Part shown: positions 1-64,000 of the stretch, one piece after another | Layout of the letters: every line of letters begins with the position of its first letter | Position numbering within the stretch: position 1 is the stretch's first letter | Assembly (NCBI GenBank): GCA_963792585.1 | Contig: CAWBWI010000001.1 | Coordinates: 961,608-1,025,607, forward strand | Direction: 5' to 3' | Length of the DNA: 64,000 bases | Source: Candidatus Eiseniibacteriota bacterium | GTDB taxonomy: Bacteria; Eisenbacteria; RBG-16-71-46; CAIMUX01; VGJL01 | The notes under the pieces: model-generated | The model's database searches: none | The model's input: only the letters and a program-made list of their open reading frames with translations | What the model was told of the DNA's origin: nothing | Made by a program: the position numbers and the translations under genes

Positions 1-1562
1 CCCAATACGGGGGGAACCTCCGTTGAGCTCACCTCGATCTGGACGGGACCGGCGCCGGAGACCCGGGTGACCCGCCAGACGTTGTCCAGATAGCCGGCCA
101 CCTCGCGGATCACGGCGCCGAGATTGACCTCCCGGAATTGCAGATCCGACTCCTCGCCCGAATACTCCTGGATCCGCTTGACGATCTCTCCACCCTGCAG
201 GGCCGCGGTGCGGACGATCTCCAGCCCTTTGCGGACGGCCGCGTCGTCGGTGCGGGCCTGCAGCAGTTGGGTGCGACCGAGAATCACGGCGAGCAGATTG
301 TTGAAGTTATGCGCGACCATCGTCGTCATCTCGCCAACGCCCCGAAGTCGCTCGTTCTGGACCATCTGTCGCATCAACCGCTTCTTCACGGTCTGGTCCA
401 CCCAGAGCAATTCGACCGCCCGCTCTTGCTGGTAGGTGACCCTTCGACCCCGCAGGTCGAACTCGAGGCTCCTGCCGCCGCGTCCAATCGCCACACAATC
501 GCTGTCCACGGGCTCGCCACTCGCCTCGGCCTGCGCCAGGATTTCGGTGACGACGCGGACGAAATCCGGATGCAAGAGGCGGTCGATGGTGAACGAGGGC
601 AGCAGCAACTGCTCTTCGGTGTATCCGAAGGTCTCGAGGAAGGCGTGGTTCACGAAACGGAACCGACCGCCTTGGATCAGACAGAGCGGATCCGGAGAGG
701 CTTCGACGAGGAGGCGGTACTTCTCCTGGGATTCGACCAGTTCCGCGGTACGGTCGCGAACCTTCTGCTCCAGCGTCTCGTTGAGGGCCGCGAGTTCGTC
801 ACGCGCCCGCGTCAACTCACGCTTCTGCTGGTCGAGGCTTTCGGCGGCGAGGGTGAACTGCTCCGCGAGAATCTCGATCTCGTCGCCGGTCGCGATCTTG
901 GGCTCCGGGTTCCATTCACCGCGGGCGAGACCCACGGTCTTCTCCACCAGGAGGCCGAGGGGCTTGATGATCCGCCGCACGAGCACGTGCGACAGGCCGA
1001 AGGCGAGCAATGTCCCGATCAAGGCCATGAGGATCACGATCAGGGAGGTCTCACGCGCATTCGCTTCAACGGAACGCAGGGAGAGGGCCACGCGAACCGT
1101 CCCCCAGCGGGCGCCAAAGGGTCCCATCACCGGTTCGACGCGATCCAGGATGTTGTAGCCGCTGGGGTCCTCTTCCTCGACCTCGAACGGCTCGCTCGAG
1201 ATCAGCCCCCGCAAGCTGACCGGATCCTGGACGCGTTCTCCGACTCGATCCCGCCGCCCGCTCATGCCCGCGACCAGTCCCTCCTTGTCGAGGATCATGA
1301 CGCGGAGGACTCCCGGCTCGCGCAACGCATCGTCGGCGATCTGCTGGAGCGTGATGTAGTCGTAGCTCATCAAGGCGGGTTGGCACAGGGATGCGAGACT
1401 GCGCGCGAAGCCGGCCACGCGAAGCTCGGCCTGTTCCCGCGTGCTGTTCGACAGGTGGCGTCCCGTGACCGCGGCGACCAGCAGAAAGATCATCAGGATC
1501 AGGACACCGAACGCGAAGGAGAAGCGACTTGCGAGCGACATCGACATCCGGTGGCGCTTCAT
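1..1562 (-). CDS. Sensor histidine kinase (TM-HAMP-PAS-HisKA); C-terminal part lies beyond the window start
   Basis: Not in the ORF track because it is open at the window edge. My reverse-complement translation from the ATG at 1562 gives MKRHRMSMSLASRFSFAFGVLILMIFLLVAAV. A second TM follows (LIVILMALIGTLLAFGL), then a HAMP-like stretch IIKPLGLLVEKTVGLARGEW..GDEIEILAEQF, a coiled coil, a PAS-like stretch SQEKYRLLVEASPDPLCLI, and the H-box GEMTTMVAHNFNNLLAVILG. ATGA overlap with the upstream stop at 1559-1562. Confidence 0.8.
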   Translation of the reverse strand, partial: MKRHRMSMSLASRFSFAFGVLILMIFLLVAAVTGRHLSNSTREQAELRVAGFARSLASLCQPALMSYDYITLQQIADDALREPGVLRVMILDKEGLVAGMSGRRDRVGERVQDPVSLRGLISSEPFEVEEEDPSGYNILDRVEPVMGPFGARWGTVRVALSLRSVEANARETSLIVILMALIGTLLAFGLSHVLVRRIIKPLGLLVEKTVGLARGEWNPEPKIATGDEIEILAEQFTLAAESLDQQKRELTRARDELAALNETLEQKVRDRTAELVESQEKYRLLVEASPDPLCLIQGGRFRFVNHAFLETFGYTEEQLLLPSFTIDRLLHPDFVRVVTEILAQAEASGEPVDSDCVAIGRGGRSLEFDLRGRRVTYQQERAVELLWVDQTVKKRLMRQMVQNERLRGVGEMTTMVAHNFNNLLAVILGRTQLLQARTDDAAVRKGLEIVRTAALQGGEIVKRIQEYSGEESDLQFREVNLGAVIREVAGYLDNVWRVTRVSGAGPVQIEVSSTEVPPVL

Positions 1563-3238
1563 CGGGCGGCCCCCCCTTGCGCCAGATTGCTCGTCGAGGC
1601 GAAGTGCACACGCCAGAAGGGGACGAGGGCGAGCCCGGTCGGGCCGATTTCCACGCCCTGGACCTCGGGACGCCAAGCGTATGCAATCGAGGAGTGGTAG
1701 AGGGGAACCAGCGGCACGTCCTGTAGGATCCGCTCCTGCAGCAGGAGATAGGTCCGGCTCCGCTCCGGCCCGGGTTGGAGCACCCGCGCCTGATCCAGAA
1801 GATTGTCCGCCTCGGATGAGCGATATCCGAACAAATTGCTCTCTCCCCTGCTGTGGAACAGCGGGAAGAGGAATGCGTCTGGATCGGGCAGGTCCGCCAC
1901 CCAGCTCATCGAGAACGCCTGAAGTTCCCCCGCAACGGCGAGACTGTCGAGCTGCGACCACGAATAGACCTGGATCTTGACATCGAATCCGACAGCCTCG
2001 AGATCGCGCCGGATCTGCTCCGCGAGACTTCGGGAGGCCCGTCCACCGCGCCAGAAGCCGATCGACACCGGCGCAAGCCCCTTGCCGCCTGGGAATCCCG
2101 CATCTGCGAGGATCCGCCGCGCCTCCTCCGGATCCGGGCGCGGCATCCTGTCGACCGGTTCCCTCCCGGGCATGCCCGGAGGAAGGAGTCCGAAGACGGG
2201 CACCTTGCCTTCGGGGTCCTTCGCGGTCAGGACGTCGCGGTGGATCGCAAGGAGCACCGCGCGCCGGACCGCCGCGATGTCGAACGGCGGCCTGTCCGTG
2301 CGCAGCCCCAGGAACGCCAGCGAGAGTTCGGGCGACCGGTAGACCGAAAGCCCGAGGGCGAGCGCCTCTGGCCCACCGCCCGCGCTGAGCGAAGCGAAGT
2401 CGATTCGACCATCGGCGATCGCGCGGGATTCACTCGTCGTGTCCACATCGGCGCTCGAGAGGAACACCAAGGAGTCGAGCAGTGCCGGGGTTCCCCAATA
2501 GTCAGCGTTCCGGGCAAGGTGGGCGTCTCCACCGTCGGCCTTTCGGGAGAACCGAAACGGACCGGTCCCATTCGGTTCTCGCTCCGCGCGTGGGGCGCCG
2601 ACGCCGTCGAAGTACGCGCTCGAAACGACGACGGTCTGGTCCATCGCAAGGACTTTGAGGAAGAGCGAGAACGGATGGAGGAGTTCGATTTCGAGCGTGT
2701 GGTCATCGATGACCCGGATCCCCCGAACATCCGGCGCGCGTCCGCTCTGATAGTCTTCGGCCCCCACGATGTGCAGCAGGTAATTCTCGGCGAGGCAGCG
2801 GCCATGGATATCCGGGGCCAGGCAACGCTGGAAGGAGAACGCAGCGTCTTTCGCCGTCAGCGGCGAACCGTCATGGAAGCGGATCCCCTTTCGCAGGTTG
2901 AAGACGTAGCGCAGGCCGTCCGTGGAAATGGTCCAGGTGGTGGCAAGGCAGGGCTCCAGACGCAGTGCGGTGTCGAGCGTGAGCAGGCCCTCATACACCT
3001 GGCGGAGCACGACCGACTCGTACACTTCGTCGATCTCACGCGGATCGAGGGAGCGCGCGGGCTCGCTGAGAATGCGTAGGACCCCGCCGCTCGGAGGCGG
3101 CGGAACCGCCGTACGGACGGTTCTCGATTCCTTCCCGCACCCTGCGACGAGCAGAATGGCGGCAAGGGCGACACGTCCCGGCAATCGCAGGGTCTTCCAC
3201 GGAAATATCTGCATCCGTCCCTCGATGGCGACCTCCAC
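1559..3238 (-). CDS. Periplasmic solute-binding protein, family 5 (peptide/nickel ABC-type SBP fold)
   Basis: 559-aa ORF with a lipobox-like N-terminus LAAILLVAGCGK. Family-5 SBP core ATTWTISTDGLRYVFNLRKGIRFHDGSPLTAKDAAFSFQR. No permease or ATPase genes adjacent. Confidence 0.8.
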   Translation of the reverse strand: MEVAIEGRMQIFPWKTLRLPGRVALAAILLVAGCGKESRTVRTAVPPPPSGGVLRILSEPARSLDPREIDEVYESVVLRQVYEGLLTLDTALRLEPCLATTWTISTDGLRYVFNLRKGIRFHDGSPLTAKDAAFSFQRCLAPDIHGRCLAENYLLHIVGAEDYQSGRAPDVRGIRVIDDHTLEIELLHPFSLFLKVLAMDQTVVVSSAYFDGVGAPRAEREPNGTGPFRFSRKADGGDAHLARNADYWGTPALLDSLVFLSSADVDTTSESRAIADGRIDFASLSAGGGPEALALGLSVYRSPELSLAFLGLRTDRPPFDIAAVRRAVLLAIHRDVLTAKDPEGKVPVFGLLPPGMPGREPVDRMPRPDPEEARRILADAGFPGGKGLAPVSIGFWRGGRASRSLAEQIRRDLEAVGFDVKIQVYSWSQLDSLAVAGELQAFSMSWVADLPDPDAFLFPLFHSRGESNLFGYRSSEADNLLDQARVLQPGPERSRTYLLLQERILQDVPLVPLYHSSIAYAWRPEVQGVEIGPTGLALVPFWRVHFASTSNLAQGGAAR

Positions 3239-3348
3239 CGGCTAAGCATCGGCCGCCCGCGACCGGATCTTGACCCATCACTCCGGCGTCCAACTGTCTG
3301 TATTGACCGAAGTTGGGGGGCTCTCTAGGATTCCACGAAGGGGGGGGC

Positions 3349-5105
3349 ATGCCGCTTCGACTGGCTCTCGCGCAGATCAATCCCACGGTCGGGGATCTCG
3401 ATGCAAATCTCCGGTCGATCGACGAGGCTGTCACGGCCCTCGCGCCTGCGGCCCCCGATCTCATCGCGTTCCCGGAACTCTCGCTGACCGGCTATCCGCC
3501 CGAGGATCTGCTCCACTACCATCGTTTCCTCGAAGATGTGGAGTCGGCAGTTCTGCGGCTGGCCGCCAGCCACCCGGCGCAACGACTGATTATTGGTGCG
3601 CCCCTCCGAGAGGGCGACGACCTCTACAACGCGGCCCTGCTCCTTCATGAAGGGGCAATCCGGCATGTCTATCGGAAGTGCACCCTGCCGAACTACGGGG
3701 TCTTCGACGAGAAACGCTACTTCCGGCCCGGCCGGCTCGCCACCGTGTACCGCCTTGGCGCCTGGTCGATCGGGGTCAGCATCTGCGAGGATATCTGGGC
3801 GCCGCGAGGGGTGCCGGCGCTGCAGGCGGAAGCGGGAGCGCGCGTGCTCGTCAACCTTTCCTCCTCCCCTTACGCGGCCGGCAAGACGGGCGAACGCGCG
3901 GGCCTGATCCGCCACCGCGCGCTCCAGCATGGGGTCCACCTCGCGTATGTGAACCTCGTCGGCGGACAGGATGAGTTGGTCTTCGACGGGGACAGCCTCG
4001 TCTGCGCCCCCGACGGATCGCTCATCGCACGCGGCGCGCAAGTTCGAGACCGACACGATCGTCGTCGACTTCGACGAGGCGACCGCCGCTACGGACCGAC
4101 CCCTTGGGACGACGCAGCCTTCGTGCAGCCTCGGTACGAGGAGATCGAAGAGATCGAGGACGAGCTACGGGTCGAGAGGATCGACCTGGGGGATCTTCCG
4201 CCGGCGCGCCGCCCGGCGATCCCGCCACGCTCGATCGCGCCCGACCCCATCGAAGAGGAAGAGATCTACGGCGCCCTCGTCCTCGGAACGCGCGACTACG
4301 TTCGCAAGAACGGCTTCCGAGACGTCGTACTCGGGTTGAGCGGCGGAATCGACTCCGCGCTGACGGCCGTCATCGCGGTCGACGCCTTGGACTGCGCGTC
4401 GGTCCACGCCCGTCACCATGCCCGGACCGTACACTTCTTCCTCCTCCCTTCAGGGGGCGGTGGACTTGGTCCGCAACATCGGCTGCGCCATGGAGTCCGT
4501 TTCGATCGGCGGGATCCTCGAGGGATACCTGCAGGCCCTGCGACCGATGCTGGCCGATGCGTCCCGTGGCGTGACCGAGGAGAATCTGCAGGCACGCATC
4601 CGCGGCAACTGCCTCATGGCTTTCTCGAATGCGCGCGGATGGCTCGTTCTGACCACCGGCAACAAGAGCGAACTCGCGGTCGGCTACTGCACCCTCTACG
4701 GCGACATGGCCGGCGGCTTCGCGGTGATCAAGGACGTGCCCAAGGATCTCGTTTACCGCCTGGCGCGATGGCGCAACGCGCGATCGGGCGATCCCGGTCC
4801 GATCCCCGAGGACACACTGACGCGCCCCCCCTCGGCCGAGTTGCGTCCCGATCAGAAGGACGAGGACACACTTGCCCCCCTATCCAATCCTCGACGCCAT
4901 CCTCGAAGCGCGGATCGAGCGCGAGGAGTCTCCGGAGGCTCTCGCGGCGCGCGGATTCGATCCCGAGGTCGTGCGCAAGGTGTACGCCTGGATCGACGGC
5001 AACGAGTACAAGCGCCGACAGGCTCCGCCGGGAATCAAGATCACGCCCCGCGCGTTCGGCAAGGACCGCCGCTACCCGATCACGAACCGTTACCGAGCGC
5101 GCTGA
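3349..5105 (+). pseudogene. nadE: Glutamine-dependent NAD+ synthetase, reading frame interrupted about 4 times (pseudogene or indel errors)
   Basis: CN-hydrolase domain MPLRLALAQINPTVGDLDANL..FPELSLTGYPPEDLL..ICEDIW. Synthetase domain LGLSGGIDSA, NKSELAVGYCTLYGDMAGGFAVIKDVPK, and C-terminus KRRQAPPGIKITPRAFGKDRRYPITNRYRAR. The homologous reading moves frame1->2 near 4040, 2->1 near 4095, 1->2 near 4410 (CCC run) and 2->3 near 4870 (C6 run). ORF-track pieces: 3313..5145, 3971..4339, 4418..5344, 4872..5105. Confidence 0.75.
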
Positions 5106-5119
5106 GGGCGCGGGATCCT

Positions 5120-6494
<1,375 letters not shown>

Positions 6495-6631
6495 GTCCCC
6501 TCCCTGTTCGATCCCATCGCCACGCCGTCGCAATGTACCCTCTCGTGCGCGCGCGGTCAACGCGGGTGGCGTCCTCGGGTTCCAACCGCTATCCTGGAAC
6601 GGCGCCCTGCGGCGCCACAAAGGAGGAGAGG

Positions 6632-7792
6632 ATGCGGATCGCCGTTCTTGGTGCCGGAAAACAGGGTGTCGCTTGCGCGGCCGACGTTCTTCGCGAAACG
6701 GATGTCACGGAAGTCCTGCTCGCCGACTCGAGTCGGGAGCGACTCGACCGCGGCCACCGACGTCCTCCGCAATCCCCGCCTTCGCATTCACGAGGTCGAC
6801 GCTTCCGACGAGACCGCGCTCGTGCCCACGCTACGGGGACTTCGGCGGTCGCGAGCGCCGTCCCCTATTTCCTGAACCTCGGCGTGACGCGGGCGGCCAT
6901 CCGGGCCGGCTGCTCGATGACCGACATGGGCGGGAACACCGATGTCGTCTTCCTGCAGCGGTCGCTCGACGCGGAGGCGCGCGCGGCCGGGGTCACGATC
7001 GTGCCCGATCTCGGCCTCGCGCCCGGACTCGGGAACATCCTCGCGATCCAGCGCCATCGAGGGGATGGACGAGGTCGATTCCGTGAAGATCCGGTGCGGC
7101 GGCCTGCCGCTCGACCCGCAGCCCCCGCTCGGATACGCGCTCTTCTTCTCGATCCACGGGTTGCTCAACGAGTACTGCGGGCGAGTCGGTCTGCCTGCGG
7201 GACGGACAGATCGCCCGGATCCCTACCCTGACCGAATCGGAGTGGATCGAGTTCCCCGAGCCGGTCGGCATCTGCCGGCCGTTCACACCTCGGGAGGTTC
7301 CTCCACGCTCCCATGGACCCTCGAGGGGCGCGTCCGCCATCTCGACTACAAGACAGTCCGCTACCCCGGCCACTGGCCGCGGATCCGTTTCCTCAAGGAA
7401 CTCGGGTCTACTCGAGACGCAGCCGGTTCGCGTCGGGCGCGTCACCCTGCCCCCGCGCGAAATCGCGGCGTCACTGCTCGAGCCGGTGCTCGACCGCCCC
7501 GAAACGCGCGACATCGATCGTCCTGCGGGTGACCGCGCGCGGCAATCGAAACGGCGTCGAGACGACCCGGCGCTTCGACCTCCTCGAGATCGGGGAGCCC
7601 CACCCGGGCCCCACGGCGATGATGAAGTTGACGGCCTACCCGACCGCCGCCGTTGCGCTGGCCCTCGCCCGCGGTCGGATCCGCGGCGCGGGCGTCGTCG
7701 CGGCGGAAACGGCGGTCGACGCGGAAGAGATGATTGCCCATCTCGCGAGCCGCGAGATCAAGGTCACGCGCACGGAGACTACCCGGACCTAA
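6632..7792 (+). pseudogene. Saccharopine dehydrogenase-like NAD(P)-binding oxidoreductase, frame interrupted about 7 times
   Basis: AGGAGGAG RBS, then MRIAVLGAGKQGVACAADVL (Rossmann GxGxxG). Further pieces are VDASDETALVPTLRG, SAVPYFLNLGVTRAAIRAGCSMTDMGGNTDVV, GVTIVPDLGLAPGLGNILA, MDEVDSVKIRCGGLPLDPQPPLGYALFFSIHGLLNEYCG, HTSGGSSTLPWTLEGRVRHLDYKTVRYPGHW and TAMMKLTAYPTAAVALALARG. They lie in ORFs 6533..7231, 6648..6875, 6942..7532, 7486..7980 and 7313..7792. Frame changes near 6750, 6835, 7050, 7175, 7270, 7400 and 7515. Confidence 0.7.
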
Positions 7793-7800
7793 CGGGCGGG

Positions 7801-7817
7801 GAGCGCCGGAAGCGCTC
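7801..7817. terminator. Small hairpin between convergent genes (GAGCGC-CGGAA-GCGCTC)
   Basis: 6-bp perfect stem and 5-nt loop in the 30-nt spacer between two convergent stop codons. No U-tract. Confidence 0.25.
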
Positions 7818-7822
7818 GGGGG

Positions 7823-8691
7823 CTAGCGTCCCTTCTCGCGGTTCTGGAGGATCTCGACGTAGTGGGTCAACTGCCGGACGCGGGGCTTGTCCTGCTGCTT
7901 CGAGTAGATCAAGACCAGGTTTCGCAGCATCCGGACCACGATGTCCCGGCTCGAGGAGGTCGCGATGTACTCCTCCTTGAAGTAGTAGCCGGCTCCGGTC
8001 AGAGTACTGCGCACAGTCCTTGCGGGTAAGCAGCCGCCCACCGTTGTACGGGTCGATGTAGATCTTCAACCTCGCCATCCTCGTACTTGACGAGGAAGTG
8101 GCCCGGCAGGCCGACTCCCCGGACGGGCAGGCCAAGGCGTTCGGTCAGCAGCAGGTAGAGCGCGGAGAGGGTGATCGGGATCCCGGTCCGCGTTTCGAGA
8201 ACGCGGTTCATGAAGCTGTTGTCGGGCTTGTAGTAGTCGGCGGTGTTGCCGGTGAAGTGCAGTTCCTCGAAGAGGTAGCCGTTCACCGCCTGGATGATCT
8301 CATGGGGTTGAATCAGTCCGCGGATCCTCTCGCGAAGAACGGTGGCGAGAGCATCGAGTTGCCGGCGGAAACCATCCCGATCCAACTCCGGATACTCGAT
8401 GCGCGCGATCGCGATGGCGCCGTCTTCGAGACCGAAGTTCTCGTCGCTCCTGCCGGCCAGCGCCTGAAATTCCGCCTCGAGGTGATCGAGTTGGATGCGG
8501 GCCATGATGTGGCGCGCGCGCAGGCGCGTGCGCGGGTCAGGCGACTCGGAAGCCTCGCGGAGGTACACGATCGCGGGCGGGCCGATTTCGAGCAGATGCT
8601 CCCAAACGGTATGAAGCACCTTCACGTCCTCGTCGGCGAGCAATGAAATCAGAGCCCGGTACTCTCGATCGTTCAGAGACTTGGTCGGCAT
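7823..8691 (-). pseudogene. SirB1/UPF0162-type transglutaminase-like + TPR protein, frame interrupted twice
   Basis: MPTKSLNDREYRALISLL..PELDRDGFRRQLDALA..YYKPDNSFMNRVLETRTGIPITLSALYLLLTERLGLPVRGVGLPGHFLVKYEDGEVE is in 7999..8754. It continues as IYIDPYNGGRLLTRKDCAQY (7779..8135), then LTGAGYYFKEEYIATSSSRDIVVRMLRNL..REKGR (7823..8041). Shifts near 8064 and 8005. Confidence 0.7.
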
Positions 8692-8881
8692 CGACACCTC
8701 TCGGCTACGTATTCCAACCCGACTCCCCCACCCAGCCCCTCGCCCACAGTGCAAGGGTACCCCCCGGTGGTGGGCGTCTCAACGCAAATCATCCGGCGCA
8801 TGGATCCGCCGCGGAGCGCAACGTATACTGCTTGACAGGAAAACAGGTTCCGTGCAACCGCGCGCGGAGAAGGAGGTTTGC

Positions 8882-11800
8882 TTGGCGACTCGCCGCGAGA
8901 TTCTCCGGATCGCCGGGGTTTTGGCTTCAGCGCCGACTGTCAGTTACCGCGAGCACGAAGCGCTCGCGAGGATCCGGCGCGAGCTGGACCACGCGGGCAT
9001 CGATTACGCGACCGATCGATACGGCAACTTGCTTGCCCGCTACCGAGGATCGCGCGCCCGTGGTCGGTCGGTCGCCTTCTGCGCGCACACGGATCATCCC
9101 GGATTCATCGTCGAAGCAAGCGCGCGACGTCGCGCGCACGCGCGCTGGATCGGGGGAGTCCAAGAGCGCTACTTCCCGCGCGCGCGCGTCCGCGTCGAAA
9201 CGAGGACGGGACCCGTGCGCGGCCGCGTCGTCGCGTACGAGAAAGGTCCGAACGGCCGTGTCGCGCGGATCGCCATCACGTTCGACCGCGAGGTGTCGCC
9301 GGGAGCGATCGGCGGATGGGACCTGACGCCATTCGCCGTGGAGGGATCCTGGATCCGTACGAAATCGGCGGACGACCTGTTGGGATGCGCGGCGATCGTC
9401 TGCATGTTGAAGGACCTCGTTGCGACCCGTCCGGCGATCGACGCATGGGGAATCTTCACACGCGCCGAGGAGGACGGGCTCTTCGGCGCCTCGGCGCTTG
9501 CCGCTTCAGGGGTGCTGCCGAGAGAATGCGCCTTTGTCAGCCTCGAGACGAGCAGGGAGCTCCCATGCGGACGGCTCGGCCAGGGTGTCATCGTCCGTGT
9601 GGGCGATCGGATGAGCGTCTTCGATCCCGCCGTCAGCGGCGGGCTCCTGGAAAGCGCCGAAGAACTCGCGAAGCGTGACCGGCGCTTCAGATTCCAGCGC
9701 GGCCTCATGGATGGCGGCTCCTGCGAAGCGAGCGCGTTTCAGGCGTTCGGATATGCGGCCGGAGGTCTGGCCCTCCCCCTCGGCAACTATCACAACATGG
9801 GCGAGAAACGGACTGCCGAGGAGGTCGTGCACGTCGATGACCTCGTCGGAATGAGTCGACTGCTGCCGGTCGCCGCCAAGCGGATTGCGTCGGGCCGCTC
9901 GCCCTTGGCCGTGCTGCGCGCGAAGCTTTCCAAGCGACTCCCCGCCGCGAAGCGGGAGTTGATCGCGTCGCGCAATCTCCTCGGGGGGCTCCTGATCGCG
10001 GGGCTGATCGCGGGAACGGCGACGGCCGGGCCACTCTCCGATCGCGCGACCCCGTCCCCGCCGAAATCGGGCGCGGCACGACCGATGCTGGAGCCGCGCG
10101 GCATGGCGGAGGCGGACCCGCTCGCCGTCTACGACGCTCTCCGATATGACATCTCAATCCGGATCGATCCTCCTGCGGAGAGCATCCAGGGGTCGGTGAC
10201 GATGCTCCTTCGCGCAGAAACCGACATCGAGGCCGTGCCGGTCGATTGCGGAGCGAACCTGACCGTTGACTCGGTCGCCGTCGACGGGAGCCGCGCAAGC
10301 TTCTCCCGGCCCGGCCCCGACGAGCTTCGCATCGACCTGTCCGGGACTCTGGGCACGGGCGACAGCGTCCTGGTTGCCATCTATTATCACGGCGGTTCGA
10401 TCCCCTCCCCTTTCACGGGTTTCGAGTTCTTCTCGAAGCATGGCGAGGGAACCGACGAGTTTCCGGTCGTTTCCACGATGAGCGAGCCGGACTTCTCCCA
10501 CGCATGGTGGCCCTGCAAGGATCGGTTCGACGACAAGGCGCTCGCGTCGCTGACCATCGACGCGCCGCGCGGCTACGTCGTCGCCGGGTTCGGTCTCGGG
10601 ACCATCGAGGAGGATCCGGTCGGCGATCGCCGCCGGACACGGTGGACGACCGCCTACCCGATCACTCCCTACCTCGTCTCATTCGCGGCATCCAACTACG
10701 TCTCCTGGACCGGCATCTACACCGGTGAGGACCTGGAGCCGATGCCGCTCGTCTTCTACGCCTACCCCGAAGACTCGTCCAAGGCCGCTGCGGACTGGAC
10801 GACGACCTCGGAGGCGATCACGGCATTCGAGTCCTTCTTCGGGCGCTATCCGTTCCGGAACCCGACGATCGGCGTCGAGAAACTCGGGATCGTGGAGTTT
10901 CCATGGAGAAGCGGCGCCATGGAAAATCAGACGATGATCTTCATGGGCGAGGGTTTTGTCTCCGGCGACAAGACCTTCGATTCGGTCCTCGCCCACGAGG
11001 TCGCCCACCAGTGGTTCGGCGATGCCGTGACGCCGACCTCGATCGATCACATCTGGCTCAATGAAGGCTTCGCGACCTACGGGGAGGCTCTCTTCTACGA
11101 GCACCGAAACGGGACGGCCGGTTATCGCGACTGGATGCAGCACATCCGCAGCCCCCTCGACTTCGAGTACCGCGGACCTCTCGTCGAGCCCGATGAGTCG
11201 TTCGGGTCGACCGTCTACCGCAAGGGCGGGTGGCTCCTGCACATGTTGCGGGGCGTGCTCGGCGATCAGGATTTCTTCCGCGCCCTGAACACCTACTACG
11301 ACCGATACGAGTATGCAAACGCCTCCACGGACGACTTCGTCCGGGCGGTCGAGGAAACGGCGGGCAGTGATCTGCGGTGGTTCTTCACTCCGTGGCTCTA
11401 CGGAATCGGCCGGCCCCGGATCGCATGGGACTGGGAGACGGACGAACGCGGAAGCGCGAACGAGGTTCGACTCCTTATCTCGCAGACACAGGATCCGATC
11501 GTCTATCCCCGGGGCGCCCCGCAGGATGGGGCGCCGGAGTCGTTCCGCTTCCCCCTCGAGGTGAGGATGTTCGCCGCCGGCGACAGCTCCAGCCGCACCG
11601 TATTCGTGGGGCAGAGGACGGCCGCCTTCTTGATCGACGACGTCCCCTTCCGTCCCGACAGCATCGCCCTCGACCCCGACCAGTGGATCCTCCGCGAGAT
11701 CGCCCCGCGGGGCGCCGGCCTGCGCCCGAACGCGGCCGTCGCGTTCCCGAACCCGAGCCGGGGTCCGACGACGTTCATCGTGCATGTCGCCTCCGGTGCG

Positions 11801-11995
11801 CCGACCGAGGTCGAGATCTTCGATCCGGCGGGCCGGAGGGTCCGTTCCTTCGACCCACTGATAGGCGCCGGTCCCCATGCGATCTCCTGGGACGGCCGGA
11901 ACGATGCGGGCATTCGAGTGGCCTCGGGATTCTATTGGCTGCGGACGGCGGGACCCGGCGGCTCCGAGAGGGCCCGCGTCGTGGTCGTCAGATGA
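8882..11995 (+). CDS. Single ORF: M42-family peptidase domain + hydrophobic segment + M1 aminopeptidase N-type domain + FlgD-Ig/T9SS-type C-terminal domain
   Basis: AGGAGG at 8871-8876, then an in-frame TTG at 8882. M42 part: CAHTDHPGF, RAEEDGLFGASA, GLALPLGNYHN..VVHVDDL (about 8882-9940). Hydrophobic segment LLGGLLIAGLIAGTATAG (about 9975-10030). M1 part: GAMENQTMIF, HEVAHQWFG and WLNEGFATYGE. C-terminus FPNPSRGPTTF..GFYWLRTAGPGG..VVVVR. No stop codon anywhere in this frame between the two peptidase domains. Confidence 0.7.
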   Translation: MATRREILRIAGVLASAPTVSYREHEALARIRRELDHAGIDYATDRYGNLLARYRGSRARGRSVAFCAHTDHPGFIVEASARRRAHARWIGGVQERYFPRARVRVETRTGPVRGRVVAYEKGPNGRVARIAITFDREVSPGAIGGWDLTPFAVEGSWIRTKSADDLLGCAAIVCMLKDLVATRPAIDAWGIFTRAEEDGLFGASALAASGVLPRECAFVSLETSRELPCGRLGQGVIVRVGDRMSVFDPAVSGGLLESAEELAKRDRRFRFQRGLMDGGSCEASAFQAFGYAAGGLALPLGNYHNMGEKRTAEEVVHVDDLVGMSRLLPVAAKRIASGRSPLAVLRAKLSKRLPAAKRELIASRNLLGGLLIAGLIAGTATAGPLSDRATPSPPKSGAARPMLEPRGMAEADPLAVYDALRYDISIRIDPPAESIQGSVTMLLRAETDIEAVPVDCGANLTVDSVAVDGSRASFSRPGPDELRIDLSGTLGTGDSVLVAIYYHGGSIPSPFTGFEFFSKHGEGTDEFPVVSTMSEPDFSHAWWPCKDRFDDKALASLTIDAPRGYVVAGFGLGTIEEDPVGDRRRTRWTTAYPITPYLVSFAASNYVSWTGIYTGEDLEPMPLVFYAYPEDSSKAAADWTTTSEAITAFESFFGRYPFRNPTIGVEKLGIVEFPWRSGAMENQTMIFMGEGFVSGDKTFDSVLAHEVAHQWFGDAVTPTSIDHIWLNEGFATYGEALFYEHRNGTAGYRDWMQHIRSPLDFEYRGPLVEPDESFGSTVYRKGGWLLHMLRGVLGDQDFFRALNTYYDRYEYANASTDDFVRAVEETAGSDLRWFFTPWLYGIGRPRIAWDWETDERGSANEVRLLISQTQDPIVYPRGAPQDGAPESFRFPLEVRMFAAGDSSSRTVFVGQRTAAFLIDDVPFRPDSIALDPDQWILREIAPRGAGLRPNAAVAFPNPSRGPTTFIVHVASGAPTEVEIFDPAGRRVRSFDPLIGAGPHAISWDGRNDAGIRVASGFYWLRTAGPGGSERARVVVVR

Positions 11996-11997
11996 AC

Positions 11998-12028
11998 AGG
12001 GGCCTGGTCGACATCGTCGGCGGCCCCT
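11998..12028 (+). terminator. Imperfect GC-rich hairpin just after the peptidase stop codon
   Basis: AGGGGCC (11998-12004) pairs with GGCCCCT (12022-12028), with inner CGAC/GTCG pairing. No U-tract. Confidence 0.25.
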
Positions 12029-12097
12029 CTCCCGCCGGACCGGTTGACGGCTCACAACCGACTCCGTACCGTGAGATTCCAGTCCAATGGAGGTGCG

Positions 12098-13081
12098 ATG
12101 CGTATCGGTGAACTCGAATTCAACCGCGGGATCTTCCTGGCGCCGATGGAGGACGTCAGCGAGCGGCCTTTCCGCCGCCTCTGCCGGCGCTTCGGCGCGG
12201 ATCTCGTGTATACCGAGTTCATCTCCTCGGAGGCCCTGATCCGCCGCGTCGCCGCCATGCACGGCAAGATGCGCCTGGCCGACGACGAGCACCCGGTCGG
12301 CATCCAGCTCTACGGCAACCGGGAAGAGGCCCTGGTCGAGGCGGCCCACATCAGCGAGGAAGCCGGTCCCGATCTGATCGACATCAACTTCGGTTGTCCC
12401 GCCAAGAAGGTCGCCTGCAAGGGGGCGGGCGCAGGCATGCTCCGCGAACCCGACCGCCTGGTCGAACTGGCCGCAGCCGTCGTTCGCGCGGTGAGACTCC
12501 CGGTGACGGTCAAGACCCGGCTCGGTTGGGACTCCGGGTCGATCGTGATCGCCGACCTGGCCCGCCGGTTGGAGGATGTCGGCGTCGCGGCGATCGCCAT
12601 CCATGCCCGCACACGGCAACAGGCGTTCAAGGGAGATGCGGACTGGAGTTGGATCGCGCAGGTCAAGCAGGCGGTCTCGATCCCCGTCATCGGGAACGGG
12701 GACGTCCGGTCTCCGCAAGATGTGGCGCGGATGTTCGAGACGACCGGCTGCGACGCGGTGATGATCGGTCGGGGGGCGATCGGGCACCCGTGGCTTTTCG
12801 AGCGGGCGAAGGCGTTTCTGGCGACCGGTGTCGATCCCGGCCCGCCGCCGATGCGCGAGCAGGTCGAGGTCTACTACGACTTCCTCGCCGATTCCATCGC
12901 GGAGAAGGGCGAGCGAAAGGGATTGCTCGAGTCGCGCCGCCAGCTGAGCACGATCCTCAAAGGGCTCCCCCATGTCGCCGAGGTTCGCAGCGCGGCGATG
13001 CGGGAGACGACCGTCGAGGGAATCCGCGAACTGCTCGATCGGTTCCTCGAGGAGCAGGCTGAGGCGGAGGTTCGGGTGTGA
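12098..13081 (+). CDS. dus: tRNA-dihydrouridine synthase
   Basis: MRIGELEFNRGIFLAPMEDVSERPFRRLCRRFGADLVYTEFISSEAL..IDINFGCPAKKV..VTVKTRLGWD..IAIHARTRQQ: typical Dus TIM-barrel motifs. The start is taken at the internal ATG of ORF 12044..13081. Confidence 0.85.
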   Translation: MRIGELEFNRGIFLAPMEDVSERPFRRLCRRFGADLVYTEFISSEALIRRVAAMHGKMRLADDEHPVGIQLYGNREEALVEAAHISEEAGPDLIDINFGCPAKKVACKGAGAGMLREPDRLVELAAAVVRAVRLPVTVKTRLGWDSGSIVIADLARRLEDVGVAAIAIHARTRQQAFKGDADWSWIAQVKQAVSIPVIGNGDVRSPQDVARMFETTGCDAVMIGRGAIGHPWLFERAKAFLATGVDPGPPPMREQVEVYYDFLADSIAEKGERKGLLESRRQLSTILKGLPHVAEVRSAAMRETTVEGIRELLDRFLEEQAEAEVRV

Positions 13082-13482
13082 TCCCCCGCGCTTGGCCGCG
13101 AGCTTGGGAGCCGTTGGTCGCGGCGGCGGCCGCTGCGCTTCCCCATGCCCGGAGCCGTCCCCGGCGCGCGGCCGCGATCCTCGACGCTGACGGAGGGGTC
13201 CACTGCGGGGTTTCGATCCAGGCGATCCACCCACCCGGAGCTTCCGTCTGCGCCGAACAGGTGGCCGTCGCCTCGATGTGCGCGGATGGCGCGCGTGCCC
13301 CGATCCGACTGGTTGTGCTCTCCCCTCGGGTTCCGGAGCGGCCGTGCGGTCGCTGTCTTCAGTTCCTGCTGGAGTTCAGCGAATCGGTCGAGATCCGTTG
13401 GGGCACTCCGGGGCACGAGCACGGACGATCGACCGTCGAACGTCTCCTTCCGCTGGCCTTCCGCGACTATCGGGGTGTCTGA
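13078..13482 (+). CDS. cdd: Cytidine deaminase
   Basis: Zinc-ligand motifs CAEQVA and PCGRCLQF. 134 aa. GTG start overlaps the dus stop (GTGA). Confidence 0.75.
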   Translation: MIPRAWPRAWEPLVAAAAAALPHARSRPRRAAAILDADGGVHCGVSIQAIHPPGASVCAEQVAVASMCADGARAPIRLVVLSPRVPERPCGRCLQFLLEFSESVEIRWGTPGHEHGRSTVERLLPLAFRDYRGV

Positions 13483-14261
13483 TGCCGCCCGATTCATCCG
13501 GAGGCTTCACCCCTCTGTCCGCGAAGTTCCGTGAGGAAGCCGTCTCCGCCGCGAGTTGGCTGGCCGAGCACGAGGGACAATCCCCCCCCGAATCCGTGGG
13601 GCAAACCGTGCGGGCTCTGGCCGGATGCATCGACGAGACGCTCCTGGCGCCGACCGCCACCCCCAGCGCCATCGTCATGCTCTGTGCGGGAGCCCGCGAC
13701 TCGGCCTTCGCTGCGGTCTGCGTCTCCCCCATCCATGTCGCCCTCGCGGCCAGGGAGCTCGCCGGAACCCGTGTCGCTGTCGCCACGGTGGTCGGCTTCC
13801 CCAGCGGCGCCCACCGATCGGAAGTCAAAGCGGCCGAAGCGGCCCGGGCGGTTGAGGACGGCGCCCTGGAGATCGACATGGTGATTCCCATTGGACTCCT
13901 GAAGGCCCGGATGGATGATGCGGTTCGGGCCGACATCGCCGCCGTCGTCAAGGCCTCGTCCGGACGGACGGTGAAGGTCATCCTCGAGACCGCCGCCCTC
14001 GAGGACGAGGAGAAGGTCCGAGGCGTTCACCTCGCCCGCGAGGCCGGCGCGATCTTCGTCAAGACATCGACCGGCTTCGGGCCCGGCGGCGCGACGGAGG
14101 CCGACGTCGCCATCCTGCGCCGCGAGGCGGGCCTCATCATGGGCGTCAAGGCGTCCGGCGGCATCCGCACCGCGGTCGCCGCGCTCCGCATGGTGGGCGC
14201 CGGGGCCGATCGGATCGGTACCAGTTCGGGCGGCGCGATTCTTGCGGCCGTCCGCTCTTGA
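13482..14261 (+). CDS. deoC: Deoxyribose-phosphate aldolase
   Basis: VATVVGFPSGAH, LEIDMVIPIG, VKVILETAAL and the Schiff-base lysine context IFVKTSTGFGPGGAT. ATG overlaps the cdd stop by 1 nt (TGATG). Confidence 0.85.
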   Translation: MPPDSSGGFTPLSAKFREEAVSAASWLAEHEGQSPPESVGQTVRALAGCIDETLLAPTATPSAIVMLCAGARDSAFAAVCVSPIHVALAARELAGTRVAVATVVGFPSGAHRSEVKAAEAARAVEDGALEIDMVIPIGLLKARMDDAVRADIAAVVKASSGRTVKVILETAALEDEEKVRGVHLAREAGAIFVKTSTGFGPGGATEADVAILRREAGLIMGVKASGGIRTAVAALRMVGAGADRIGTSSGGAILAAVRS

Positions 14262-14289
14262 TCGAACTTTTCTCATGCCCGCTTTCGGC

Positions 14290-14319
14290 TTGACCCTTCC
14301 TCGGACCCGCTGGTAGCTT
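14290..14319 (+). promoter_or_regulatory. Candidate sigma70-type promoter (TTGACC - 18 nt - TGgTAGCTT)
   Basis: -35-like TTGACC at 14290-14295 and extended -10-like TGGTAGCTT ending at 14319, about 30 nt upstream of the 14352 start. Motif match only. Confidence 0.3.
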
Positions 14320-14351
14320 TCCCCGCGATTGGCAGAACGTCAGACGAGGGA

Positions 14352-17273
14352 ATGAAGAAGAGAAGACTGGCCGGTTGGTTCCGCGATTCGCGCCTTCCAC
14401 ATCGAGCGGGAGGCGTCTGTTTGCTTCATCTGTTCCTCCTCTCATTGCTCGCCTTCGCGGTCACGGCGAAGGGTGCGGGCAGGATCGAGGGACGTATCCT
14501 CGACGCCGAGAACGGCAAGCCCCTCGCCTACGCAAACGTGGTCCTCCTCGGCACCGCCAAGGGGGCGATGAGCCAAGCCGACGGCGGATTCGCCATCACC
14601 CCCCTCGATGCCGGCAGCTACGAGTTGCAGGTCAGCTTCGTCGGCTACGAGACCGTCAAGCAAACCGTCCAGCTCGAGGAAGGCCAGACGCTGACCGTCA
14701 CATTCCGCTTGAAGTCCTCCGCCGTGAGGACCCGGGAGGTGACGATCAAGGCGGATCGTCCCCTCGTCGACGTCAAGCGCGCCTCCACCATTCGCACGTA
14801 CGACGAGTCGGAGCTCAAGGCGCTCGCCAGTCAGCCGACGCTCGACAGCGTGGTCGAGCAGCAACCGGGGGTCACCAAGGACAACGATCAGATCCACATC
14901 CGCGGCGGACGCGCCGACGAGACGCTCTACATCGTCGACGGCGTGAAACAACGCGACCTGCTCTCCGGCGATTCCAAGGGTTCGACGATCGGATCGCGGT
15001 CGGTCGCCGAGGTAAACATCATCACCGGAGGATTCGACGCGAAATACGGCCAGGCGCTGTCGGGGATCGTCGAGGCGAAGCTGAAGGAGGGAACCGAGCA
15101 GTTCCACGGCTACTTCGGATACTCAACCGATCGCGGGATCGACGACCAGACGGTCGATCTCTTCGATTTCCAGATCTCGGGCCCACTCCAGGTGATGCCG
15201 CGCGTCGCGAAGCTTCTGGGCGCGGATGACGGCGGAAAGATGAAGTTCTTCCTCGACGTCTCCGCCGATCTGAGCAACGGATGGCTTCCTTCGATCCGCG
15301 ACCTCCCGGGCGACAAGAAGCTGCACTCTTCGTATAGCGATCGGATGTTCGGGAACCGCTACCGGTACGAGAACTTCTTCTACCCCCGCGCGAACAACGA
15401 TTGGAGGCTTCTCTTCAAGACGAGCTGGCGCGCGACGACATCGGACAAGTTCGATCTCTCGTTCACGAAGAGCTTGAGCTTCGATCAAGGTTTCGGACAG
15501 GCGGACATCGCCGACATCAACCGCAACGAGATCAGCTACCCGTGGAACTGGGCGAATCGACTCGACCACTACTACACCGACAGCCAGGATCAGAACGCGT
15601 TCTCATTCGTATGGAACAAGGGCGTGACGCGCAATCTCGTGAGCGCCATGACCCTCACTCGATTCTTCACATCGAGCCACAGGGACGTGGCGGGCAAGCT
15701 GTGGACCGGCTACGACGCGCGCACCGACACCGACGCTCCCGACGAGAACGTGTCCCCCTATTTCCGGGACGTCGGGGACGCCTCCGACTACCGCGATCGG
15801 TTCGTGGAGACCCTGAGCCTCTCCAACGACTGGTCCTTCACGCGCAACCGTCACAAGTTCGATTGGGGCTGGGGCCACCAGCTCGAGAACGTCCAGTACC
15901 TCACCCTGACGGCAACCACCATCGATCTTCCCGACAAGCCTCTCGGCGACGAGTTCGACCTCTTCCACGTCCACCCATCTTCGGGGGCGATGTACGTGCA
16001 GGATCGGCTCGAGTACGAGAGCCTGATCGCCGGGATCGGCCTGCGCTACGACTACTGGTTCCCGGGCAAGGAAGTCGAGGACCTCTTCGACAACTGGCAG
16101 ACGCTGAACCGGCCGACCATCAATGCCGCAACACGTGAGGAGTTCATCGGGGACACCCACGGGCTGTTCGGCCGACGATTCAAGGGACATCTCTCTCCGA
16201 GGCTCCAGATCAGCCATCCGATCACGGCACACGACAACCTATTCTTCAACTATGGCCACTTCACGCAGCGTCCCGCCTACTTCTACGTCTTCGCGAAGTC
16301 GAGTTCGCAGTCGTCCGAGGAGTTCCCGCGCATCGGGAATCCGAATCTCAACCCCGAGATTTCCGTGCAGTACGAGCTGGGCGGGGGCCATCAGTTCAAA
16401 CCCGATCTCGCCACGAAGCTCTCCCTCTTCTACAAGGACATCTACGACTACCCGACCTCGACGACCCTCGTTCTCAAGGAACGCCGGACGAGCCGATCGA
16501 ATTTCTTCATCTATCGAAACCTGGACTACGCACGCTCCACGGGATTCGAGATGGAGCTGCGCAAGCGTCGGCTTGGGCACTGGAGCGGGGCGGTCGCTTA
16601 TACATATTCCGTGGCCAAGGGAAAGAGCTCCGACCCGAACAACCTGAAGCTCGTTCAGGAGAGCGGCGGTGACGCCCGGGAAACGGATCTTGGCGAGATG
16701 TTCATGTGGTGGAATCGGCCGCACAAGTTCACGATCTGGTATTCCTGCGCTTCCGAGCGCGGCGACAGGATGCGGCTGTTCGGAAGGCGCCTGCCGGACG
16801 ACTGGAACCTGAGCGTCTACACGCTCGTCCAGTCGGGGCGCGCCTACACGCCGACCAACAGCTTCGGGGACAAGACCGGGCAAGACTACTCGAAGAACGG
16901 TCCTTTCGAGACGACGACCAACCTGAAGCTCCGGAAGGGATTCCGCCCGTTCGGCCTCAACATGGAGGCGACCCTCGAGGTCTTCAACCTCTTCAACCGG
17001 CGGACTGCGTTGTCGGTCGACCCGGCCACCGGCAAGCTCTGGAAGCCGGGCAAGGGATCCCTCAACTCGGCCTACGAGAATCCTGCGAACCTGAAGCTCT
17101 CGGATGAGGATCTGATCGAGGCCACCGGAGCCAGCGTCGGCGCCGATCAGTCGATCGAAGAGGTGGCCGCGGGGATCCGATCCACGATCCAGGCCACCGT
17201 CGATCGATATGCGAACCCGTCGTACCGGGCCGCGCCACGGGCCGTGCGCGTCGGCGTGGGGGTCGAATGGTGA
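14352..17273 (+). CDS. TonB-dependent-receptor-like outer-membrane barrel with CarboxypepD_reg-like N-domain
   Basis: 973 aa with a signal peptide. GRIEGRILDAENGKPLAYANVVLLGT..GGFAITPLDAGSYELQVSFVGYE is the carboxypeptidase-regulatory-like fold. Plug-like IHIRGGRADETLYIVDGV. Long Y/G/N/D-rich barrel region ending in an aromatic residue (..VRVGVGVEW). Confidence 0.8.
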   Translation: MKKRRLAGWFRDSRLPHRAGGVCLLHLFLLSLLAFAVTAKGAGRIEGRILDAENGKPLAYANVVLLGTAKGAMSQADGGFAITPLDAGSYELQVSFVGYETVKQTVQLEEGQTLTVTFRLKSSAVRTREVTIKADRPLVDVKRASTIRTYDESELKALASQPTLDSVVEQQPGVTKDNDQIHIRGGRADETLYIVDGVKQRDLLSGDSKGSTIGSRSVAEVNIITGGFDAKYGQALSGIVEAKLKEGTEQFHGYFGYSTDRGIDDQTVDLFDFQISGPLQVMPRVAKLLGADDGGKMKFFLDVSADLSNGWLPSIRDLPGDKKLHSSYSDRMFGNRYRYENFFYPRANNDWRLLFKTSWRATTSDKFDLSFTKSLSFDQGFGQADIADINRNEISYPWNWANRLDHYYTDSQDQNAFSFVWNKGVTRNLVSAMTLTRFFTSSHRDVAGKLWTGYDARTDTDAPDENVSPYFRDVGDASDYRDRFVETLSLSNDWSFTRNRHKFDWGWGHQLENVQYLTLTATTIDLPDKPLGDEFDLFHVHPSSGAMYVQDRLEYESLIAGIGLRYDYWFPGKEVEDLFDNWQTLNRPTINAATREEFIGDTHGLFGRRFKGHLSPRLQISHPITAHDNLFFNYGHFTQRPAYFYVFAKSSSQSSEEFPRIGNPNLNPEISVQYELGGGHQFKPDLATKLSLFYKDIYDYPTSTTLVLKERRTSRSNFFIYRNLDYARSTGFEMELRKRRLGHWSGAVAYTYSVAKGKSSDPNNLKLVQESGGDARETDLGEMFMWWNRPHKFTIWYSCASERGDRMRLFGRRLPDDWNLSVYTLVQSGRAYTPTNSFGDKTGQDYSKNGPFETTTNLKLRKGFRPFGLNMEATLEVFNLFNRRTALSVDPATGKLWKPGKGSLNSAYENPANLKLSDEDLIEATGASVGADQSIEEVAAGIRSTIQATVDRYANPSYRAAPRAVRVGVGVEW

Positions 17274-18268
17274 CCCGTCGCATCTCGGTCCTCCACCTGC
17301 TGCTCGGACTCGCCGCCATCAGCGCGTCCGCCGCCAACGCCCAGACGAGCCTGGGCGGCCAGCGCGCAGGAACATCCAGCGGAACATTCCTCAAGATCGG
17401 CGTCGACGCCCGCGGAGTCGCCCTCGGGGGCGCCTACGTCGCCCTCGTCGAAGGGCCGTTCGCACCATTCTACAATCCGGCGGGTATCTCCAAGATGCGC
17501 GACCCCGCCGGAGCATTCAGCTATGCCCGCTGGCCGGCCGACATCAGCGTCTTCGCATTCTCCTTCGGCCGCCCGTGGGGGGACGCAGGCTCCGCCCTCG
17601 CCGTGTCCGCCGAGTATGTGGGAACCTCGCTGGACGAAACCGACGAATACCATCCCCTGGGGACCGGTCGCACCTTTTCCTATAGCGATCTCCTGCTCGG
17701 ATTCAGTGCCGCGCGTCCGTTCACCGACCGCTTGTCGATCGGCGTCTCGACGAAGTTCTTCCGTGAGGACCTCGGATCCGGGGTCGGCGGACCGGTCACC
17801 CAGAGCTGGCTCGTCGACGCGGGGACTTGTTATCTGATCGGGGCGTTGAATGGTCGGCTCGCCATCAGCCTTCTGAACTTCGGACCCGACCTCAAGCCGG
17901 AAGGATCGTTCTACAGCGTCGTGCGCCAGGATCAGGTCGACTACGCAAGCTTCTCGGCCCCGACGAGTTTCCGGATCGGCCTCTCCCTCGAGCCGTATCA
18001 CCGCGGCCCGCACGGTCTGCTCCTGGCGAGCGAGGTCGTTCACGTCGCCGACAATCAGGAATCGTTCCGCGGAGGCCTCGAGTACTCCTACCAGGGGCGC
18101 TATTACGCACGCGCCGGGATGGATCCGGGCGCGGACGCGGCGAAGTTCTCCGCCGGCCTGGGTCTCTCGATCCCCCTCGCGGGCTCGAACCTGAAGATCG
18201 ACTATGCCTACACGGACGGGGGCCCCCTTCTGGCGATCCATCGCTGGTCGGTGGTGATGCCGTTCTGA
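17267..18268 (+). CDS. PorV/PorQ-family (FadL-like) outer-membrane beta-barrel protein
   Basis: 333 aa with a signal peptide ending SASAANA. N-terminal motif FLKIGVDARGVALGGAYVALVEGPFAPFYNPAGIS. Terminal ..HRWSVVMPF. ATG overlaps the upstream stop by 7 nt (ATGGTGA). Confidence 0.65.
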   Translation: MVTRRISVLHLLLGLAAISASAANAQTSLGGQRAGTSSGTFLKIGVDARGVALGGAYVALVEGPFAPFYNPAGISKMRDPAGAFSYARWPADISVFAFSFGRPWGDAGSALAVSAEYVGTSLDETDEYHPLGTGRTFSYSDLLLGFSAARPFTDRLSIGVSTKFFREDLGSGVGGPVTQSWLVDAGTCYLIGALNGRLAISLLNFGPDLKPEGSFYSVVRQDQVDYASFSAPTSFRIGLSLEPYHRGPHGLLLASEVVHVADNQESFRGGLEYSYQGRYYARAGMDPGADAAKFSAGLGLSIPLAGSNLKIDYAYTDGGPLLAIHRWSVVMPF

Positions 18269-18276
18269 GGTACGGG

Positions 18277-19230
18277 ATGGGAAGGATGCGGGAGCGGATC
18301 CTGGGGATCATGGCCGCCGTCGTGGTGCTCGCCGGTTGCGGTCAGAAGTTCACCCTTCCGCCACAACCCGAGCCCGGCCGGATTCCGACCCCCGGAACCT
18401 ACAACCTCGACAAGGTCTGGCACCTTCCGTCACCGACCGACGTGGTCCTGCGCGGCAGCTACCTCTTCGTGATCGAGGAGCATGCGCGGGTGAACGTCTA
18501 CCTGAGCCGCCAGAAGGAGCCGGTCCATCCGAGTTTCATCGGGACCTTCGATGGTCTGACCCGACCGATCCAGCTCTGCCTCGCGAAGCGGGACTCGACA
18601 TTCCTCTTCGTGGCCGATGCCGCGGACATGACGATCAAGCGTTACTACTTCCGCGGGGGTCCTTCGCTCTTCAGCTTCACCGACACGTCGTGGACCTCCA
18701 TCGACGGGATCGCCGCGGACAGCGACCTGAACGTCTACGTCTCCTGTGCCGTCCGCGACAGCAGCGTGATCTACAAGTACAACGCCCTGGGCAAGAGGGT
18801 GCGGCTGATCTCCGGCGCCGGCACCGGTCAGGGGTTCTGCATCCGCCCGCACGGCCTGGCCTTCGTCAACAACTCCGTCTGGGTTTCCGACCCTGGCAAT
18901 TCCCGCGCGCAGCGTCTCCACTCAGATTCGACGAACGCCGCCTACCCCGGGAGGCCGATCGGCGCGGTGTTCCCGCTCGCGGAGCCGGTCGACGTCGCGA
19001 CGGATCCTGCGGGCCAGAGGATCTTCGTCGTGGAGGAACAGGGCGACCGCATCCTGCGATTCCAGCCGACGGGGGCGCTCGAGGACACCGTCTACACGCA
19101 GGCACGCAAGGAGACGATCGTCGATCCGCCCATCGACGCGCCCCGCTATATCGCCGCCGACGACAGCCTCGTATTCCTGCCCGATTCGGCGAACAACCGG
19201 ATCGTTGTCGTGAGGCTCACGAAACAATGA
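18277..19230 (+). CDS. Lipoprotein with six NHL-type beta-propeller blades
   Basis: Internal start MGRMRERILGIMAAVVVLAGC (lipobox) within ORF 17827..19230. Six repeats of a hydrophobic-V/F-V-D/E pattern: YLFVIEE, LFVADAAD, VYVSCAV, VWVSDPGNSR, IFVVEEQGDRILRF, LVFLPDSANNRIVVV. Confidence 0.65.
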   Translation: MGRMRERILGIMAAVVVLAGCGQKFTLPPQPEPGRIPTPGTYNLDKVWHLPSPTDVVLRGSYLFVIEEHARVNVYLSRQKEPVHPSFIGTFDGLTRPIQLCLAKRDSTFLFVADAADMTIKRYYFRGGPSLFSFTDTSWTSIDGIAADSDLNVYVSCAVRDSSVIYKYNALGKRVRLISGAGTGQGFCIRPHGLAFVNNSVWVSDPGNSRAQRLHSDSTNAAYPGRPIGAVFPLAEPVDVATDPAGQRIFVVEEQGDRILRFQPTGALEDTVYTQARKETIVDPPIDAPRYIAADDSLVFLPDSANNRIVVVRLTKQ

Positions 19231-21190
19231 GGCGCCCCATCACCATATTGACGTTCTGCGTCCTCTGGATCGCGGCGCTGCCGATCGCCCGAGCCGACGA
19301 CGACGGCCTTCGCGTCTACCTGAACGGCAAATGGCAGGCGCTCGACGCCGCCGCGCGGATCGACACGCTGATCTCCCTGCGCGTCACCTCCGGCAACAAC
19401 ATGGGACTCACGCTCTACAACACAGGCTTCGTCGGGACGAACCTCGCCGACCGCTCCCCGTCGATGGAGTTTCCGCTGCGGAGCACTCAGGAACATCTGG
19501 TCCGGGCCGGACTCTGGGTGGGGGGCTCACGACCAGCGAGCCGCCCGAGAGTCTGGTGTCGACCGCGACGATCGACGGATCCGTTGGGAGCTTCGATCCC
19601 AACTCGGTGAGCGAGTTCTTTCCTTCGGCGACCGAGATCCGGGAACGCTCGACGTTGCCGAACAGCCGCTACTTCAGCCCCGACGCCCGCAGCGAGCAGG
19701 ACTTTCAGCTCGCCTACTTCGACAGCCACCACCACACCAATCCGGAGCACCACCCTCTGGGGGTCAAGGTGGAGCTGGAGACCATGCTCTACAGCTTCGA
19801 GCCGTTCGACGCGATCGTGATCGCCAACTACAAGATCATCAATACCAAGCCCGACGATCCGATCTACAACCTCTATGTCGGCCTCTACTCGGAGATGGCC
19901 TCCGGCTGGAAGGATGGGCACGCCGAGTGGCCCCCGAGCGGTTGGTTCCGGAAGAAGGACATCGCCTACGTCGATTCGCTCCGCCTCGTGACCGAGCATC
20001 ACTACAACCTGGACAACGGCAACTGCCCGTCGTGGGGCGGCGCGCTCTTGCTCGGCACCCGGCCGAAGCCAATCGGCGAGATGACCGTCTCGTTCAACTG
20101 GTGGAACTGGGACCCGAACGGCAACCTCTCCGGGACCCCGCACGTCGACGCCGAGCGTTTCGCCACGATGAGCAACGGCTCGATCGACGCGACCGCCGGC
20201 CTCGAGGCGCCGAACAACGACCCGGTCACCCTCCTCTCGGTCGGCCCCTTCGAAGTGCTGGAGCCCGGTGACACGATCCAGGTCTCGTTCGCATTCGTCG
20301 GTGGCCAGCCTTCGCCCAGGGACGGCCGGAGCGCCGAGCAGGACATCGCCTTCAACGCTCAGTGGGCGCAGAAGGCATTCGACCTGAATTTCAACATCCC
20401 CGTTCCTCCCCCCTCCCCCACCATGCGGGTATTCCCGGGGCATGACCGCCTGACGCTGCGTTGGGCTCGATCCCCCGAGGACTTCCTCGATCCGAAGAGC
20501 CACCAGAAGGACTTCGAGGGCTACCGGATCTACGTGAGCGAGGAGAAGGAGGAGGAAGGCTTCCGGATGATCCGACAGGTCGACAAGGTGGACAGCCTCC
20601 TCGAGAACACCGGACTCGAGGCGGTGCGCGACCCGCAGACGATAGACGGCGTGGACTACGAGTACCGCTACGACATCGAGAGCCTGCGGGACGGGTTCAA
20701 GTACTGGACGACGATCACGTCCTTCGACACCGGCACGAACGAGGTCCCGCCCCTCGAGAGCGGCCTGGCGCAGGGCCGTACCTTCGCCATCCCCGGCGCG
20801 GGCACGAAGTTCGAGAACAAGGTGAAGGTCTTTCCGAACCCGTACCGAGGAGACGCCGTCTGGGACGGATCCCTGGCCCGCGACCGGTATCTCTGGTTCG
20901 TGAACTTGCCGAAACGCTGCACGATCCGGATCTACACCCTCTCGGGCGATCTGGTCGACACGATCCCGTTCGATGCGGCGACCTACAACGCGACGGAAAT
21001 CCGCGGCATCTTCGATCCGACCGACGTCCAGAACCCGGACAACGACGTCCCGGTGCTCTCCGGCGGCATGGCGGCATGGGACCTTGTCACACGCAACGAT
21101 CAGGGGATTGCCTCGGGGCTGTATATCTTCTCGGTCGAAGACCTCGAGACCGGCAAAACTCAGCTCGGCAAGTTCCTGGTCCTGAAGTAG
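19227..21190 (+). CDS. Large exported protein of unknown function with FN3-like region and extended FlgD-Ig/T9SS-type C-terminal domain; one frame break
   Basis: Signal peptide MRRPITILTFCVLWIAALPIARA (in ORF 18336..19610); ATGA overlap with the upstream stop. The reading continues in ORF 19331..21190 after the G6 run at 19520-19525. FEGYRIYVSEE. C-terminus KVFPNPYRGD..GLYIFSVEDLETGKTQLGKFLVLK. Confidence 0.6.
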
Positions 21191-21203
21191 GAATGGTTCA
21201 CCC

Positions 21204-22691
21204 ATGAGGATTCGGATCCGTCTCGCCCTGTTCCTCCTCCTGCTCGGGGCCCTGCCCGCGTGCGAGGAGAACAAAGGGGTCTATCCGCCGAACGTGGCGC
21301 CGAAGACCTATCTGTCCGTCGTCGGCGACAGCCTGTCGTCGACCGACTATCGCAAGATCCTCCACTGGTGGGGCAGCGACCCCGACGGCGTGGTCGGCGG
21401 CTACCTGATCCGGTGGAACGGCGGCTGGGTCCCCCCTACGGGAACGGGCCGGGAGTATGCCGGCGAGCTGTATGCGTTCACGACGGCGACACAGGACACA
21501 TTCCCCGTGCCGCTCGACGGGACCGGCGCAGTGCGGAATTTCATCGTGCGCGCGGTGGACGCCGAGGATCTGGTCGACCCCGTCGGCGTGAGCCAGAGTT
21601 TCCCTCTCCACAACAACGCTCCCTCGCTCGCGTGGAATGCCGAGATCCCGAGACCGACGAGCAGCTACCCCGCCGTCGCATTCGGCTTCCGTCCGACCGA
21701 CTTCGACGGACGCGAGACGGTGATCAGCTACCGGATCTGGCTCGACGACGACTCCCTGAACGCGCGGACCGTATCCGACACGATCGTCGGCCTCTACCCC
21801 GCGGACTTCGGAGGCGATCATACAACCCGGGAACGAACGGTCCACGTACGCGCATACGATGACGCCCGCGCTGCGAGCAACACTCTCTCGCACAGCTGGA
21901 CGGTCCAGTGGCCGCAGACCGAATGGCTCAAGATCGATCAGGTCCCCCCTACCGGAAACCTCGCCAACTGGGATCGGCAATTCTACGCGGCGGTCATCGA
22001 CTCCGTCTTCGGGACCGCTCTCGACCGGATCGACCTGTACAATGGTCCCGACTTCACGACGAGCCAGGAGATCGGTCCGCTCTTGTCGCTCTTCCGAGGC
22101 GTCCTCTGGCTCACCGGGCCCCATGTGGCGTCGAACGAATCGAAGATGGCCCGCAACCTGGCGCTTGCGGAGCAGGGCATCCGTGAGTACGTCGAGAACG
22201 GGGGACGGGTGCTCCTGATCGGCCAGTCCGTCCTCGGCTCCGGCGGCGGACTCTCGGACGCGTTCGCCACTGAGGTGCTCGGGATCCCCGAGTTCTTCGA
22301 GCAATGGACCGACATCCAGGATCCGTCGAGCGGCTCGACGAATGTTCCGATGAGCCATCCCGTGTACTACCGCAGGCTGGACGGGGGTCCCGACAGCCTC
22401 CTCGTCTACAACATTCCCAACTATGTCGATTACTTCCGGGAACCCATCGCGCCGGCGGCCGGCCGTTACTGGGTCGCACCGGGGATACTCCGGACGGAAA
22501 CCGGCAACGCAATCGTCCCCGGCCAGGACCTCGATCCCGCCTATGCCGCCGTCACGGCGCCGTACGGTCAGGGCAGCATCACGGTCGTCACGACATCCTA
22601 TGCCCGGCTCTACGACGTCCTGCGCAACCCCGAGTGGAAACAGACGATCGGTGAGGGAATCCGACTATTCCGTGAGGCGCTCCAGCCCTAA
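21204..22691 (+). CDS. Lipoprotein of unknown function
   Basis: MRIRIRLALFLLLLGALPAC lipobox. The N-half has Ig/FN3-like WWGSDPDGVVGGYLIRW and DFDGRETVISYRIWLDD stretches. The C-half (ENGGRVLLIGQSVLG) has no motif I can assign. Confidence 0.55.
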   Translation: MRIRIRLALFLLLLGALPACEENKGVYPPNVAPKTYLSVVGDSLSSTDYRKILHWWGSDPDGVVGGYLIRWNGGWVPPTGTGREYAGELYAFTTATQDTFPVPLDGTGAVRNFIVRAVDAEDLVDPVGVSQSFPLHNNAPSLAWNAEIPRPTSSYPAVAFGFRPTDFDGRETVISYRIWLDDDSLNARTVSDTIVGLYPADFGGDHTTRERTVHVRAYDDARAASNTLSHSWTVQWPQTEWLKIDQVPPTGNLANWDRQFYAAVIDSVFGTALDRIDLYNGPDFTTSQEIGPLLSLFRGVLWLTGPHVASNESKMARNLALAEQGIREYVENGGRVLLIGQSVLGSGGGLSDAFATEVLGIPEFFEQWTDIQDPSSGSTNVPMSHPVYYRRLDGGPDSLLVYNIPNYVDYFREPIAPAAGRYWVAPGILRTETGNAIVPGQDLDPAYAAVTAPYGQGSITVVTTSYARLYDVLRNPEWKQTIGEGIRLFREALQP

Positions 22692-22715
22692 CTCCTTTAT
22701 TAAGAACCCTTAACA

Positions 22716-22744
22716 TTGACTGGGAGCCCCGGATGAGCTAGAGT
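22716..22744 (+). promoter_or_regulatory. Candidate sigma70-type promoter TTGACT - 17 nt - TAGAGT in an AT-rich island
   Basis: TTGACT at 22716-22721 and TAGAGT at 22739-22744 with a 17-nt spacer. It lies in the only AT-rich stretch of the 145-nt intergenic region, upstream of the 22837 gene. Confidence 0.4.
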
Positions 22745-22836
22745 ACGCGTGGCATTTCCACGGGGGAAATCCCCGCGTGGCTCGGTCCGTTCGCTCATCT
22801 TGACCCACCCACTACCGAACCGGGAGGACTCGCACG

Positions 22837-24790
22837 ATGCGTCTGTCGCGCACTCTGGTCCTGCTGGCGAGCATCCTGTTGCTTGCCGGTGCGGCCATGG
22901 CAGAAGACTCGATCTATTCGATCCAGCTCGGCCTGATCAACAACAACACGCCGGTGGATGTCCAGGGCGTCGTCGTCACCGCCGTCGGCCGCTTCGGGGT
23001 CTTTGTTCAAGAACCGACGCCGGATCCGACCTATGGAAGGCAATACAGCGGGATCTGGGTCTATACCAACACCGTTCCCACCGTCCATCGCGGCGACATC
23101 GTCAACGTCCGCGGGACCTATTACGAGTACTTCGACTTCAGCGAGATCGACGCCTCTCCAGCCTACAACGGCACGGTCACCTTTACGGGTCTCGGCACGG
23201 TTCCGGATCCAGTGAGCGTCACGATCCCCGAGGTCAACAACCAGGGGTCATTCTCGGAGCCGTACGAGAGCGTCCTGATCCGCGTCGACCGAGAGGACAA
23301 CACACTCTTTGCAGGCAGGCTCGACACCCACAACGAGTGGCACCTGAAGCGCGATCAACCCGTCACCTCGCCCTACCTGCAGATGGACCAGTATTCCGCC
23401 CTCCCGACCGGCGACTTCACGTACGACGTGCCTGACTCCGGAGCGGCGCTCACCTTCGCGCAGGGCATCCTGGTCTACAACTTCAGCGAGTACAAGCTCG
23501 CCCCTCGAAACTGCGATGAGGACCTGGGCACCGCCTGCCGCCCGAAGCTCCGCGGCGCCTACGGGACTTCCGCGACCGGCGTGGCCGTCCAGTTCGGCGT
23601 CCCCGTCACGCAGCAATCGGCGGAGACCGTGAGTAACTATCAGCTCGGTAGCGGACTCCTGGTGTACCAGGCGCACATCGATCCCTCCAACCACAAGCGC
23701 GTATTCCTGGTCACCGATAACCTGGGCAACGGCGAGGAAGAGACGATCACCGTTCGCAACATCGTCTCCGAGAGCGGAGCGGTGATGAGCGGTCCCGAGA
23801 CCGCGGCTTTCCGCACGGGCATCACGCCGATCGCATTGATCCAGCAGGTGGATGACCCGGCGGTGACCGATGTCTCCCCCTTGATCAACGAAGTCGTCAC
23901 GATCTCCGGCCGGATCTCCGCCCTCGAGGGAACGAACTACTACTACCTCCAGGACGATGACGGCGGGGCATGGGACGGGATGTACGTGCGCGTCGCGAAG
24001 GGCACATCCCCGCTCAAGGTCGGGGACAGGGTTCATGTCGCCGGGCAGGTGACCGAGTACTTCGGCATGACGGAGCTCGAATTACAAGTCCGGCATCGAC
24101 TACCTGCTTCCGCTCGGTGAGACCGGTCCGGTTACCACGAATGTCCTCCACACGAGCGATTTGAAGTACCGCGATACCGCCAAGGGCGCCGAGCCTTGGG
24201 AAGACTGCCTCGTCCGTCTGGAGTCCGCAACGCTCGACTCGCTCGCGGGCGTCGCGGGTCCGGCGTTCGGCGAGTGGCTCCTCTTCCAGCAGGGCTACCC
24301 CGACACCGCCAAGTTCGACATCAACGGCATGAACGGCAACAAGGCCTACGCCGCGTGCATCGGCGACGTCATCAACCTGACGGGCATGCTCGCCTACACG
24401 TTCGATCAGTATCAGATCTGGCCCCGGTCCGGTCGTGGGATCGACATCCAGGTCATCTACGACAACCCCGCGTGCCAGCCGACGGCTGCGCCCGAGAACG
24501 GCCCCTTCTCCGCGGGTCCTGCCTTGGAAAGCGTCCCCAACCCCTTCAACCCGAAGACGACGATCCGATACACCCTGCCCGAGGCCGGCTCCGTTCGCCT
24601 CGAAATCGTCGATCCCTCCGGAAGGATCGTCCGGACGCTCGTCGACCGTGTCGTGCTGAGCGCCGGAACGCAGCAGTCCGTCTGGGACGGCCGCGACGAC
24701 GCCGGGCGACCGGCCGGAACCGGAACATACTTCGCGAAGCTCCGGACCGAGGAAGGAAGCGTCTCGAACAAGCTCATTCTCCTGAAGTAG
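22837..24790 (+). CDS. Exported, internally duplicated protein (OB-fold-like ExeM/NucH-N-terminal-type modules) with FlgD-Ig/T9SS-type C-terminal domain; one frame break
   Basis: Signal peptide MRLSRTLVLLASILLLAGAAMA. ORF 22837..24120 continues in the frame of ORF 24161..24790 (..EYFGMTELE / NYKSGIDYLLPLGETGPVTTNVLHTSDLKYRD..), with the junction near 24075-24085. C-terminus VPNPFNPKTTIRYTLPEAGSVRLEIVDPSGRIV..GTYFAKLRTEEGSVSNKLILLK. Confidence 0.65.
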
Positions 24791-24821
24791 CTTCGATCCG
24801 CGCGCACCGTGCGAACGAATC

Positions 24822-24850
24822 GGCCCCGTCGCGTCATGCGCGGCGGGGCC
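24822..24850. terminator. Strong GC-rich hairpin between convergent genes (bidirectional terminator candidate)
   Basis: GGCCCCGTCGCG-TCATG-CGCGGCGGGGCC: 12-bp stem (one G-U) and 5-nt loop. It lies between the stop at 24790 (+) and the stop at 24878 (-). Confidence 0.5.
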
Positions 24851-24877
24851 ATCTCGTGTCTCGCTCTGGTTTCGCGA

Positions 24878-25591
24878 TCAGCGATCGTCCCGATCGATGT
24901 AGTCCCGGATGTCGTAGACCGTCGTCTTCTTCCGCCGGCGCCGATGGAGCGGGCCCCAGGGGACGATCCAGAGGAAGAGCAGGCCGAAGAGGATGCCACC
25001 CAGGTGGGCGAGGTGCGCGATGCCGCCCCCGTGGCCCTGTCCCCTGTCCATCACCGAGGGCAAGGAGGAGACGAATTCGAACGCGCCGAAGATGATCACG
25101 AAGTACTTCGCCGGCATCGGGAAGAGGAACCAGATCAAGATCGGGCGGTTCGGCCAACGGATCGCGAAGGCCAGGAGCAGGCCGTAGATCGCGCCGCTCG
25201 CGCCCACGATCGGAGTGAAGGAGTGCGGCTGAAAGACCGCGTTCGTGATCCCGGCGCCGATCCCGGTGACGAAGTAGTACTGGAGGAAGCGCTTGGCGCC
25301 CCATTCATGCTCCAGCTCGCTGCCGAACATCCAGAGAGCCAGCATGTTGAAGAGGATGTGCATGAACGAGCCGTGCAGGAACATGTAGGTCACGATCTGC
25401 CAGATGAACCCGTGAAAGAGCGCGGCCGGCACCAGGCCGAGGTATCCCAGTGCGAGCTCATAGAATGTCGGATTCAACTTCTCTGCGATCGTCATGCCCA
25501 GGAAGAAGATCACGTTCCAGGCGATGAGAAGACGGACCATCGTCGAGAGGGACCCGCCAAGGGAGAACCCGCCGCCGCCCCGGTAGCTCAT
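24878..25591 (-). CDS. Rhomboid-family intramembrane serine protease
   Basis: HILFNMLALWMFG, the catalytic IVGASGAIYGLL, and HLAHLGGILFG. About six hydrophobic segments. Confidence 0.85.
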   Translation of the reverse strand: MSYRGGGGFSLGGSLSTMVRLLIAWNVIFFLGMTIAEKLNPTFYELALGYLGLVPAALFHGFIWQIVTYMFLHGSFMHILFNMLALWMFGSELEHEWGAKRFLQYYFVTGIGAGITNAVFQPHSFTPIVGASGAIYGLLLAFAIRWPNRPILIWFLFPMPAKYFVIIFGAFEFVSSLPSVMDRGQGHGGGIAHLAHLGGILFGLLFLWIVPWGPLHRRRRKKTTVYDIRDYIDRDDR

Positions 25592-26014
25592 GGCGTTGCG
25601 GGCTGCGCGCCGGACGAACCGGCCATCCCGTCGCGTCCCGCCGGGATGTCCCGGCCCATGTGGCAGTTACCCTGGAAGATCGCGCCGTCCTGGATGCGGA
25701 AGGAGCGGGCATAGACGTCGCCGCGCAGGTGCGCTCCCGTCCGAAGCTCGAGGGCATCCCGGACGTGGACGTCGCCCTCGATCTTTCCGGCGATTCGCGC
25801 CCGCTCGGCGGTCAAATCGCCCCGCACCGCATCCGCCCAGCTCGATCTCGACATCACCGGTCGCGGTCAGCCCCCCATCGATCTCGCCGAGGACGCGGGC
25901 GCCGCCGCGAATCGTGACGTCCCCCTTGATCTTGCAGCCGGCCCCCAGGACCGTGTCGAAGGTCGCCGGCTCGACCGCAGCCGACTCCGTTCCCTTGGGT
26001 TTGCGAAACAACAC
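25588..26014 (-). CDS. Bactofilin (polymer-forming cytoskeletal protein); one frame break
   Basis: MLFRKPKG..TVLGAGCKIKGDVTIRGGARVLGEIDGGLTATGDVEIELG is in ORF 25667..26014. It continues as ADAVRGDLTAERARIAGKIEGDVHVRDALELRTGAHLRGDVYARSFRIQDGAIFQGNCHM in ORF 25588..25857, with the junction near 25836-25845. The stop overlaps the rhomboid start (ATGA). Confidence 0.7.
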
Positions 26015-26054
26015 GGAACGCGCTCCTCCCCTGTCGATGCGATCGCTCGTCCTA

Positions 26055-27800
26055 CTACAAGACCTTCAGTACGACGAGAGTGACATCGTCCTGGGCCTTG
26101 CCCTCGCAGTGTTGCAGGATCTCCTCCTGCAATGCGAGCCGAATTTCGTGCGCGGTCCCCTCCCGGCGGGCCCGCACGGTCTCGACGAGCCGCTCCGTCC
26201 CGTACTCCTCGCCGGCCGCATTCACGCACTCGCTCGCCCCGTCGGTGTAGAGGACCAGATGATCTCCCGGGCCGAGCCGGAGTTGCGCCTCTTCGTGCAC
26301 GGCCTCGGGGAACGAGCCGAGGATCAGGCCCCCCTCGGTGAGCCAGACGGCCTCCCCGTTCGCCCTGAGCAGGAACGGTGGATTGTGCCCGGCGTTGGAG
26401 TAGGTGAAGACCTTCCGTTGCAGGTCCAGGACCCCGTAGACGGCGGTGACGAACTGCTCCGGGTGGGTCGACTCGCAGAGCAGGCGGTTGACGTTGAAGA
26501 GAATCCTCTGAATCGCATACTCATTGCGGACTTCCGTACGCATTGCCGCCCGGAAGGCGGCAAGGATCAGCGCCGCCCCCATTCCCTTCCCCGCCACGTC
26601 GACGACCATGATCCCGAGCTGGCTCGCGTTGATCCGTATGAAATCGAATGAGTCACCACCGACCTCCGAGGAGGGGACGGTGCTCCCCGAGATCTGGAAT
26701 CCCGGTAATTCCGGGTCGGCCAGAGGAAGAAAGCTCTGCTGGATCCGCCTCGCCAGGTCCACCTCGTCCTGGAGTCGCTGCCGGGAGAGGACCTGCCGGT
26801 AGAGCCGGACACGGCCGACCGAGATCGCGGCCTGGTTTGCGAGAGACATCAGCAGGCGCACATCGCGCGGCCGGTAGGCGTCCCGGGTGTCGTTCTCCAG
26901 GGTGAAGGCGCCGATCACCTTGCCCACGTTGACCAGCGGAACGGTGACCTCGGAGAGGGTCGTTGGCCGCACGGGAACATAGCGGCGGTCCTTGGTGACG
27001 TCGGGGATGCGCAGCGCCTCGCCGGTCTTCACGACCCAGCCGACCGCGCCCTCCCCGACCATCAGGCGAAAGCTCTCCTCCGTGCCCGGCGGATATCCGC
27101 GAACGCTCACCAGTTCGATCGCCGGCGGATCTCCTCGCACGAGGGAGATTCCGGCCGCGTTGTAGGGCAGGACCTCCCCGATCAGATCGAGGATCAGCTC
27201 CAGGGTCTCGTCGAGGTCGATGGACTGGCTCAGCTTCAGGCCGATCCGGTAGATGATGTCATTGCCGGCCTTTTCTCTCTCGAGATCGCGATACAGGAGG
27301 GCGTTTTCCAGCGCGACCGCGATCGGATCGGCGAGAGCGATCATCGTGAGCTGGTCCCGCTCGGTGAATCCGTCGGGCGAACGTTTGTTCAGAAGCTCGA
27401 CGACGCCGACGACCCCGCGGCCGCGGTGGATGGGGACTCCGAGGACTGATCTTCCGCTGAAGCCCATGATCCGGTCGATCTCGTGCCGATACCGAAGGTC
27501 CTCCCGAAGATCGTTGACGATCGCCGGCCGGTCGTTCGCCGCAATCCAGCCTGCAAGCCCTTCATTCGGCCCCAGAAACAGGCGGCGGGCCTCCTCGTCG
27601 GAGCGGTTGAAGGCGACCTGGAACTCGAGGCGGCTCCTTTCCTCGTCCCAGATCAGGACATTGACCGCTTCGGCATCGACCGCCTCGAGGCAGATCGCCC
27701 GGATCTCGGCGAGCAGCCGTTCCAGCTCGAGAGCCCGATTTAGGCGCCGCGACGCTTCGAAGAGGAACGAGATATCCGGAACGCGGTCCCGCAGCGCCAT
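26055..27800 (-). CDS. GAF-GAF-PP2C (SpoIIE/RsbU-type) serine phosphatase
   Basis: 581 aa with two GAF-like regions (..VNVLIWDEERSRLEF.., ..AGISLVRGDPPAIELV..). PP2C core: LPGFQISGSTVPSSEVGGDSFDFI, GIMVVDVAGKGMGAALI, LVLYTDGASE. Confidence 0.8.
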   Translation of the reverse strand: MALRDRVPDISFLFEASRRLNRALELERLLAEIRAICLEAVDAEAVNVLIWDEERSRLEFQVAFNRSDEEARRLFLGPNEGLAGWIAANDRPAIVNDLREDLRYRHEIDRIMGFSGRSVLGVPIHRGRGVVGVVELLNKRSPDGFTERDQLTMIALADPIAVALENALLYRDLEREKAGNDIIYRIGLKLSQSIDLDETLELILDLIGEVLPYNAAGISLVRGDPPAIELVSVRGYPPGTEESFRLMVGEGAVGWVVKTGEALRIPDVTKDRRYVPVRPTTLSEVTVPLVNVGKVIGAFTLENDTRDAYRPRDVRLLMSLANQAAISVGRVRLYRQVLSRQRLQDEVDLARRIQQSFLPLADPELPGFQISGSTVPSSEVGGDSFDFIRINASQLGIMVVDVAGKGMGAALILAAFRAAMRTEVRNEYAIQRILFNVNRLLCESTHPEQFVTAVYGVLDLQRKVFTYSNAGHNPPFLLRANGEAVWLTEGGLILGSFPEAVHEEAQLRLGPGDHLVLYTDGASECVNAAGEEYGTERLVETVRARREGTAHEIRLALQEEILQHCEGKAQDDVTLVVLKVL

Positions 27801-29326
27801 CAGCGGCTCGCCTCCAGGATCTCCTCAGGGCTGCTCCCATCGGGCTCCGCCCAGACAGTTCGCCCCCCCACCGCGGTCCAACATACCCGGGCCGTACCCT
27901 CCAGGATGGCCCTCGGGAGGTCTCCCCCCGGAGCGTGGAGTACGGCGAGATCGGCGTTCATCCCCTGCCGGAGAGCATCGGATCCCGCCGTGGAATCGAG
28001 ACCTCCGGTCGCGTAGGCCGCGATGGCCTCCGCTGCGGTGAGGCGTTCGGCCGGATCGGGATGCGCGAGCGCCCCGCGGATTCCTCCCAGCGGTCCGAAG
28101 GGCATCGTGTCGGAGCCGAACACGACGCGCGTGCTCCGGGCGGCGGTGCGGTACGGATTGAGAGCGCGGGCACGTTCGGAACCGAGGGCCCGCTCGTACA
28201 TTCCATCAGGGCCCTGCCAGCGGGCCGTGAAGTTCGGCTGCATCGAGAGGACGACGCGAAGCCGGCGGGCGAGATCGACCGCAGCAAGGTCGAGTTCCTC
28301 CGCGTGCTCGATGCGGAGTTCCATTCCCTCGCGGCGACCGCCGAGCCGCCGGAACGCCTCCAGAGCCTGCTTCACCGCGCGCATTCCGATCGCGTGCAGG
28401 GCGATCGAGAAGCCCGCTTCGGTCCCCGCTCGAACCGCTCCCGCCAGGGCCTCGGTTTCCCAGAGGAGCAGGCCGTCGCCGGGCCGATCCTCGAACGGCC
28501 GGGCGACGGCAGCCGTCCGCGCCCCGATGGATCCGTCCAGGAAACCCTTCAGACCGAAGGTGCGCACAAAGGCCCCGTCATCCCCCGGCCGCAGGCCCAT
28601 CGCCGCAACCGCTTCGAGCCTGTCGAGGGGGAAGAAGTGGCGCACCCGCAGTGCGAGGGATCCCTCCGCCTCCAGTTCCCTGAACGCTCGATACGTCTCG
28701 ATTCTTCCCATCTCGTCGATCGAGGCCACACCTTGGCGTGCCGCCTCGCGTTGGCCCTGGCGGGCCCCCTGCACATAGTCGGCGAATGGCGGGGTCCATT
28801 TCGCCGGCAGGCCCATGGCAAGGCTCTCGGTCATGGTCTGCGTGCGCGCATCGGCCTCGACGCCCGAGGGCGCCAGGAGAGACCACGCGACCGAGTTGAC
28901 GACCACCAGATGGCCGTCCACGCGGCGAAGGCCTAGAGGACGGTCCGTCGAGAGCCGATCGAGGTCGGCGCCGGTGAGCGGGCGGGGATCGTCCCAGATC
29001 GACTCGTCCCATCCCTCCCCCAGTACGGGTCCGTCTCCGGGCCGGTCCCGCAGCCATCGAGCGGCCGCCTCGAGGGTACCCGCGCGCGTGGGAATTCCGT
29101 CGAGCGACGGACCCTGCGCCGGACGGAAGGTCCCGATCAAGTGCGTGTGGTGATCATGAAACGCCGGGATCAGAATATGCTCCGCCGACAAGGTCCAACA
29201 CGGACCTTCAACAGCCGCGTCCTGAATCCGCCCCTCAACGACGCAGATACGCCTTCGAGCGAAACGCTCTCCCGCAAGGCAGAGCCCTTCGATCCGATAA
29301 GGTTTCTGGTGGCGCATCGTCGTCAA
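27800..29326 (-). CDS. Amidohydrolase-family (Amidohydro_3-type) metal-dependent hydrolase
   Basis: LIPAFHDHHTHLIG metal-binding motif, IALHAIG, RIEHAE and VVFGSDTMP. The stop overlaps the phosphatase start by 1 nt. Confidence 0.75.
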   Translation of the reverse strand: MTTMRHQKPYRIEGLCLAGERFARRRICVVEGRIQDAAVEGPCWTLSAEHILIPAFHDHHTHLIGTFRPAQGPSLDGIPTRAGTLEAAARWLRDRPGDGPVLGEGWDESIWDDPRPLTGADLDRLSTDRPLGLRRVDGHLVVVNSVAWSLLAPSGVEADARTQTMTESLAMGLPAKWTPPFADYVQGARQGQREAARQGVASIDEMGRIETYRAFRELEAEGSLALRVRHFFPLDRLEAVAAMGLRPGDDGAFVRTFGLKGFLDGSIGARTAAVARPFEDRPGDGLLLWETEALAGAVRAGTEAGFSIALHAIGMRAVKQALEAFRRLGGRREGMELRIEHAEELDLAAVDLARRLRVVLSMQPNFTARWQGPDGMYERALGSERARALNPYRTAARSTRVVFGSDTMPFGPLGGIRGALAHPDPAERLTAAEAIAAYATGGLDSTAGSDALRQGMNADLAVLHAPGGDLPRAILEGTARVCWTAVGGRTVWAEPDGSSPEEILEASR

Positions 29327-29360
29327 GAGGATCCGTGCCGCTGCGCGGATCGACCGGCCT

Positions 29361-29726
29361 TCACTCGAGCCAGTAGAGAATCCGGCCGCAGTTTTCGCAG
29401 GTCAGCAGCCGCTCCGGGTCGCCGCTCGATGGGCTGACCGAGGTCGGAAGGGCCATGTAACACCCAAGGCAAATCCTGTCCTCGACGGGAACGATCGCGC
29501 GGGGATGGCGCTTGACGATCCGGTCGAAGAGGCGCAGGTCGCGCGCGTCGACCTGGGTGCGCCACTTCTCGAGGACGGCCTTGAGTTTCTCGATCCCCTG
29601 GAGATCGAAACCCATCGCTTCCTCGCGGCGCTTCGCGTGCTCGTCCTGGGCCTCGCGGACCATCATCTCGAGGTCTTGCAGGTGAGAGAGTCTCTGGAGG
29701 CGATCGATGAGACGGCTGTCAGACAT
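29361..29726 (-). CDS. Coiled-coil + C4 zinc-ribbon protein (COG1579-like, short)
   Basis: MSDSRLIDRLQRLSHLQDLEMM.. followed by CLGCYMALP....CENCGRILYWLE. Internal ATG of ORF 29361..29819; 8-nt overlap with the ptsN stop. Confidence 0.6.
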   Translation of the reverse strand: MSDSRLIDRLQRLSHLQDLEMMVREAQDEHAKRREEAMGFDLQGIEKLKAVLEKWRTQVDARDLRLFDRIVKRHPRAIVPVEDRICLGCYMALPTSVSPSSGDPERLLTCENCGRILYWLE

Positions 29727-30192
29727 CGTCTCCCCCTTCCAGAACCAGTCGTAGATCGCCGAACGTCGTGGCTTCGAGCAGGCGTTTGCGCGCCGAGGGC
29801 TCCTTGACGAGTTCCGCAATCTGACCTAACAACGGGAGGTACTCGTTGTTGCGGTCCTGAGGCGGCGCGACGATCAGGAAGAACAGATGAACCGGCTCTC
29901 CGTCCGGTGCTTCGAACTCGACGCCCTTCGCGTGGCGGGCAAAAAGGATCTTGATGCTCGAGATCGCGAGGCTCCGGCCGTGGGGAATCGCCACGCCCGA
30001 CCCGATCGCCGTTGACCCGAGGGACTCGCGCTTCTTGAGCATTTCGAGAAGCAGCTTCGAGTCACGGACCTCACGGTCCTGCGCGAGGCAATCGGCCAGT
30101 TCTTTGAGAATGCCATCCTTCGTCTTGGCGCGCAGATCCCGCACGAAGAAACGCTCGTCCAAATAGCGGAGAATCCTTGATGGTGCTGTCAT
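29719..30192 (-). CDS. ptsN: PTS EIIA type-2 (nitrogen-regulatory PtsN-like)
   Basis: 157 aa. KDGILKELADCL, the phospho-His context GSGVAIPHGR, and VHLFFLIVAP. Confidence 0.8.
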   Translation of the reverse strand: MTAPSRILRYLDERFFVRDLRAKTKDGILKELADCLAQDREVRDSKLLLEMLKKRESLGSTAIGSGVAIPHGRSLAISSIKILFARHAKGVEFEAPDGEPVHLFFLIVAPPQDRNNEYLPLLGQIAELVKEPSARKRLLEATTFGDLRLVLEGGDDV

Positions 30193-30277
30193 CGCAACCC
30201 TTCCGGCAGATCGAACCCCCTCGTCATCCCATCAGGAAACTTATCAGAGCACGATCGTCCCGGCAAGCTTCCGATCG

Positions 30278-31045
30278 TCAACGCGGCGTGTCAAAGCGAG
30301 CGATCGCGTCCGCTGAAATCCATCCCCGCAAACTCGCCGAGACCACAACTTCCTTCCAACCCTCGCGTTGCCGACCCAGGGATACCGGACTGCCGGCGGG
30401 AAGGCGGAACTCAACCGTCGAATCTTCCGCAGGCTCCGTGTGCGCGGCAGTCGCTTTCACCACAAGGGCCTGCGGAGAGAGCGAAGCCTGTCCGGCCTTG
30501 ACGGAGATCATCACGGCGGCTGCGATAGCGAGACTGAGCGCCCCCCATCGGAGCCGGCGGGCGCCGCGCTCCGCCTTGGGTCGCCACGAGTAGAGCAGCA
30601 ACGCTACGGCGATCCAGAGAAATCCCGTGCCCAATCGCACGCCGTCGGCAAGACCGATTCGATCTTCCAGGGAGACCAGCGCATCGAGGAGTGCGGAGGT
30701 CGATGGAATCTGTTCCGCGCCGAGAGCCTCACCGCGGGCAAGCGCGAGGTTGCTGCGGATGTCGGGATCGCGCGGCGCGCGACGCCGAGCCTGCTCGAAA
30801 TAGTAGACCGCCCAACCGAGTTCTCCGAGCTTGTACGACGTATTGCCGAGGTTCAGGAAGAGATCAGCCGACCCATAGCCCTCGCGAAGCGCTCCCCGAA
30901 AGGATTGAAGGGCCTGCGCGTAGTCGCCCGCCTGATAGGCGCGATTGCCTCCGGCGAAGGCCGCATTCGCCGCGGCGCGGGAGCCCGCATGGGTGGGACT
31001 GGCGACCCAGGTCCCAAGGCAGAGCAGGAGGATGAGCCTACGCAT
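30278..31045 (-). CDS. batE: BatE-like TPR + SH3-type membrane protein
   Basis: Internal start MRRLILLLCLGTWVASPTHA within ORF 30278..31363. TPR stretch AYQAGDYAQALQSFRGAL..LGNTSYKLGELGWAVYYFEQA. TM segments. C-terminal SH3-like ..GSPVSLGRQREGWKEVVV. Last gene of the Bat-type operon. Confidence 0.7.
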   Translation of the reverse strand: MRRLILLLCLGTWVASPTHAGSRAAANAAFAGGNRAYQAGDYAQALQSFRGALREGYGSADLFLNLGNTSYKLGELGWAVYYFEQARRRAPRDPDIRSNLALARGEALGAEQIPSTSALLDALVSLEDRIGLADGVRLGTGFLWIAVALLLYSWRPKAERGARRLRWGALSLAIAAAVMISVKAGQASLSPQALVVKATAAHTEPAEDSTVEFRLPAGSPVSLGRQREGWKEVVVSASLRGWISADAIARFDTPR

Positions 31046-32804
31046 TCCGACGCTCTCCCATCCGCGCCGCGCAGTCCGCGGCGAGCCGCACCGCGCCGGA
31101 GAGGTCATCGCGCGTCGAGTCGCTGCGGGGCGTGAAACGCAGGGTATCGGCACGCTCGAGCAATGCGGCCATCGATTGAGCCGCCTCGGGGTTCGCGCCC
31201 GAATCCACCAGGTAAGCCGCGAGAGCGCCGCGCGTGAGGCCGCGGATTTCGCTGCCATAGCGGCCGTCCAGGAACTCCTCCACGGCGCGGACGAGCGCCC
31301 CCCACGGATCCTGACGATCCGTCTCGACGCCGCGCAGCGCGCGGGTGAGTTGCCGGGGCGCATGCCGGATTCGCGCGCCGGTGGGGTCCCTCTCGATCAT
31401 GAGGCGGCGCCGCCGCGCGAAGATCCCGACCGCGAGCGCGCCCACCGGCACGAGCTGCAGAATCCAGAACCCGGCCTGTCGCCAGGGGCGTTCCCCGGCC
31501 AGCGGCGCGAGCCTCGAGGAATCGCGGATCGGACGCAGCGCCCCGCCGATCCGGCCGCCGCCGGCGTCCTGCACGACCGTGGCTGCTGCGATCGAGATCC
31601 GTCGGGCCGGAATCGAAAGGGTGCGGTAGCGGCCCTCTTGCGGATCGAAGTAGGCCCATGCGAGGCTCGGAATCTCCAGACCTCCGGCCGCCTCCGGAAT
31701 CAGGACCCGTGAGAAGCTCTTCGATCCGCCGACGGTTTGGATATCTTGCCTGGATCTCACGTCGCTTCCCCCGTCGATCCCGCGACACCCCGGGAGGTCC
31801 GGAAACCGGGGCCCTTCGATCGACGAGACGTTTCCGTCCCCCTCGATCGTCACGGTCCAGGTGATCGGTTGGCCTTGCGCGCCCGTCTCCCGATCGAAAC
31901 GTGCGCTCATGCTGAAGCTTCCCACCGCGCCGCCGAATCCATTGGGTTCGGGCTTGGGCAGGGGCTTGGCCCGCACCGTGCAGGGATTGGACGCTGGCTC
32001 CGCTTCCCTCTCGCGTCCTCCCATCCCGAAGAACGAGAAGGGGTCATTCGGATCGCGCCGCGAGTCGCGGTATTGCACGTGGACCCGTGCAGGATCGATC
32101 TTGAGCTCCCCGACGCGGGTCGGGAAAAGCGCCATTCTGACCTCGCTCACCCGATAGGATGCTCCGCCCCGGCGGACGACCGACTGGGGTACCTGCGGCA
32201 GGTCGACTTTCCAGAAGCCCTCGCTTTCGGGCGCGATGAATCGGGCGTCGAGCACCGCGACGTCGGCACGCGTCAGGAAGCGGACGCTCAGAATCGCCTG
32301 CTGGCCGACGTAGACCTCCGCGGGCTCCACGCGCATCTCGACCGCGATCGGTGGGGTCGGCCCTCGGTCTTCGACGCCGCCCGCATCGCCACGGTCCGGA
32401 GGGCTGCCGGCTGGAGGCGGCGTCGCCGCCTGGCCGGCCGTCAGGTCATAGGGACCCAGGGAATAGGAACGGCCGGAGACCTTCACGGTGACCGGCCCGA
32501 TCGAGTACGCGCCGCCGCGAAGGGCGAGAATCGCATACTGCCTTTGCAGCGTCTGTGAGAAGCGCCCGTTGACGAGCGAGAAGTTGCGACTCTCGCCGCC
32601 GCTTCGCACGCGGATCCCGTCCGGAGCGTGGAAGTCTGGCTCCCCCTCGAAGGAGCCCGAACCTTCGATCGTGATCGTCAGGATGGCCGGCTCTCCCAGC
32701 GTGACGGCCGCCGGGTCGAGCGATCCGGTCACGCGAACTTCCGCCCAGGCCGTGGAACACGCGGCGAGGAATGCGGCGACGAACAGGAACGCGCGAGTTA
32801 CCAA
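31038..32804 (-). CDS. batD: BatD-like oxygen-tolerance protein
   Basis: 588 aa with a signal peptide MVTRAFLFVAAFLAACSTAWA. Repeated beta-rich modules, a C-terminal TM (FWILQLVPVGALAVGIF) and a cytoplasmic tail. Position between the BatC-like and BatE-like genes. Confidence 0.7.
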   Translation of the reverse strand: MVTRAFLFVAAFLAACSTAWAEVRVTGSLDPAAVTLGEPAILTITIEGSGSFEGEPDFHAPDGIRVRSGGESRNFSLVNGRFSQTLQRQYAILALRGGAYSIGPVTVKVSGRSYSLGPYDLTAGQAATPPPAGSPPDRGDAGGVEDRGPTPPIAVEMRVEPAEVYVGQQAILSVRFLTRADVAVLDARFIAPESEGFWKVDLPQVPQSVVRRGGASYRVSEVRMALFPTRVGELKIDPARVHVQYRDSRRDPNDPFSFFGMGGREREAEPASNPCTVRAKPLPKPEPNGFGGAVGSFSMSARFDRETGAQGQPITWTVTIEGDGNVSSIEGPRFPDLPGCRGIDGGSDVRSRQDIQTVGGSKSFSRVLIPEAAGGLEIPSLAWAYFDPQEGRYRTLSIPARRISIAAATVVQDAGGGRIGGALRPIRDSSRLAPLAGERPWRQAGFWILQLVPVGALAVGIFARRRRLMIERDPTGARIRHAPRQLTRALRGVETDRQDPWGALVRAVEEFLDGRYGSEIRGLTRGALAAYLVDSGANPEAAQSMAALLERADTLRFTPRSDSTRDDLSGAVRLAADCAARMGERRNA

Positions 32805-33514
32805 TCCTTCTCCACCCGCGCGTTGCGCCCTTGTGTCCGCATGCGGTCGGCCTGCAGGTCCTTCTCCTCCTGTTTCAATCCGTCGAGAACCCGTTCCGCC
32901 TCCTTCTGGGTATAGTCCCCCGGCTCCGGAGCCGGCATCCTGGATTCATTCTCCTTTCGATCCTGCTCCGACGGCGACGGCTGCTTCTGCTCTTGCTGAT
33001 TCCGAGAATCCGGCGGCTGCTGCTCCTGCTGCTTCTGAGGATCCTGTCCCTGCCGCCTGTTCGGATCCTGCTCTGGGTTCTTCCCCTGCTGTTGCTGTTG
33101 CTGCTGCTGCGCCTGCTTGAGCCGAAGCGCCAGTTCGAGATTGTACTTCGTGTCCGCCGACCCGGGCTCCGCGCGAAGCGCATCCCTGTAGGCCTCGATC
33201 GCACCATCGGTCTCGCCCCCAAGCAGACGGGCATTGCCGAGATTGTGCCCCGCACGCGCGCGCAGCGCCGGATCCTTCGATTTCATGGCCGACTGCCAGG
33301 CGGCTTCGGCATCCTTCATCTCTTTCGAGCGGAATTGGACGTTGCCGAGGTTATAGCGCGCCTTCAGGTCGCCGGGCTCCTTCTGCAGGCGTTCCTCGTA
33401 GAGCTTCTTCGCCTTCGCGAGGTTCCCTTTCTGAAACGCCCGCTCCGCGGGACCGGCGATCGCGGGAAGCGCCAGGACCAGCCCCCCCAGGATCCATGCC
33501 TTTCGAAGCCTCAT
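32798..33514 (-). CDS. batC: BatC-like TPR protein with Q/E/K-rich tail
   Basis: Internal start MRLRKAWILGGLVLALPAIAG within ORF 32798..33718. TPR stretch GNLAKAKKLYEERL..YNLGNVQF..HNLGNARL. Low-complexity QQQQQQQQGKNPEQDPNRRQGQDPQKQQEQQ. ATGA overlap with the batB stop. Confidence 0.7.
   Translation of the reverse strand: MRLRKAWILGGLVLALPAIAGPAERAFQKGNLAKAKKLYEERLQKEPGDLKARYNLGNVQFRSKEMKDAEAAWQSAMKSKDPALRARAGHNLGNARLLGGETDGAIEAYRDALRAEPGSADTKYNLELALRLKQAQQQQQQQQGKNPEQDPNRRQGQDPQKQQEQQPPDSRNQQEQKQPSPSEQDRKENESRMPAPEPGDYTQKEAERVLDGLKQEEKDLQADRMRTQGRNARVEKDW
33086..33109 (-). repeat. Short CAG/CAA tract encoding Q8 in BatC-like protein
   Basis: Plus-strand CTGCTGTTGCTGTTGCTGCTGCTG; eight consecutive Gln codons on the minus strand. 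Confidence 0.8.
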
Positions 33515-34512
33515 GCGACCCTCCTTCGTTCCCCCAGGGTTCCTTCGATGAGGAGGAGGAGGACGGCGAGCACGGCCAGGTAGCCGAATCGCTCCTCGTA
33601 GCGGACGCCGAGGCCCCCTTCGAGATCCTCCTGTTGCAGATCGCGGAGCGCCTGCGCGATTCGCAGGGAGGCCGCGCCCGTCTCCGCGCGGACGTAAGAA
33701 CCGCCTGTCGCCTCGCACGCACGTTTGAGCGTGGTCTCGTCAAGACGCGTGAGTACCATTTGTCCCGACCGGTCCTTCTTGAACTCCACCGAGGCCCCGG
33801 GGCGCGCCGGAAGCGGGATCGGCTCCCCCTGCGTCCGACCGATCCCTATCGCGCAGATGCGAACGCGCGCCTGTTTCGCCTCCTCGATCGCCTTCTCGAG
33901 ATCTCCGTCGAAGGCCTCACCGTCACTGAGGATGATCAGGGCCCGCCCGCGACGCGGATCGTCCTGGAACGCAAGGACACCGCGGTGGATTGCATCGGCG
34001 ATGTTCGATCCGGGCTCCGGCGCGCTCGATGGGTCGAGCAAGGGAAGGAGCATCTGGATCGCCCCCCGATCGAGGGTGAGCGGGCACTGCAGGAATGCCT
34101 GTCCCGCGAAGCTGACGAGCGCAACCCGGTCCCCCTGAAGACGGTCGAGCAAGCCCAGGAGTTCCTGGCGGGCGCGCGCGCGACGGCTCGGCTCGATGTC
34201 GCGCGCCTCCATCGACAAGGAGTTGTCGACGGCGAGCACGACGTCGATCCCCCTCTGTCGCGTTTCGAGAACCCGGGAACCGTACTGGGGTCGGCTTGCC
34301 CCGATCACGAGGACGAGCACGGCGAAGACGAGGAGGATCGCCGAGGCCCGGCGACGCGGGGAACTCACCTCCGCGGCCAGGCGATCCCACGCCGAGGTGG
34401 CGATGATCCGGGACAGGTCGCGCCGCCGCCTGCGCTCCGAACCGATCAAGAAGAGGACGAGCAGCGGAATCGCCAGGAGACCCCAAAGGAGGTGAACGTC
34501 GCCGAATCGCAT
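33511..34512 (-). CDS. batB: BatB-like von Willebrand factor A domain membrane protein
   Basis: N-terminal TMs. MIDAS VVLAVDNSLSMEARD, ALVSFAG, IILSDGE. C-terminal TM. Confidence 0.8.
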   Translation of the reverse strand: MRFGDVHLLWGLLAIPLLVLFLIGSERRRRRDLSRIIATSAWDRLAAEVSSPRRRASAILLVFAVLVLVIGASRPQYGSRVLETRQRGIDVVLAVDNSLSMEARDIEPSRRARARQELLGLLDRLQGDRVALVSFAGQAFLQCPLTLDRGAIQMLLPLLDPSSAPEPGSNIADAIHRGVLAFQDDPRRGRALIILSDGEAFDGDLEKAIEEAKQARVRICAIGIGRTQGEPIPLPARPGASVEFKKDRSGQMVLTRLDETTLKRACEATGGSYVRAETGAASLRIAQALRDLQQEDLEGGLGVRYEERFGYLAVLAVLLLLIEGTLGERRRVA

Positions 34513-34521
34513 CTTGTCCTC

Positions 34522-35508
34522 CTACGGCAGCTTTCGCAGCGGGCCAAACCGCAGCAGGGTTTCGGTCAGGAGCAGGATGAGGGCCGGCAGGAGCATGTAG
34601 GGTCCAAACTCGCTGTAGTCGACATAGCTGCGCGTCTCGACGCGGGTTTTCTCCATGGTGTCGATCTGCTTGTAGATCGCCTCCAGCGCTCCCGCGTCGG
34701 TCGCCCGGAAATAGGAGCCGCCCGTGATCGAGGCGACTTCCTTGAGCGTCTCCTCGTCCACCTGGACCGGCATCATGACGTAGCGCTTGCCCCAGATCGG
34801 GTCGTCGACCGGGTAGGGCGCGTCCTCCTGCGATCCGGCCCCGATCGTGTGTATGCGCACCCCGACCGCCTTTGCGAGACGCGCGGCCGTGATCGGGTCG
34901 ATGGTGCCCGCATTGTTCCGGCCGTCCGTGAGGAGGATCAAGACCCGGCTCGGACTCGCGGACTCGCGGAGTCGATTCACGCCCGTCGCGATGGCCATGC
35001 CCACCGCCGTACCGTCCTTGATTCCTCCGAAATCGACCTGATCGAGCATCGACGTCAGGACCGGGTAATCCGTCGTCAGCGGACATTGCGTATACGCGCT
35101 CGACGCGAATACGACCAGCCCGATCCGATCTCCGATGCGGCCCTGAATGAAGTCGCGCGCGACCTGCTTGGCGACGTGGAGACGGTTGTCGGGCTGGAAG
35201 TCCTCGGCGCGCATGCTCCCGGAGATGTCGAGGCCGAGGACGATGTCGATCCCCTCCGAGACGATGAGTTCCTCCCGCTCTCCGTACAGGGGTCTCGCGA
35301 GGGCCACGATCAACAGGGCGATCGTCAGCGCACGGACCGGGTGGAGGAACGCGCGGGCACGCGACCGGAGAGACCCGATGCTCGGGAGACCGTCCGCATC
35401 CGCAAAGCCGAGGTGCGGCTCGAAGCGTCCGGGCCGGCGGAGACGGAAGAACAGCCAGACGACCGGCGCGAGCAGGCCGAGCAGGACCCAGGGATGGGCG
35501 AAGCTCAT
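34522..35508 (-). CDS. batA: BatA-like von Willebrand factor A domain membrane protein
   Basis: MSFAHPWVLLGLLAPVVWL, MIDAS IVLGLDISGSMRAED, LVVFASSAYTQCPLT, LILLTDGRNN. C-terminal TM. Confidence 0.8.
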   Translation of the reverse strand: MSFAHPWVLLGLLAPVVWLFFRLRRPGRFEPHLGFADADGLPSIGSLRSRARAFLHPVRALTIALLIVALARPLYGEREELIVSEGIDIVLGLDISGSMRAEDFQPDNRLHVAKQVARDFIQGRIGDRIGLVVFASSAYTQCPLTTDYPVLTSMLDQVDFGGIKDGTAVGMAIATGVNRLRESASPSRVLILLTDGRNNAGTIDPITAARLAKAVGVRIHTIGAGSQEDAPYPVDDPIWGKRYVMMPVQVDEETLKEVASITGGSYFRATDAGALEAIYKQIDTMEKTRVETRSYVDYSEFGPYMLLPALILLLTETLLRFGPLRKLP

Positions 35509-36485
35509 GCCGCCCCTCCCGTCGAGGGAGCCTCAGAGGACACCGTCGTCCCGCGCGCGAGCTGGCGGACGAGATCTCTCGAGCGCTCGAGGTAGTTCCT
35601 CGCCTCCGCCTGCAGCCGCTCCATGCGGGCATACTTGACGAGGTCCCCCTCGGCGAGCCAATCGCGCAATGCGGCGCGCTCGTTCGCCGAGGAGAGCCTT
35701 CCCCCAATCCAGTCCATCACCTCCGTCGAGGTCGATTCGAGCAGCGGGAGTCCGTGCACCCGTTCGAGGTAGAGACGAACCGCGCCGGACACCTCGTAGT
35801 AGAACTCCCTGTAGAGCCCCTGTTCAAGGATGCCCGAAGCAAGCAGCAGCGCGATCGCCCGCTCGAATTCCTCCTCCGGAGTCGGCCCGCTGATCACCGG
35901 AGCCTCGACGGCTCGGCGACGGCGACGGCGGTCCAGGAGTCTGGCGCCGAGGAATCCGCAGGCGGCCAGAAGGAGGGCCCCACCCGCGAACCATGGCCAG
36001 AGCGGCATGCCGGTCGACACCACGCCGCGGATGTCGCGCGCCCGCGACGGGTCGACCGGTTCTCCCGCCGCGATCGAACCGCCGATCGTCAGACGCGGCG
36101 CGGGACAGGCCAGGCGGAGAGATTCGCCTCGCGCGTCCACCCCACGCACGCGCAGCGATTCCGGTCCCACCGCGCCCAGGCGGTAAGCGGCCACCGTGAC
36201 CTCGCGCGTCCAGCGTTCGTTCGCACCCGACGCGCTCTTGACCACCTCACCGGCCCCCAGCCTCTTCCAGCCGCCAAGACTGTCCGCATCCCCGGGAAGC
36301 TGGGGACGCGTACCCTTGGGTAGCACCGCCTCGATCCTCAGCACAACCCGGTCGCCGAGGCCCGCAGAATCGGGTGCGATCACGGCGCGCAGTCCGACCC
36401 CGTCTCCCAGGGGTTTGCCATCCGGACGGCATCCTCCCAGCAGGAGGAATGCGAGCAGGATCGAGATCCTAGTGGCCCGCCGCAC
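35505..36485 (-). CDS. Membrane/lipoprotein of the Bat-type operon (DUF4381-like position)
   Basis: MRRATRISILLAFLLLGGC lipobox, an internal TM WPWFAGGALLLAACGFLGA followed by RRRRRR, and a C-terminal helical domain. It occupies the hypothetical-gene slot between DUF58 and batA. Confidence 0.55.
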   Translation of the reverse strand: MRRATRISILLAFLLLGGCRPDGKPLGDGVGLRAVIAPDSAGLGDRVVLRIEAVLPKGTRPQLPGDADSLGGWKRLGAGEVVKSASGANERWTREVTVAAYRLGAVGPESLRVRGVDARGESLRLACPAPRLTIGGSIAAGEPVDPSRARDIRGVVSTGMPLWPWFAGGALLLAACGFLGARLLDRRRRRRAVEAPVISGPTPEEEFERAIALLLASGILEQGLYREFYYEVSGAVRLYLERVHGLPLLESTSTEVMDWIGGRLSSANERAALRDWLAEGDLVKYARMERLQAEARNYLERSRDLVRQLARGTTVSSEAPSTGGAA

Positions 36486-37400
36486 GCCAGCGCTCCCTCC
36501 TCCGGAAATACCCTACCAATGGAGCGATCGTGTCGCCGTCGAGGAGGATCTCGACCGGCTGCACGCCGGCGCCGGTGAAGATCTCGTCCCGCTTGCGGCG
36601 TCGCGCGGTGACCTCCTGCTCGAAGCGCGCGCGGACTCGTGGATTCGAGGTATCCACCAGGCGTCGGCGTCCGGTCTCCAGATCGACCACTCCCAGCAGC
36701 CCGGCCCGCGGCAGGGTTTCCTCACGTGGATCGATGAGGACGACCGGCACGATCTCGTGCTTGCGCGCCGCAATCGAGAGGGCGTTCGCGTACGCGTCGT
36801 CCTGCAGGAAGTCGGATATCAAGAAGACGAGGCTTCGCCTTCGAAGCATCCGGGTCGTCCGCTCGAGGGCCTCGCCGATTCTCGTCTCCGTTCCCACGGG
36901 ATGGTGGAAGAGAACTTCGCGCACGATCCGCAGGACGTGCGAGCGCCCCTTTCGCGGGGGCACCCACTGCTCGAGGCGGTCGCTGAAGAGCAGGAGGCCC
37001 ACCTTGTCCTGGTTGACGGTGGCGGAAAAGGCCAGGACTGCCGTGGTCTCGGCGGCGACCCAGGCGATGTTGCGCTGGGAAGAGCCGAATCGGCTCGAGC
37101 CGGATCGGTCGACGAGGAAGATGACGGTCCGCTCCCGCTCCTCATGGAACTGCTTGATGAAGGGGCGATCCATCCGGGCGGTCACGTTCCAGTCGATGGA
37201 GCGCACGTCGTCCCCCGGGACGTACTCGCGCACCTCCGAGAACTCGATCCCGCGCCCCTTGAAGACGGCATGGTACGAGCCGGAAAAGAGCTCCCGGACG
37301 AGTCGGCGGCTTCGGATGTCGATTCGCCGCACGCTGCGGAGGATCTCGAGTGCGGCCTCCTGCGTCTCCTCGGGAGCGGGGGCGGCCGAGGTCACGCGCC

Positions 37401-37404
<4 letters not shown>
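36469..37404 (-). CDS. DUF58-family protein (MoxR partner, VWA-like)
   Basis: FKGRGIEFSEVREYVPGDDVRSIDWNVTARMDRPFIKQF..VIFLVDRSGS: typical DUF58 signature. ATGA overlap with the moxR stop. Confidence 0.8.
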
Positions 37405-38387
<983 letters not shown>

Positions 38388-38451
38388 GTTCTCACCTCCG
38401 GGTGCGGAACGCCCCTTTACCCTCTACGGTGGCGGGAGGTTCCCGGCGGAA

Positions 38452-38799
38452 TCAGCCGGGAGGCCAGTTCATGCGCCGCCCGCCCAGGACGTGCAGGTGG
38501 ATGTGGAAGACACTCTGGCCGGCGCCCTCGCGACAGTTCATGACGAAGCGGTAGCCGCCATCGGACAGCCCCTGTTCAGATGCCAGGCGGCGGCCCGTCA
38601 GGACCAGCTTCGCGACCAGCCCCCCATCGGCGTCGGTCAGATCATCCAGGGTCGCGATGTGCCGCTTGGGAATCACCAGGAAGTGCACGGGGGCCTGCGG
38701 CGCGATGTCATGGAAGGCGAATGTCTCCTCGTCTTCGTGAATCCGTTTCGAGGGAATCGCCCCCGAAACGAGCTTACAGAAGAGGCAGTCCTCCGCCAT
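38452..38799 (-). CDS. HIT-family (histidine triad) protein
   Basis: 115 aa. CLFCKLVSG and the HxHxH motif VFHIHLHVLGG. Confidence 0.85.
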   Translation of the reverse strand: MAEDCLFCKLVSGAIPSKRIHEDEETFAFHDIAPQAPVHFLVIPKRHIATLDDLTDADGGLVAKLVLTGRRLASEQGLSDGGYRFVMNCREGAGQSVFHIHLHVLGGRRMNWPPG

Positions 38800-38803
38800 C
38801 GAC

Positions 38804-40045
38804 CTACAGCTCCGGATAGAGCGGGAACGCGCGGGTCAGACCCCGCACGCCGTCCCGAACCTTCGACACCAGCCCTTCCTCCCCCTGAGCCTCGAGGACG
38901 TCCGCGATCCAACCGCCGATGGTGGCCATCTCCGCCTCCCCCATGCCGCGCGTGGTCAGAGCCGGCGTTCCGATCCGGACGCCGCTCGTGACGAACGGCT
39001 TCTGCTGGTCGAAGGGAACGGTGTTGCGATTGACGGTGATCCCCGCCGCCTCGAGCCACTTCTGGGCCTTGCTACCGGTCAATCCCCTGCTCGTCAGATC
39101 GAGCAGGAACAGATGGGTGTCGGTGCCGCCGCTGACCACGTCGAAGCCCCGCGCCATTACGCTCGATGCGAGCTTCTTCGCGTTCGCGACGACCTGGCGC
39201 TGATAGGCCTTGAACTCCTCCCCCATCGCAAGCTTGAAGCAGATCGCCTTGCCCGCGATCACGTGCATCAACGGTCCCCCCTGCATCCCGGGGAAGGAGG
39301 TCTTGTCGATCACTTCCCGGTGGGATTCCTTGCAGAGGATGAAGCCGGAACGCGGTCCGCGCAGCGTCTTGTGGGTCGTCGACGTGACGATGTCCGCAAA
39401 GGGCACCGGGCTCGGGTGGACGCCGGCCGCGATGAGCCCCGCAATGTGGGCCATGTCGACCATCAGGTAGGCGCCCACGGAGTCACAGATCTCCCGGAAT
39501 CGCGGAAAATCGAGGGTGCGGCTATAGGCGCTCGCCCCGGCGAGGATCAGCTTGGGCCTGTGCTCGCGGGCGAGACTGGCCAGTTCGTCGTAGTCGATCA
39601 CCTTGGTCTCGCGGTGAACGCCGTAGGCGACGACCTTGAAGAAGCGCCCGGAGAAGTTGACCGGGTGTCCGTGGGTGAGGTGGCCGCCGTGGGAGAGGTT
39701 CATCCCGAGGATGGTATCGCCGGGTTCCAGAAGCGAGAAGTAGGCGGTCAGGTTCGCCGAGCTCCCGCTGTGGGGTTGCACATTGGCATGCTCGGCTCCG
39801 AACAGCTCCTTGGCCCGCTGGATCGCGAGAGTCTCGACCTGATCCACGAATTCGCACCCGCCGTAGTAACGCTTGCCCGGGTACCCTTCCGCATACTTGT
39901 TCGTCATCACCGAACCGACCGCTTCGAGGATCGCCGGATGGGTGAAGTTCTCCGAAGCGATCATCTCGAGGGTGTCGCGCTGGCGCCTCAGCTCGAGATC
40001 GATCGCCGCAGCGACATCCGGATCCACTGCCTTAAGAAAACGCAT
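38804..40045 (-). CDS. glyA: Serine hydroxymethyltransferase
   Basis: 413 aa. [21 protein letters not shown], and the PLP-lysine context [15 protein letters not shown]. Confidence 0.95.
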
Positions 40046-40057
40046 CCCATCCCCTCC

Positions 40058-40981
40058 CTAATTCAGTTCCGTGAGCCAGCCGTGCACATCCTTCACATCC
40101 CCGCGGATCAGCCCGAAGAAGGCGTCCTGAAGCTTGTGCGTGATCGGACCCGGTTCTCCCTTTCCAACCGGGATCTTGTCGATCGATCGGATCGGGGAAA
40201 CCTCCGCGGCGGTCCCGGTGAAGAAGGCTTCATCGGCGACGTAGAGAAGTCCTCGCGGGATCCGCTGCTCCAGCACCTCGAGGCCCATCTCGCGCGCGAG
40301 GTGGATGATCGAGTCCCGGGTGATTCCAAGCAGGATGCTCGAGGACAACGGGGGCGTGAACACGATGCCGTCGCGCACCAGGAAGAAGTTCTCTCCCGAC
40401 CCCTCACTGACGCAACCGTCGTTGGCCAGGGCGATCCCCTCTGCGTAACCGTTCAGGATCGCTTCCATCTTGATCAACTGGCTGTTCATGTAGTTCGAAC
40501 CGCATTTCGCGATCGGCGGGAAGGTGTTCGCGCTCTGCCTGTTCCACGAAGAGACGCAAACGTCGATCCCCTTGGCGATCGCGTCGTCTCCCAGATACTT
40601 CCCCCACTTCCAGACGAGGATGGCGACGTCGGTCCGATTCTTCAGGGGGTTGACACCAACCCCGCCCATTCCTCGATAGACGACCGGCCGGATGTAGCAC
40701 TCGGTGAAGCCGTTGGCTTTGATCGTCTCGACCGCGGCCCGCTCGAGTGTCTCCAGATCGAACGGAATCTCCATCCGATAGATGCGCGCCGAATCGAAGA
40801 GCCGGCGCATGTGCTCGTGAAGCCGGAAGATCCGGGGTCCCTTCGGCGTGTCATAGCAGCGGATCCCCTCGAAGACGCTCGATCCATAGTGGATCACATG
40901 GGAGGCGAGGTGGATGTTCGCGCTTTCCCATGGGACCAAGGCGCCGTTCATCCAGACCTTGTCCGCCAGCTTGTCACTCAT
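40058..40981 (-). CDS. ilvE: Branched-chain amino acid aminotransferase
   Basis: Internal start MSDKLADKVWMNGALVPWESANIHLASHVIHYGSSVFEGIRCY within ORF 40058..41230. ..YIRPVVYRG.., ..GENFFLVRDGIVFTPP... Confidence 0.85.
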   Translation of the reverse strand: MSDKLADKVWMNGALVPWESANIHLASHVIHYGSSVFEGIRCYDTPKGPRIFRLHEHMRRLFDSARIYRMEIPFDLETLERAAVETIKANGFTECYIRPVVYRGMGGVGVNPLKNRTDVAILVWKWGKYLGDDAIAKGIDVCVSSWNRQSANTFPPIAKCGSNYMNSQLIKMEAILNGYAEGIALANDGCVSEGSGENFFLVRDGIVFTPPLSSSILLGITRDSIIHLAREMGLEVLEQRIPRGLLYVADEAFFTGTAAEVSPIRSIDKIPVGKGEPGPITHKLQDAFFGLIRGDVKDVHGWLTELN

Positions 40982-41004
40982 CGTCCCCTCCCGGCCGTTG
41001 ACCG

Positions 41005-41508
41005 TCAGGTCGCACGGTTCGTCGTTGGTTCCGTCCCCTCGGGCATCAGACTCAAGATTCGGGGCATCGCGGCCCTCAGGCAGTCCTCGATCTGCACGAA
41101 CGTTTCCCTGTACGCATCGATGTCGAGACCGATCGGATCGTGCACCCCTTCCGGGTCCCCAGCGGGGTCCTCGTAGAGGGTGATGACGTGCGTCTTCGCC
41201 GCGGCCTCCGGAAATCGCGCGGCAATCCATTCCCCGTGCTCCGGCTGCATGGTGAGGATCAGGCTCGCCCGAGAAACAAGGCGTCTCGTCAGTTGCCGCG
41301 CTGCGTGCCCTCGGATATCGATCCCGCTCGCGGCGGCCACATCGACCGAGTGACTCGAGGCATGCGCGCCTTCCATGGCCGCGGTTCCGGCAGACTCCAC
41401 GATCACCCCGTGATGGGAGCCCGCATCCCGCAGGAGCTTGCGAAGGACTCCCTCCGCCAGCGGACTCCGGCAGACGTTGCCGGTGCAGACCAGGAGGACC
41501 CGGACCAT
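41005..41508 (-). CDS. Low-molecular-weight protein-tyrosine phosphatase
   Basis: P-loop MVRVLLVCTGNVCRSPLAEG (CX5R-S) and the DP motif ..HDPIGLDI... Confidence 0.8.
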   Translation of the reverse strand: MVRVLLVCTGNVCRSPLAEGVLRKLLRDAGSHHGVIVESAGTAAMEGAHASSHSVDVAAASGIDIRGHAARQLTRRLVSRASLILTMQPEHGEWIAARFPEAAAKTHVITLYEDPAGDPEGVHDPIGLDIDAYRETFVQIEDCLRAAMPRILSLMPEGTEPTTNRAT

Positions 41509-41595
41509 CGAACCCCTCTCACATCGGACACCAAAGGGAGGCCACGCAGCCGGTTGGAAGACGATGGGGATCGCCCGCGGAGACCCCTTCCGGCC

Positions 41596-41625
41596 AGTTT
41601 AGGAAGCCCTTCGATGGTGGGTCAA
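41596..41625 (-). promoter_or_regulatory. Candidate sigma70-type promoter (TTGACC - 18 nt - TAAACT) for the long minus-strand gene array
   Basis: On the minus strand, TTGACC is at 41625-41620 and TAAACT at 41601-41596, about 85 nt upstream of the 41508 start. Motif match only. Confidence 0.3.
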
Positions 41626-41660
41626 GCGGTCATCGCGACCAGGGACGCGTCCCGCCTCGG

Positions 41661-42329
41661 CTAGCGGAACGGCGCGTCGATCGGGATCGCGCCGGCCCGG
41701 AGCACGACCGGTCCGTCCCCCGTCATGTCCACGATCGTGGAAGCCTCCCCCACATGATCCCCGCCGTCGACGAGCGCGTCGACGTCCCGGCCGAACAATC
41801 TCTCCAGCACGGCAAACCGCGAGGGCGTTGGTTCGCCGGTCCGGTTCGCAGAGGTCGAGACCAGGGGGACCCCGATCGCTCCCAGGAGCGCTTGGAGGAA
41901 GGCCGACACGGGCCACCGAAAGGCAAGGGTGTCCCCGGGGCCGCAGAAATCGGTCGGTACGTGAGCGCGGGCTCTCAGCACGGCCGTCAGCGGTCCGGGC
42001 CAGTGCCGCATCAGGAGTTCGTGGCAGGCGCCCCTGGGGGGCTCCGCGTAGCGAAATGCCATCTCCAATCCCGACACGAGAGAGACCATCGAGGCGGGGC
42101 GCCCGGGGCCTTTGAGCGCGCGGATTCGGGTGCGGGCTGCGGGCCGGTCGAAGCGCGCGGAGAGTCCGTAGATCGTGTCGGTCGGCAGAATGACGACTCC
42201 CTCCTGCCGCAGAATCGGAACGAGCGAACGAACCGTCCGGATCGAGGAGCCATGGCGGGTCAACCGAAAGATCGGTGCGGGTTCTCCGCCGGTCGGGCCG
42301 GAACCCGGTCCCTTCGCCCCCGTTTCCAT
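41661..42329 (-). CDS. tsaC: L-threonylcarbamoyladenylate synthase (YrdC/TsaC domain)
   Basis: [14 protein letters not shown], ..WPGPLTAVL.., ..[13 protein letters not shown].., ..[10 protein letters not shown]... Confidence 0.8.
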
Positions 42330-42421
42330 CGGAACCTCCCTCGCGCGGCATCATTGCCCCGACCGCCGGTCGCCCCGTACACTCTCGCCCAGTCGTCCAA
42401 CTCGACCCAGGAGGTTCTTCG

Positions 42422-43552
42422 ATGACCGAGCAGAGCGGCTACCTGAAGGGCCCGCGCATCGCTCCTGAACCGATTCGTCCGGGGATGGCCGTCTCCGATC
42501 TGATCCGACGGACCTTCCTCGCGTACAATGCGGGACGCTTACGCGACGCCGCCCGCTTGCTCGTCGAGAAGATGCTCCGGGACGACGGAACGGTTGGTCT
42601 GACGCTCTCCGGAGCCCTTACCCCCGCGGGCCTCGGCATCTCCTGCCTCGCCCCGCTGCTGCGCGGCGGGTACGTCGACTGGATCGTCACCACCGGCGCG
42701 AACCTCTACCACGATACCCATTTCGGCCTCGGCTTGTCACTCCACCAGGGCTCGCCGTTCCTGAACGACGTATCGCTCCGAGAAGAGGGGGTCGTCCGCA
42801 TCTACGACATCCTATTCGACTACGATGTCCTCCTGTCGACCGATCGATTCTATCGGGAAATGATCGCAGCCCCGTCGTTCCAGCACTCGATGTCCTCCGC
42901 GGAATTCCATAGCCTTGCGGGGAAGTTCATCGCCGAGCGGGAGAAGATCCTCGGTGTCGGCGAGAGCTGTCTCATGGCTGTCGCCTACGAGTGCGGTGTG
43001 CCCCTCTATACCAGTTCGCCCGGCGATTCATCGATCGGAATGAACATCGCCGCCCTGGCCCTGGCAGGCAATCGGCTCTCCATCGACCCGAACCAGGACG
43101 TGAACGAGACCGCGGCCATCGTGTTCGACGCCAAGCGCGCCGGATCGAGCGGGGTCTGGATCCTCGGAGGAGGGTCCCCGAAGAATTTCATCCTGCAGAC
43201 GGAGCCTCACATCCAGGAAGTTCTCGCGATCGCCGACAAGGGTCACGACTACTTCCTGCAAATCACCGACGCACGACCCGACACCGGCGGACTTTCGGGT
43301 GCCACCCCGGCGGAAGCGGTGTCGTGGGGTAAGATCGACCCGAACCGGCTCCCCGACGCGGTCGTTTGCTATTGCGATTCCACGATCGCCCTGCCGCTCC
43401 TGACCGCCTACATCCTGGAAAACGTCCCGCCGAGGCCCTGCAAGCGGCTCTTCGACCGCCGCGAGGAGCTCGTCGAGTCGTTGCGGGATGCCCACCTGCA
43501 GAACCGGGTCTCGCAGATGCTCCCCCCGGGGCTCAAACTACCGGGCAAATAG
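42422..43552 (+). CDS. Deoxyhypusine synthase-like protein
   Basis: Internal ATG ([13 protein letters not shown]) of ORF 42275..43552. ..[30 protein letters not shown].. and ..[11 protein letters not shown]..: typical DS-family motifs. Confidence 0.75.
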
Positions 43553-43582
43553 ATCGAATAAACGCGGAGCTGCATCACTTTC

Positions 43583-43611
43583 TAGGAACTACGCCATCGA
43601 AACGCTATAAT
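43583..43611 (+). promoter_or_regulatory. Candidate promoter with perfect -10 TATAAT (weak -35 TAGGAA)
   Basis: TATAAT at 43606-43611 inside an AT-rich island. GGAGG RBS at 43654-43658 and ATG at 43663. Confidence 0.35.
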
Positions 43612-43662
43612 TGGGGTTTAGGCATTCGAATGGATGGCTTCCCCTCACCTAATGGAGGATCC

Positions 43663-46230
43663 ATGACCTCTCGCTCGACATCGAATCGGGGGCGTTTGCC
43701 CCTTCTCGGCTTGTTGGTCTCCGCGGCGGGCCTGTGCGCCGTCGCATGGACCGCACCCGCGCGCGCGGCCGACCGACCTCTGAGTTTCTTCGAAGAAAAA
43801 GCCCTGTGGGAAGAGCACTTCCGCCAGTCCCCCGACATCCACGCAAAGGGAAGCGGATGGAAGCCCTACAGCCGCTGGGTGTGGTTCTACGGCCAACGTG
43901 TCGACGAGGACGGCTTCATTCCCGTCGGCGCTCGCTGGAACGCCTATCTCGACCAGCAGAATCTCGCTCGCCAGAATCAAGACAAACTGCGCACCGATCC
44001 GATCTGGACGAACCTCGGTCCGATCAACATCGCGGGCAGGTGCCAGCCGATCGCATTCGATCCCTCGAATCCAAACCGGATGTTCGTCGGTTCGGCGAGC
44101 GGCGGCCTCTTCGAGTCGCTCGATGCGGGCGCCAGCTGGACGCCGGTAGACGACAACCTCCCGACGCTGGCGATCGGCGCGATCGCCTGGGATCCCAACG
44201 ACGCGAACATCGTCTACCTGGGCACCGGCGAGGGAAACAACAACGCGGATGCCGTCTTCGGCGTTGGGGTCCTGCAGTCGACCGACGGCGGTCTGACCTG
44301 GGCTCCCTTCGGAACCGGCATGGACTGGCAGATCGGTGACGGCAAGGCGGTCAACAAGCTGGTCATCAACCCCACGAACGACACGATCATCGCGGCCACG
44401 ACCGCCGGGATCATGCGTTACACGGGCGGCGTCTGGACCCAGACCATGGCGGGCGTCTTCACGGGTCTCGTCCACCACCCGACCGACCCGAACACATGGT
44501 ATAGCGCCTTGGGAAGGAGCCAGCAGTCCGCGTCCAACGGCGTCTACCAGTCGCTCGACGACGGCCTCACCTGGACGAAGCAGACGAACGGGCTCCCGAC
44601 CCCTCACGGGCGCCTGGACATCGCAATGTGCACCAGCCAGCCGCTCGTCCTCTACGCCGGCATCTCGAACGGCAACGGGACAATGCTCGGCATCTACAAG
44701 ACCGTCGACGGCGGCGCCGTCTGGTCGCTCGCCTACAACGCCTCGAACCACTACGCCTCGCAGGGCTGGTACGACCTGATCATCGGGGTCGATCCGACCA
44801 ACCCGAACAAGGTCTACTCCGGCGGGCTCGACCTCTGGACCTCCACGAACGGCGGGACGAACTTCACGCAGCGCACCCACTGGAACGCCAACCCCGGCAA
44901 CCCGCAGTACGTTCATGCCGATCAACACGGATTCGCATTCCATCCCAACAACCCCGCCCACGTCTACGCGGCATGCGACGGCGGCCTGTTCGAGTCGCTC
45001 GATTCGGGGGTGAACTGGCAGGAGATCTCGACCGGCCTGACGACGATGCAGTTCTATGACATCGACGTCGCGCAAACCAACCTCACGACCGCCGCGGGCG
45101 GCACGCAGGACAACGGGTCGAACGTCTACTCCGGCACGACGAACTGGGAACGCGCGCTGGGCGGCGACGGCTTCCACTGCAACATCGATTACGCGAAGCC
45201 CGACACGATGTACATGGAGGTTTACTACGGCGACCACTACCGGACCTACAACGGCGGCGCGACGTTCACGCGGATCAACAACGGCTTCGCCGGCGAGGAC
45301 GGCGACTGGGATACGCCGGTTCACATCGATTACGACGACACATCGATCCTGTACACGTCGCACCGCAAGATCTACAAGACGACGAATCGCGGTACGCAGT
45401 GGGTCAGCAAGACCGCGATCATCTCCGGATCGGGCAGGGCGATCGCCCAGAGTATGAGCAACGTGAATCAGCTCTATTGCGGCTACAACTCCGCGCGAAA
45501 CATCCACCGCTCCACCGACCGTGGCGAGACCTGGACCCAGGTCACCGCCACCGGTCTTCCGAACCGCGCGCTGACCCGGCTGCGCGTCCACCCGACGATC
45601 CCGACCACGGTCTACGCGACCTACTCGGGGTTCAGCACGCCCAACGTCTGGAAGAGCACCGACGCCGGAGACACCTGGACCTCGATCGGCGGGAACCTTC
45701 CGGCCCTGCCGGTCAACGCGATCGAAGTCGATCCCCAGGATCCGAACGTGATCTACGTCGGCACCGACCTCGGTGTCTGGCGCACGGAGGACGCCGGGGT
45801 CTCCTGGCTTCCCTACGGCCAGGGCCTGCCAAACGTCGTCGTGGCGGACCTGCGGATTCAGAGGGCGGAGCGAATCCTCGCCGCCGGCACCTACGGCCGG
45901 GGCCTTTGGGAGATCCCGCTCACGGCGGCGGGCGCAAGCGCGGTCCAGGAATCGGATGCGGCCGGCATGCGCGTCGAGATCCTGAACGTCTTCCCCAACC
46001 CGCTCGTCACCGAGAACGCCGCAGTCCGATTCACCCTTCCTCAGGAAGGCCGCGTTCGCGTCCAGCTCTTCGATGCAAGCGGTCGACTGATCGAGTCGCC
46101 TTTCGATCGCGATCTGCCGGCGGGGACGCATCGCGTGGAGTGGCCCACCCGGGCGCCGAACGGAATCTACTTCGTCCGGATTCGTCAGGGAATGACCGTC
46201 AGCGCCTCGAAGCTGACCATCCAGCGATAA
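43663..46230 (+). CDS. BNR/Asp-box repeat double beta-propeller protein (sortilin/VPS10- or GH74-like) with FlgD-Ig/T9SS-type C-terminal domain
   Basis: Internal start MTSRSTSNRGRLPLLGLLVSAAGLCAVAWTAPARA within ORF 43366..46230. About eleven SxDxGxTW-type boxes: SLDAGASWT, STDGGLTWA, SLDDGLTWT, TVDGGAVWS, SLDSGVNWQ, STDRGETWT, STDAGDTWT, TEDAGVSWL and others. C-terminus VFPNPLVTENAAVRFTL..GIYFVRIRQGMTVSASKLTIQR. Confidence 0.8.
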   Translation: MTSRSTSNRGRLPLLGLLVSAAGLCAVAWTAPARAADRPLSFFEEKALWEEHFRQSPDIHAKGSGWKPYSRWVWFYGQRVDEDGFIPVGARWNAYLDQQNLARQNQDKLRTDPIWTNLGPINIAGRCQPIAFDPSNPNRMFVGSASGGLFESLDAGASWTPVDDNLPTLAIGAIAWDPNDANIVYLGTGEGNNNADAVFGVGVLQSTDGGLTWAPFGTGMDWQIGDGKAVNKLVINPTNDTIIAATTAGIMRYTGGVWTQTMAGVFTGLVHHPTDPNTWYSALGRSQQSASNGVYQSLDDGLTWTKQTNGLPTPHGRLDIAMCTSQPLVLYAGISNGNGTMLGIYKTVDGGAVWSLAYNASNHYASQGWYDLIIGVDPTNPNKVYSGGLDLWTSTNGGTNFTQRTHWNANPGNPQYVHADQHGFAFHPNNPAHVYAACDGGLFESLDSGVNWQEISTGLTTMQFYDIDVAQTNLTTAAGGTQDNGSNVYSGTTNWERALGGDGFHCNIDYAKPDTMYMEVYYGDHYRTYNGGATFTRINNGFAGEDGDWDTPVHIDYDDTSILYTSHRKIYKTTNRGTQWVSKTAIISGSGRAIAQSMSNVNQLYCGYNSARNIHRSTDRGETWTQVTATGLPNRALTRLRVHPTIPTTVYATYSGFSTPNVWKSTDAGDTWTSIGGNLPALPVNAIEVDPQDPNVIYVGTDLGVWRTEDAGVSWLPYGQGLPNVVVADLRIQRAERILAAGTYGRGLWEIPLTAAGASAVQESDAAGMRVEILNVFPNPLVTENAAVRFTLPQEGRVRVQLFDASGRLIESPFDRDLPAGTHRVEWPTRAPNGIYFVRIRQGMTVSASKLTIQR

Positions 46231-46263
46231 TCGATCCGTCGCCGGCCTTGCGCCGGCGGGAGG

Positions 46264-46300
46264 CCCCGCTCATCCTCGTAAGGTGAGTGGGGCTTCTTCC
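46264..46300 (+). terminator. Rho-independent terminator candidate
   Basis: CCCCGCTCA (46264-46272) pairs with TGAGTGGGG (46284-46292): 9 bp including one G-U, followed by CTTCTTCC. A second 7-bp hairpin CGCCGGC/GCCGGCG lies at 46240-46258. Confidence 0.4.
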
Positions 46301-46308
46301 TGGGAAGG

Positions 46309-47943
46309 ATGGATCCGATGAGCATTCTCGAGGCGGTCACCAGTGTCTTCACCACCGCAGCGGCGGCCCCGGAGGCCTTCCAACTGCGCGAGCCGGTCGC
46401 GCAGCGCGTCTACTTGATCGGCGGCGAGTTGCGGACTTGGGATGGCACCGTTGAGGAAGTCCTCTCACCGATTTGCGACGAGACCTCGGCCGGGCCTATC
46501 CCCCGGCGGATCGGGAGCTACCCCATGCTGACCGAACGGGAAGCTCTCTCGGCGCTCGACGCGGCGGAAGCTGCATACGATAGCGGCCGCGGGGCGTGGG
46601 CCACGCTCTCGGTCGCCGGACGCATCCGGTGCGTCGAGGACTTCACGTTGCGGATGGTCGCGCAACGCGTCGAGGTCGTGCGGCTGCTCATGTGGGAAAT
46701 CGCGAAAACCCGCCTCGATGCGGAGAAGGAGTTCGATCGCACGGTCGCCTACATCCGCGACACGATCGACGCGCTGAAGGAACTCGACCGCGTCTCCTCC
46801 CGCTTCTCCATCCAGGAGGGGATCATCGCCCAGATCCGCCGGGCGCCGCTCGGCGTGGTTCTCTGCATGGGACCCTTCAACTACCCCCTGAACGAGACGT
46901 TCACGACCTTGATTCCCGCGCTCATCATGGGAAATACCGTCATCGTGAAACCGCCGAAGCTCGGGGTGCTTTTGTACGGCCCACTGCTCGAGGCATTTCG
47001 CGACGCCTTCCCCGCGGGCGTGGTGAACTTCATCTACGGCCCCGGCGCCACCGTGATTCCCCCGCTCATGAGTTCCGGGCGCGTCAACGTCCTGGCATTC
47101 ATCGGAACGAGCCGCGTGGCGGACAGCTTGAAGGCACAGCATCCTCAACCTCACCGGCTCCGTTGTGTTCTCGGGCTGGACGCGAAGAATCCCGCGATTC
47201 TCCTGCCCGACGCGGATCTCGACCTCGCCGTCGGCGAGTGCGTCCTCGGCGCGTTGTCCTTCAACGGGCAGCGTTGCACGGCGCTCAAGATCTTCTTCGT
47301 GCACCGCTCCATCGCGGAGGCCTTCGTCCAGCGGCTCTCCGCGGGCGTTTCGCGCCTGGCGCCGGGGCTGCCGTGGGTGGAGGGAGCAGGGATCACACCC
47401 CTTCCCGAGCGGGGCAAGCCGGCCCGCCTTGCGGAGATGATCGCCGAGGCGGTCTCGCTCGGCGCCCGCGTGACGAACGAGGGGGGTGGGCTCGTCCACG
47501 GAACTTTCGTCCATCCGGCCGTCGTCTATCCGGTCGATTCCAGAATGCGCCTCTGGCGCGAGGAGCAGTTCGGTCCGGTGATTCCGATCGTCCCCTTCGA
47601 CGACGTCGAGGACCCGATTCGCTATGTCGTCGAATCGAACTTCGGCCAGCAGCTCAGCATCTTCGGTCGGGACGCGGCGACGATCGCGCGCCTCGTCGAC
47701 CCGCTGGTCAACCAGGTCTGTCGCGTGAACCTGAACAGCCAGTGCCAGCGGGGGCCCGATGCATTCCCCTTCACCGGGAGAAAGGACTCCGCCGAGGGAA
47801 CCCTCTCGGTCTCGGACACCCTGCGCGTCTTCTCGATCCGGACGCTCGTCGCCGCGAAGGGAACGGAGGCGAACAAGGAGATTCTCTCGACGATCGTGAA
47901 GGAGCGCCGATCGAGCTTCCTCTCGACCGACTTCATTCTCTAG
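46309..47943 (+). CDS. Aldehyde dehydrogenase family protein (GapN-like, long form)
   Basis: 544 aa. VIVKPPKLG, the catalytic Cys context FNGQRCTALKIFFV, and EEQFGPVIPIVPF. The usual ELGGK motif reads LGLDAKNP. Confidence 0.7.
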   Translation: MDPMSILEAVTSVFTTAAAAPEAFQLREPVAQRVYLIGGELRTWDGTVEEVLSPICDETSAGPIPRRIGSYPMLTEREALSALDAAEAAYDSGRGAWATLSVAGRIRCVEDFTLRMVAQRVEVVRLLMWEIAKTRLDAEKEFDRTVAYIRDTIDALKELDRVSSRFSIQEGIIAQIRRAPLGVVLCMGPFNYPLNETFTTLIPALIMGNTVIVKPPKLGVLLYGPLLEAFRDAFPAGVVNFIYGPGATVIPPLMSSGRVNVLAFIGTSRVADSLKAQHPQPHRLRCVLGLDAKNPAILLPDADLDLAVGECVLGALSFNGQRCTALKIFFVHRSIAEAFVQRLSAGVSRLAPGLPWVEGAGITPLPERGKPARLAEMIAEAVSLGARVTNEGGGLVHGTFVHPAVVYPVDSRMRLWREEQFGPVIPIVPFDDVEDPIRYVVESNFGQQLSIFGRDAATIARLVDPLVNQVCRVNLNSQCQRGPDAFPFTGRKDSAEGTLSVSDTLRVFSIRTLVAAKGTEANKEILSTIVKERRSSFLSTDFIL

Positions 47944-48022
47944 CCGACAGAATCGGGCCGGTCTGCCAGCGGGGCCGGTTCCGCGAAAGCTCCGGAAGGT
48001 CCTTTCGCTCCCCCGCGACTCC

Positions 48023-48026
48023 CTAG
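48023..48026. repeat. Left copy of putative 4-bp target-site duplication CTAG
   Basis: CTAG immediately outside IRL; an identical CTAG lies at 49742-49745 outside IRR. Confidence 0.5.
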
Positions 48027-48046
48027 CCCGGATTTCTCACCAAGGG
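48027..48046 (+). repeat. IRL of the IS element
   Basis: See the mobile_element entry. Confidence 0.7.
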
Positions 48047-48120
48047 GAATAGCAACGGGCGGACAGATTGGTTAAAAGGGTGTTGTCTACGCACCTACAA
48101 CGAATCATGAGGTCCGCCCG

Positions 48121-49524
48121 ATGCAGACACACTGTAACTCCGCTCAACTCGCGTTCCAACCCCTTGGTCGTCGAATCGTAGAGGCCGCTTTCGACGCGGG
48201 TCATGTGACTAGCGACGCGGGCGGCCTCCTGCTTCGAGAGATCGCTTCCACCACGCGGATGATGGAGCGGATCGCCTCCTGCTTCACCGACGCCCGTGAT
48301 CCTGCCCGGGCTGAGCATTCCCTCGACGGTCTGATTGCCCAGAGGATTTATGGCCTGGCCCTCGGCTACGAGGACCTCAACGACCACGATCAGCTCCGTC
48401 GGGATCCCCTGCTTGCCGTTCTGGTGGGCAAGACCGACCCGGATGGCCAGGATCGGGTCCGAGAGCGGGACCGGGGCTGCGCCCTGGCCGGCAAGAGCAC
48501 TCTGAATCGGTTGGAGCACACTCCTCCCACCGAGCGGGATCGTTATCACCGGATCGCCTACGACTCTGGAAAGCTCGACCGATTGCTGGTGGATCTGTTC
48601 CTGGAGTCCTACGATCACGCCCCTCGACAGATCATTCTGGATCTGGACGCTACGGATGACCCGGTGCACGGATCCCAGGAGGAGCGGTTCTTCCACGGCT
48701 ACTACGGGCACTACTGCTTTCTGCCGCTCTACGCTTTCTGCGGGGAGCACCTGCTCCTGGCCCGATTGCGGCCGTCGAACATCGATGCCTCTGCGGGGAC
48801 TGTCAAGGAGTTGGCGCCCATCATTCATCAGATCTGGCAGCGGTGGCCGAGAACCCAGATCGTCTTGCGTGCGGATTCAGGCTTTGCACGGGAAGAGATC
48901 ATGGTTTGGTGTGAGGAACAGGGCGTCGACTACGTCTTTGGGTTGGCGAAGAACTCTCGGTTGATCCGCAAGATTGCCCGGGAGTTGAAACGGGCCCTGA
49001 AACGCTATGGCCGGACAGGAAAGCCTGCCCGATTCTTCCGGGACTTCCTTTACCGGACCCGAGAGAGCTGGAGTCGATCTCGACGGGTGGTAGGGAAAGC
49101 GGAGCATCTGGAGAAGGGGAGCAATCCGAGATTCGTGGTGACCTCTCTTGAATCGGCACCAGCCCGGGATCTCTACGAAGCCATCTACTGCGCCCGCGGC
49201 GAGATGGAGAACCGGATCAAAGAACAACAGCTGGATCTGTTTGCCGACCGGACGAGCGCGACCAGCATGCGGTCGAATCAGTTGCGACTCTATTTCTCGA
49301 GCTTTGCCTACGTCCTGCTGCAGTACCTGCGGCGCGTCGGACTGCGGGGAACGGAACTGGCGCGAGCTCAGTGCGGGACGATCCGTCTGAAACTCCTGAA
49401 GATCGGCGCCCTCATCGCGGTGAGTGTCCGCCGGATCCGTTTCCGGATGGCCAGCGGCTATCCACATGCCGACCTGTTCCGCCAAGTGATGGAAAACCTA
49501 CGACACGATCCGAGTCCAGGCTAA
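48121..49524 (+). CDS. IS1380-family DDE transposase
   Basis: 467 aa. ..AFDAGHVTSDAGGLLLREI.., ..ILDLDATDDPVHGSQE..FFHGYYGHYCFLPLY.., ..IVLRADSGFAREEIMVWCEEQGVDYVFGLAKN.., ..YCARGEMENRIKEQ... Confidence 0.85.
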   Translation: MQTHCNSAQLAFQPLGRRIVEAAFDAGHVTSDAGGLLLREIASTTRMMERIASCFTDARDPARAEHSLDGLIAQRIYGLALGYEDLNDHDQLRRDPLLAVLVGKTDPDGQDRVRERDRGCALAGKSTLNRLEHTPPTERDRYHRIAYDSGKLDRLLVDLFLESYDHAPRQIILDLDATDDPVHGSQEERFFHGYYGHYCFLPLYAFCGEHLLLARLRPSNIDASAGTVKELAPIIHQIWQRWPRTQIVLRADSGFAREEIMVWCEEQGVDYVFGLAKNSRLIRKIARELKRALKRYGRTGKPARFFRDFLYRTRESWSRSRRVVGKAEHLEKGSNPRFVVTSLESAPARDLYEAIYCARGEMENRIKEQQLDLFADRTSATSMRSNQLRLYFSSFAYVLLQYLRRVGLRGTELARAQCGTIRLKLLKIGALIAVSVRRIRFRMASGYPHADLFRQVMENLRHDPSPG

Positions 49525-49721
49525 TCCCCGAAGGTCCCCGAACACCAAAGATCCGCGTCGATTACGGAGACAAGGGAGGAGTCTGCCTCGGGCGGACTGG
49601 CGCACCTCCCAGGACGCCAGATTCCGGTCTCATGATCGGGAATCGAACGGCGGATGCGCGACGAGGGGCGCGAGAGAGGATCCATCGTCCTCCGGCACGC
49701 CCCTCGATCAGCTTCTTCCTA

Positions 49722-49741
49722 CACCTGGTGAGAAATGCGGG
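49722..49741 (-). repeat. IRR of the IS element
   Basis: See the mobile_element entry. Confidence 0.7.
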
Positions 49742-49745
49742 CTAG
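49742..49745. repeat. Right copy of putative target-site duplication CTAG (contains the purE stop codon)
   Basis: CTA at 49742-49744 is the TAG stop of purE on the minus strand. Confidence 0.5.
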
Positions 49746-50212
49746 AGCGACTCGCCGCGGGCGAGCGCCTCTTTCAGGGCGTCCAGTTGCTTTGCCAGTC
49801 CCGCATCCGACAGGGCAAGGATCTGCACGGCCAGGAGCGCCGCGTTGCGGGCCCCGGCCTTGCCGATCGCGAGGGTGCCGACCGGCACCCCGGAGGGCAT
49901 CTGCACGGTCGCGAGAAGCGCATCGAGACCGTTCAAAGCGCTGCCGGGTAAGGGCACGCCGAGCACCGGCAGCGTCGTGCTCGCGGCCACGGCGCCCGCG
50001 AGATGCGCCGCCATGCCGGCCCCGCAGATCAGGACGGCGATACCCCGCTCGCGAGCCGTTGTCGAATAGACGCGCACCTCCTCGGGGGCCCGATGCGCCG
50101 AGAGAGCGCGCAATTCATGGGCCACACCGAAGCGGTCGAGCACCCTTCCCGCCTCACTCATCACCTCGCGGTCCGATTCGCTCCCGAATAGAATGCCGAC
50201 CTTCGCGCTCAT
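49742..50212 (-). CDS. purE: N5-carboxyaminoimidazole ribonucleotide mutase
   Basis: Internal start [18 protein letters not shown] within ORF 49742..50626. SAHRAPE and [15 protein letters not shown]. About 156 aa. Confidence 0.9.
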
Positions 50213-51480
50213 GCCATTCCCCTCCGGCCGATGTCCGACCGATTGACCATCCCCGAAAACGAAATCCTCGAAACGCCGTCGTAGGCGCGATCCAGCGCCC
50301 CCTTCAGATCCGCCCCGATCCCCGTCACACAGAGAACTCGTCCGCCGTCGGTCACGACCCCACCTTCCCCCGCTCTCGTTCCCGCGTGGAAGACAAGGAC
50401 GTCGGCAAGTTTGCGCGCAACCTCGAGCCCGCGGATCGGGAGCCCCTTCTCGTACGCGTTGGGATACCCTCCCGAAGCGAGCACGACCGTCGCGACCGCG
50501 CCCGCGCGCACGGCGAGCTTCGGCAGGGGACCGCGTGTTCCCGAGGCGGCGGCGTCGAGCGCCTCGAGGAGATCCCCTTCCACCAGGGGCAACACGACCT
50601 GAGTCTCCGGATCGCCGAAGCGGCAATTGTACTCGAGGACGTAGGGGCGCCCACTCCGCAGGATCAGGCCGACATAGAGCAGACCGTGGTACGCGCGATC
50701 CTCGGCTTGCAGGCCGATCAACGTCGGTTCGATCACCTCGCGCCGCACCTGCGCCTCGAGCGTCGCGGTCCAGCGCGGATAGGGAGCGTAGGCCCCCATT
50801 CCCCCCGTGTTGGGCCCTTCGTCGCCGTCGAGCAGGCGCTTGTGATCCTGCGATGGCGGGAGGAGGAAGTAGTCCGTCCCCCTGCAGAGGGCGAAGACCG
50901 AGACCTCCTCACCCTGGATGAACTCCTCGATCAGGATCCTTCGTCCCGCATCCCCGAAGCGTCCGTCGACCAGCATCGAGCGGGCCGCCTCGATCGCCTC
51001 GCCGGGGCTGGAGGCGATCACGACCCCCTTGCCCGCCGCCAGCCCATCGGCCTTGACGACCCGCGGATAGTCCGCTCCCTCGAGCGCCGCCTCGACCTCC
51101 GCCACCGATCCGCAGACGGCGTAGGCCGCGGTCGGGATCGCGTGGCGACGCATGAAGTCCTTCGAGAAGATCTTGCTCCCCTCGAGGCGGGCGGCGCGCG
51201 CCTGCGGACCGAAGACGCGCAGCCCCGCTTCCCGGAAGCGATCGACGATCCCCGCCACGAGCGGCGCTTCCGGACCGACGATCGTCAGATCGATCCCCTC
51301 CTCCAGAGCGAACGCCCGGAGGCCCTCGACGTCTCCCGCCTCGATCGGAACGAGCCGACCGATTTCCGCCAGTCCCGCGTTTCCCGGCGCCGCGTAGACC
51401 TCCGGTGAGCGGGGCGAGCGGGCGATCGCCCAAGCGAGAGCATGTTCACGTCCCCCCGACCCGATCACGAGCACCTTCAT
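50209..51480 (-). CDS. purD: Phosphoribosylamine-glycine ligase
   Basis: Internal start MKVLVIGSGGREHALAWAI within ORF 50209..52488. ..VVKADGLAAGKGV.., ..DHKRLLDGDEGPNTGGMGAY.., ..EYNCRFGDPETQ... ATGA overlaps at both ends. Confidence 0.9.
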   Translation of the reverse strand: MKVLVIGSGGREHALAWAIARSPRSPEVYAAPGNAGLAEIGRLVPIEAGDVEGLRAFALEEGIDLTIVGPEAPLVAGIVDRFREAGLRVFGPQARAARLEGSKIFSKDFMRRHAIPTAAYAVCGSVAEVEAALEGADYPRVVKADGLAAGKGVVIASSPGEAIEAARSMLVDGRFGDAGRRILIEEFIQGEEVSVFALCRGTDYFLLPPSQDHKRLLDGDEGPNTGGMGAYAPYPRWTATLEAQVRREVIEPTLIGLQAEDRAYHGLLYVGLILRSGRPYVLEYNCRFGDPETQVVLPLVEGDLLEALDAAASGTRGPLPKLAVRAGAVATVVLASGGYPNAYEKGLPIRGLEVARKLADVLVFHAGTRAGEGGVVTDGGRVLCVTGIGADLKGALDRAYDGVSRISFSGMVNRSDIGRRGMA

Positions 51481-52787
51481 CCGTCTCCTCCTTGCCCGAC
51501 GAGGTGGGGCACGACCTCCTCCGCGCGTCCGAGCCAACCCCACGCGCGCGGCTTGCCCCGAGCCTCCAGCCAATTCACCGCATCCTCCAGGCTTCCGAAT
51601 GGTCGGATCCCCGCCGTCGCCAGGCGGTCGGGCTCCATGCGGCTCAAGATGCCGATCTCGAAATCCTCGCAGATGGTTCGCAAGGAGAGTGCGGTGTGCA
51701 GGTGGAGTTCGTAGTTCTCGGCCGCACGCCGCGACAGTTCCGACGAGGGCAACGCCCACAGGCGCTCGAAGGTCTCCGAACCGCTTCCGTCCTCCAGTCC
51801 CGCGACGAGAAGGAGCCTTCCGCCGGGAGTGAGGAATCGCGACGCGTGACGGAGACTCTTGTGGGCCTGCAGCAGACTCGCGTCCCTCGGAAAACCGCCC
51901 GCGTCGGCGATCAGCAGCTCCGCCCGCTGCGTGTGGTCGAGCGCATGCCCTTGGAGATAGGCAAGACAACCGCGTTCGTGCTCCTCCCGCCAATGCCCTA
52001 CGGTCAGGATGGGCGGATCGCCCGGCGCCGGCTCGTACGCCTGGATCAGCAGATCCGGGGGGCAGAGAGAGACGGCATCGACAAGATCCTCGTGAACCGG
52101 ATTGCCGGTCAGATTCCCCGACTCGCACCCTGGATGAAGGACTCCGTCCGATGTCAGGCAACGCCTGTGGTTCGATAGGATCCCGGCGGGATCGCCCAGG
52201 CCCGGGAAGACGAGCTTGCGCCCCCCGCCGAAGCCGGCGAAGTAGTGGAAGCTCAAGTCCGCGAGCACGACCCGAAGATCGGCTTCGACCCATGCGGGGT
52301 GCAGGCGCACCTCCGTCCCCACGCCCGTCGTGCCCACGAGTTGGTGCTTCGCGTATCCCCCATCCCCATTCGCGATCACGGACCAGCCATCGGGGAGCCG
52401 GATGTCGTCCGGGAGGGACGGCCGGTGGACCCCCGTTGCCGCGAGGATGTTCCGTGACGACGCTTCGGGAGTTCGTTCCGTCACCCAACGCGCAGCGCCC
52501 TCCAGATAGGCTTCCCAGGGTCCGCGTCGCGTCGCGTCAGGGATCGCGAGGGAGACGCGCCGGGCCGAACGCGATACTTCCAGGAAGGACGCTGCATTGG
52601 GATGGTCGGCGAAGGCGCGATCGATTTCACCGCTTTGCGTGGCAACGGAGTCGGGTGCGATTCCCGCGGCTTCCCGAACCCGCGCGCGCAGGGTGCCGCG
52701 GTGGGGCGCGACAACAGGGGGGCGTTGCCAGCGATCGAGGAGCTCCAGGCGAAGGGAATCCCGCCCCATGCGCAACCAAACGCTCAA
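51477..52787 (-). CDS. LarA-like (DUF2088, nickel-pincer-dependent lactate-racemase family) protein
   Basis: 436 aa. LADLSFHYFAGFGGGRKLVFPG resembles the LarA cofactor-lysine region. ..HRRCLTSDGVLHPG... Confidence 0.6.
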   Translation of the reverse strand: MSVWLRMGRDSLRLELLDRWQRPPVVAPHRGTLRARVREAAGIAPDSVATQSGEIDRAFADHPNAASFLEVSRSARRVSLAIPDATRRGPWEAYLEGAARWVTERTPEASSRNILAATGVHRPSLPDDIRLPDGWSVIANGDGGYAKHQLVGTTGVGTEVRLHPAWVEADLRVVLADLSFHYFAGFGGGRKLVFPGLGDPAGILSNHRRCLTSDGVLHPGCESGNLTGNPVHEDLVDAVSLCPPDLLIQAYEPAPGDPPILTVGHWREEHERGCLAYLQGHALDHTQRAELLIADAGGFPRDASLLQAHKSLRHASRFLTPGGRLLLVAGLEDGSGSETFERLWALPSSELSRRAAENYELHLHTALSLRTICEDFEIGILSRMEPDRLATAGIRPFGSLEDAVNWLEARGKPRAWGWLGRAEEVVPHLVGQGGDG

Positions 52788-52809
52788 TGCGGCCCTCCGT
52801 ACTCGACCA

Positions 52810-55038
52810 TCACCCCTGAGCCTCGAAGGTGAGGTATGCCCGCAGAATCCGCTTCGTCCCCCAGACGGGGAAGCTCACCTCGACCCGCGCGGCGTCCCCG
52901 TCTCCATCGATCGAGAGGACACGTCCCACGCCGTATCGGACATGGCGCGCCCACAGGCCCTTCGGAGATCGCGTCGCCGGCTCCCGCGCGATCACGGGCT
53001 CGATCGGCTCCTCGACCGTCGCGGGCCGATCCTCCACCCCCAGGTCATCGTCCCAGCGATGGCGCGGCGCCGCTTTGCCCCGGAGGCCGATGCCGAACCC
53101 CGCGCCCTCGATCAAGAGAAGGTCGGACGGGATCTCGGAAAGGAATCGGGATAGATCGCTGCCCATCGTATAGTTGATCCGACGTCGCTGCCGGCCGGCG
53201 GAGAGACTCAGGCACTCGCGGGCGCGCGTCACGGCGACGTAGAATAGACGACGCTCCTCCTCCATCTCCTGCGGGTCATCGAGAGACGAATAGTGCGGGA
53301 AGAGCCCTTCCTCCAGACCGGTCACGAAGACGTTCGCGAACTCGAGTCCCTTGGCATTGTGAACGGTCATCAACGTGACCCGTTCCCCACCGGCATCGAG
53401 ATCGTCCGCCTGCGCATAGAGGGCCACCTGCTCGAGGAAACCCGCTAGGGTCGCCCCTTCCTCCGATCCCTCATAGCTTCGGGCGCCCTCGATCAGTTCG
53501 ACGACGTGGGCGAAGCGCTCTTCCCAGTCTCCATCGCCCTCCTTCCGAAGCCAATCCCGGTAGCCCACCTCCTGCACGATCGCCTCCAGCAGAAGGTGCG
53601 GCGGATCGGCAACCCGCGCCGCGAGCGCCCGCAGCCAGACCGCCAGCGCGGATAAGGCCGGGAGCCCTCTGCCGGTGACACCCCAGTTCCCCGCTTCCTG
53701 GGCGGCCGTGAGGAAGTCGGCCCCGCGGCCACGCGCCTCGGCGACGATCCGATCGATCGTCGTCTCCCCCGCGCCCCGTTTCGGTGCCAGACTCGCCCTG
53801 CGAAACGAAATCTCGTCATGCGGGTTGACGAGGAGCCGCAGGTAGGCGAGGAGGTCCTTGACCTCCCTCCGCTGGTAGAACGAGACCCCGCCGATGACGC
53901 GGTAAGGAATCTCGGCGCGCACGAAGGCATCCTCAAGGGGACGCGACTGCGCGTGCGTGCGGTAGAGGACCGCCAGGGCGGCTGGGGAGGTCCCGCAACG
54001 TAGCGCCTCCCGAACGCGCACGGCGACGCGACGCGCCTCCTGCTCCTCGTCCTCGGCGATCGCGAGCCGGACCCGCTCCCCGCGCGCATTCGCGGTCCAG
54101 AGCGTCTTCTCCTTGCGGGCCGCGTTGCGACGCACGACGGCGTTCGCGACATCGAGGATCGCGCCGGTCGAGCGGTAGTTTTGCTCCATTCGCAGAATCG
54201 TCGCGCCCGGGAAGTGCCGCTCGAACTCGAGAATGTTCGTGATGTCGGCCCCCCGCCAGCCGTAGATCGACTGGTCGTCGTCGCCCACGACACAGATGTT
54301 CCCGTGCGTCTCCGCAAGCCGGCGGACCAGGTGGAACTGGACTCGATTGGTGTCCTGAAACTCGTCAACGAGCACCTGCTGGAAGCGCTCCGCGTAGAGA
54401 TCGCCGATTCCGTCGTCCTCCGTCAACAGCTGCAGGGCCAGGATGAGGATGTCGTCGAAATCGACGCCGTCCTGCTCTCGCAGCCGTCGATCGTAGGATC
54501 GCCACACGCGGGCGATCCGTTGCCTCGCGGGCGCAGGTGAGGCCGCTTCGAACTCATCGGGAGTGAGGAGCCGGTTCTTCGCGAACGATATCGCCCCCTG
54601 CGCGTCCCGCGGCTTGAGCCCTCCCTCGCCGTCGGGCGATCCCTTCAGGATCTCCCTGAGGAGACGGATCTGGTCGTCCGAGTCGAAGATCGTAGGCGGG
54701 CTGCGAAATCCCAGCCGCGCGGCGTGGCGCTTGAGGATCCTCAGACAGATCGAGTGGAAGGTGCCGAGCCAGACATCGCGCGCGGCGGCGCCGAGCAGTC
54801 TTCCGACCCTCTCCCGCATTTCTCCGGCTGCCTTGTTCGTGAAGGTGACCGCGAGGACCCGCTCCGGCTCGACCCCGCGTTCGGCGATCAGGTAGGCGAG
54901 CCTGCGCGTCAAAACGCGCGTCTTCCCACTCCCCGCGCCTGCCAGGATCAGCAGCGGTCCGTCGCCGTGGACAACCCCGGCAAGTTGAACATCGTTCAAA
55001 CCCTCGAGGATCGGCGAGGATGAAGGAACGGTCTGCAC
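52810..55038 (-). CDS. uvrD: UvrD/PcrA/Rep-type ATP-dependent DNA helicase
   Basis: 742 aa. LILAGAGSGKTRVLT, VLVDEFQDTN, CVVGDDDQSIYGWRGA, TVHNAKGLEF, YVAVTRARE. C-terminal Tudor-like ..GVGRVLSIDGDGDAARVEVSF... Confidence 0.9.
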   Translation of the reverse strand: MQTVPSSSPILEGLNDVQLAGVVHGDGPLLILAGAGSGKTRVLTRRLAYLIAERGVEPERVLAVTFTNKAAGEMRERVGRLLGAAARDVWLGTFHSICLRILKRHAARLGFRSPPTIFDSDDQIRLLREILKGSPDGEGGLKPRDAQGAISFAKNRLLTPDEFEAASPAPARQRIARVWRSYDRRLREQDGVDFDDILILALQLLTEDDGIGDLYAERFQQVLVDEFQDTNRVQFHLVRRLAETHGNICVVGDDDQSIYGWRGADITNILEFERHFPGATILRMEQNYRSTGAILDVANAVVRRNAARKEKTLWTANARGERVRLAIAEDEEQEARRVAVRVREALRCGTSPAALAVLYRTHAQSRPLEDAFVRAEIPYRVIGGVSFYQRREVKDLLAYLRLLVNPHDEISFRRASLAPKRGAGETTIDRIVAEARGRGADFLTAAQEAGNWGVTGRGLPALSALAVWLRALAARVADPPHLLLEAIVQEVGYRDWLRKEGDGDWEERFAHVVELIEGARSYEGSEEGATLAGFLEQVALYAQADDLDAGGERVTLMTVHNAKGLEFANVFVTGLEEGLFPHYSSLDDPQEMEEERRLFYVAVTRARECLSLSAGRQRRRINYTMGSDLSRFLSEIPSDLLLIEGAGFGIGLRGKAAPRHRWDDDLGVEDRPATVEEPIEPVIAREPATRSPKGLWARHVRYGVGRVLSIDGDGDAARVEVSFPVWGTKRILRAYLTFEAQG

Positions 55039-55094
55039 GATTTCCTCCGGGTCCGGGACGGGGCGGCGCTCGGCCGCCTGTAGCGAAGGGAAGC

Positions 55095-58000
55095 CTACTT
55101 GTACTCGAAGCGCAACTTGAGGTCAAGCGAGTAGCGGTCGAACGGCACCTGCTCCTGGCCCGCCACGCGTCGTTCGAGGCCCGCGTTGAGATAGAGCTTG
55201 CCCTTCAAGTTGTAGCGGAGGTTGTACACCTCGCCCGCTGTCTGAGCCAATTCCCGGGAGTAGGCTACGGAGACCTGGGGAAGAAGCGTCTGGCGGACGT
55301 TGATCTTCCAGGCCGACCCCGGCGAGATCCCCGGCTGGACCGAGACGTTTCCGAGCGGCAGAACCAGTTGCGAGATCTGGGACTCGATCTGGGCAACGAG
55401 TTCGGTGAAGAGATACTGCCGCGACGGGTCGACGATGCCAACCGAACCTGTGGTCGGGTTCTTGAGCTGTCCTATGACCAGTAGGGAAACGATCTCGTCT
55501 TCCGCCCTCGTCGGTTCGGAACTGAACTCGACCTTCAGATCGAGAATCGGGCCGGTCACGTGGATCTTGACCGTCGTCTCCTGTCCCGCCTCTCCTTCGG
55601 TCGCCGGCGGCGCCACCCGCGTGTCGGCGTAGATGTCGAGGATCGGTTCGAGCCCTCGGCCCAGGTCGCGGAACTCAACCGTGCCCGAGGTGATCGTGAA
55701 GACGTTGTTGAATATCCGGTAACGCCCCCCGAGGACCGCGATCCCGCCGCTGACGTTCAACAAGGGGTCGATGAAGCTGACGTGGAGATCCCCTTCCCCG
55801 AGGTCCACCGAAGCGATGGCCGTGGACAGGCGGATGTTCCCTGGCGCCCGAACGTCGATCTCGGCGTGCCATGGACTCGGCTTTCGCGTCGAGCTGGTGG
55901 GCGCAAGCGGCGCTTTCGCCATGTCCCCGATGATCGCCCCCTCCTTGACCTGCACCGTCCCGACGATCTGCGGATACGATCCCAGATAGCTCGCAATCGG
56001 ATAGGCGCTGAGATCTCCGTCGAAAGTGAAGTGGTAGAGGCCCGATTCGAAAGCGACTGCTTCCCTGATCTTCCCGTCGAATTCGAAGTGGGCGAGATCG
56101 CGGAACCACCCGCCCAGCTCGATCGTCCCTTCCTTCCCGACGAATCCCTTCAAGGAGACGATCCGAACGCCGCTCGAATCGAGGTCGACGTTGCCGGTGA
56201 TCCCGCGCAGCCGTTCTTCACGGTTGGGGATCCGCAACCCACCATCCCTGATCGCCAGGGCCCCTTCCGGCCATAGCCGTCTCGGCGTCCCGCGCAGACG
56301 GACTGAGCCGGAGAGGATCCCGGCCGGATCCAGAATCTGTCTCGAGAGAGCCCTCAGAATCGCCAGGTCGATCTCGGGGAGGTCGGCGTCGAACGCCACT
56401 GGTTGGTCCTTCGGGATCCGCGTGCGGCCCGGCACGAGGCTCGCAATCAACGGGAGGCTGCCCTGCGCGCGCGAGGCATTCCCACCCTTCAACCAGACCA
56501 AGCTGTCGAGCACGGCAACCTGGGGCGCATAGCTCGCAGCAAAGACGACGGAGTCGGCCCCGGCCTGATAGACCTGTAGCCTGCGGACGATGCCCTGCAG
56601 ATCGCCGTGCGGCCGTCCGGCCGTTCCCCCGAGGTTGAGATCAAGGCTGAGCTCACCCTGGACCGCTTTCTCCAGGGTGATTCCGGCCGTTTCGTCGCTC
56701 GGCCGGACGGTGCGAATCCGCGTCATCATCGGATCAACCGGCTCCGCGAGAATGTTCCCCCCATTCGCCGACGAACCCGCGAGCGCCGTGTGGACGATTC
56801 GGTTCAGCGCCAGCCGATCGACTTCGACGCGCCCATGAATCGTGGTCCGATCGAGAAGCGCGGCGGGCGAGTCCTTCAGCCCCTTCGTGAATGCAGGAAG
56901 CGGCTCGGGCAAGCCCACGGTCAGGCGCGGGACAAGGAGCGTCCCGTAACCGCCGTTACCCCCTGCCAGGAGGGAATCGATCCGAACCTCACCGCCCTCG
57001 TCCATGGAAAGACCCGCATCCAGATTCCCGACGGGCCAGCCGGCGACCGTGAGGTTGCGCGCGGAGAGGGCCGCGTCGACTGCCGGCGCGAGAGTTCTCC
57101 CGCCAATCCGTGCGTCGACCTGCGCAATCCCAACCATGGCCGAGTCGGGCAACCCTAGGAGGGTTCGCACGTAGTCGAGGTTCAGATCGGCAACCTGGAC
57201 ATCCCCTTTCATGGGATTCCCGCCGCGGCCCACCTCGAGGTTTCCCGTGACGAGTCCCTCGGTCGATTCGAAACGGACTCCTTCGATCCTCGAAGCGCCA
57301 TGGTTCCAGAAGATCCGCGTCTTCTCGGCCATCGACCACGGGGCGAGCGAACCCGGCTCGAAATCGAGTTGTTCCACGACCAGCGATCCCGGATCCGCGG
57401 GGATGAGATCGACACCCGCGACCGCGCGCAACGAATCCCGCCGCACCTCCGCGGTGACGCGCATGGTTTTCTTCCAGACCATGTCGATCATCGCGGTGTC
57501 CAGGTCCACGCCATAGAGGTTCATCCCGTAGCCATCGAGGTGGCCGACCAGATCGATTGGCGCCAGCCCCCCTGCGAGCGAGTCGATCCGTATCCGCAGA
57601 CCGCGAACCTCGACCACGCGGAAGTCCCTCGCATCGAGCCGGGCCAGGATCCTGGGCGAGCGCAGCGTCCCGCCCAGGCTCGCGGTCCCCCCGACCGTTC
57701 CCTCGAAGGGAACGCCGGGGGCCCATGGACCCACCCAGCGGTCGAGTGGGATTTCCGTGAGCCGCGCCTCGATCGCCAGGGGGCCGTCGGGGAGCATGCA
57801 GGTTCCGTCGGCGCGCAGCCCCGCGCCGGCTTCCCCCACCTCGAGGCTATCCACGGTCACCAGGTTCTGCGCGAGCCGACCCGCGATTCGCACCGGCGGC
57901 AGCTCCTTCTCGCGCAACTGGAGGCGGGTGAAGTTCCCGCTGCCGAACGCCTCCGGCGCCCCGGGAATGAAACGCGCTCGTCCTTCGATGCGCCCGTCGA

Positions 58001-59143
58001 TGAGCGTGTGCGGCGCTCCGGAGAGCCAATGACCCAGCGACGGATCTCCCAGGTCGACCGCGTTGAGGACGACCCAGCCTCGCACCCGGCGCGTGCCGAG
58101 CACGACCTCCCCCGACGCGAGCACCCCGCCCACCCGATGTCCAAGCGCGAGGCTCTCGAGGTCGAGGGTGTCGCCGTGCTGGGCGAGACGCAGTTCCAGG
58201 CTGTCGAGGGGAGCGTCGAGCAACGATCCCGCCAGGGAGATAGTCGCCGAAGCCTTCTGCGAGGCGTAGAAGACACGCGCGTACCCGCGGAGGCTGTCCT
58301 CCTTCCCGAAGGGAATACGGAAGCGTTGGAGCGGGGCGATCCGCGAGGGCACGAGACGATCGACCCGCAAACTCACGGTGGCGAGGGTCGAATCCCGATT
58401 GCCCCGACCCAGCCTGGTCGTCGCGTCCACCCTCGACACGAAGCCGCGCGAGACGAGAGCCACGTCCTGCAACGCGAAGCGATCGGGCAGCGTGCCCCGC
58501 AGCCGACCGCCAAGGACGTCAACGGCGAGCGTCTCCGCGGAAATCTCCGCGTGGAGGCTGTCGATCTCCGCCGCAATCTCGCCACCGCGATGGGCGAGAC
58601 CGTGCATCACGATCCCAGCGCGCGCGACCGACCCCGACGCGTTTCGGAGATCCACACGATGGATGGTGAGACCGTTGATCCGGATCGACGGGATCTTCGA
58701 GAGTCCCCCCCCGAAGCCCCGTCCGCCTTCCCCGCGCCCGCCCGAACGAAGACAGGCGGCGATTCGTCGATATGGATGACCAGCGTGTCGAGCTGGACCC
58801 GGGGGGCGAGGATCCGACGCTGCAACAGGGGCGCGGGCCGCAGATCGACGGCCAGCGCGCTCAACTCGGCCCATGTCACGAACCCCTCGGGCGTGCGGTG
58901 CTCGAGCCGGATGCCGCGCATCCGGAGTCCACGGGGGTCGAAACGATCGACGTGGTCGATCCTCAAGAACCAGTCCGGAGGGAGTATCCGCGAATCGACC
59001 CCCTTGCCGAGCGCCCAGCCGCGGAATCGATCGTGACGGACCAGGGCGAACGGGGCCACGAACAGGATGTAGAGGAATACCGCGATTCCGGCCAACCACA
59101 CGGTCGGCCTCCATCGAACCCAGGTTCGTCCCTTCGTCGCCAT
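55095..59143 (-). CDS. tamB: TamB-like translocation and assembly module protein (DUF490 C-terminus); one frame break
   Basis: The N-terminal anchor MATKGRTWVRWRPTVWLAGIAVFLYILFVAPFAL (ORF 58607..59143) joins ORF 55095..59114 inside the C8 run at 58705-58712 (..GKADGASGG / GLSKIPSIRINGL..). About 1,350 aa of repetitive beta-rich sequence. DUF490-like end ..GKLYLNAGLERR..YSLDLKLRFEYK. Confidence 0.8.
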
Positions 59144-59144
59144 C

Positions 59145-61103
59145 TCAGAACGCCTGCCCGAGGCTGAAGTAGATCGCGGTCTGTTTCTCGCCCGGCGCGC
59201 GTCCCCTCCCGAGCTTCGACCCGTAATCGACCCGGAAAGGACCGACCGGCGTCAGGAATCGGATGCCGCCTCCGAATCCATAGGCGACATCGAGCGGATC
59301 CCACGCGCGACCGGACAATCCCCTGTGGAACCGCTCCAGTGTGATCTCGGAGACGTCGTTCCAGACGTTTCCTGCGTCGACGAAGAGGGCGCCGCTGAAG
59401 AGCCAGACGATCGGGAAGCGTAACTCGACATTGCCGAGCAGCATCGCGGTCCCGCCGACAGCCTGATTCGCTTCCGCGTTCGTCGAATCGCGCCGGCCCA
59501 GCGATTCCTCGCGATACCCCCGCACGGTCGTGCCGCCACCGAGGTGGAAACGCTCTTCGTAAGGGATGCGGGAGACCTTCAACGTGGTCTGGGTGCCGGC
59601 CACACCGGATCCAACCGGGACGATGATTCCGGCCCGGCCGCGCGCGGCGACACTGGTGCGCCGGCCGATCGGCAGATACCACGCACCGGTCGCCGTGGCG
59701 CGGCTGAACTGGTTGCCTCCTCCGAGGAACCCTCCCGCGTAGTCCCCGACCATCTGCCGGTAAGAGCCTCGCATCGCGTTCAGGATGTTGTCCCGCTCGT
59801 CGATGTCGAGGCTTGCCGTAACATTCCGTGTGACGTAGGTCGCGCGGGCGGTGCTGTCGCCCCGGGCGGCGCCTGTCCGGACCCACTTGTTCGTCAAGCC
59901 GACGCCGTAGCTCATGTGCCGGCTGTTCTCGCGACGCAGGGTCTGCTGCAGGCCGGTAATGTCCTGGTCGAAGGCCGGCTGGCGCTCGTATGTGTGATAG
60001 GCCGTCGTCGCACTGAGAACACGGACACCGAGAATCCAGGGAAGGCTGTAGCGGATCTGGCTATTCACCGACTTCAAGGGCAGGGTCCCGGGGATCTGCC
60101 CGCCCACGGCGAAGCCCACGTCCGCCGAAGCATCCAGGCTCTTGGCGGTCCGACCGATGTTCCGATTCCCCCACTCCCCGAGGACGCGGACGCGGTCATC
60201 CGAGCTGAATCCCGCGCCGAATCCGTACCACCCGGCGCTGCGATCGTGGGCCGTGATGCGGAGGTCCGCGAGCGGCAGCCCCGTGCTGTCGGGGGAAGGA
60301 AGGACCCGGACCGTACGGAAGACTCCCGTGCGGAAGATCCGCTCCTGCGTCTGAATCACCTTCGACGTGCGGAAGAGGTCCCCATCGTCGAGCAGGACCT
60401 CCCTGCGAATGACGCTCGCGTCGGTTCGCGCGAGCGCCCCGAGCGTCGTATCGACGATCACCGAGCGCATGTGAAAGAGAGGTCCCTCGTGAACCCGGTA
60501 GATCACCTCGGCGGAGTCGGCCCGAAGGCGCAGATCGGCGATGACCTGAGCGCCGATGTAGCCCGCATCGCCGTAGGATGCTGCGATCGCATCCCGGCCC
60601 TCATCGATCTGCTTTCGACTTGCCGCGCCGCCTTCCCGCACCCGGATCTGATCGCGCGCGCGGCCCCTCAACCGTCCCTGGACGCCTTCGAGTCTGATGG
60701 CGGAGACCCGGAAGCGCGGGCCCTCCTGGATCTCGATGTCGATCTCGACCTTCTCTTCGCCCGGGAGGTATCGAACCTCCGCGTCCTTCACGGTGGCCAG
60801 GGCGAAACCTCGGTCCCGATAGACGTCGAGAACGCGGTAGAGATCGAGGGCCAGGTAGTCCGGCCCGAGATACGGAGCAGAGCCGAAGGGATTCCACCAC
60901 GCCCGCGCCCGGAGCTTCATCGGAGCGCGCAGCGCGCGCTCCCCGATCGAGTGATTGCCTGTGAAGTGGATCGCAGCGATCTGGGGATTCCCCTCTTCCC
61001 CGCGCGAGACACCCGCCGGCAAGAGCGCGAGGATCGCCAGAGCCGCGATCGCCCCGAATCTCCCGCGACCCACTCCCGGGCCACGCACGCTCCCCTCTCC
61101 CAT
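59145..61103 (-). CDS. bamA: Omp85-family (BamA/TamA-type) outer-membrane assembly protein
   Basis: Internal start MGEGSVRG..FGAIAALAILALLPAG within ORF 59145..61412. POTRA-like repeats (IAAIHFTGNHSIGERALR.., VSAIRLEGVQG..). Surface-antigen barrel ending ..IYFSLGQAF. The stop is 1 nt from the tamB start. Confidence 0.8.
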   Translation of the reverse strand: MGEGSVRGPGVGRGRFGAIAALAILALLPAGVSRGEEGNPQIAAIHFTGNHSIGERALRAPMKLRARAWWNPFGSAPYLGPDYLALDLYRVLDVYRDRGFALATVKDAEVRYLPGEEKVEIDIEIQEGPRFRVSAIRLEGVQGRLRGRARDQIRVREGGAASRKQIDEGRDAIAASYGDAGYIGAQVIADLRLRADSAEVIYRVHEGPLFHMRSVIVDTTLGALARTDASVIRREVLLDDGDLFRTSKVIQTQERIFRTGVFRTVRVLPSPDSTGLPLADLRITAHDRSAGWYGFGAGFSSDDRVRVLGEWGNRNIGRTAKSLDASADVGFAVGGQIPGTLPLKSVNSQIRYSLPWILGVRVLSATTAYHTYERQPAFDQDITGLQQTLRRENSRHMSYGVGLTNKWVRTGAARGDSTARATYVTRNVTASLDIDERDNILNAMRGSYRQMVGDYAGGFLGGGNQFSRATATGAWYLPIGRRTSVAARGRAGIIVPVGSGVAGTQTTLKVSRIPYEERFHLGGGTTVRGYREESLGRRDSTNAEANQAVGGTAMLLGNVELRFPIVWLFSGALFVDAGNVWNDVSEITLERFHRGLSGRAWDPLDVAYGFGGGIRFLTPVGPFRVDYGSKLGRGRAPGEKQTAIYFSLGQAF

Positions 61104-61108
61104 GCCGA

Positions 61109-62272
61109 TCAGACCTGGGAGGCCATGGCGCCGGCCGCTTTCCGCGCCCAGGCATCGGCCTGGAGGATCTGATCGAGACTGTCCGCCGCCTCGATGCGGT
61201 GCTGTCCGAGCACCCTTTCCAGGCACGCCGCGATGTCGATGAATCGAATGCGTCCATCGAGGAAGGCTCCCACGAGGACCTCGTCGGCGCCATTCAGAAC
61301 CGCGGGGGCCGTGCCGCCCACGCGCAGGCACTCTCGCGCGAGTTCGAAACACGGATAGCGGCGGGCCTCGACCGGTTCGAAATCGAGCCGACCGATCTGG
61401 GTGAGATCGCATCGGGACACCGGGCCCTCCGGCCGCTCGGGGTGGAAGAGCGCCTGCTGGATCGGCAATCGCATGTCCGCGACCGACATCTGCGCCACGA
61501 TCGATCCGTCATTCCACTCCGCCAGCGCGTGGACCAAGCTCTGCGGATGGATCCAGATGTCGATCCGGTCCTGTCCGATATCGAAGAGCCAACGCGCCTC
61601 GTGAACCTCGAAGCCTTTGTTCAAGAGCGTCGCCGAGTCGATCGTGATGCGCGGACCCATTCTCCACGTGGGGTGCCGCAGGGCCTCCTCCACGGTCGCA
61701 TCCGCGAGCCGCTCGAGAGGCCAAGTCCGAAACGGCCCCCCCGACGCGGTCAGGATTGCGCGACGCAGGTCGCGTACGTCCCGACCTTCGAGGCACTGCA
61801 TCAACCCGCTGTGCTCGCTGTCGATCGGGAGAATCCGCGCGCCGGAAGCGTTCGCCGTTCGGCGCATCAGCTCCCCCGCGACGACCAACGACTCCTTGTT
61901 CGCGAGCGCGAGAGTCTTGCCCGCGCGCAGCGTGGCGAGACTCGGGCCGAGGCCGCATGCTCCGACAAGTCCGTTGACCACGACATCAGCATCGCCGGAT
62001 GTCGCGCCGATGAGACCTTCGGACCCCGCGAGAATCTCTCCACTCCATGCGCCGTCGATCCGACCGCGGAAGGTCGCCGCGGCGGCGGCGTCCCCGAGGG
62101 CGACCCGCTCCGGGCGGAAACGGAGCGTCTGGTCTACCAGAAGCTCGATGTTCTTCCCCGCAGCCAGTGCGATCACCTCGAGCCGGTCCGGAAAACGGGC
62201 GACTACGTCCAGGGTGAGCCGCCCGATCGTCCCCGTGGAGCCGAGCAGGGCCAGCTTGCGACGTACTTGCAT
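61109..62272 (-). CDS. dxr: 1-deoxy-D-xylulose 5-phosphate reductoisomerase
   Basis: MQVRRKLALLGSTGTIGRLTLDV, ..LALANKESLV.., ..PIDSEHS.., ..ITIDSATLLNKG... Confidence 0.9.
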   Translation of the reverse strand: MQVRRKLALLGSTGTIGRLTLDVVARFPDRLEVIALAAGKNIELLVDQTLRFRPERVALGDAAAAATFRGRIDGAWSGEILAGSEGLIGATSGDADVVVNGLVGACGLGPSLATLRAGKTLALANKESLVVAGELMRRTANASGARILPIDSEHSGLMQCLEGRDVRDLRRAILTASGGPFRTWPLERLADATVEEALRHPTWRMGPRITIDSATLLNKGFEVHEARWLFDIGQDRIDIWIHPQSLVHALAEWNDGSIVAQMSVADMRLPIQQALFHPERPEGPVSRCDLTQIGRLDFEPVEARRYPCFELARECLRVGGTAPAVLNGADEVLVGAFLDGRIRFIDIAACLERVLGQHRIEAADSLDQILQADAWARKAAGAMASQV

Positions 62273-62280
62273 CCGCCCCC

Positions 62281-63093
62281 TCACGCTCCCCGTTCGAACA
62301 ACAGGAACCAATAGTAGAGGGCCGGTGCCGCGAACAACAGGCTGTCGATCCTGTCGAGCACGCCTCCGTGCCCGGGAAAGATCGTGCCCGAGTCTTTCAA
62401 CACCGCCTCCCGTTTCATGAACGACTCACACAGATCGCCGATCACGCCGGCGACGCCGACCACGACACCCGCTCCGACCAAGACGGCCAGACCCCCGACG
62501 GGCGCCCAGCCTCTCAGCGCCACGGCGACGCCCACGCTCGCAAGCAGGCCCGCCACGGCCCCTTCCCAAGACTTCTTGGGGCTGACCCGTGGCATCAGTC
62601 TGCGACGGCCGATCCTGCTGCCCACAAGGTAGGCGGCGGAGTCGCTCGCCCAGATCAGCGCGAGGGCGTAATCGACCGTCCACGGGTCGGCCCGGCCGCT
62701 GCCTCCCAGATCGTAGAGCCGGAGGATCTGTGCGGGAAGGACCCCGAGGTAGATGGCGGCGAATACGGCCAGCGGCGTCCCGAAGAGGATCGAGCCACCA
62801 GGGCGGAAGAGCTCCACAACGGACGCGAGGGCCAGGATGAGGAGGAGGGCTGTCGTGAGGCTCAGGGGTATGACCTCTGCCTGGACGCCGATGATCAACG
62901 CCACACCGAGCCCGGCCATCCAGGTGGGGCAAGCCCCCCCGCGCGAACGTGCGAGGATCACGAGTTCCCTCGCCCCTAGAATCGCGACGAACGCTACCAG
63001 CGCGGCAAGGAATCGGGGGCCGGCATGGACCGCCAGGATCACGATGGGCAGCACAACGCCCGTGGTCAGCAGGCGCTTGCCTAGGATATTCAT
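62281..63093 (-). CDS. cdsA: Phosphatidate cytidylyltransferase
   Basis: Internal start MNILGKRLLTTGVVLPIVI within ORF 62281..63951. Signature SFMKREAVLKDSGTIFPGHGGVLDRIDS. Confidence 0.9.
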   Translation of the reverse strand: MNILGKRLLTTGVVLPIVILAVHAGPRFLAALVAFVAILGARELVILARSRGGACPTWMAGLGVALIIGVQAEVIPLSLTTALLLILALASVVELFRPGGSILFGTPLAVFAAIYLGVLPAQILRLYDLGGSGRADPWTVDYALALIWASDSAAYLVGSRIGRRRLMPRVSPKKSWEGAVAGLLASVGVAVALRGWAPVGGLAVLVGAGVVVGVAGVIGDLCESFMKREAVLKDSGTIFPGHGGVLDRIDSLLFAAPALYYWFLLFERGA

Positions 63094-63860
63094 CCGCTGA
63101 TGGCGCGGGCCGGATCGACGCGGCCGAACCGGCGGTCGCGCCCCTGATAGGCGATGATCGCCTCCTCCAAATGCTGCCTGCGAAAGTCCGGCCAGAGAAC
63201 GTCCGTCACGTAGATCTCGGAGTAGGCGAGCTGCCAGAGGAGGAAGTTGGAGAGCCGCATCTCGCCGCTCGTGCGGATCAGGAGATCCGGTGGCGGGGTG
63301 CCGGCCGTGTACAGGTAGCGGGCAAAGGTCTCCTCGTCGAGCCCGTCCGCGCTCAAACGGCCTTGTTGCACCTCGCCCACGATCTTGCGGACCGCATCGA
63401 CGATCTCCGCACGACCCCCGTAGCTCAGGGCGAGGTTCAGCTGGAGGCCGGTATTGTCGGAGAGCCCGGCGATCGTCCGGTCCAGCTCGGCGCGGACCGG
63501 CTCGGGCAAGTCGTCGAGTCGCCCCCAAGCCTGCATCCTGACGTTGTTCTTCCTGAGGTCCTCGATCTCTTCCTTCAGGACGACCTTGAGGAAGTTCATG
63601 AGGGCCACAACCTCGTGCTTGGGACGATTCCAGTTCTCGATTGAGAATGTGTAGAGGGTTAGATACCCGACGCCCAGGTCCGCGCAACCTTCGATCGCTT
63701 CGCGGACGGAACGCCGTCCCGCGTGGTGGCCGGCAATTCGGGGCAGCCCCTGGCGGGTAGCCCACCTGCCATTGCCGTCCATGATGATCGCGACGTGGCG
63801 CGGGAGATTCCCGCGCGCCAGGATCGCTTCTCTGCGCTTGGAGGCCGCATCCGGTTCCAT
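63090..63860 (-). CDS. uppS: Undecaprenyl-diphosphate synthase (isoprenyl transferase)
   Basis: LPRHVAIIMDGNGRWA, ..LTLYTFSIENWNRP.., ..LIRTSGEMRLSNFLLWQLAYSE... ATGA overlap with the cdsA start. Confidence 0.9.
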   Translation of the reverse strand: MEPDAASKRREAILARGNLPRHVAIIMDGNGRWATRQGLPRIAGHHAGRRSVREAIEGCADLGVGYLTLYTFSIENWNRPKHEVVALMNFLKVVLKEEIEDLRKNNVRMQAWGRLDDLPEPVRAELDRTIAGLSDNTGLQLNLALSYGGRAEIVDAVRKIVGEVQQGRLSADGLDEETFARYLYTAGTPPPDLLIRTSGEMRLSNFLLWQLAYSEIYVTDVLWPDFRRQHLEEAIIAYQGRDRRFGRVDPARAISG

Positions 63861-63904
63861 GGGCGTTCTCGCTCGCACCGCGGGAGGGAGCCCGCGGAAA
63901 GGGG

Positions 63905-64000
63905 TCAGATCTCGAGGATCTCCTTCTCCTTGCGCCGCAGGATCTCGTCAACCAATTCGATGTGGTGATCGGTCATCTTCTGGATGTCCTGGGACCCCCG
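63905..64000 (-). CDS. frr: Ribosome recycling factor, C-terminal fragment (gene continues beyond window end)
   Basis: My translation of the minus strand gives ..RGSQDIQKMTDHHIELVDEILRRKEKEILEI*, typical of an Frr C-terminus. Its position upstream of uppS-cdsA-dxr matches the conserved cluster. Confidence 0.7.
   Translation of the reverse strand, partial: RGSQDIQKMTDHHIELVDEILRRKEKEILEI

Follow-up and report, generated by a model that had tools for sequence, protein, structure and literature searches.

What does a compact set of outer-membrane genes do that places a large transporter-like barrel next to a second, PorV/PorQ-like barrel and several exported proteins? The question is raised by a locus in an Eisenbacteria contig, of which a stretch of 64,000 nt (the window) was analysed. 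The original prediction described five closely packed genes of unknown function and proposed a dedicated surface-attachment or export/uptake complex. The locus is an unnamed six-gene outer-membrane module that is found in Eisenbacteria and in several Bacteroidota lineages. Its neighbouring genes, together with one protein of a DNA-binding type, suggest the capture and import of extracellular DNA or RNA as food. In soils, sediments and water, much phosphorus, nitrogen and carbon is present as extracellular DNA and RNA, and for most bacteria the passage of these molecules across the outer membrane is poorly understood. The first TonB-dependent DNA-utilization locus was reported only in 2025, and for gut Bacteroidales only.

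Layout of the locus

The tight packing noted previously was re-read and found to be correct. On the forward strand, gene 1 (nt 14,352–17,273) overlaps gene 2 (nt 17,267–18,268) by 7 nt (ATGGTGA, nt 17,267–17,273); gene 3 (nt 18,277–19,230) follows after 8 nt and overlaps gene 4 (nt 19,227–21,190) by 4 nt (ATGA, nt 19,227–19,230); and gene 5 (nt 21,204–22,691) begins after a further 13 nt. Genes 1, 2, 3 and 5 are intact ORFs in the window. These five genes are indeed linked, but the unit does not end at nt 22,691 as had been thought, since a sixth conserved gene lies on the same strand at nt 22,837–24,790.

Gene 4 was taken to be a single gene of about 654 codons. In the window, however, its 1964 nt change frame at a run of six G residues (nt 19,520–19,525), and the ORF listing of this region gives only nt 19,331–21,190. 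Addition of one G restores a 654-aa protein that is 99% identical to P0026, the protein encoded by loci L081–L084, with the same residues across the shift site. The gene is intact (654 aa) in contigs that are ~95% identical at the nucleotide level. Programmed frameshifting was considered and rejected because these contigs have one more G; within 17 kb the window also has another two single-base indels that break ORFs, at about nt 24,079 and nt 25,830, and all three are probably assembly errors. The indel at about nt 24,079 is an extra base in gene 6, which divides it into nt 22,837–24,120 and nt 24,161–24,790. After repair gene 6 encodes 650 aa, and an uninterrupted ORF of that length is present in L001, L002, L004, L005, L006 and L081–L084.

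A candidate promoter (TTGACC-N18-TAGCTT, nt 14,290–14,319, forward strand) had been proposed; it lies in the 90 nt that separate deoC from gene 1. A sigma-70 consensus scan misses it, but its hexamers and spacing are kept in the diverged locus L002, and 15 of 31 Eisenbacteria-type loci have a TTGAC-N17–19-TAnnnT site ahead of gene 1. The consensus scan returned a second promoter-like site (TTGACT-N17-TAGAGT, nt 22,716–22,744, forward strand) in the 145-nt gap before gene 6, with hexamers of the same type as those upstream of gene 1. This gap folds no better than shuffled sequence, and an Rfam scan of nt 11,900–25,000 gave nothing above threshold.

Distribution and neighbouring genes

The comparison of gene order proposed earlier was carried out, and the order proved to be conserved. 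All six genes are adjacent in the order 1-2-3-4-5-6 in about 40 Eisenbacteria-type loci, and the order is 4-6-5-1-2-3 in Kryptonia, Balneolaceae and Flavobacteriales, the last including marine and freshwater members. One Chlorobiaceae-labelled locus, from a MAG, has the gene set without gene 6. Phaeocystidibacter marisrubri is an example of a cultured organism with the module. The block 1-2-3 is invariant across loci. The clustering is far beyond chance: of the loci that were fetched, about 55, belonging to several lineages, have these six genes side by side. The view that this is a conserved and uncharacterised outer-membrane unit is upheld by the many loci with the same gene set, and the module was not found described in literature on Eisenbacteria and type IX secretion (T9SS), on PorV, TonB-dependent and NHL clusters, or on PorV-like and TonB-dependent proteins.

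The original prediction stated that the locus has no enzyme that could be named. This is true of the five genes it covered but not of those immediately upstream on the same strand, where a cytidine-deaminase-like (cdd-like) gene of 134 aa (nt 13,078–13,482) overlaps the dus stop codon by 4 nt and the start of deoC by 1 nt. NCBIfam cytidine deaminase models match the near-identical copy in L081 at E 1e-14, below their cut-offs, and the zinc motifs CAE and PCGRC are visible in the translation. The adjoining deoC (nt 13,482–14,261; deoxyribose-phosphate aldolase, 259 aa) is matched by Pfam DeoC in the window, and its 96% identical copy in L081 scores 237.5 bits with TIGR00126 (cut-off 117.3). These flanking genes of nucleoside or nucleic-acid catabolism had been missed, and they point to a substrate and to a functional analogue, the ddb loci (PMC12478041).

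The two genes lie directly upstream of the module in Eisenbacteria. For deoC this was seen in 14 distinct Eisenbacteria-type loci. About 15 loci have a cdd-like homologue at a distance of no more than a few kb, and in the deep branches L028, L036 and L040 it is on the opposite side of the module and on the opposite strand. The entire neighbourhood (dus, rhomboid, SpoIIE and others) is syntenic within Eisenbacteria, so the adjacency of deoC could be inherited context and not a functional link. Other lineages have other neighbours. An endonuclease I with a T9SS C-terminal domain (CTD) is encoded directly downstream of the module in five Flavobacteriales loci, and an NPP phosphodiesterase downstream in six Balneolaceae loci. 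No secreted nuclease is present in the window locus or the other Eisenbacteria loci, endonuclease I being adjacent only in Flavobacteriales and NPP only in Balneolaceae.

Proteins of the module

The earlier domain calls were mostly correct for the five genes, although the sixth gene and the frameshift in gene 4 were overlooked. Gene 1 encodes a TonB-dependent-receptor-like outer-membrane barrel of 973 aa that ends in W, and the three parts assigned to it are all above their Pfam cut-offs: CarbopepD_reg_2 (78.5 bits), Plug (33.3 bits, cut-off 23.9) and OMP_b-brl_3 (43.2 bits, cut-off 27). The Kryptonia orthologue matches PF00593 at 84 bits. An EVTIKAD-type motif, a candidate TonB box, can be read by eye after the CarboxypepD_reg domain. 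None of the NCBIfam TonB-receptor subfamily models reaches its cut-off on gene 1, and the SusC/RagA model TIGR04056 gives 51.8 bits against a cut-off of 368, by a match to the N-terminal 160 residues only. TonB/ExbBD genes were not found among the window genes scanned. No neighbouring protein matches SusD/RagB, and because a SusD partner is absent the locus is not a classical PUL, as had been concluded before.

Gene 2 (333 aa, ending in F) belongs to the PorV/PorQ family, as predicted, and is not a generic FadL protein: NF033709 matches it at 137 bits (cut-off 90) and the Kryptonia orthologue at 232 bits, the latter also matching Pfam PorV. The equivalog models score far below their cut-offs on gene 2 (PorV, 40 versus 250; PorQ, 68.7 versus 220; PorV2, 43 versus 325). 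That CTDs are retained by cognate PorV-like barrels has been put forward before (PMC10202324), and by analogy gene 2 may anchor the CTD proteins of the module; the earlier idea of a PorV-like partner for CTD-bearing neighbours fits that proposal.

Two of the proteins are lipoproteins. Gene 3 (317 aa, lipobox LAGC, pI 8.3) is of the NHL type as previously assigned, with Pfam NHL at 28.1 bits (cut-off 20), and the solved structures nearest to it in the PDB are those of the Thin and TRIM71 NHL domains (E 5e-6 to 2e-5). A lipobox is present in nearly all orthologues. Gene 5 (495 aa, LPAC followed by EENKG) comprises two FN3-like domains and an alpha/beta domain (residues 241–495). The latter is unclassified because the matches returned by Foldseek for the AlphaFold model (pLDDT 86.4) were dominated by FN3 tandems, the only folds found. 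Searches of the whole protein and of its C-terminal domain alone gave no match in Pfam, NCBIfam or the PDB, the Pfam scan of the alpha/beta domain returning only insignificant hits (DUF4350 at 0.06 and GATase_3 at 0.3). Acidic residues follow the lipid-anchor Cys in most gene 5 orthologues and match the Bacteroidota surface-export signal. In some Bacteroidia loci the match to gene 5 is confined to its N-terminal part; these were considered as ddb-like and discarded, as they specify a paralogous lipoprotein family that is always followed by purN and lies among housekeeping genes.

The profile and structure searches suggested for the large exported proteins placed genes 4 and 5 in no named family of Pfam or NCBIfam and returned only generic folds with Foldseek. 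Gene 4, for which a PDB sequence search was also without a usable match, belongs to a family of more than 2500 cluster representatives. Its protein has a signal peptide, a large beta-sandwich, an FN3 domain and an extended CTD-like domain. The AlphaFold model (pLDDT 81.9) shows weak likeness to the N-terminal beta-sandwich of GH94, GH116, GH15 and GH63-type enzymes (TM-score ~0.28, RMSD 7–12 Å, no catalytic domain), and matches to FN3 and PorZ were also returned. As the likeness to the N-domains of glycoside hydrolases and phosphorylases is only weak, an enzymatic role for gene 4 was not adopted. No CTD model passes its cut-off on gene 4. The motifs PNP, GLYIFSV and KFLVLK are visible by eye, the C-terminus matches the CTD of PorZ weakly (E 0.003, and 5e-5 in the Balneolaceae orthologue), and the cultured orthologue P0404 is named a gliding-motility C-terminal-domain protein in UniRef.

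Gene 6 encodes a secreted protein with the only clear T9SS type A CTD among the six. TIGR04183 scores 32.6 bits on the window fragment and 31.6 bits on an intact copy (cut-off 23), and Pfam FlgD_ig 34.5–37.1 bits (cut-off 27). Its N-terminal part has two OB-fold modules of the ExeM/NucH type, which form an internal repeat. The intact copy matches positions 1–111 of the 546 of NF033681 (E 3.6e-20), and in the PDB a profile built from gene 6 orthologues finds the EEP-domain protein 9sf8, in its N-terminal region (E 1.6e-9), and, weakly, RPA OB-folds. The Kryptonia orthologue matches a Pfam OB-fold above cut-off and, weakly, CBM_56; that of Balneolaceae has a lamin-tail domain. There is no nuclease domain in gene 6, the NF033681 match stopping at position 111 and no EEP match being found in Pfam, and no catalytic domain was detected in gene 6 or in the orthologues examined. 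The OB-fold modules are acidic (pI ~4.4), so that simple charge-based DNA binding by gene 6 is not favoured. Multihaem, peptidase and sortase roles were also considered for the module and rejected, as scans and sequences of the six proteins showed no such domain or motif.

Proposed function

The domain content of the six proteins, the conservation of the gene set and the lineage-specific neighbours are direct observations, and a function can be proposed on their basis. We see about an even chance that the module is a TonB-dependent surface machine that captures and imports extracellular nucleic acid, with the PorV-like barrel anchoring the CTD proteins. What follows is inferred as regards the substrate, the transport direction, the physical assembly of the proteins and the role of gene 2 in retaining CTDs. 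T9SS would export the gene 6 protein, the two nuclease-type OB-fold modules of which would bind DNA or RNA. This protein and that of gene 4 would be kept on the cell, their CTDs being held by gene 2 as PorQ holds PorZ, and the lipoproteins of gene 3 (NHL propeller) and gene 5 (two FN3 domains and the alpha/beta domain) would cap or scaffold the transporter, a part that is played in Bacteroidota by SusD, BtuG and DdbD. Cleavage would be left to enzymes that differ between lineages. The products would then cross gene 1 with TonB energy into the periplasm and be catabolised, in Eisenbacteria by the adjacent cytidine-deaminase-like enzyme and DeoC.

Several lines of evidence suggest uptake of nucleic acid. 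The six-gene set is conserved, and gene 6 and its orthologues carry OB-fold modules of the kind found in extracellular nucleases; genes related to nucleic-acid catabolism lie beside the module but differ by lineage (deoC and cdd-like genes, endonuclease I, NPP); gene 1 has both Plug and barrel; gene 5 has an acidic, export-like motif; and the ddb and Riemerella systems provide a precedent. Against this, the Eisenbacteria locus itself lacks a nuclease, the OB modules of gene 6 are acidic and such folds can bind sugars too, the modelled N-terminal domain of gene 4 resembles glycoside hydrolase/phosphorylase beta-sandwiches, the DUF5689 lid of ddb loci is absent, no riboswitch or regulator links the genes to nucleotides, and the proximity of deoC in Eisenbacteria could, as noted, be inherited. 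More tentatively, the module may be an unrecognised kind of nucleic-acid harvester, in which the PorV-family barrel physically couples T9SS-delivered, CTD-retaining DNA or RNA binders to the TonB-dependent transporter; we regard this as possible, if somewhat doubtful.

If true, this would add another type of machinery for the passage of nucleic acid through the outer membrane to pilus-based competence systems and DdbCD. T9SS would for the first time be seen to build part of an import complex, and a PorV-family barrel to work inside a nutrient-uptake complex. Such a second, differently built system would extend the biology of nucleic-acid uptake to uncultured and environmental groups, and protein families that at present have neither a name nor a testable role, such as that of gene 4, would receive both.

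Other readings of the module were weighed against nucleic-acid import. TonB-dependent uptake of a glycan or another non-nucleic-acid polymer, by a SusD-less, PUL-like system with binders displayed through T9SS, is rather unlikely. Gene 1 has the domain layout of SusC-type transporters, OB-folds and FN3 domains are known in carbohydrate-binding proteins, and both the CBM_56 match in Kryptonia and the glycosidase-like beta-sandwich of gene 4 would fit. That structural likeness, however, is weak and does not extend to a catalytic domain, searches of the module and its neighbours in the lineages examined gave no glycoside hydrolase, lyase, esterase or SusD, and the recurring neighbours are nucleic-acid or nucleoside enzymes. 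We also consider it unlikely that the genes encode, in place of an importer, a specialised sub-complex for T9SS sorting or attachment; these neighbours, and the OB-fold cargo, would then be left unexplained. In this reading genes 2 and 4 would act like PorQ-PorZ or PorV-PorU in processing or attaching a subset of CTD cargo, with the large barrel and the lipoproteins as structural partners. The PorV/PorQ membership of gene 2, the resemblances of gene 4 to PorZ, the type A CTD of gene 6 and the apparent place of the module in the core of Eisenbacteria genomes are all consistent with this; further CTD proteins are encoded in the window, and T9SS is therefore likely to be present. BamA-BamG provides a precedent, as a FadL-like barrel is there found in a tight complex with another barrel (PMC12578637). 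On the other hand, gene 1 keeps the Plug domain typical of TonB-dependent importers and none of the six proteins has a peptidase or sortase domain. Flavobacteriales are expected to encode canonical PorU, PorV, PorZ and PorQ, and if they do, the module would be an extra in these organisms. Of the directions of transport left open by the original prediction, export is thus less likely than uptake, given the Plug domain of gene 1 and the T9SS attachment parts expected elsewhere in Flavobacteriales.

Very unlikely, in our view, is that the module serves natural transformation and not feeding, as an outer-membrane DNA-uptake step like the RA0C_RS04915/RS04920 pair of Riemerella. A CarboxypepD_reg-type barrel that is essential for transformation has precedent (PMC8459023), the ddb locus is evolutionarily related to the Riemerella system, and a gene 6 OB-fold protein without a nuclease domain could hand over intact DNA. 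Yet the genes beside the module point to catabolism (deoC, cdd-like, NPP) or to destruction (secreted endonuclease I), the DUF5689 partner is missing, and comEC, dprA and comF were not seen among the annotated window genes, of which only part were scanned.

Comparison with known systems

The use of DNA by Bacteroides requires the TonB-dependent transporter DdbC and DdbD, its DNA-binding-like lid (PMC12478041), and transformation of Riemerella requires a homologous CarboxypepD_reg-type barrel (PMC8459023). Like the module, the ddbABCDEF genes of Bacteroides thetaiotaomicron and RA0C_RS04915/RS04920 of Riemerella anatipestifer are multi-gene outer-membrane loci around a TonB-dependent-type barrel. 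They also have in common a surface protein predicted to bind DNA, surface lipoproteins and a link to a deaminase and nucleobase catabolism, as well as associated secreted nucleases, which on the side of the module occur only in its Flavobacteriales relatives. The likeness of gene 1 to RA0C_RS04915 is known only from the shared annotation with CarboxypepD_reg (PMC8459023). The module is not a member of the ddb group because it lacks the DUF5689 lid, which was not matched in genes 4–6 (Pfam, E up to 5) or genes 1–3 (Pfam, E up to 0.1). Its putative binder is an ExeM/NucH-type OB-fold protein displayed via a T9SS CTD, whereas that of ddb is a lipoprotein; the described ddb loci have no PorV/PorQ-family barrel, no NHL lipoprotein and no members of the gene 4 and gene 5 families; and the Eisenbacteria module, unlike ddb loci, is without a nuclease.

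With the extracellular nucleases ExeM and NucH, gene 6 shares the N-terminal OB-fold module, here duplicated, and its Balneolaceae orthologue the lamin-tail domain as well, but the endonuclease/exonuclease/phosphatase catalytic domain is missing from gene 6. The pairs PorV-PorU and PorQ-PorZ, and PorP/SprF with type B cargo, likewise comprise a 14-strand, FadL-like barrel of the PorV family encoded with proteins whose CTD may be kept and not cleaved off. The module differs from these T9SS attachment pairs in that gene 2 scores below the equivalog cut-offs for PorV, PorQ and PorV2, gene 4 is without beta-propellers and without a peptidase domain, and the pair sits inside a transporter locus. 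There, a beta-propeller lipoprotein beside a transporter recalls BtuG. As in SusCD, BtuBG and the alternative lids of Price et al. (10.1101/2023.03.17.533168), the transporter gene of the module lies beside lipoprotein genes, and the acidic, export-signal-like motif of gene 5 is a further likeness to the surface-lipoprotein lids of Bacteroidota. In place of SusD, however, the module has two lipoproteins, two CTD proteins and a second barrel.

Gene organisation and reading-frame corrections

The outer-membrane module lies on the forward strand at nt 14352–24790 of the window, which has a G+C content of 63–68%, and comprises six genes. For the first five (nt 14352–22691), gene calls were backed by codon-position G+C together with the ORF list, and this upheld the originally predicted ORFs of gene 1 (nt 14352–17273, 973 aa, C-terminal W), gene 2 (nt 17267–18268, 333 aa, C-terminal F), gene 3 (nt 18277–19230, 317 aa, lipobox LAGC) and gene 5 (nt 21204–22691, 495 aa, lipobox LPAC), as well as the junctions between genes (overlaps of 7 nt, ATGGTGA, and 4 nt, ATGA; gaps of 8 and 13 nt). 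Gene 4 (nt 19227–21190, 1964 nt) had been read as a single ORF but its frame is broken in the window, switching within a run of six Gs (nt 19520–19525). Insertion of one G into this run gives a protein of 654 aa with 99% identity to P0026, an intact homologue from public metagenomes, and the two are identical across the shift site. The unit was also thought to end at nt 22691, but a sixth gene follows after a 145-nt gap. It appears as two ORFs (nt 22837–24120 and 24161–24790), which are the halves of one gene of ~650 aa that is uninterrupted in the homologous loci L001, L002, L004, L005 and L006, and in the four contigs carrying P0026 (L081–L084), where every module gene is intact.

Comparison with L083 (94.8% identity over 17.2 kb) revealed isolated single-base indels in the window at nt 19520, 24079 and 25830, each disrupting an ORF. 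Besides gene 4 and gene 6 (split by an insertion at nt 24079), they affect a bactofilin gene flanked by the rhomboid and SpoIIE genes; all three are intact in L081–L084. The pattern suggests assembly or homopolymer errors rather than pseudogenes or programmed frameshifting. Several further overlaps between ORFs in the window, e.g., nt 40058–41230 with 41005–41508 and nt 59145–61412 with 61109–62311, may have the same cause.

In 15 out of 31 Eisenbacteria-type loci (within L001–L023), gene 1 is preceded by an element of the form TTGAC(C)-N17-19-TAGnnT, often with TG two bases 5' of the TAG. In the window it occurs before gene 1 (nt 14290–14319) and, as a promoter-like site on the forward strand, in the gap ahead of gene 6 (nt 22716–22744). 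It may represent this lineage's type of promoter.

Conservation of the gene set

Scanning the genome collection with a profile of gene 5 yielded 80 loci, which were searched with all six proteins (tBLASTn). The order 1-2-3-4-5-6 was found in essentially all sufficiently long Eisenbacteria-type loci (~40), among which gene 5 identity falls to ~26%. Conservation within Eisenbacteria says little by itself, since the broader neighbourhood is likewise syntenic. In Kryptonia, Balneolaceae and Flavobacteriales, however, the order is 4-6-5-1-2-3, and ORF clustering of 15 rearranged loci placed the same families side by side, with block 1-2-3 invariant. A Chlorobiaceae-labelled locus (L080) has the order 4-5-1-2-3 and is missing gene 6, and two Ignavibacteriota loci carry partial sets. 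As the set is rearranged yet intact in other lineages, the module is a functional unit; the original observation holds, and conservation of the unit is strong.

Protein families

Gene 1 exceeds the Pfam cut-offs for CarbopepD_reg, Plug and OMP_b-brl_3, and scores below cut-off on all NCBIfam TonB-receptor subfamily models, including SusC/RagA. Gene 2 belongs to the PorV/PorQ family (137 bits, cut-off 90), as predicted, rather than to generic FadL proteins, and falls below the cut-offs of the PorV, PorQ and PorV2 equivalog models. Gene 3 encodes a lipoprotein with NHL repeats (Pfam) and, at pI 8.3, the only basic protein of the six. Among solved structures, its closest relatives are the NHL domains of Thin and TRIM71; NHL domains of the TRIM71 type bind RNA, which offers a lead for gene 3. 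The Balneolaceae counterpart is ~110 residues longer than that of Eisenbacteria (L066, nt 15427–16719), and a Kryptonia locus (L077) has a second NHL-like gene (nt 16911–17903) after the module's own.

Genes 4 and 5 fall in no well characterised family, again as foreseen, with no Pfam match and no passing NCBIfam model. The only NCBIfam match of gene 4 is sub-threshold, to the C-terminus of PorZ. In its predicted model (pLDDT 82, from 44 homologues), a signal peptide precedes a large beta-sandwich of ~370 residues, which is followed by an FN3 domain and then by a second beta-sandwich (~120 residues) at the C-terminus. By Foldseek, the large beta-sandwich weakly resembles those found N-terminally in GH94, GH116 and GH15-type enzymes, the catalytic domains of which were not matched. 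The C-terminus passes no model of the sorting-type domain of T9SS cargo (CTD), and is CTD-like in its PNP, GLYIFSV and KFLVLK motifs and weak PorZ-CTD match. The family is large, with 2560 cluster representatives at E ≤ 0.001 (and 1706 matches around the Flavobacteriales orthologue), all named 'hypothetical' and one from the cultured Phaeocystidibacter marisrubri.

Pfam, NCBIfam and PDB sequence searches assigned gene 5 to no family. In its predicted model (pLDDT 86), two FN3-like domains precede an alpha/beta domain, which searches by structure and sequence left unclassified. Acidic residues after the lipid-anchor Cys (CEENKG) are kept in most orthologues; such residues are a surface-export signal in Bacteroidota (PMC12578637). 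The N-terminal ~340 residues also have a paralogous lipoprotein-like family of ~516 aa, without a family name, in loci L043–L073 (Bacteroidia, Chitinophagales, Sphingobacteriaceae; about nt 10000–12100 in each). The genes of these paralogues lie among housekeeping genes (fabG, dnaN), with purN next in line at 15 of 16 loci, and have no link to the module.

Gene 6 carries a signal peptide, two copies of a ~200-residue module and a T9SS type A CTD that scores above cut-off. This repeated module aligns with positions 1–111 of the ExeM/NucH nuclease model in NCBIfam (E = 3.6e-20). Searched as a profile, it matches the part of the solved EEP-domain protein 9sf8 that comes before the catalytic domain (E = 1.6e-9) and, weakly, the OB-folds of RPA. 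Profile searches found no nuclease domain in gene 6, and its OB modules are acidic (pI ~4.4).

Elsewhere in the window, one long ORF (nt 8681–11995, +) joins an M42 aminopeptidase domain, the N and catalytic domains of an M1 aminopeptidase and, at the C-terminus, a domain of the FlgD_ig type. It resembles two peptidases fused in an unusual way, and its product is probably carried by the T9SS. A gene for a sortilin/BNR-repeat protein that ends in a Por_Secre_tail CTD (nt 43366–46230, +) lies near a DDE_Tnp_1_4 transposase (nt 48121–49524, +) in the stretch of lowest G+C (0.625). The adjoining TamB-like and Omp85/POTRA genes (nt 55095–61412, −) and a BatD-family gene (nt 31038–32804, −) are ordinary envelope genes.

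Flanking genes and possible substrate

The structural reading in the original prediction was largely right but incomplete: the frameshift, the sixth gene and the telling flanks had been overlooked. Upstream of gene 1 are dus (nt 12044–13081, +), a cytidine-deaminase-like gene (nt 13078–13482, +; 4-nt overlap with dus) and deoC (nt 13482–14261, +; 1-nt overlap), which ends 90 nt before gene 1 and whose L081 copy scores 237 bits on TIGR00126 (cut-off 117). In Eisenbacteria, deoC is directly upstream of the module in 14 distinct loci, accompanied by the cdd-like gene. In the deep-branching loci L028, L036 and L040 the cdd-like gene is downstream, on the opposite strand (about nt 13750–16630, −), so its association with the module survives rearrangement; the deoC adjacency may be partly inherited synteny. 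The NHL lipoprotein gene is followed by one for a CTD-bearing (T9SS) endonuclease I in Flavobacteriales (five loci; Pfam Endonuclease_1, E = 7e-32) and by one for a type I phosphodiesterase/nucleotide pyrophosphatase in Balneolaceae (six loci). The neighbours differ by lineage but share a nucleic-acid theme which, together with the module's own nuclease-type OB-fold protein, points to extracellular nucleic acid as the substrate. No regulator or riboswitch was found at the locus.

Proposed function and comparison with known systems

We propose a surface complex in which gene 1 would be the TonB-dependent transporter and genes 3 and 5 lipid-anchored components, while genes 4 and 6 would be delivered by the T9SS and their CTDs kept in place by gene 2, the PorV-family barrel that the locus itself encodes. 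Nucleic acid captured by gene 6 would be cut by the lineage-specific enzymes, and the fragments would pass inward through gene 1 to be catabolised. Domain content, conservation and neighbouring genes are observed; the assembly, the holding of the CTDs, the substrate and the inward direction are inferred. Protection and retention of CTDs by cognate PorV-like barrels is a published hypothesis (PMC10202324), and in the Bacteroidota BAM complex a FadL-like barrel is tightly bound to a second barrel and a surface lipoprotein (PMC12578637).

We give nucleic-acid uptake an even chance only, because of the acidic OB modules, the deoC synteny, the missing regulator or riboswitch and possible sugar binding: the OB-folds and the gene 4 beta-sandwich could bind sugars instead. 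Uptake of another polymer would fit such binding and is a minor possibility, set against the nucleic-acid theme of the neighbours; the module is not a PUL, as it has no SusD and gene 1 is below the SusC cut-off. The PorV-family barrel and CTDs would also suit a T9SS sub-complex, which we consider unlikely; a canonical attachment complex is excluded by the sub-cut-off equivalog scores and the absence of a sortase or propeller protein. Transformation-type DNA uptake is brought to mind by a Riemerella pair that natural transformation cannot do without and that is related to the ddb locus of Bacteroides thetaiotaomicron (PMC12478041, PMC8459023), the Riemerella barrel being annotated as a CarboxypepD_reg protein (PMC8459023). 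We rate this reading very improbable.

No description of the module was found in the searchable literature. The nearest functional analogue to the proposed nucleic-acid uptake complex is ddbABCDEF, a DNA-utilization locus with a TonB-dependent transporter (DdbC), a DUF5689 lid with a p202-like DNA-binding fold (DdbD) and three nucleases (PMC12478041). The module does not belong to that family: DUF5689 is absent from its proteins (Pfam scan), the Eisenbacteria locus has no nuclease, and ddb includes neither a PorV-family barrel nor an NHL lipoprotein nor the families of genes 4, 5 and 6. The module is best regarded as a TonB-dependent utilisation locus, probably one for nucleic acids, which would recruit cargo of the T9SS via its own PorV-family barrel.
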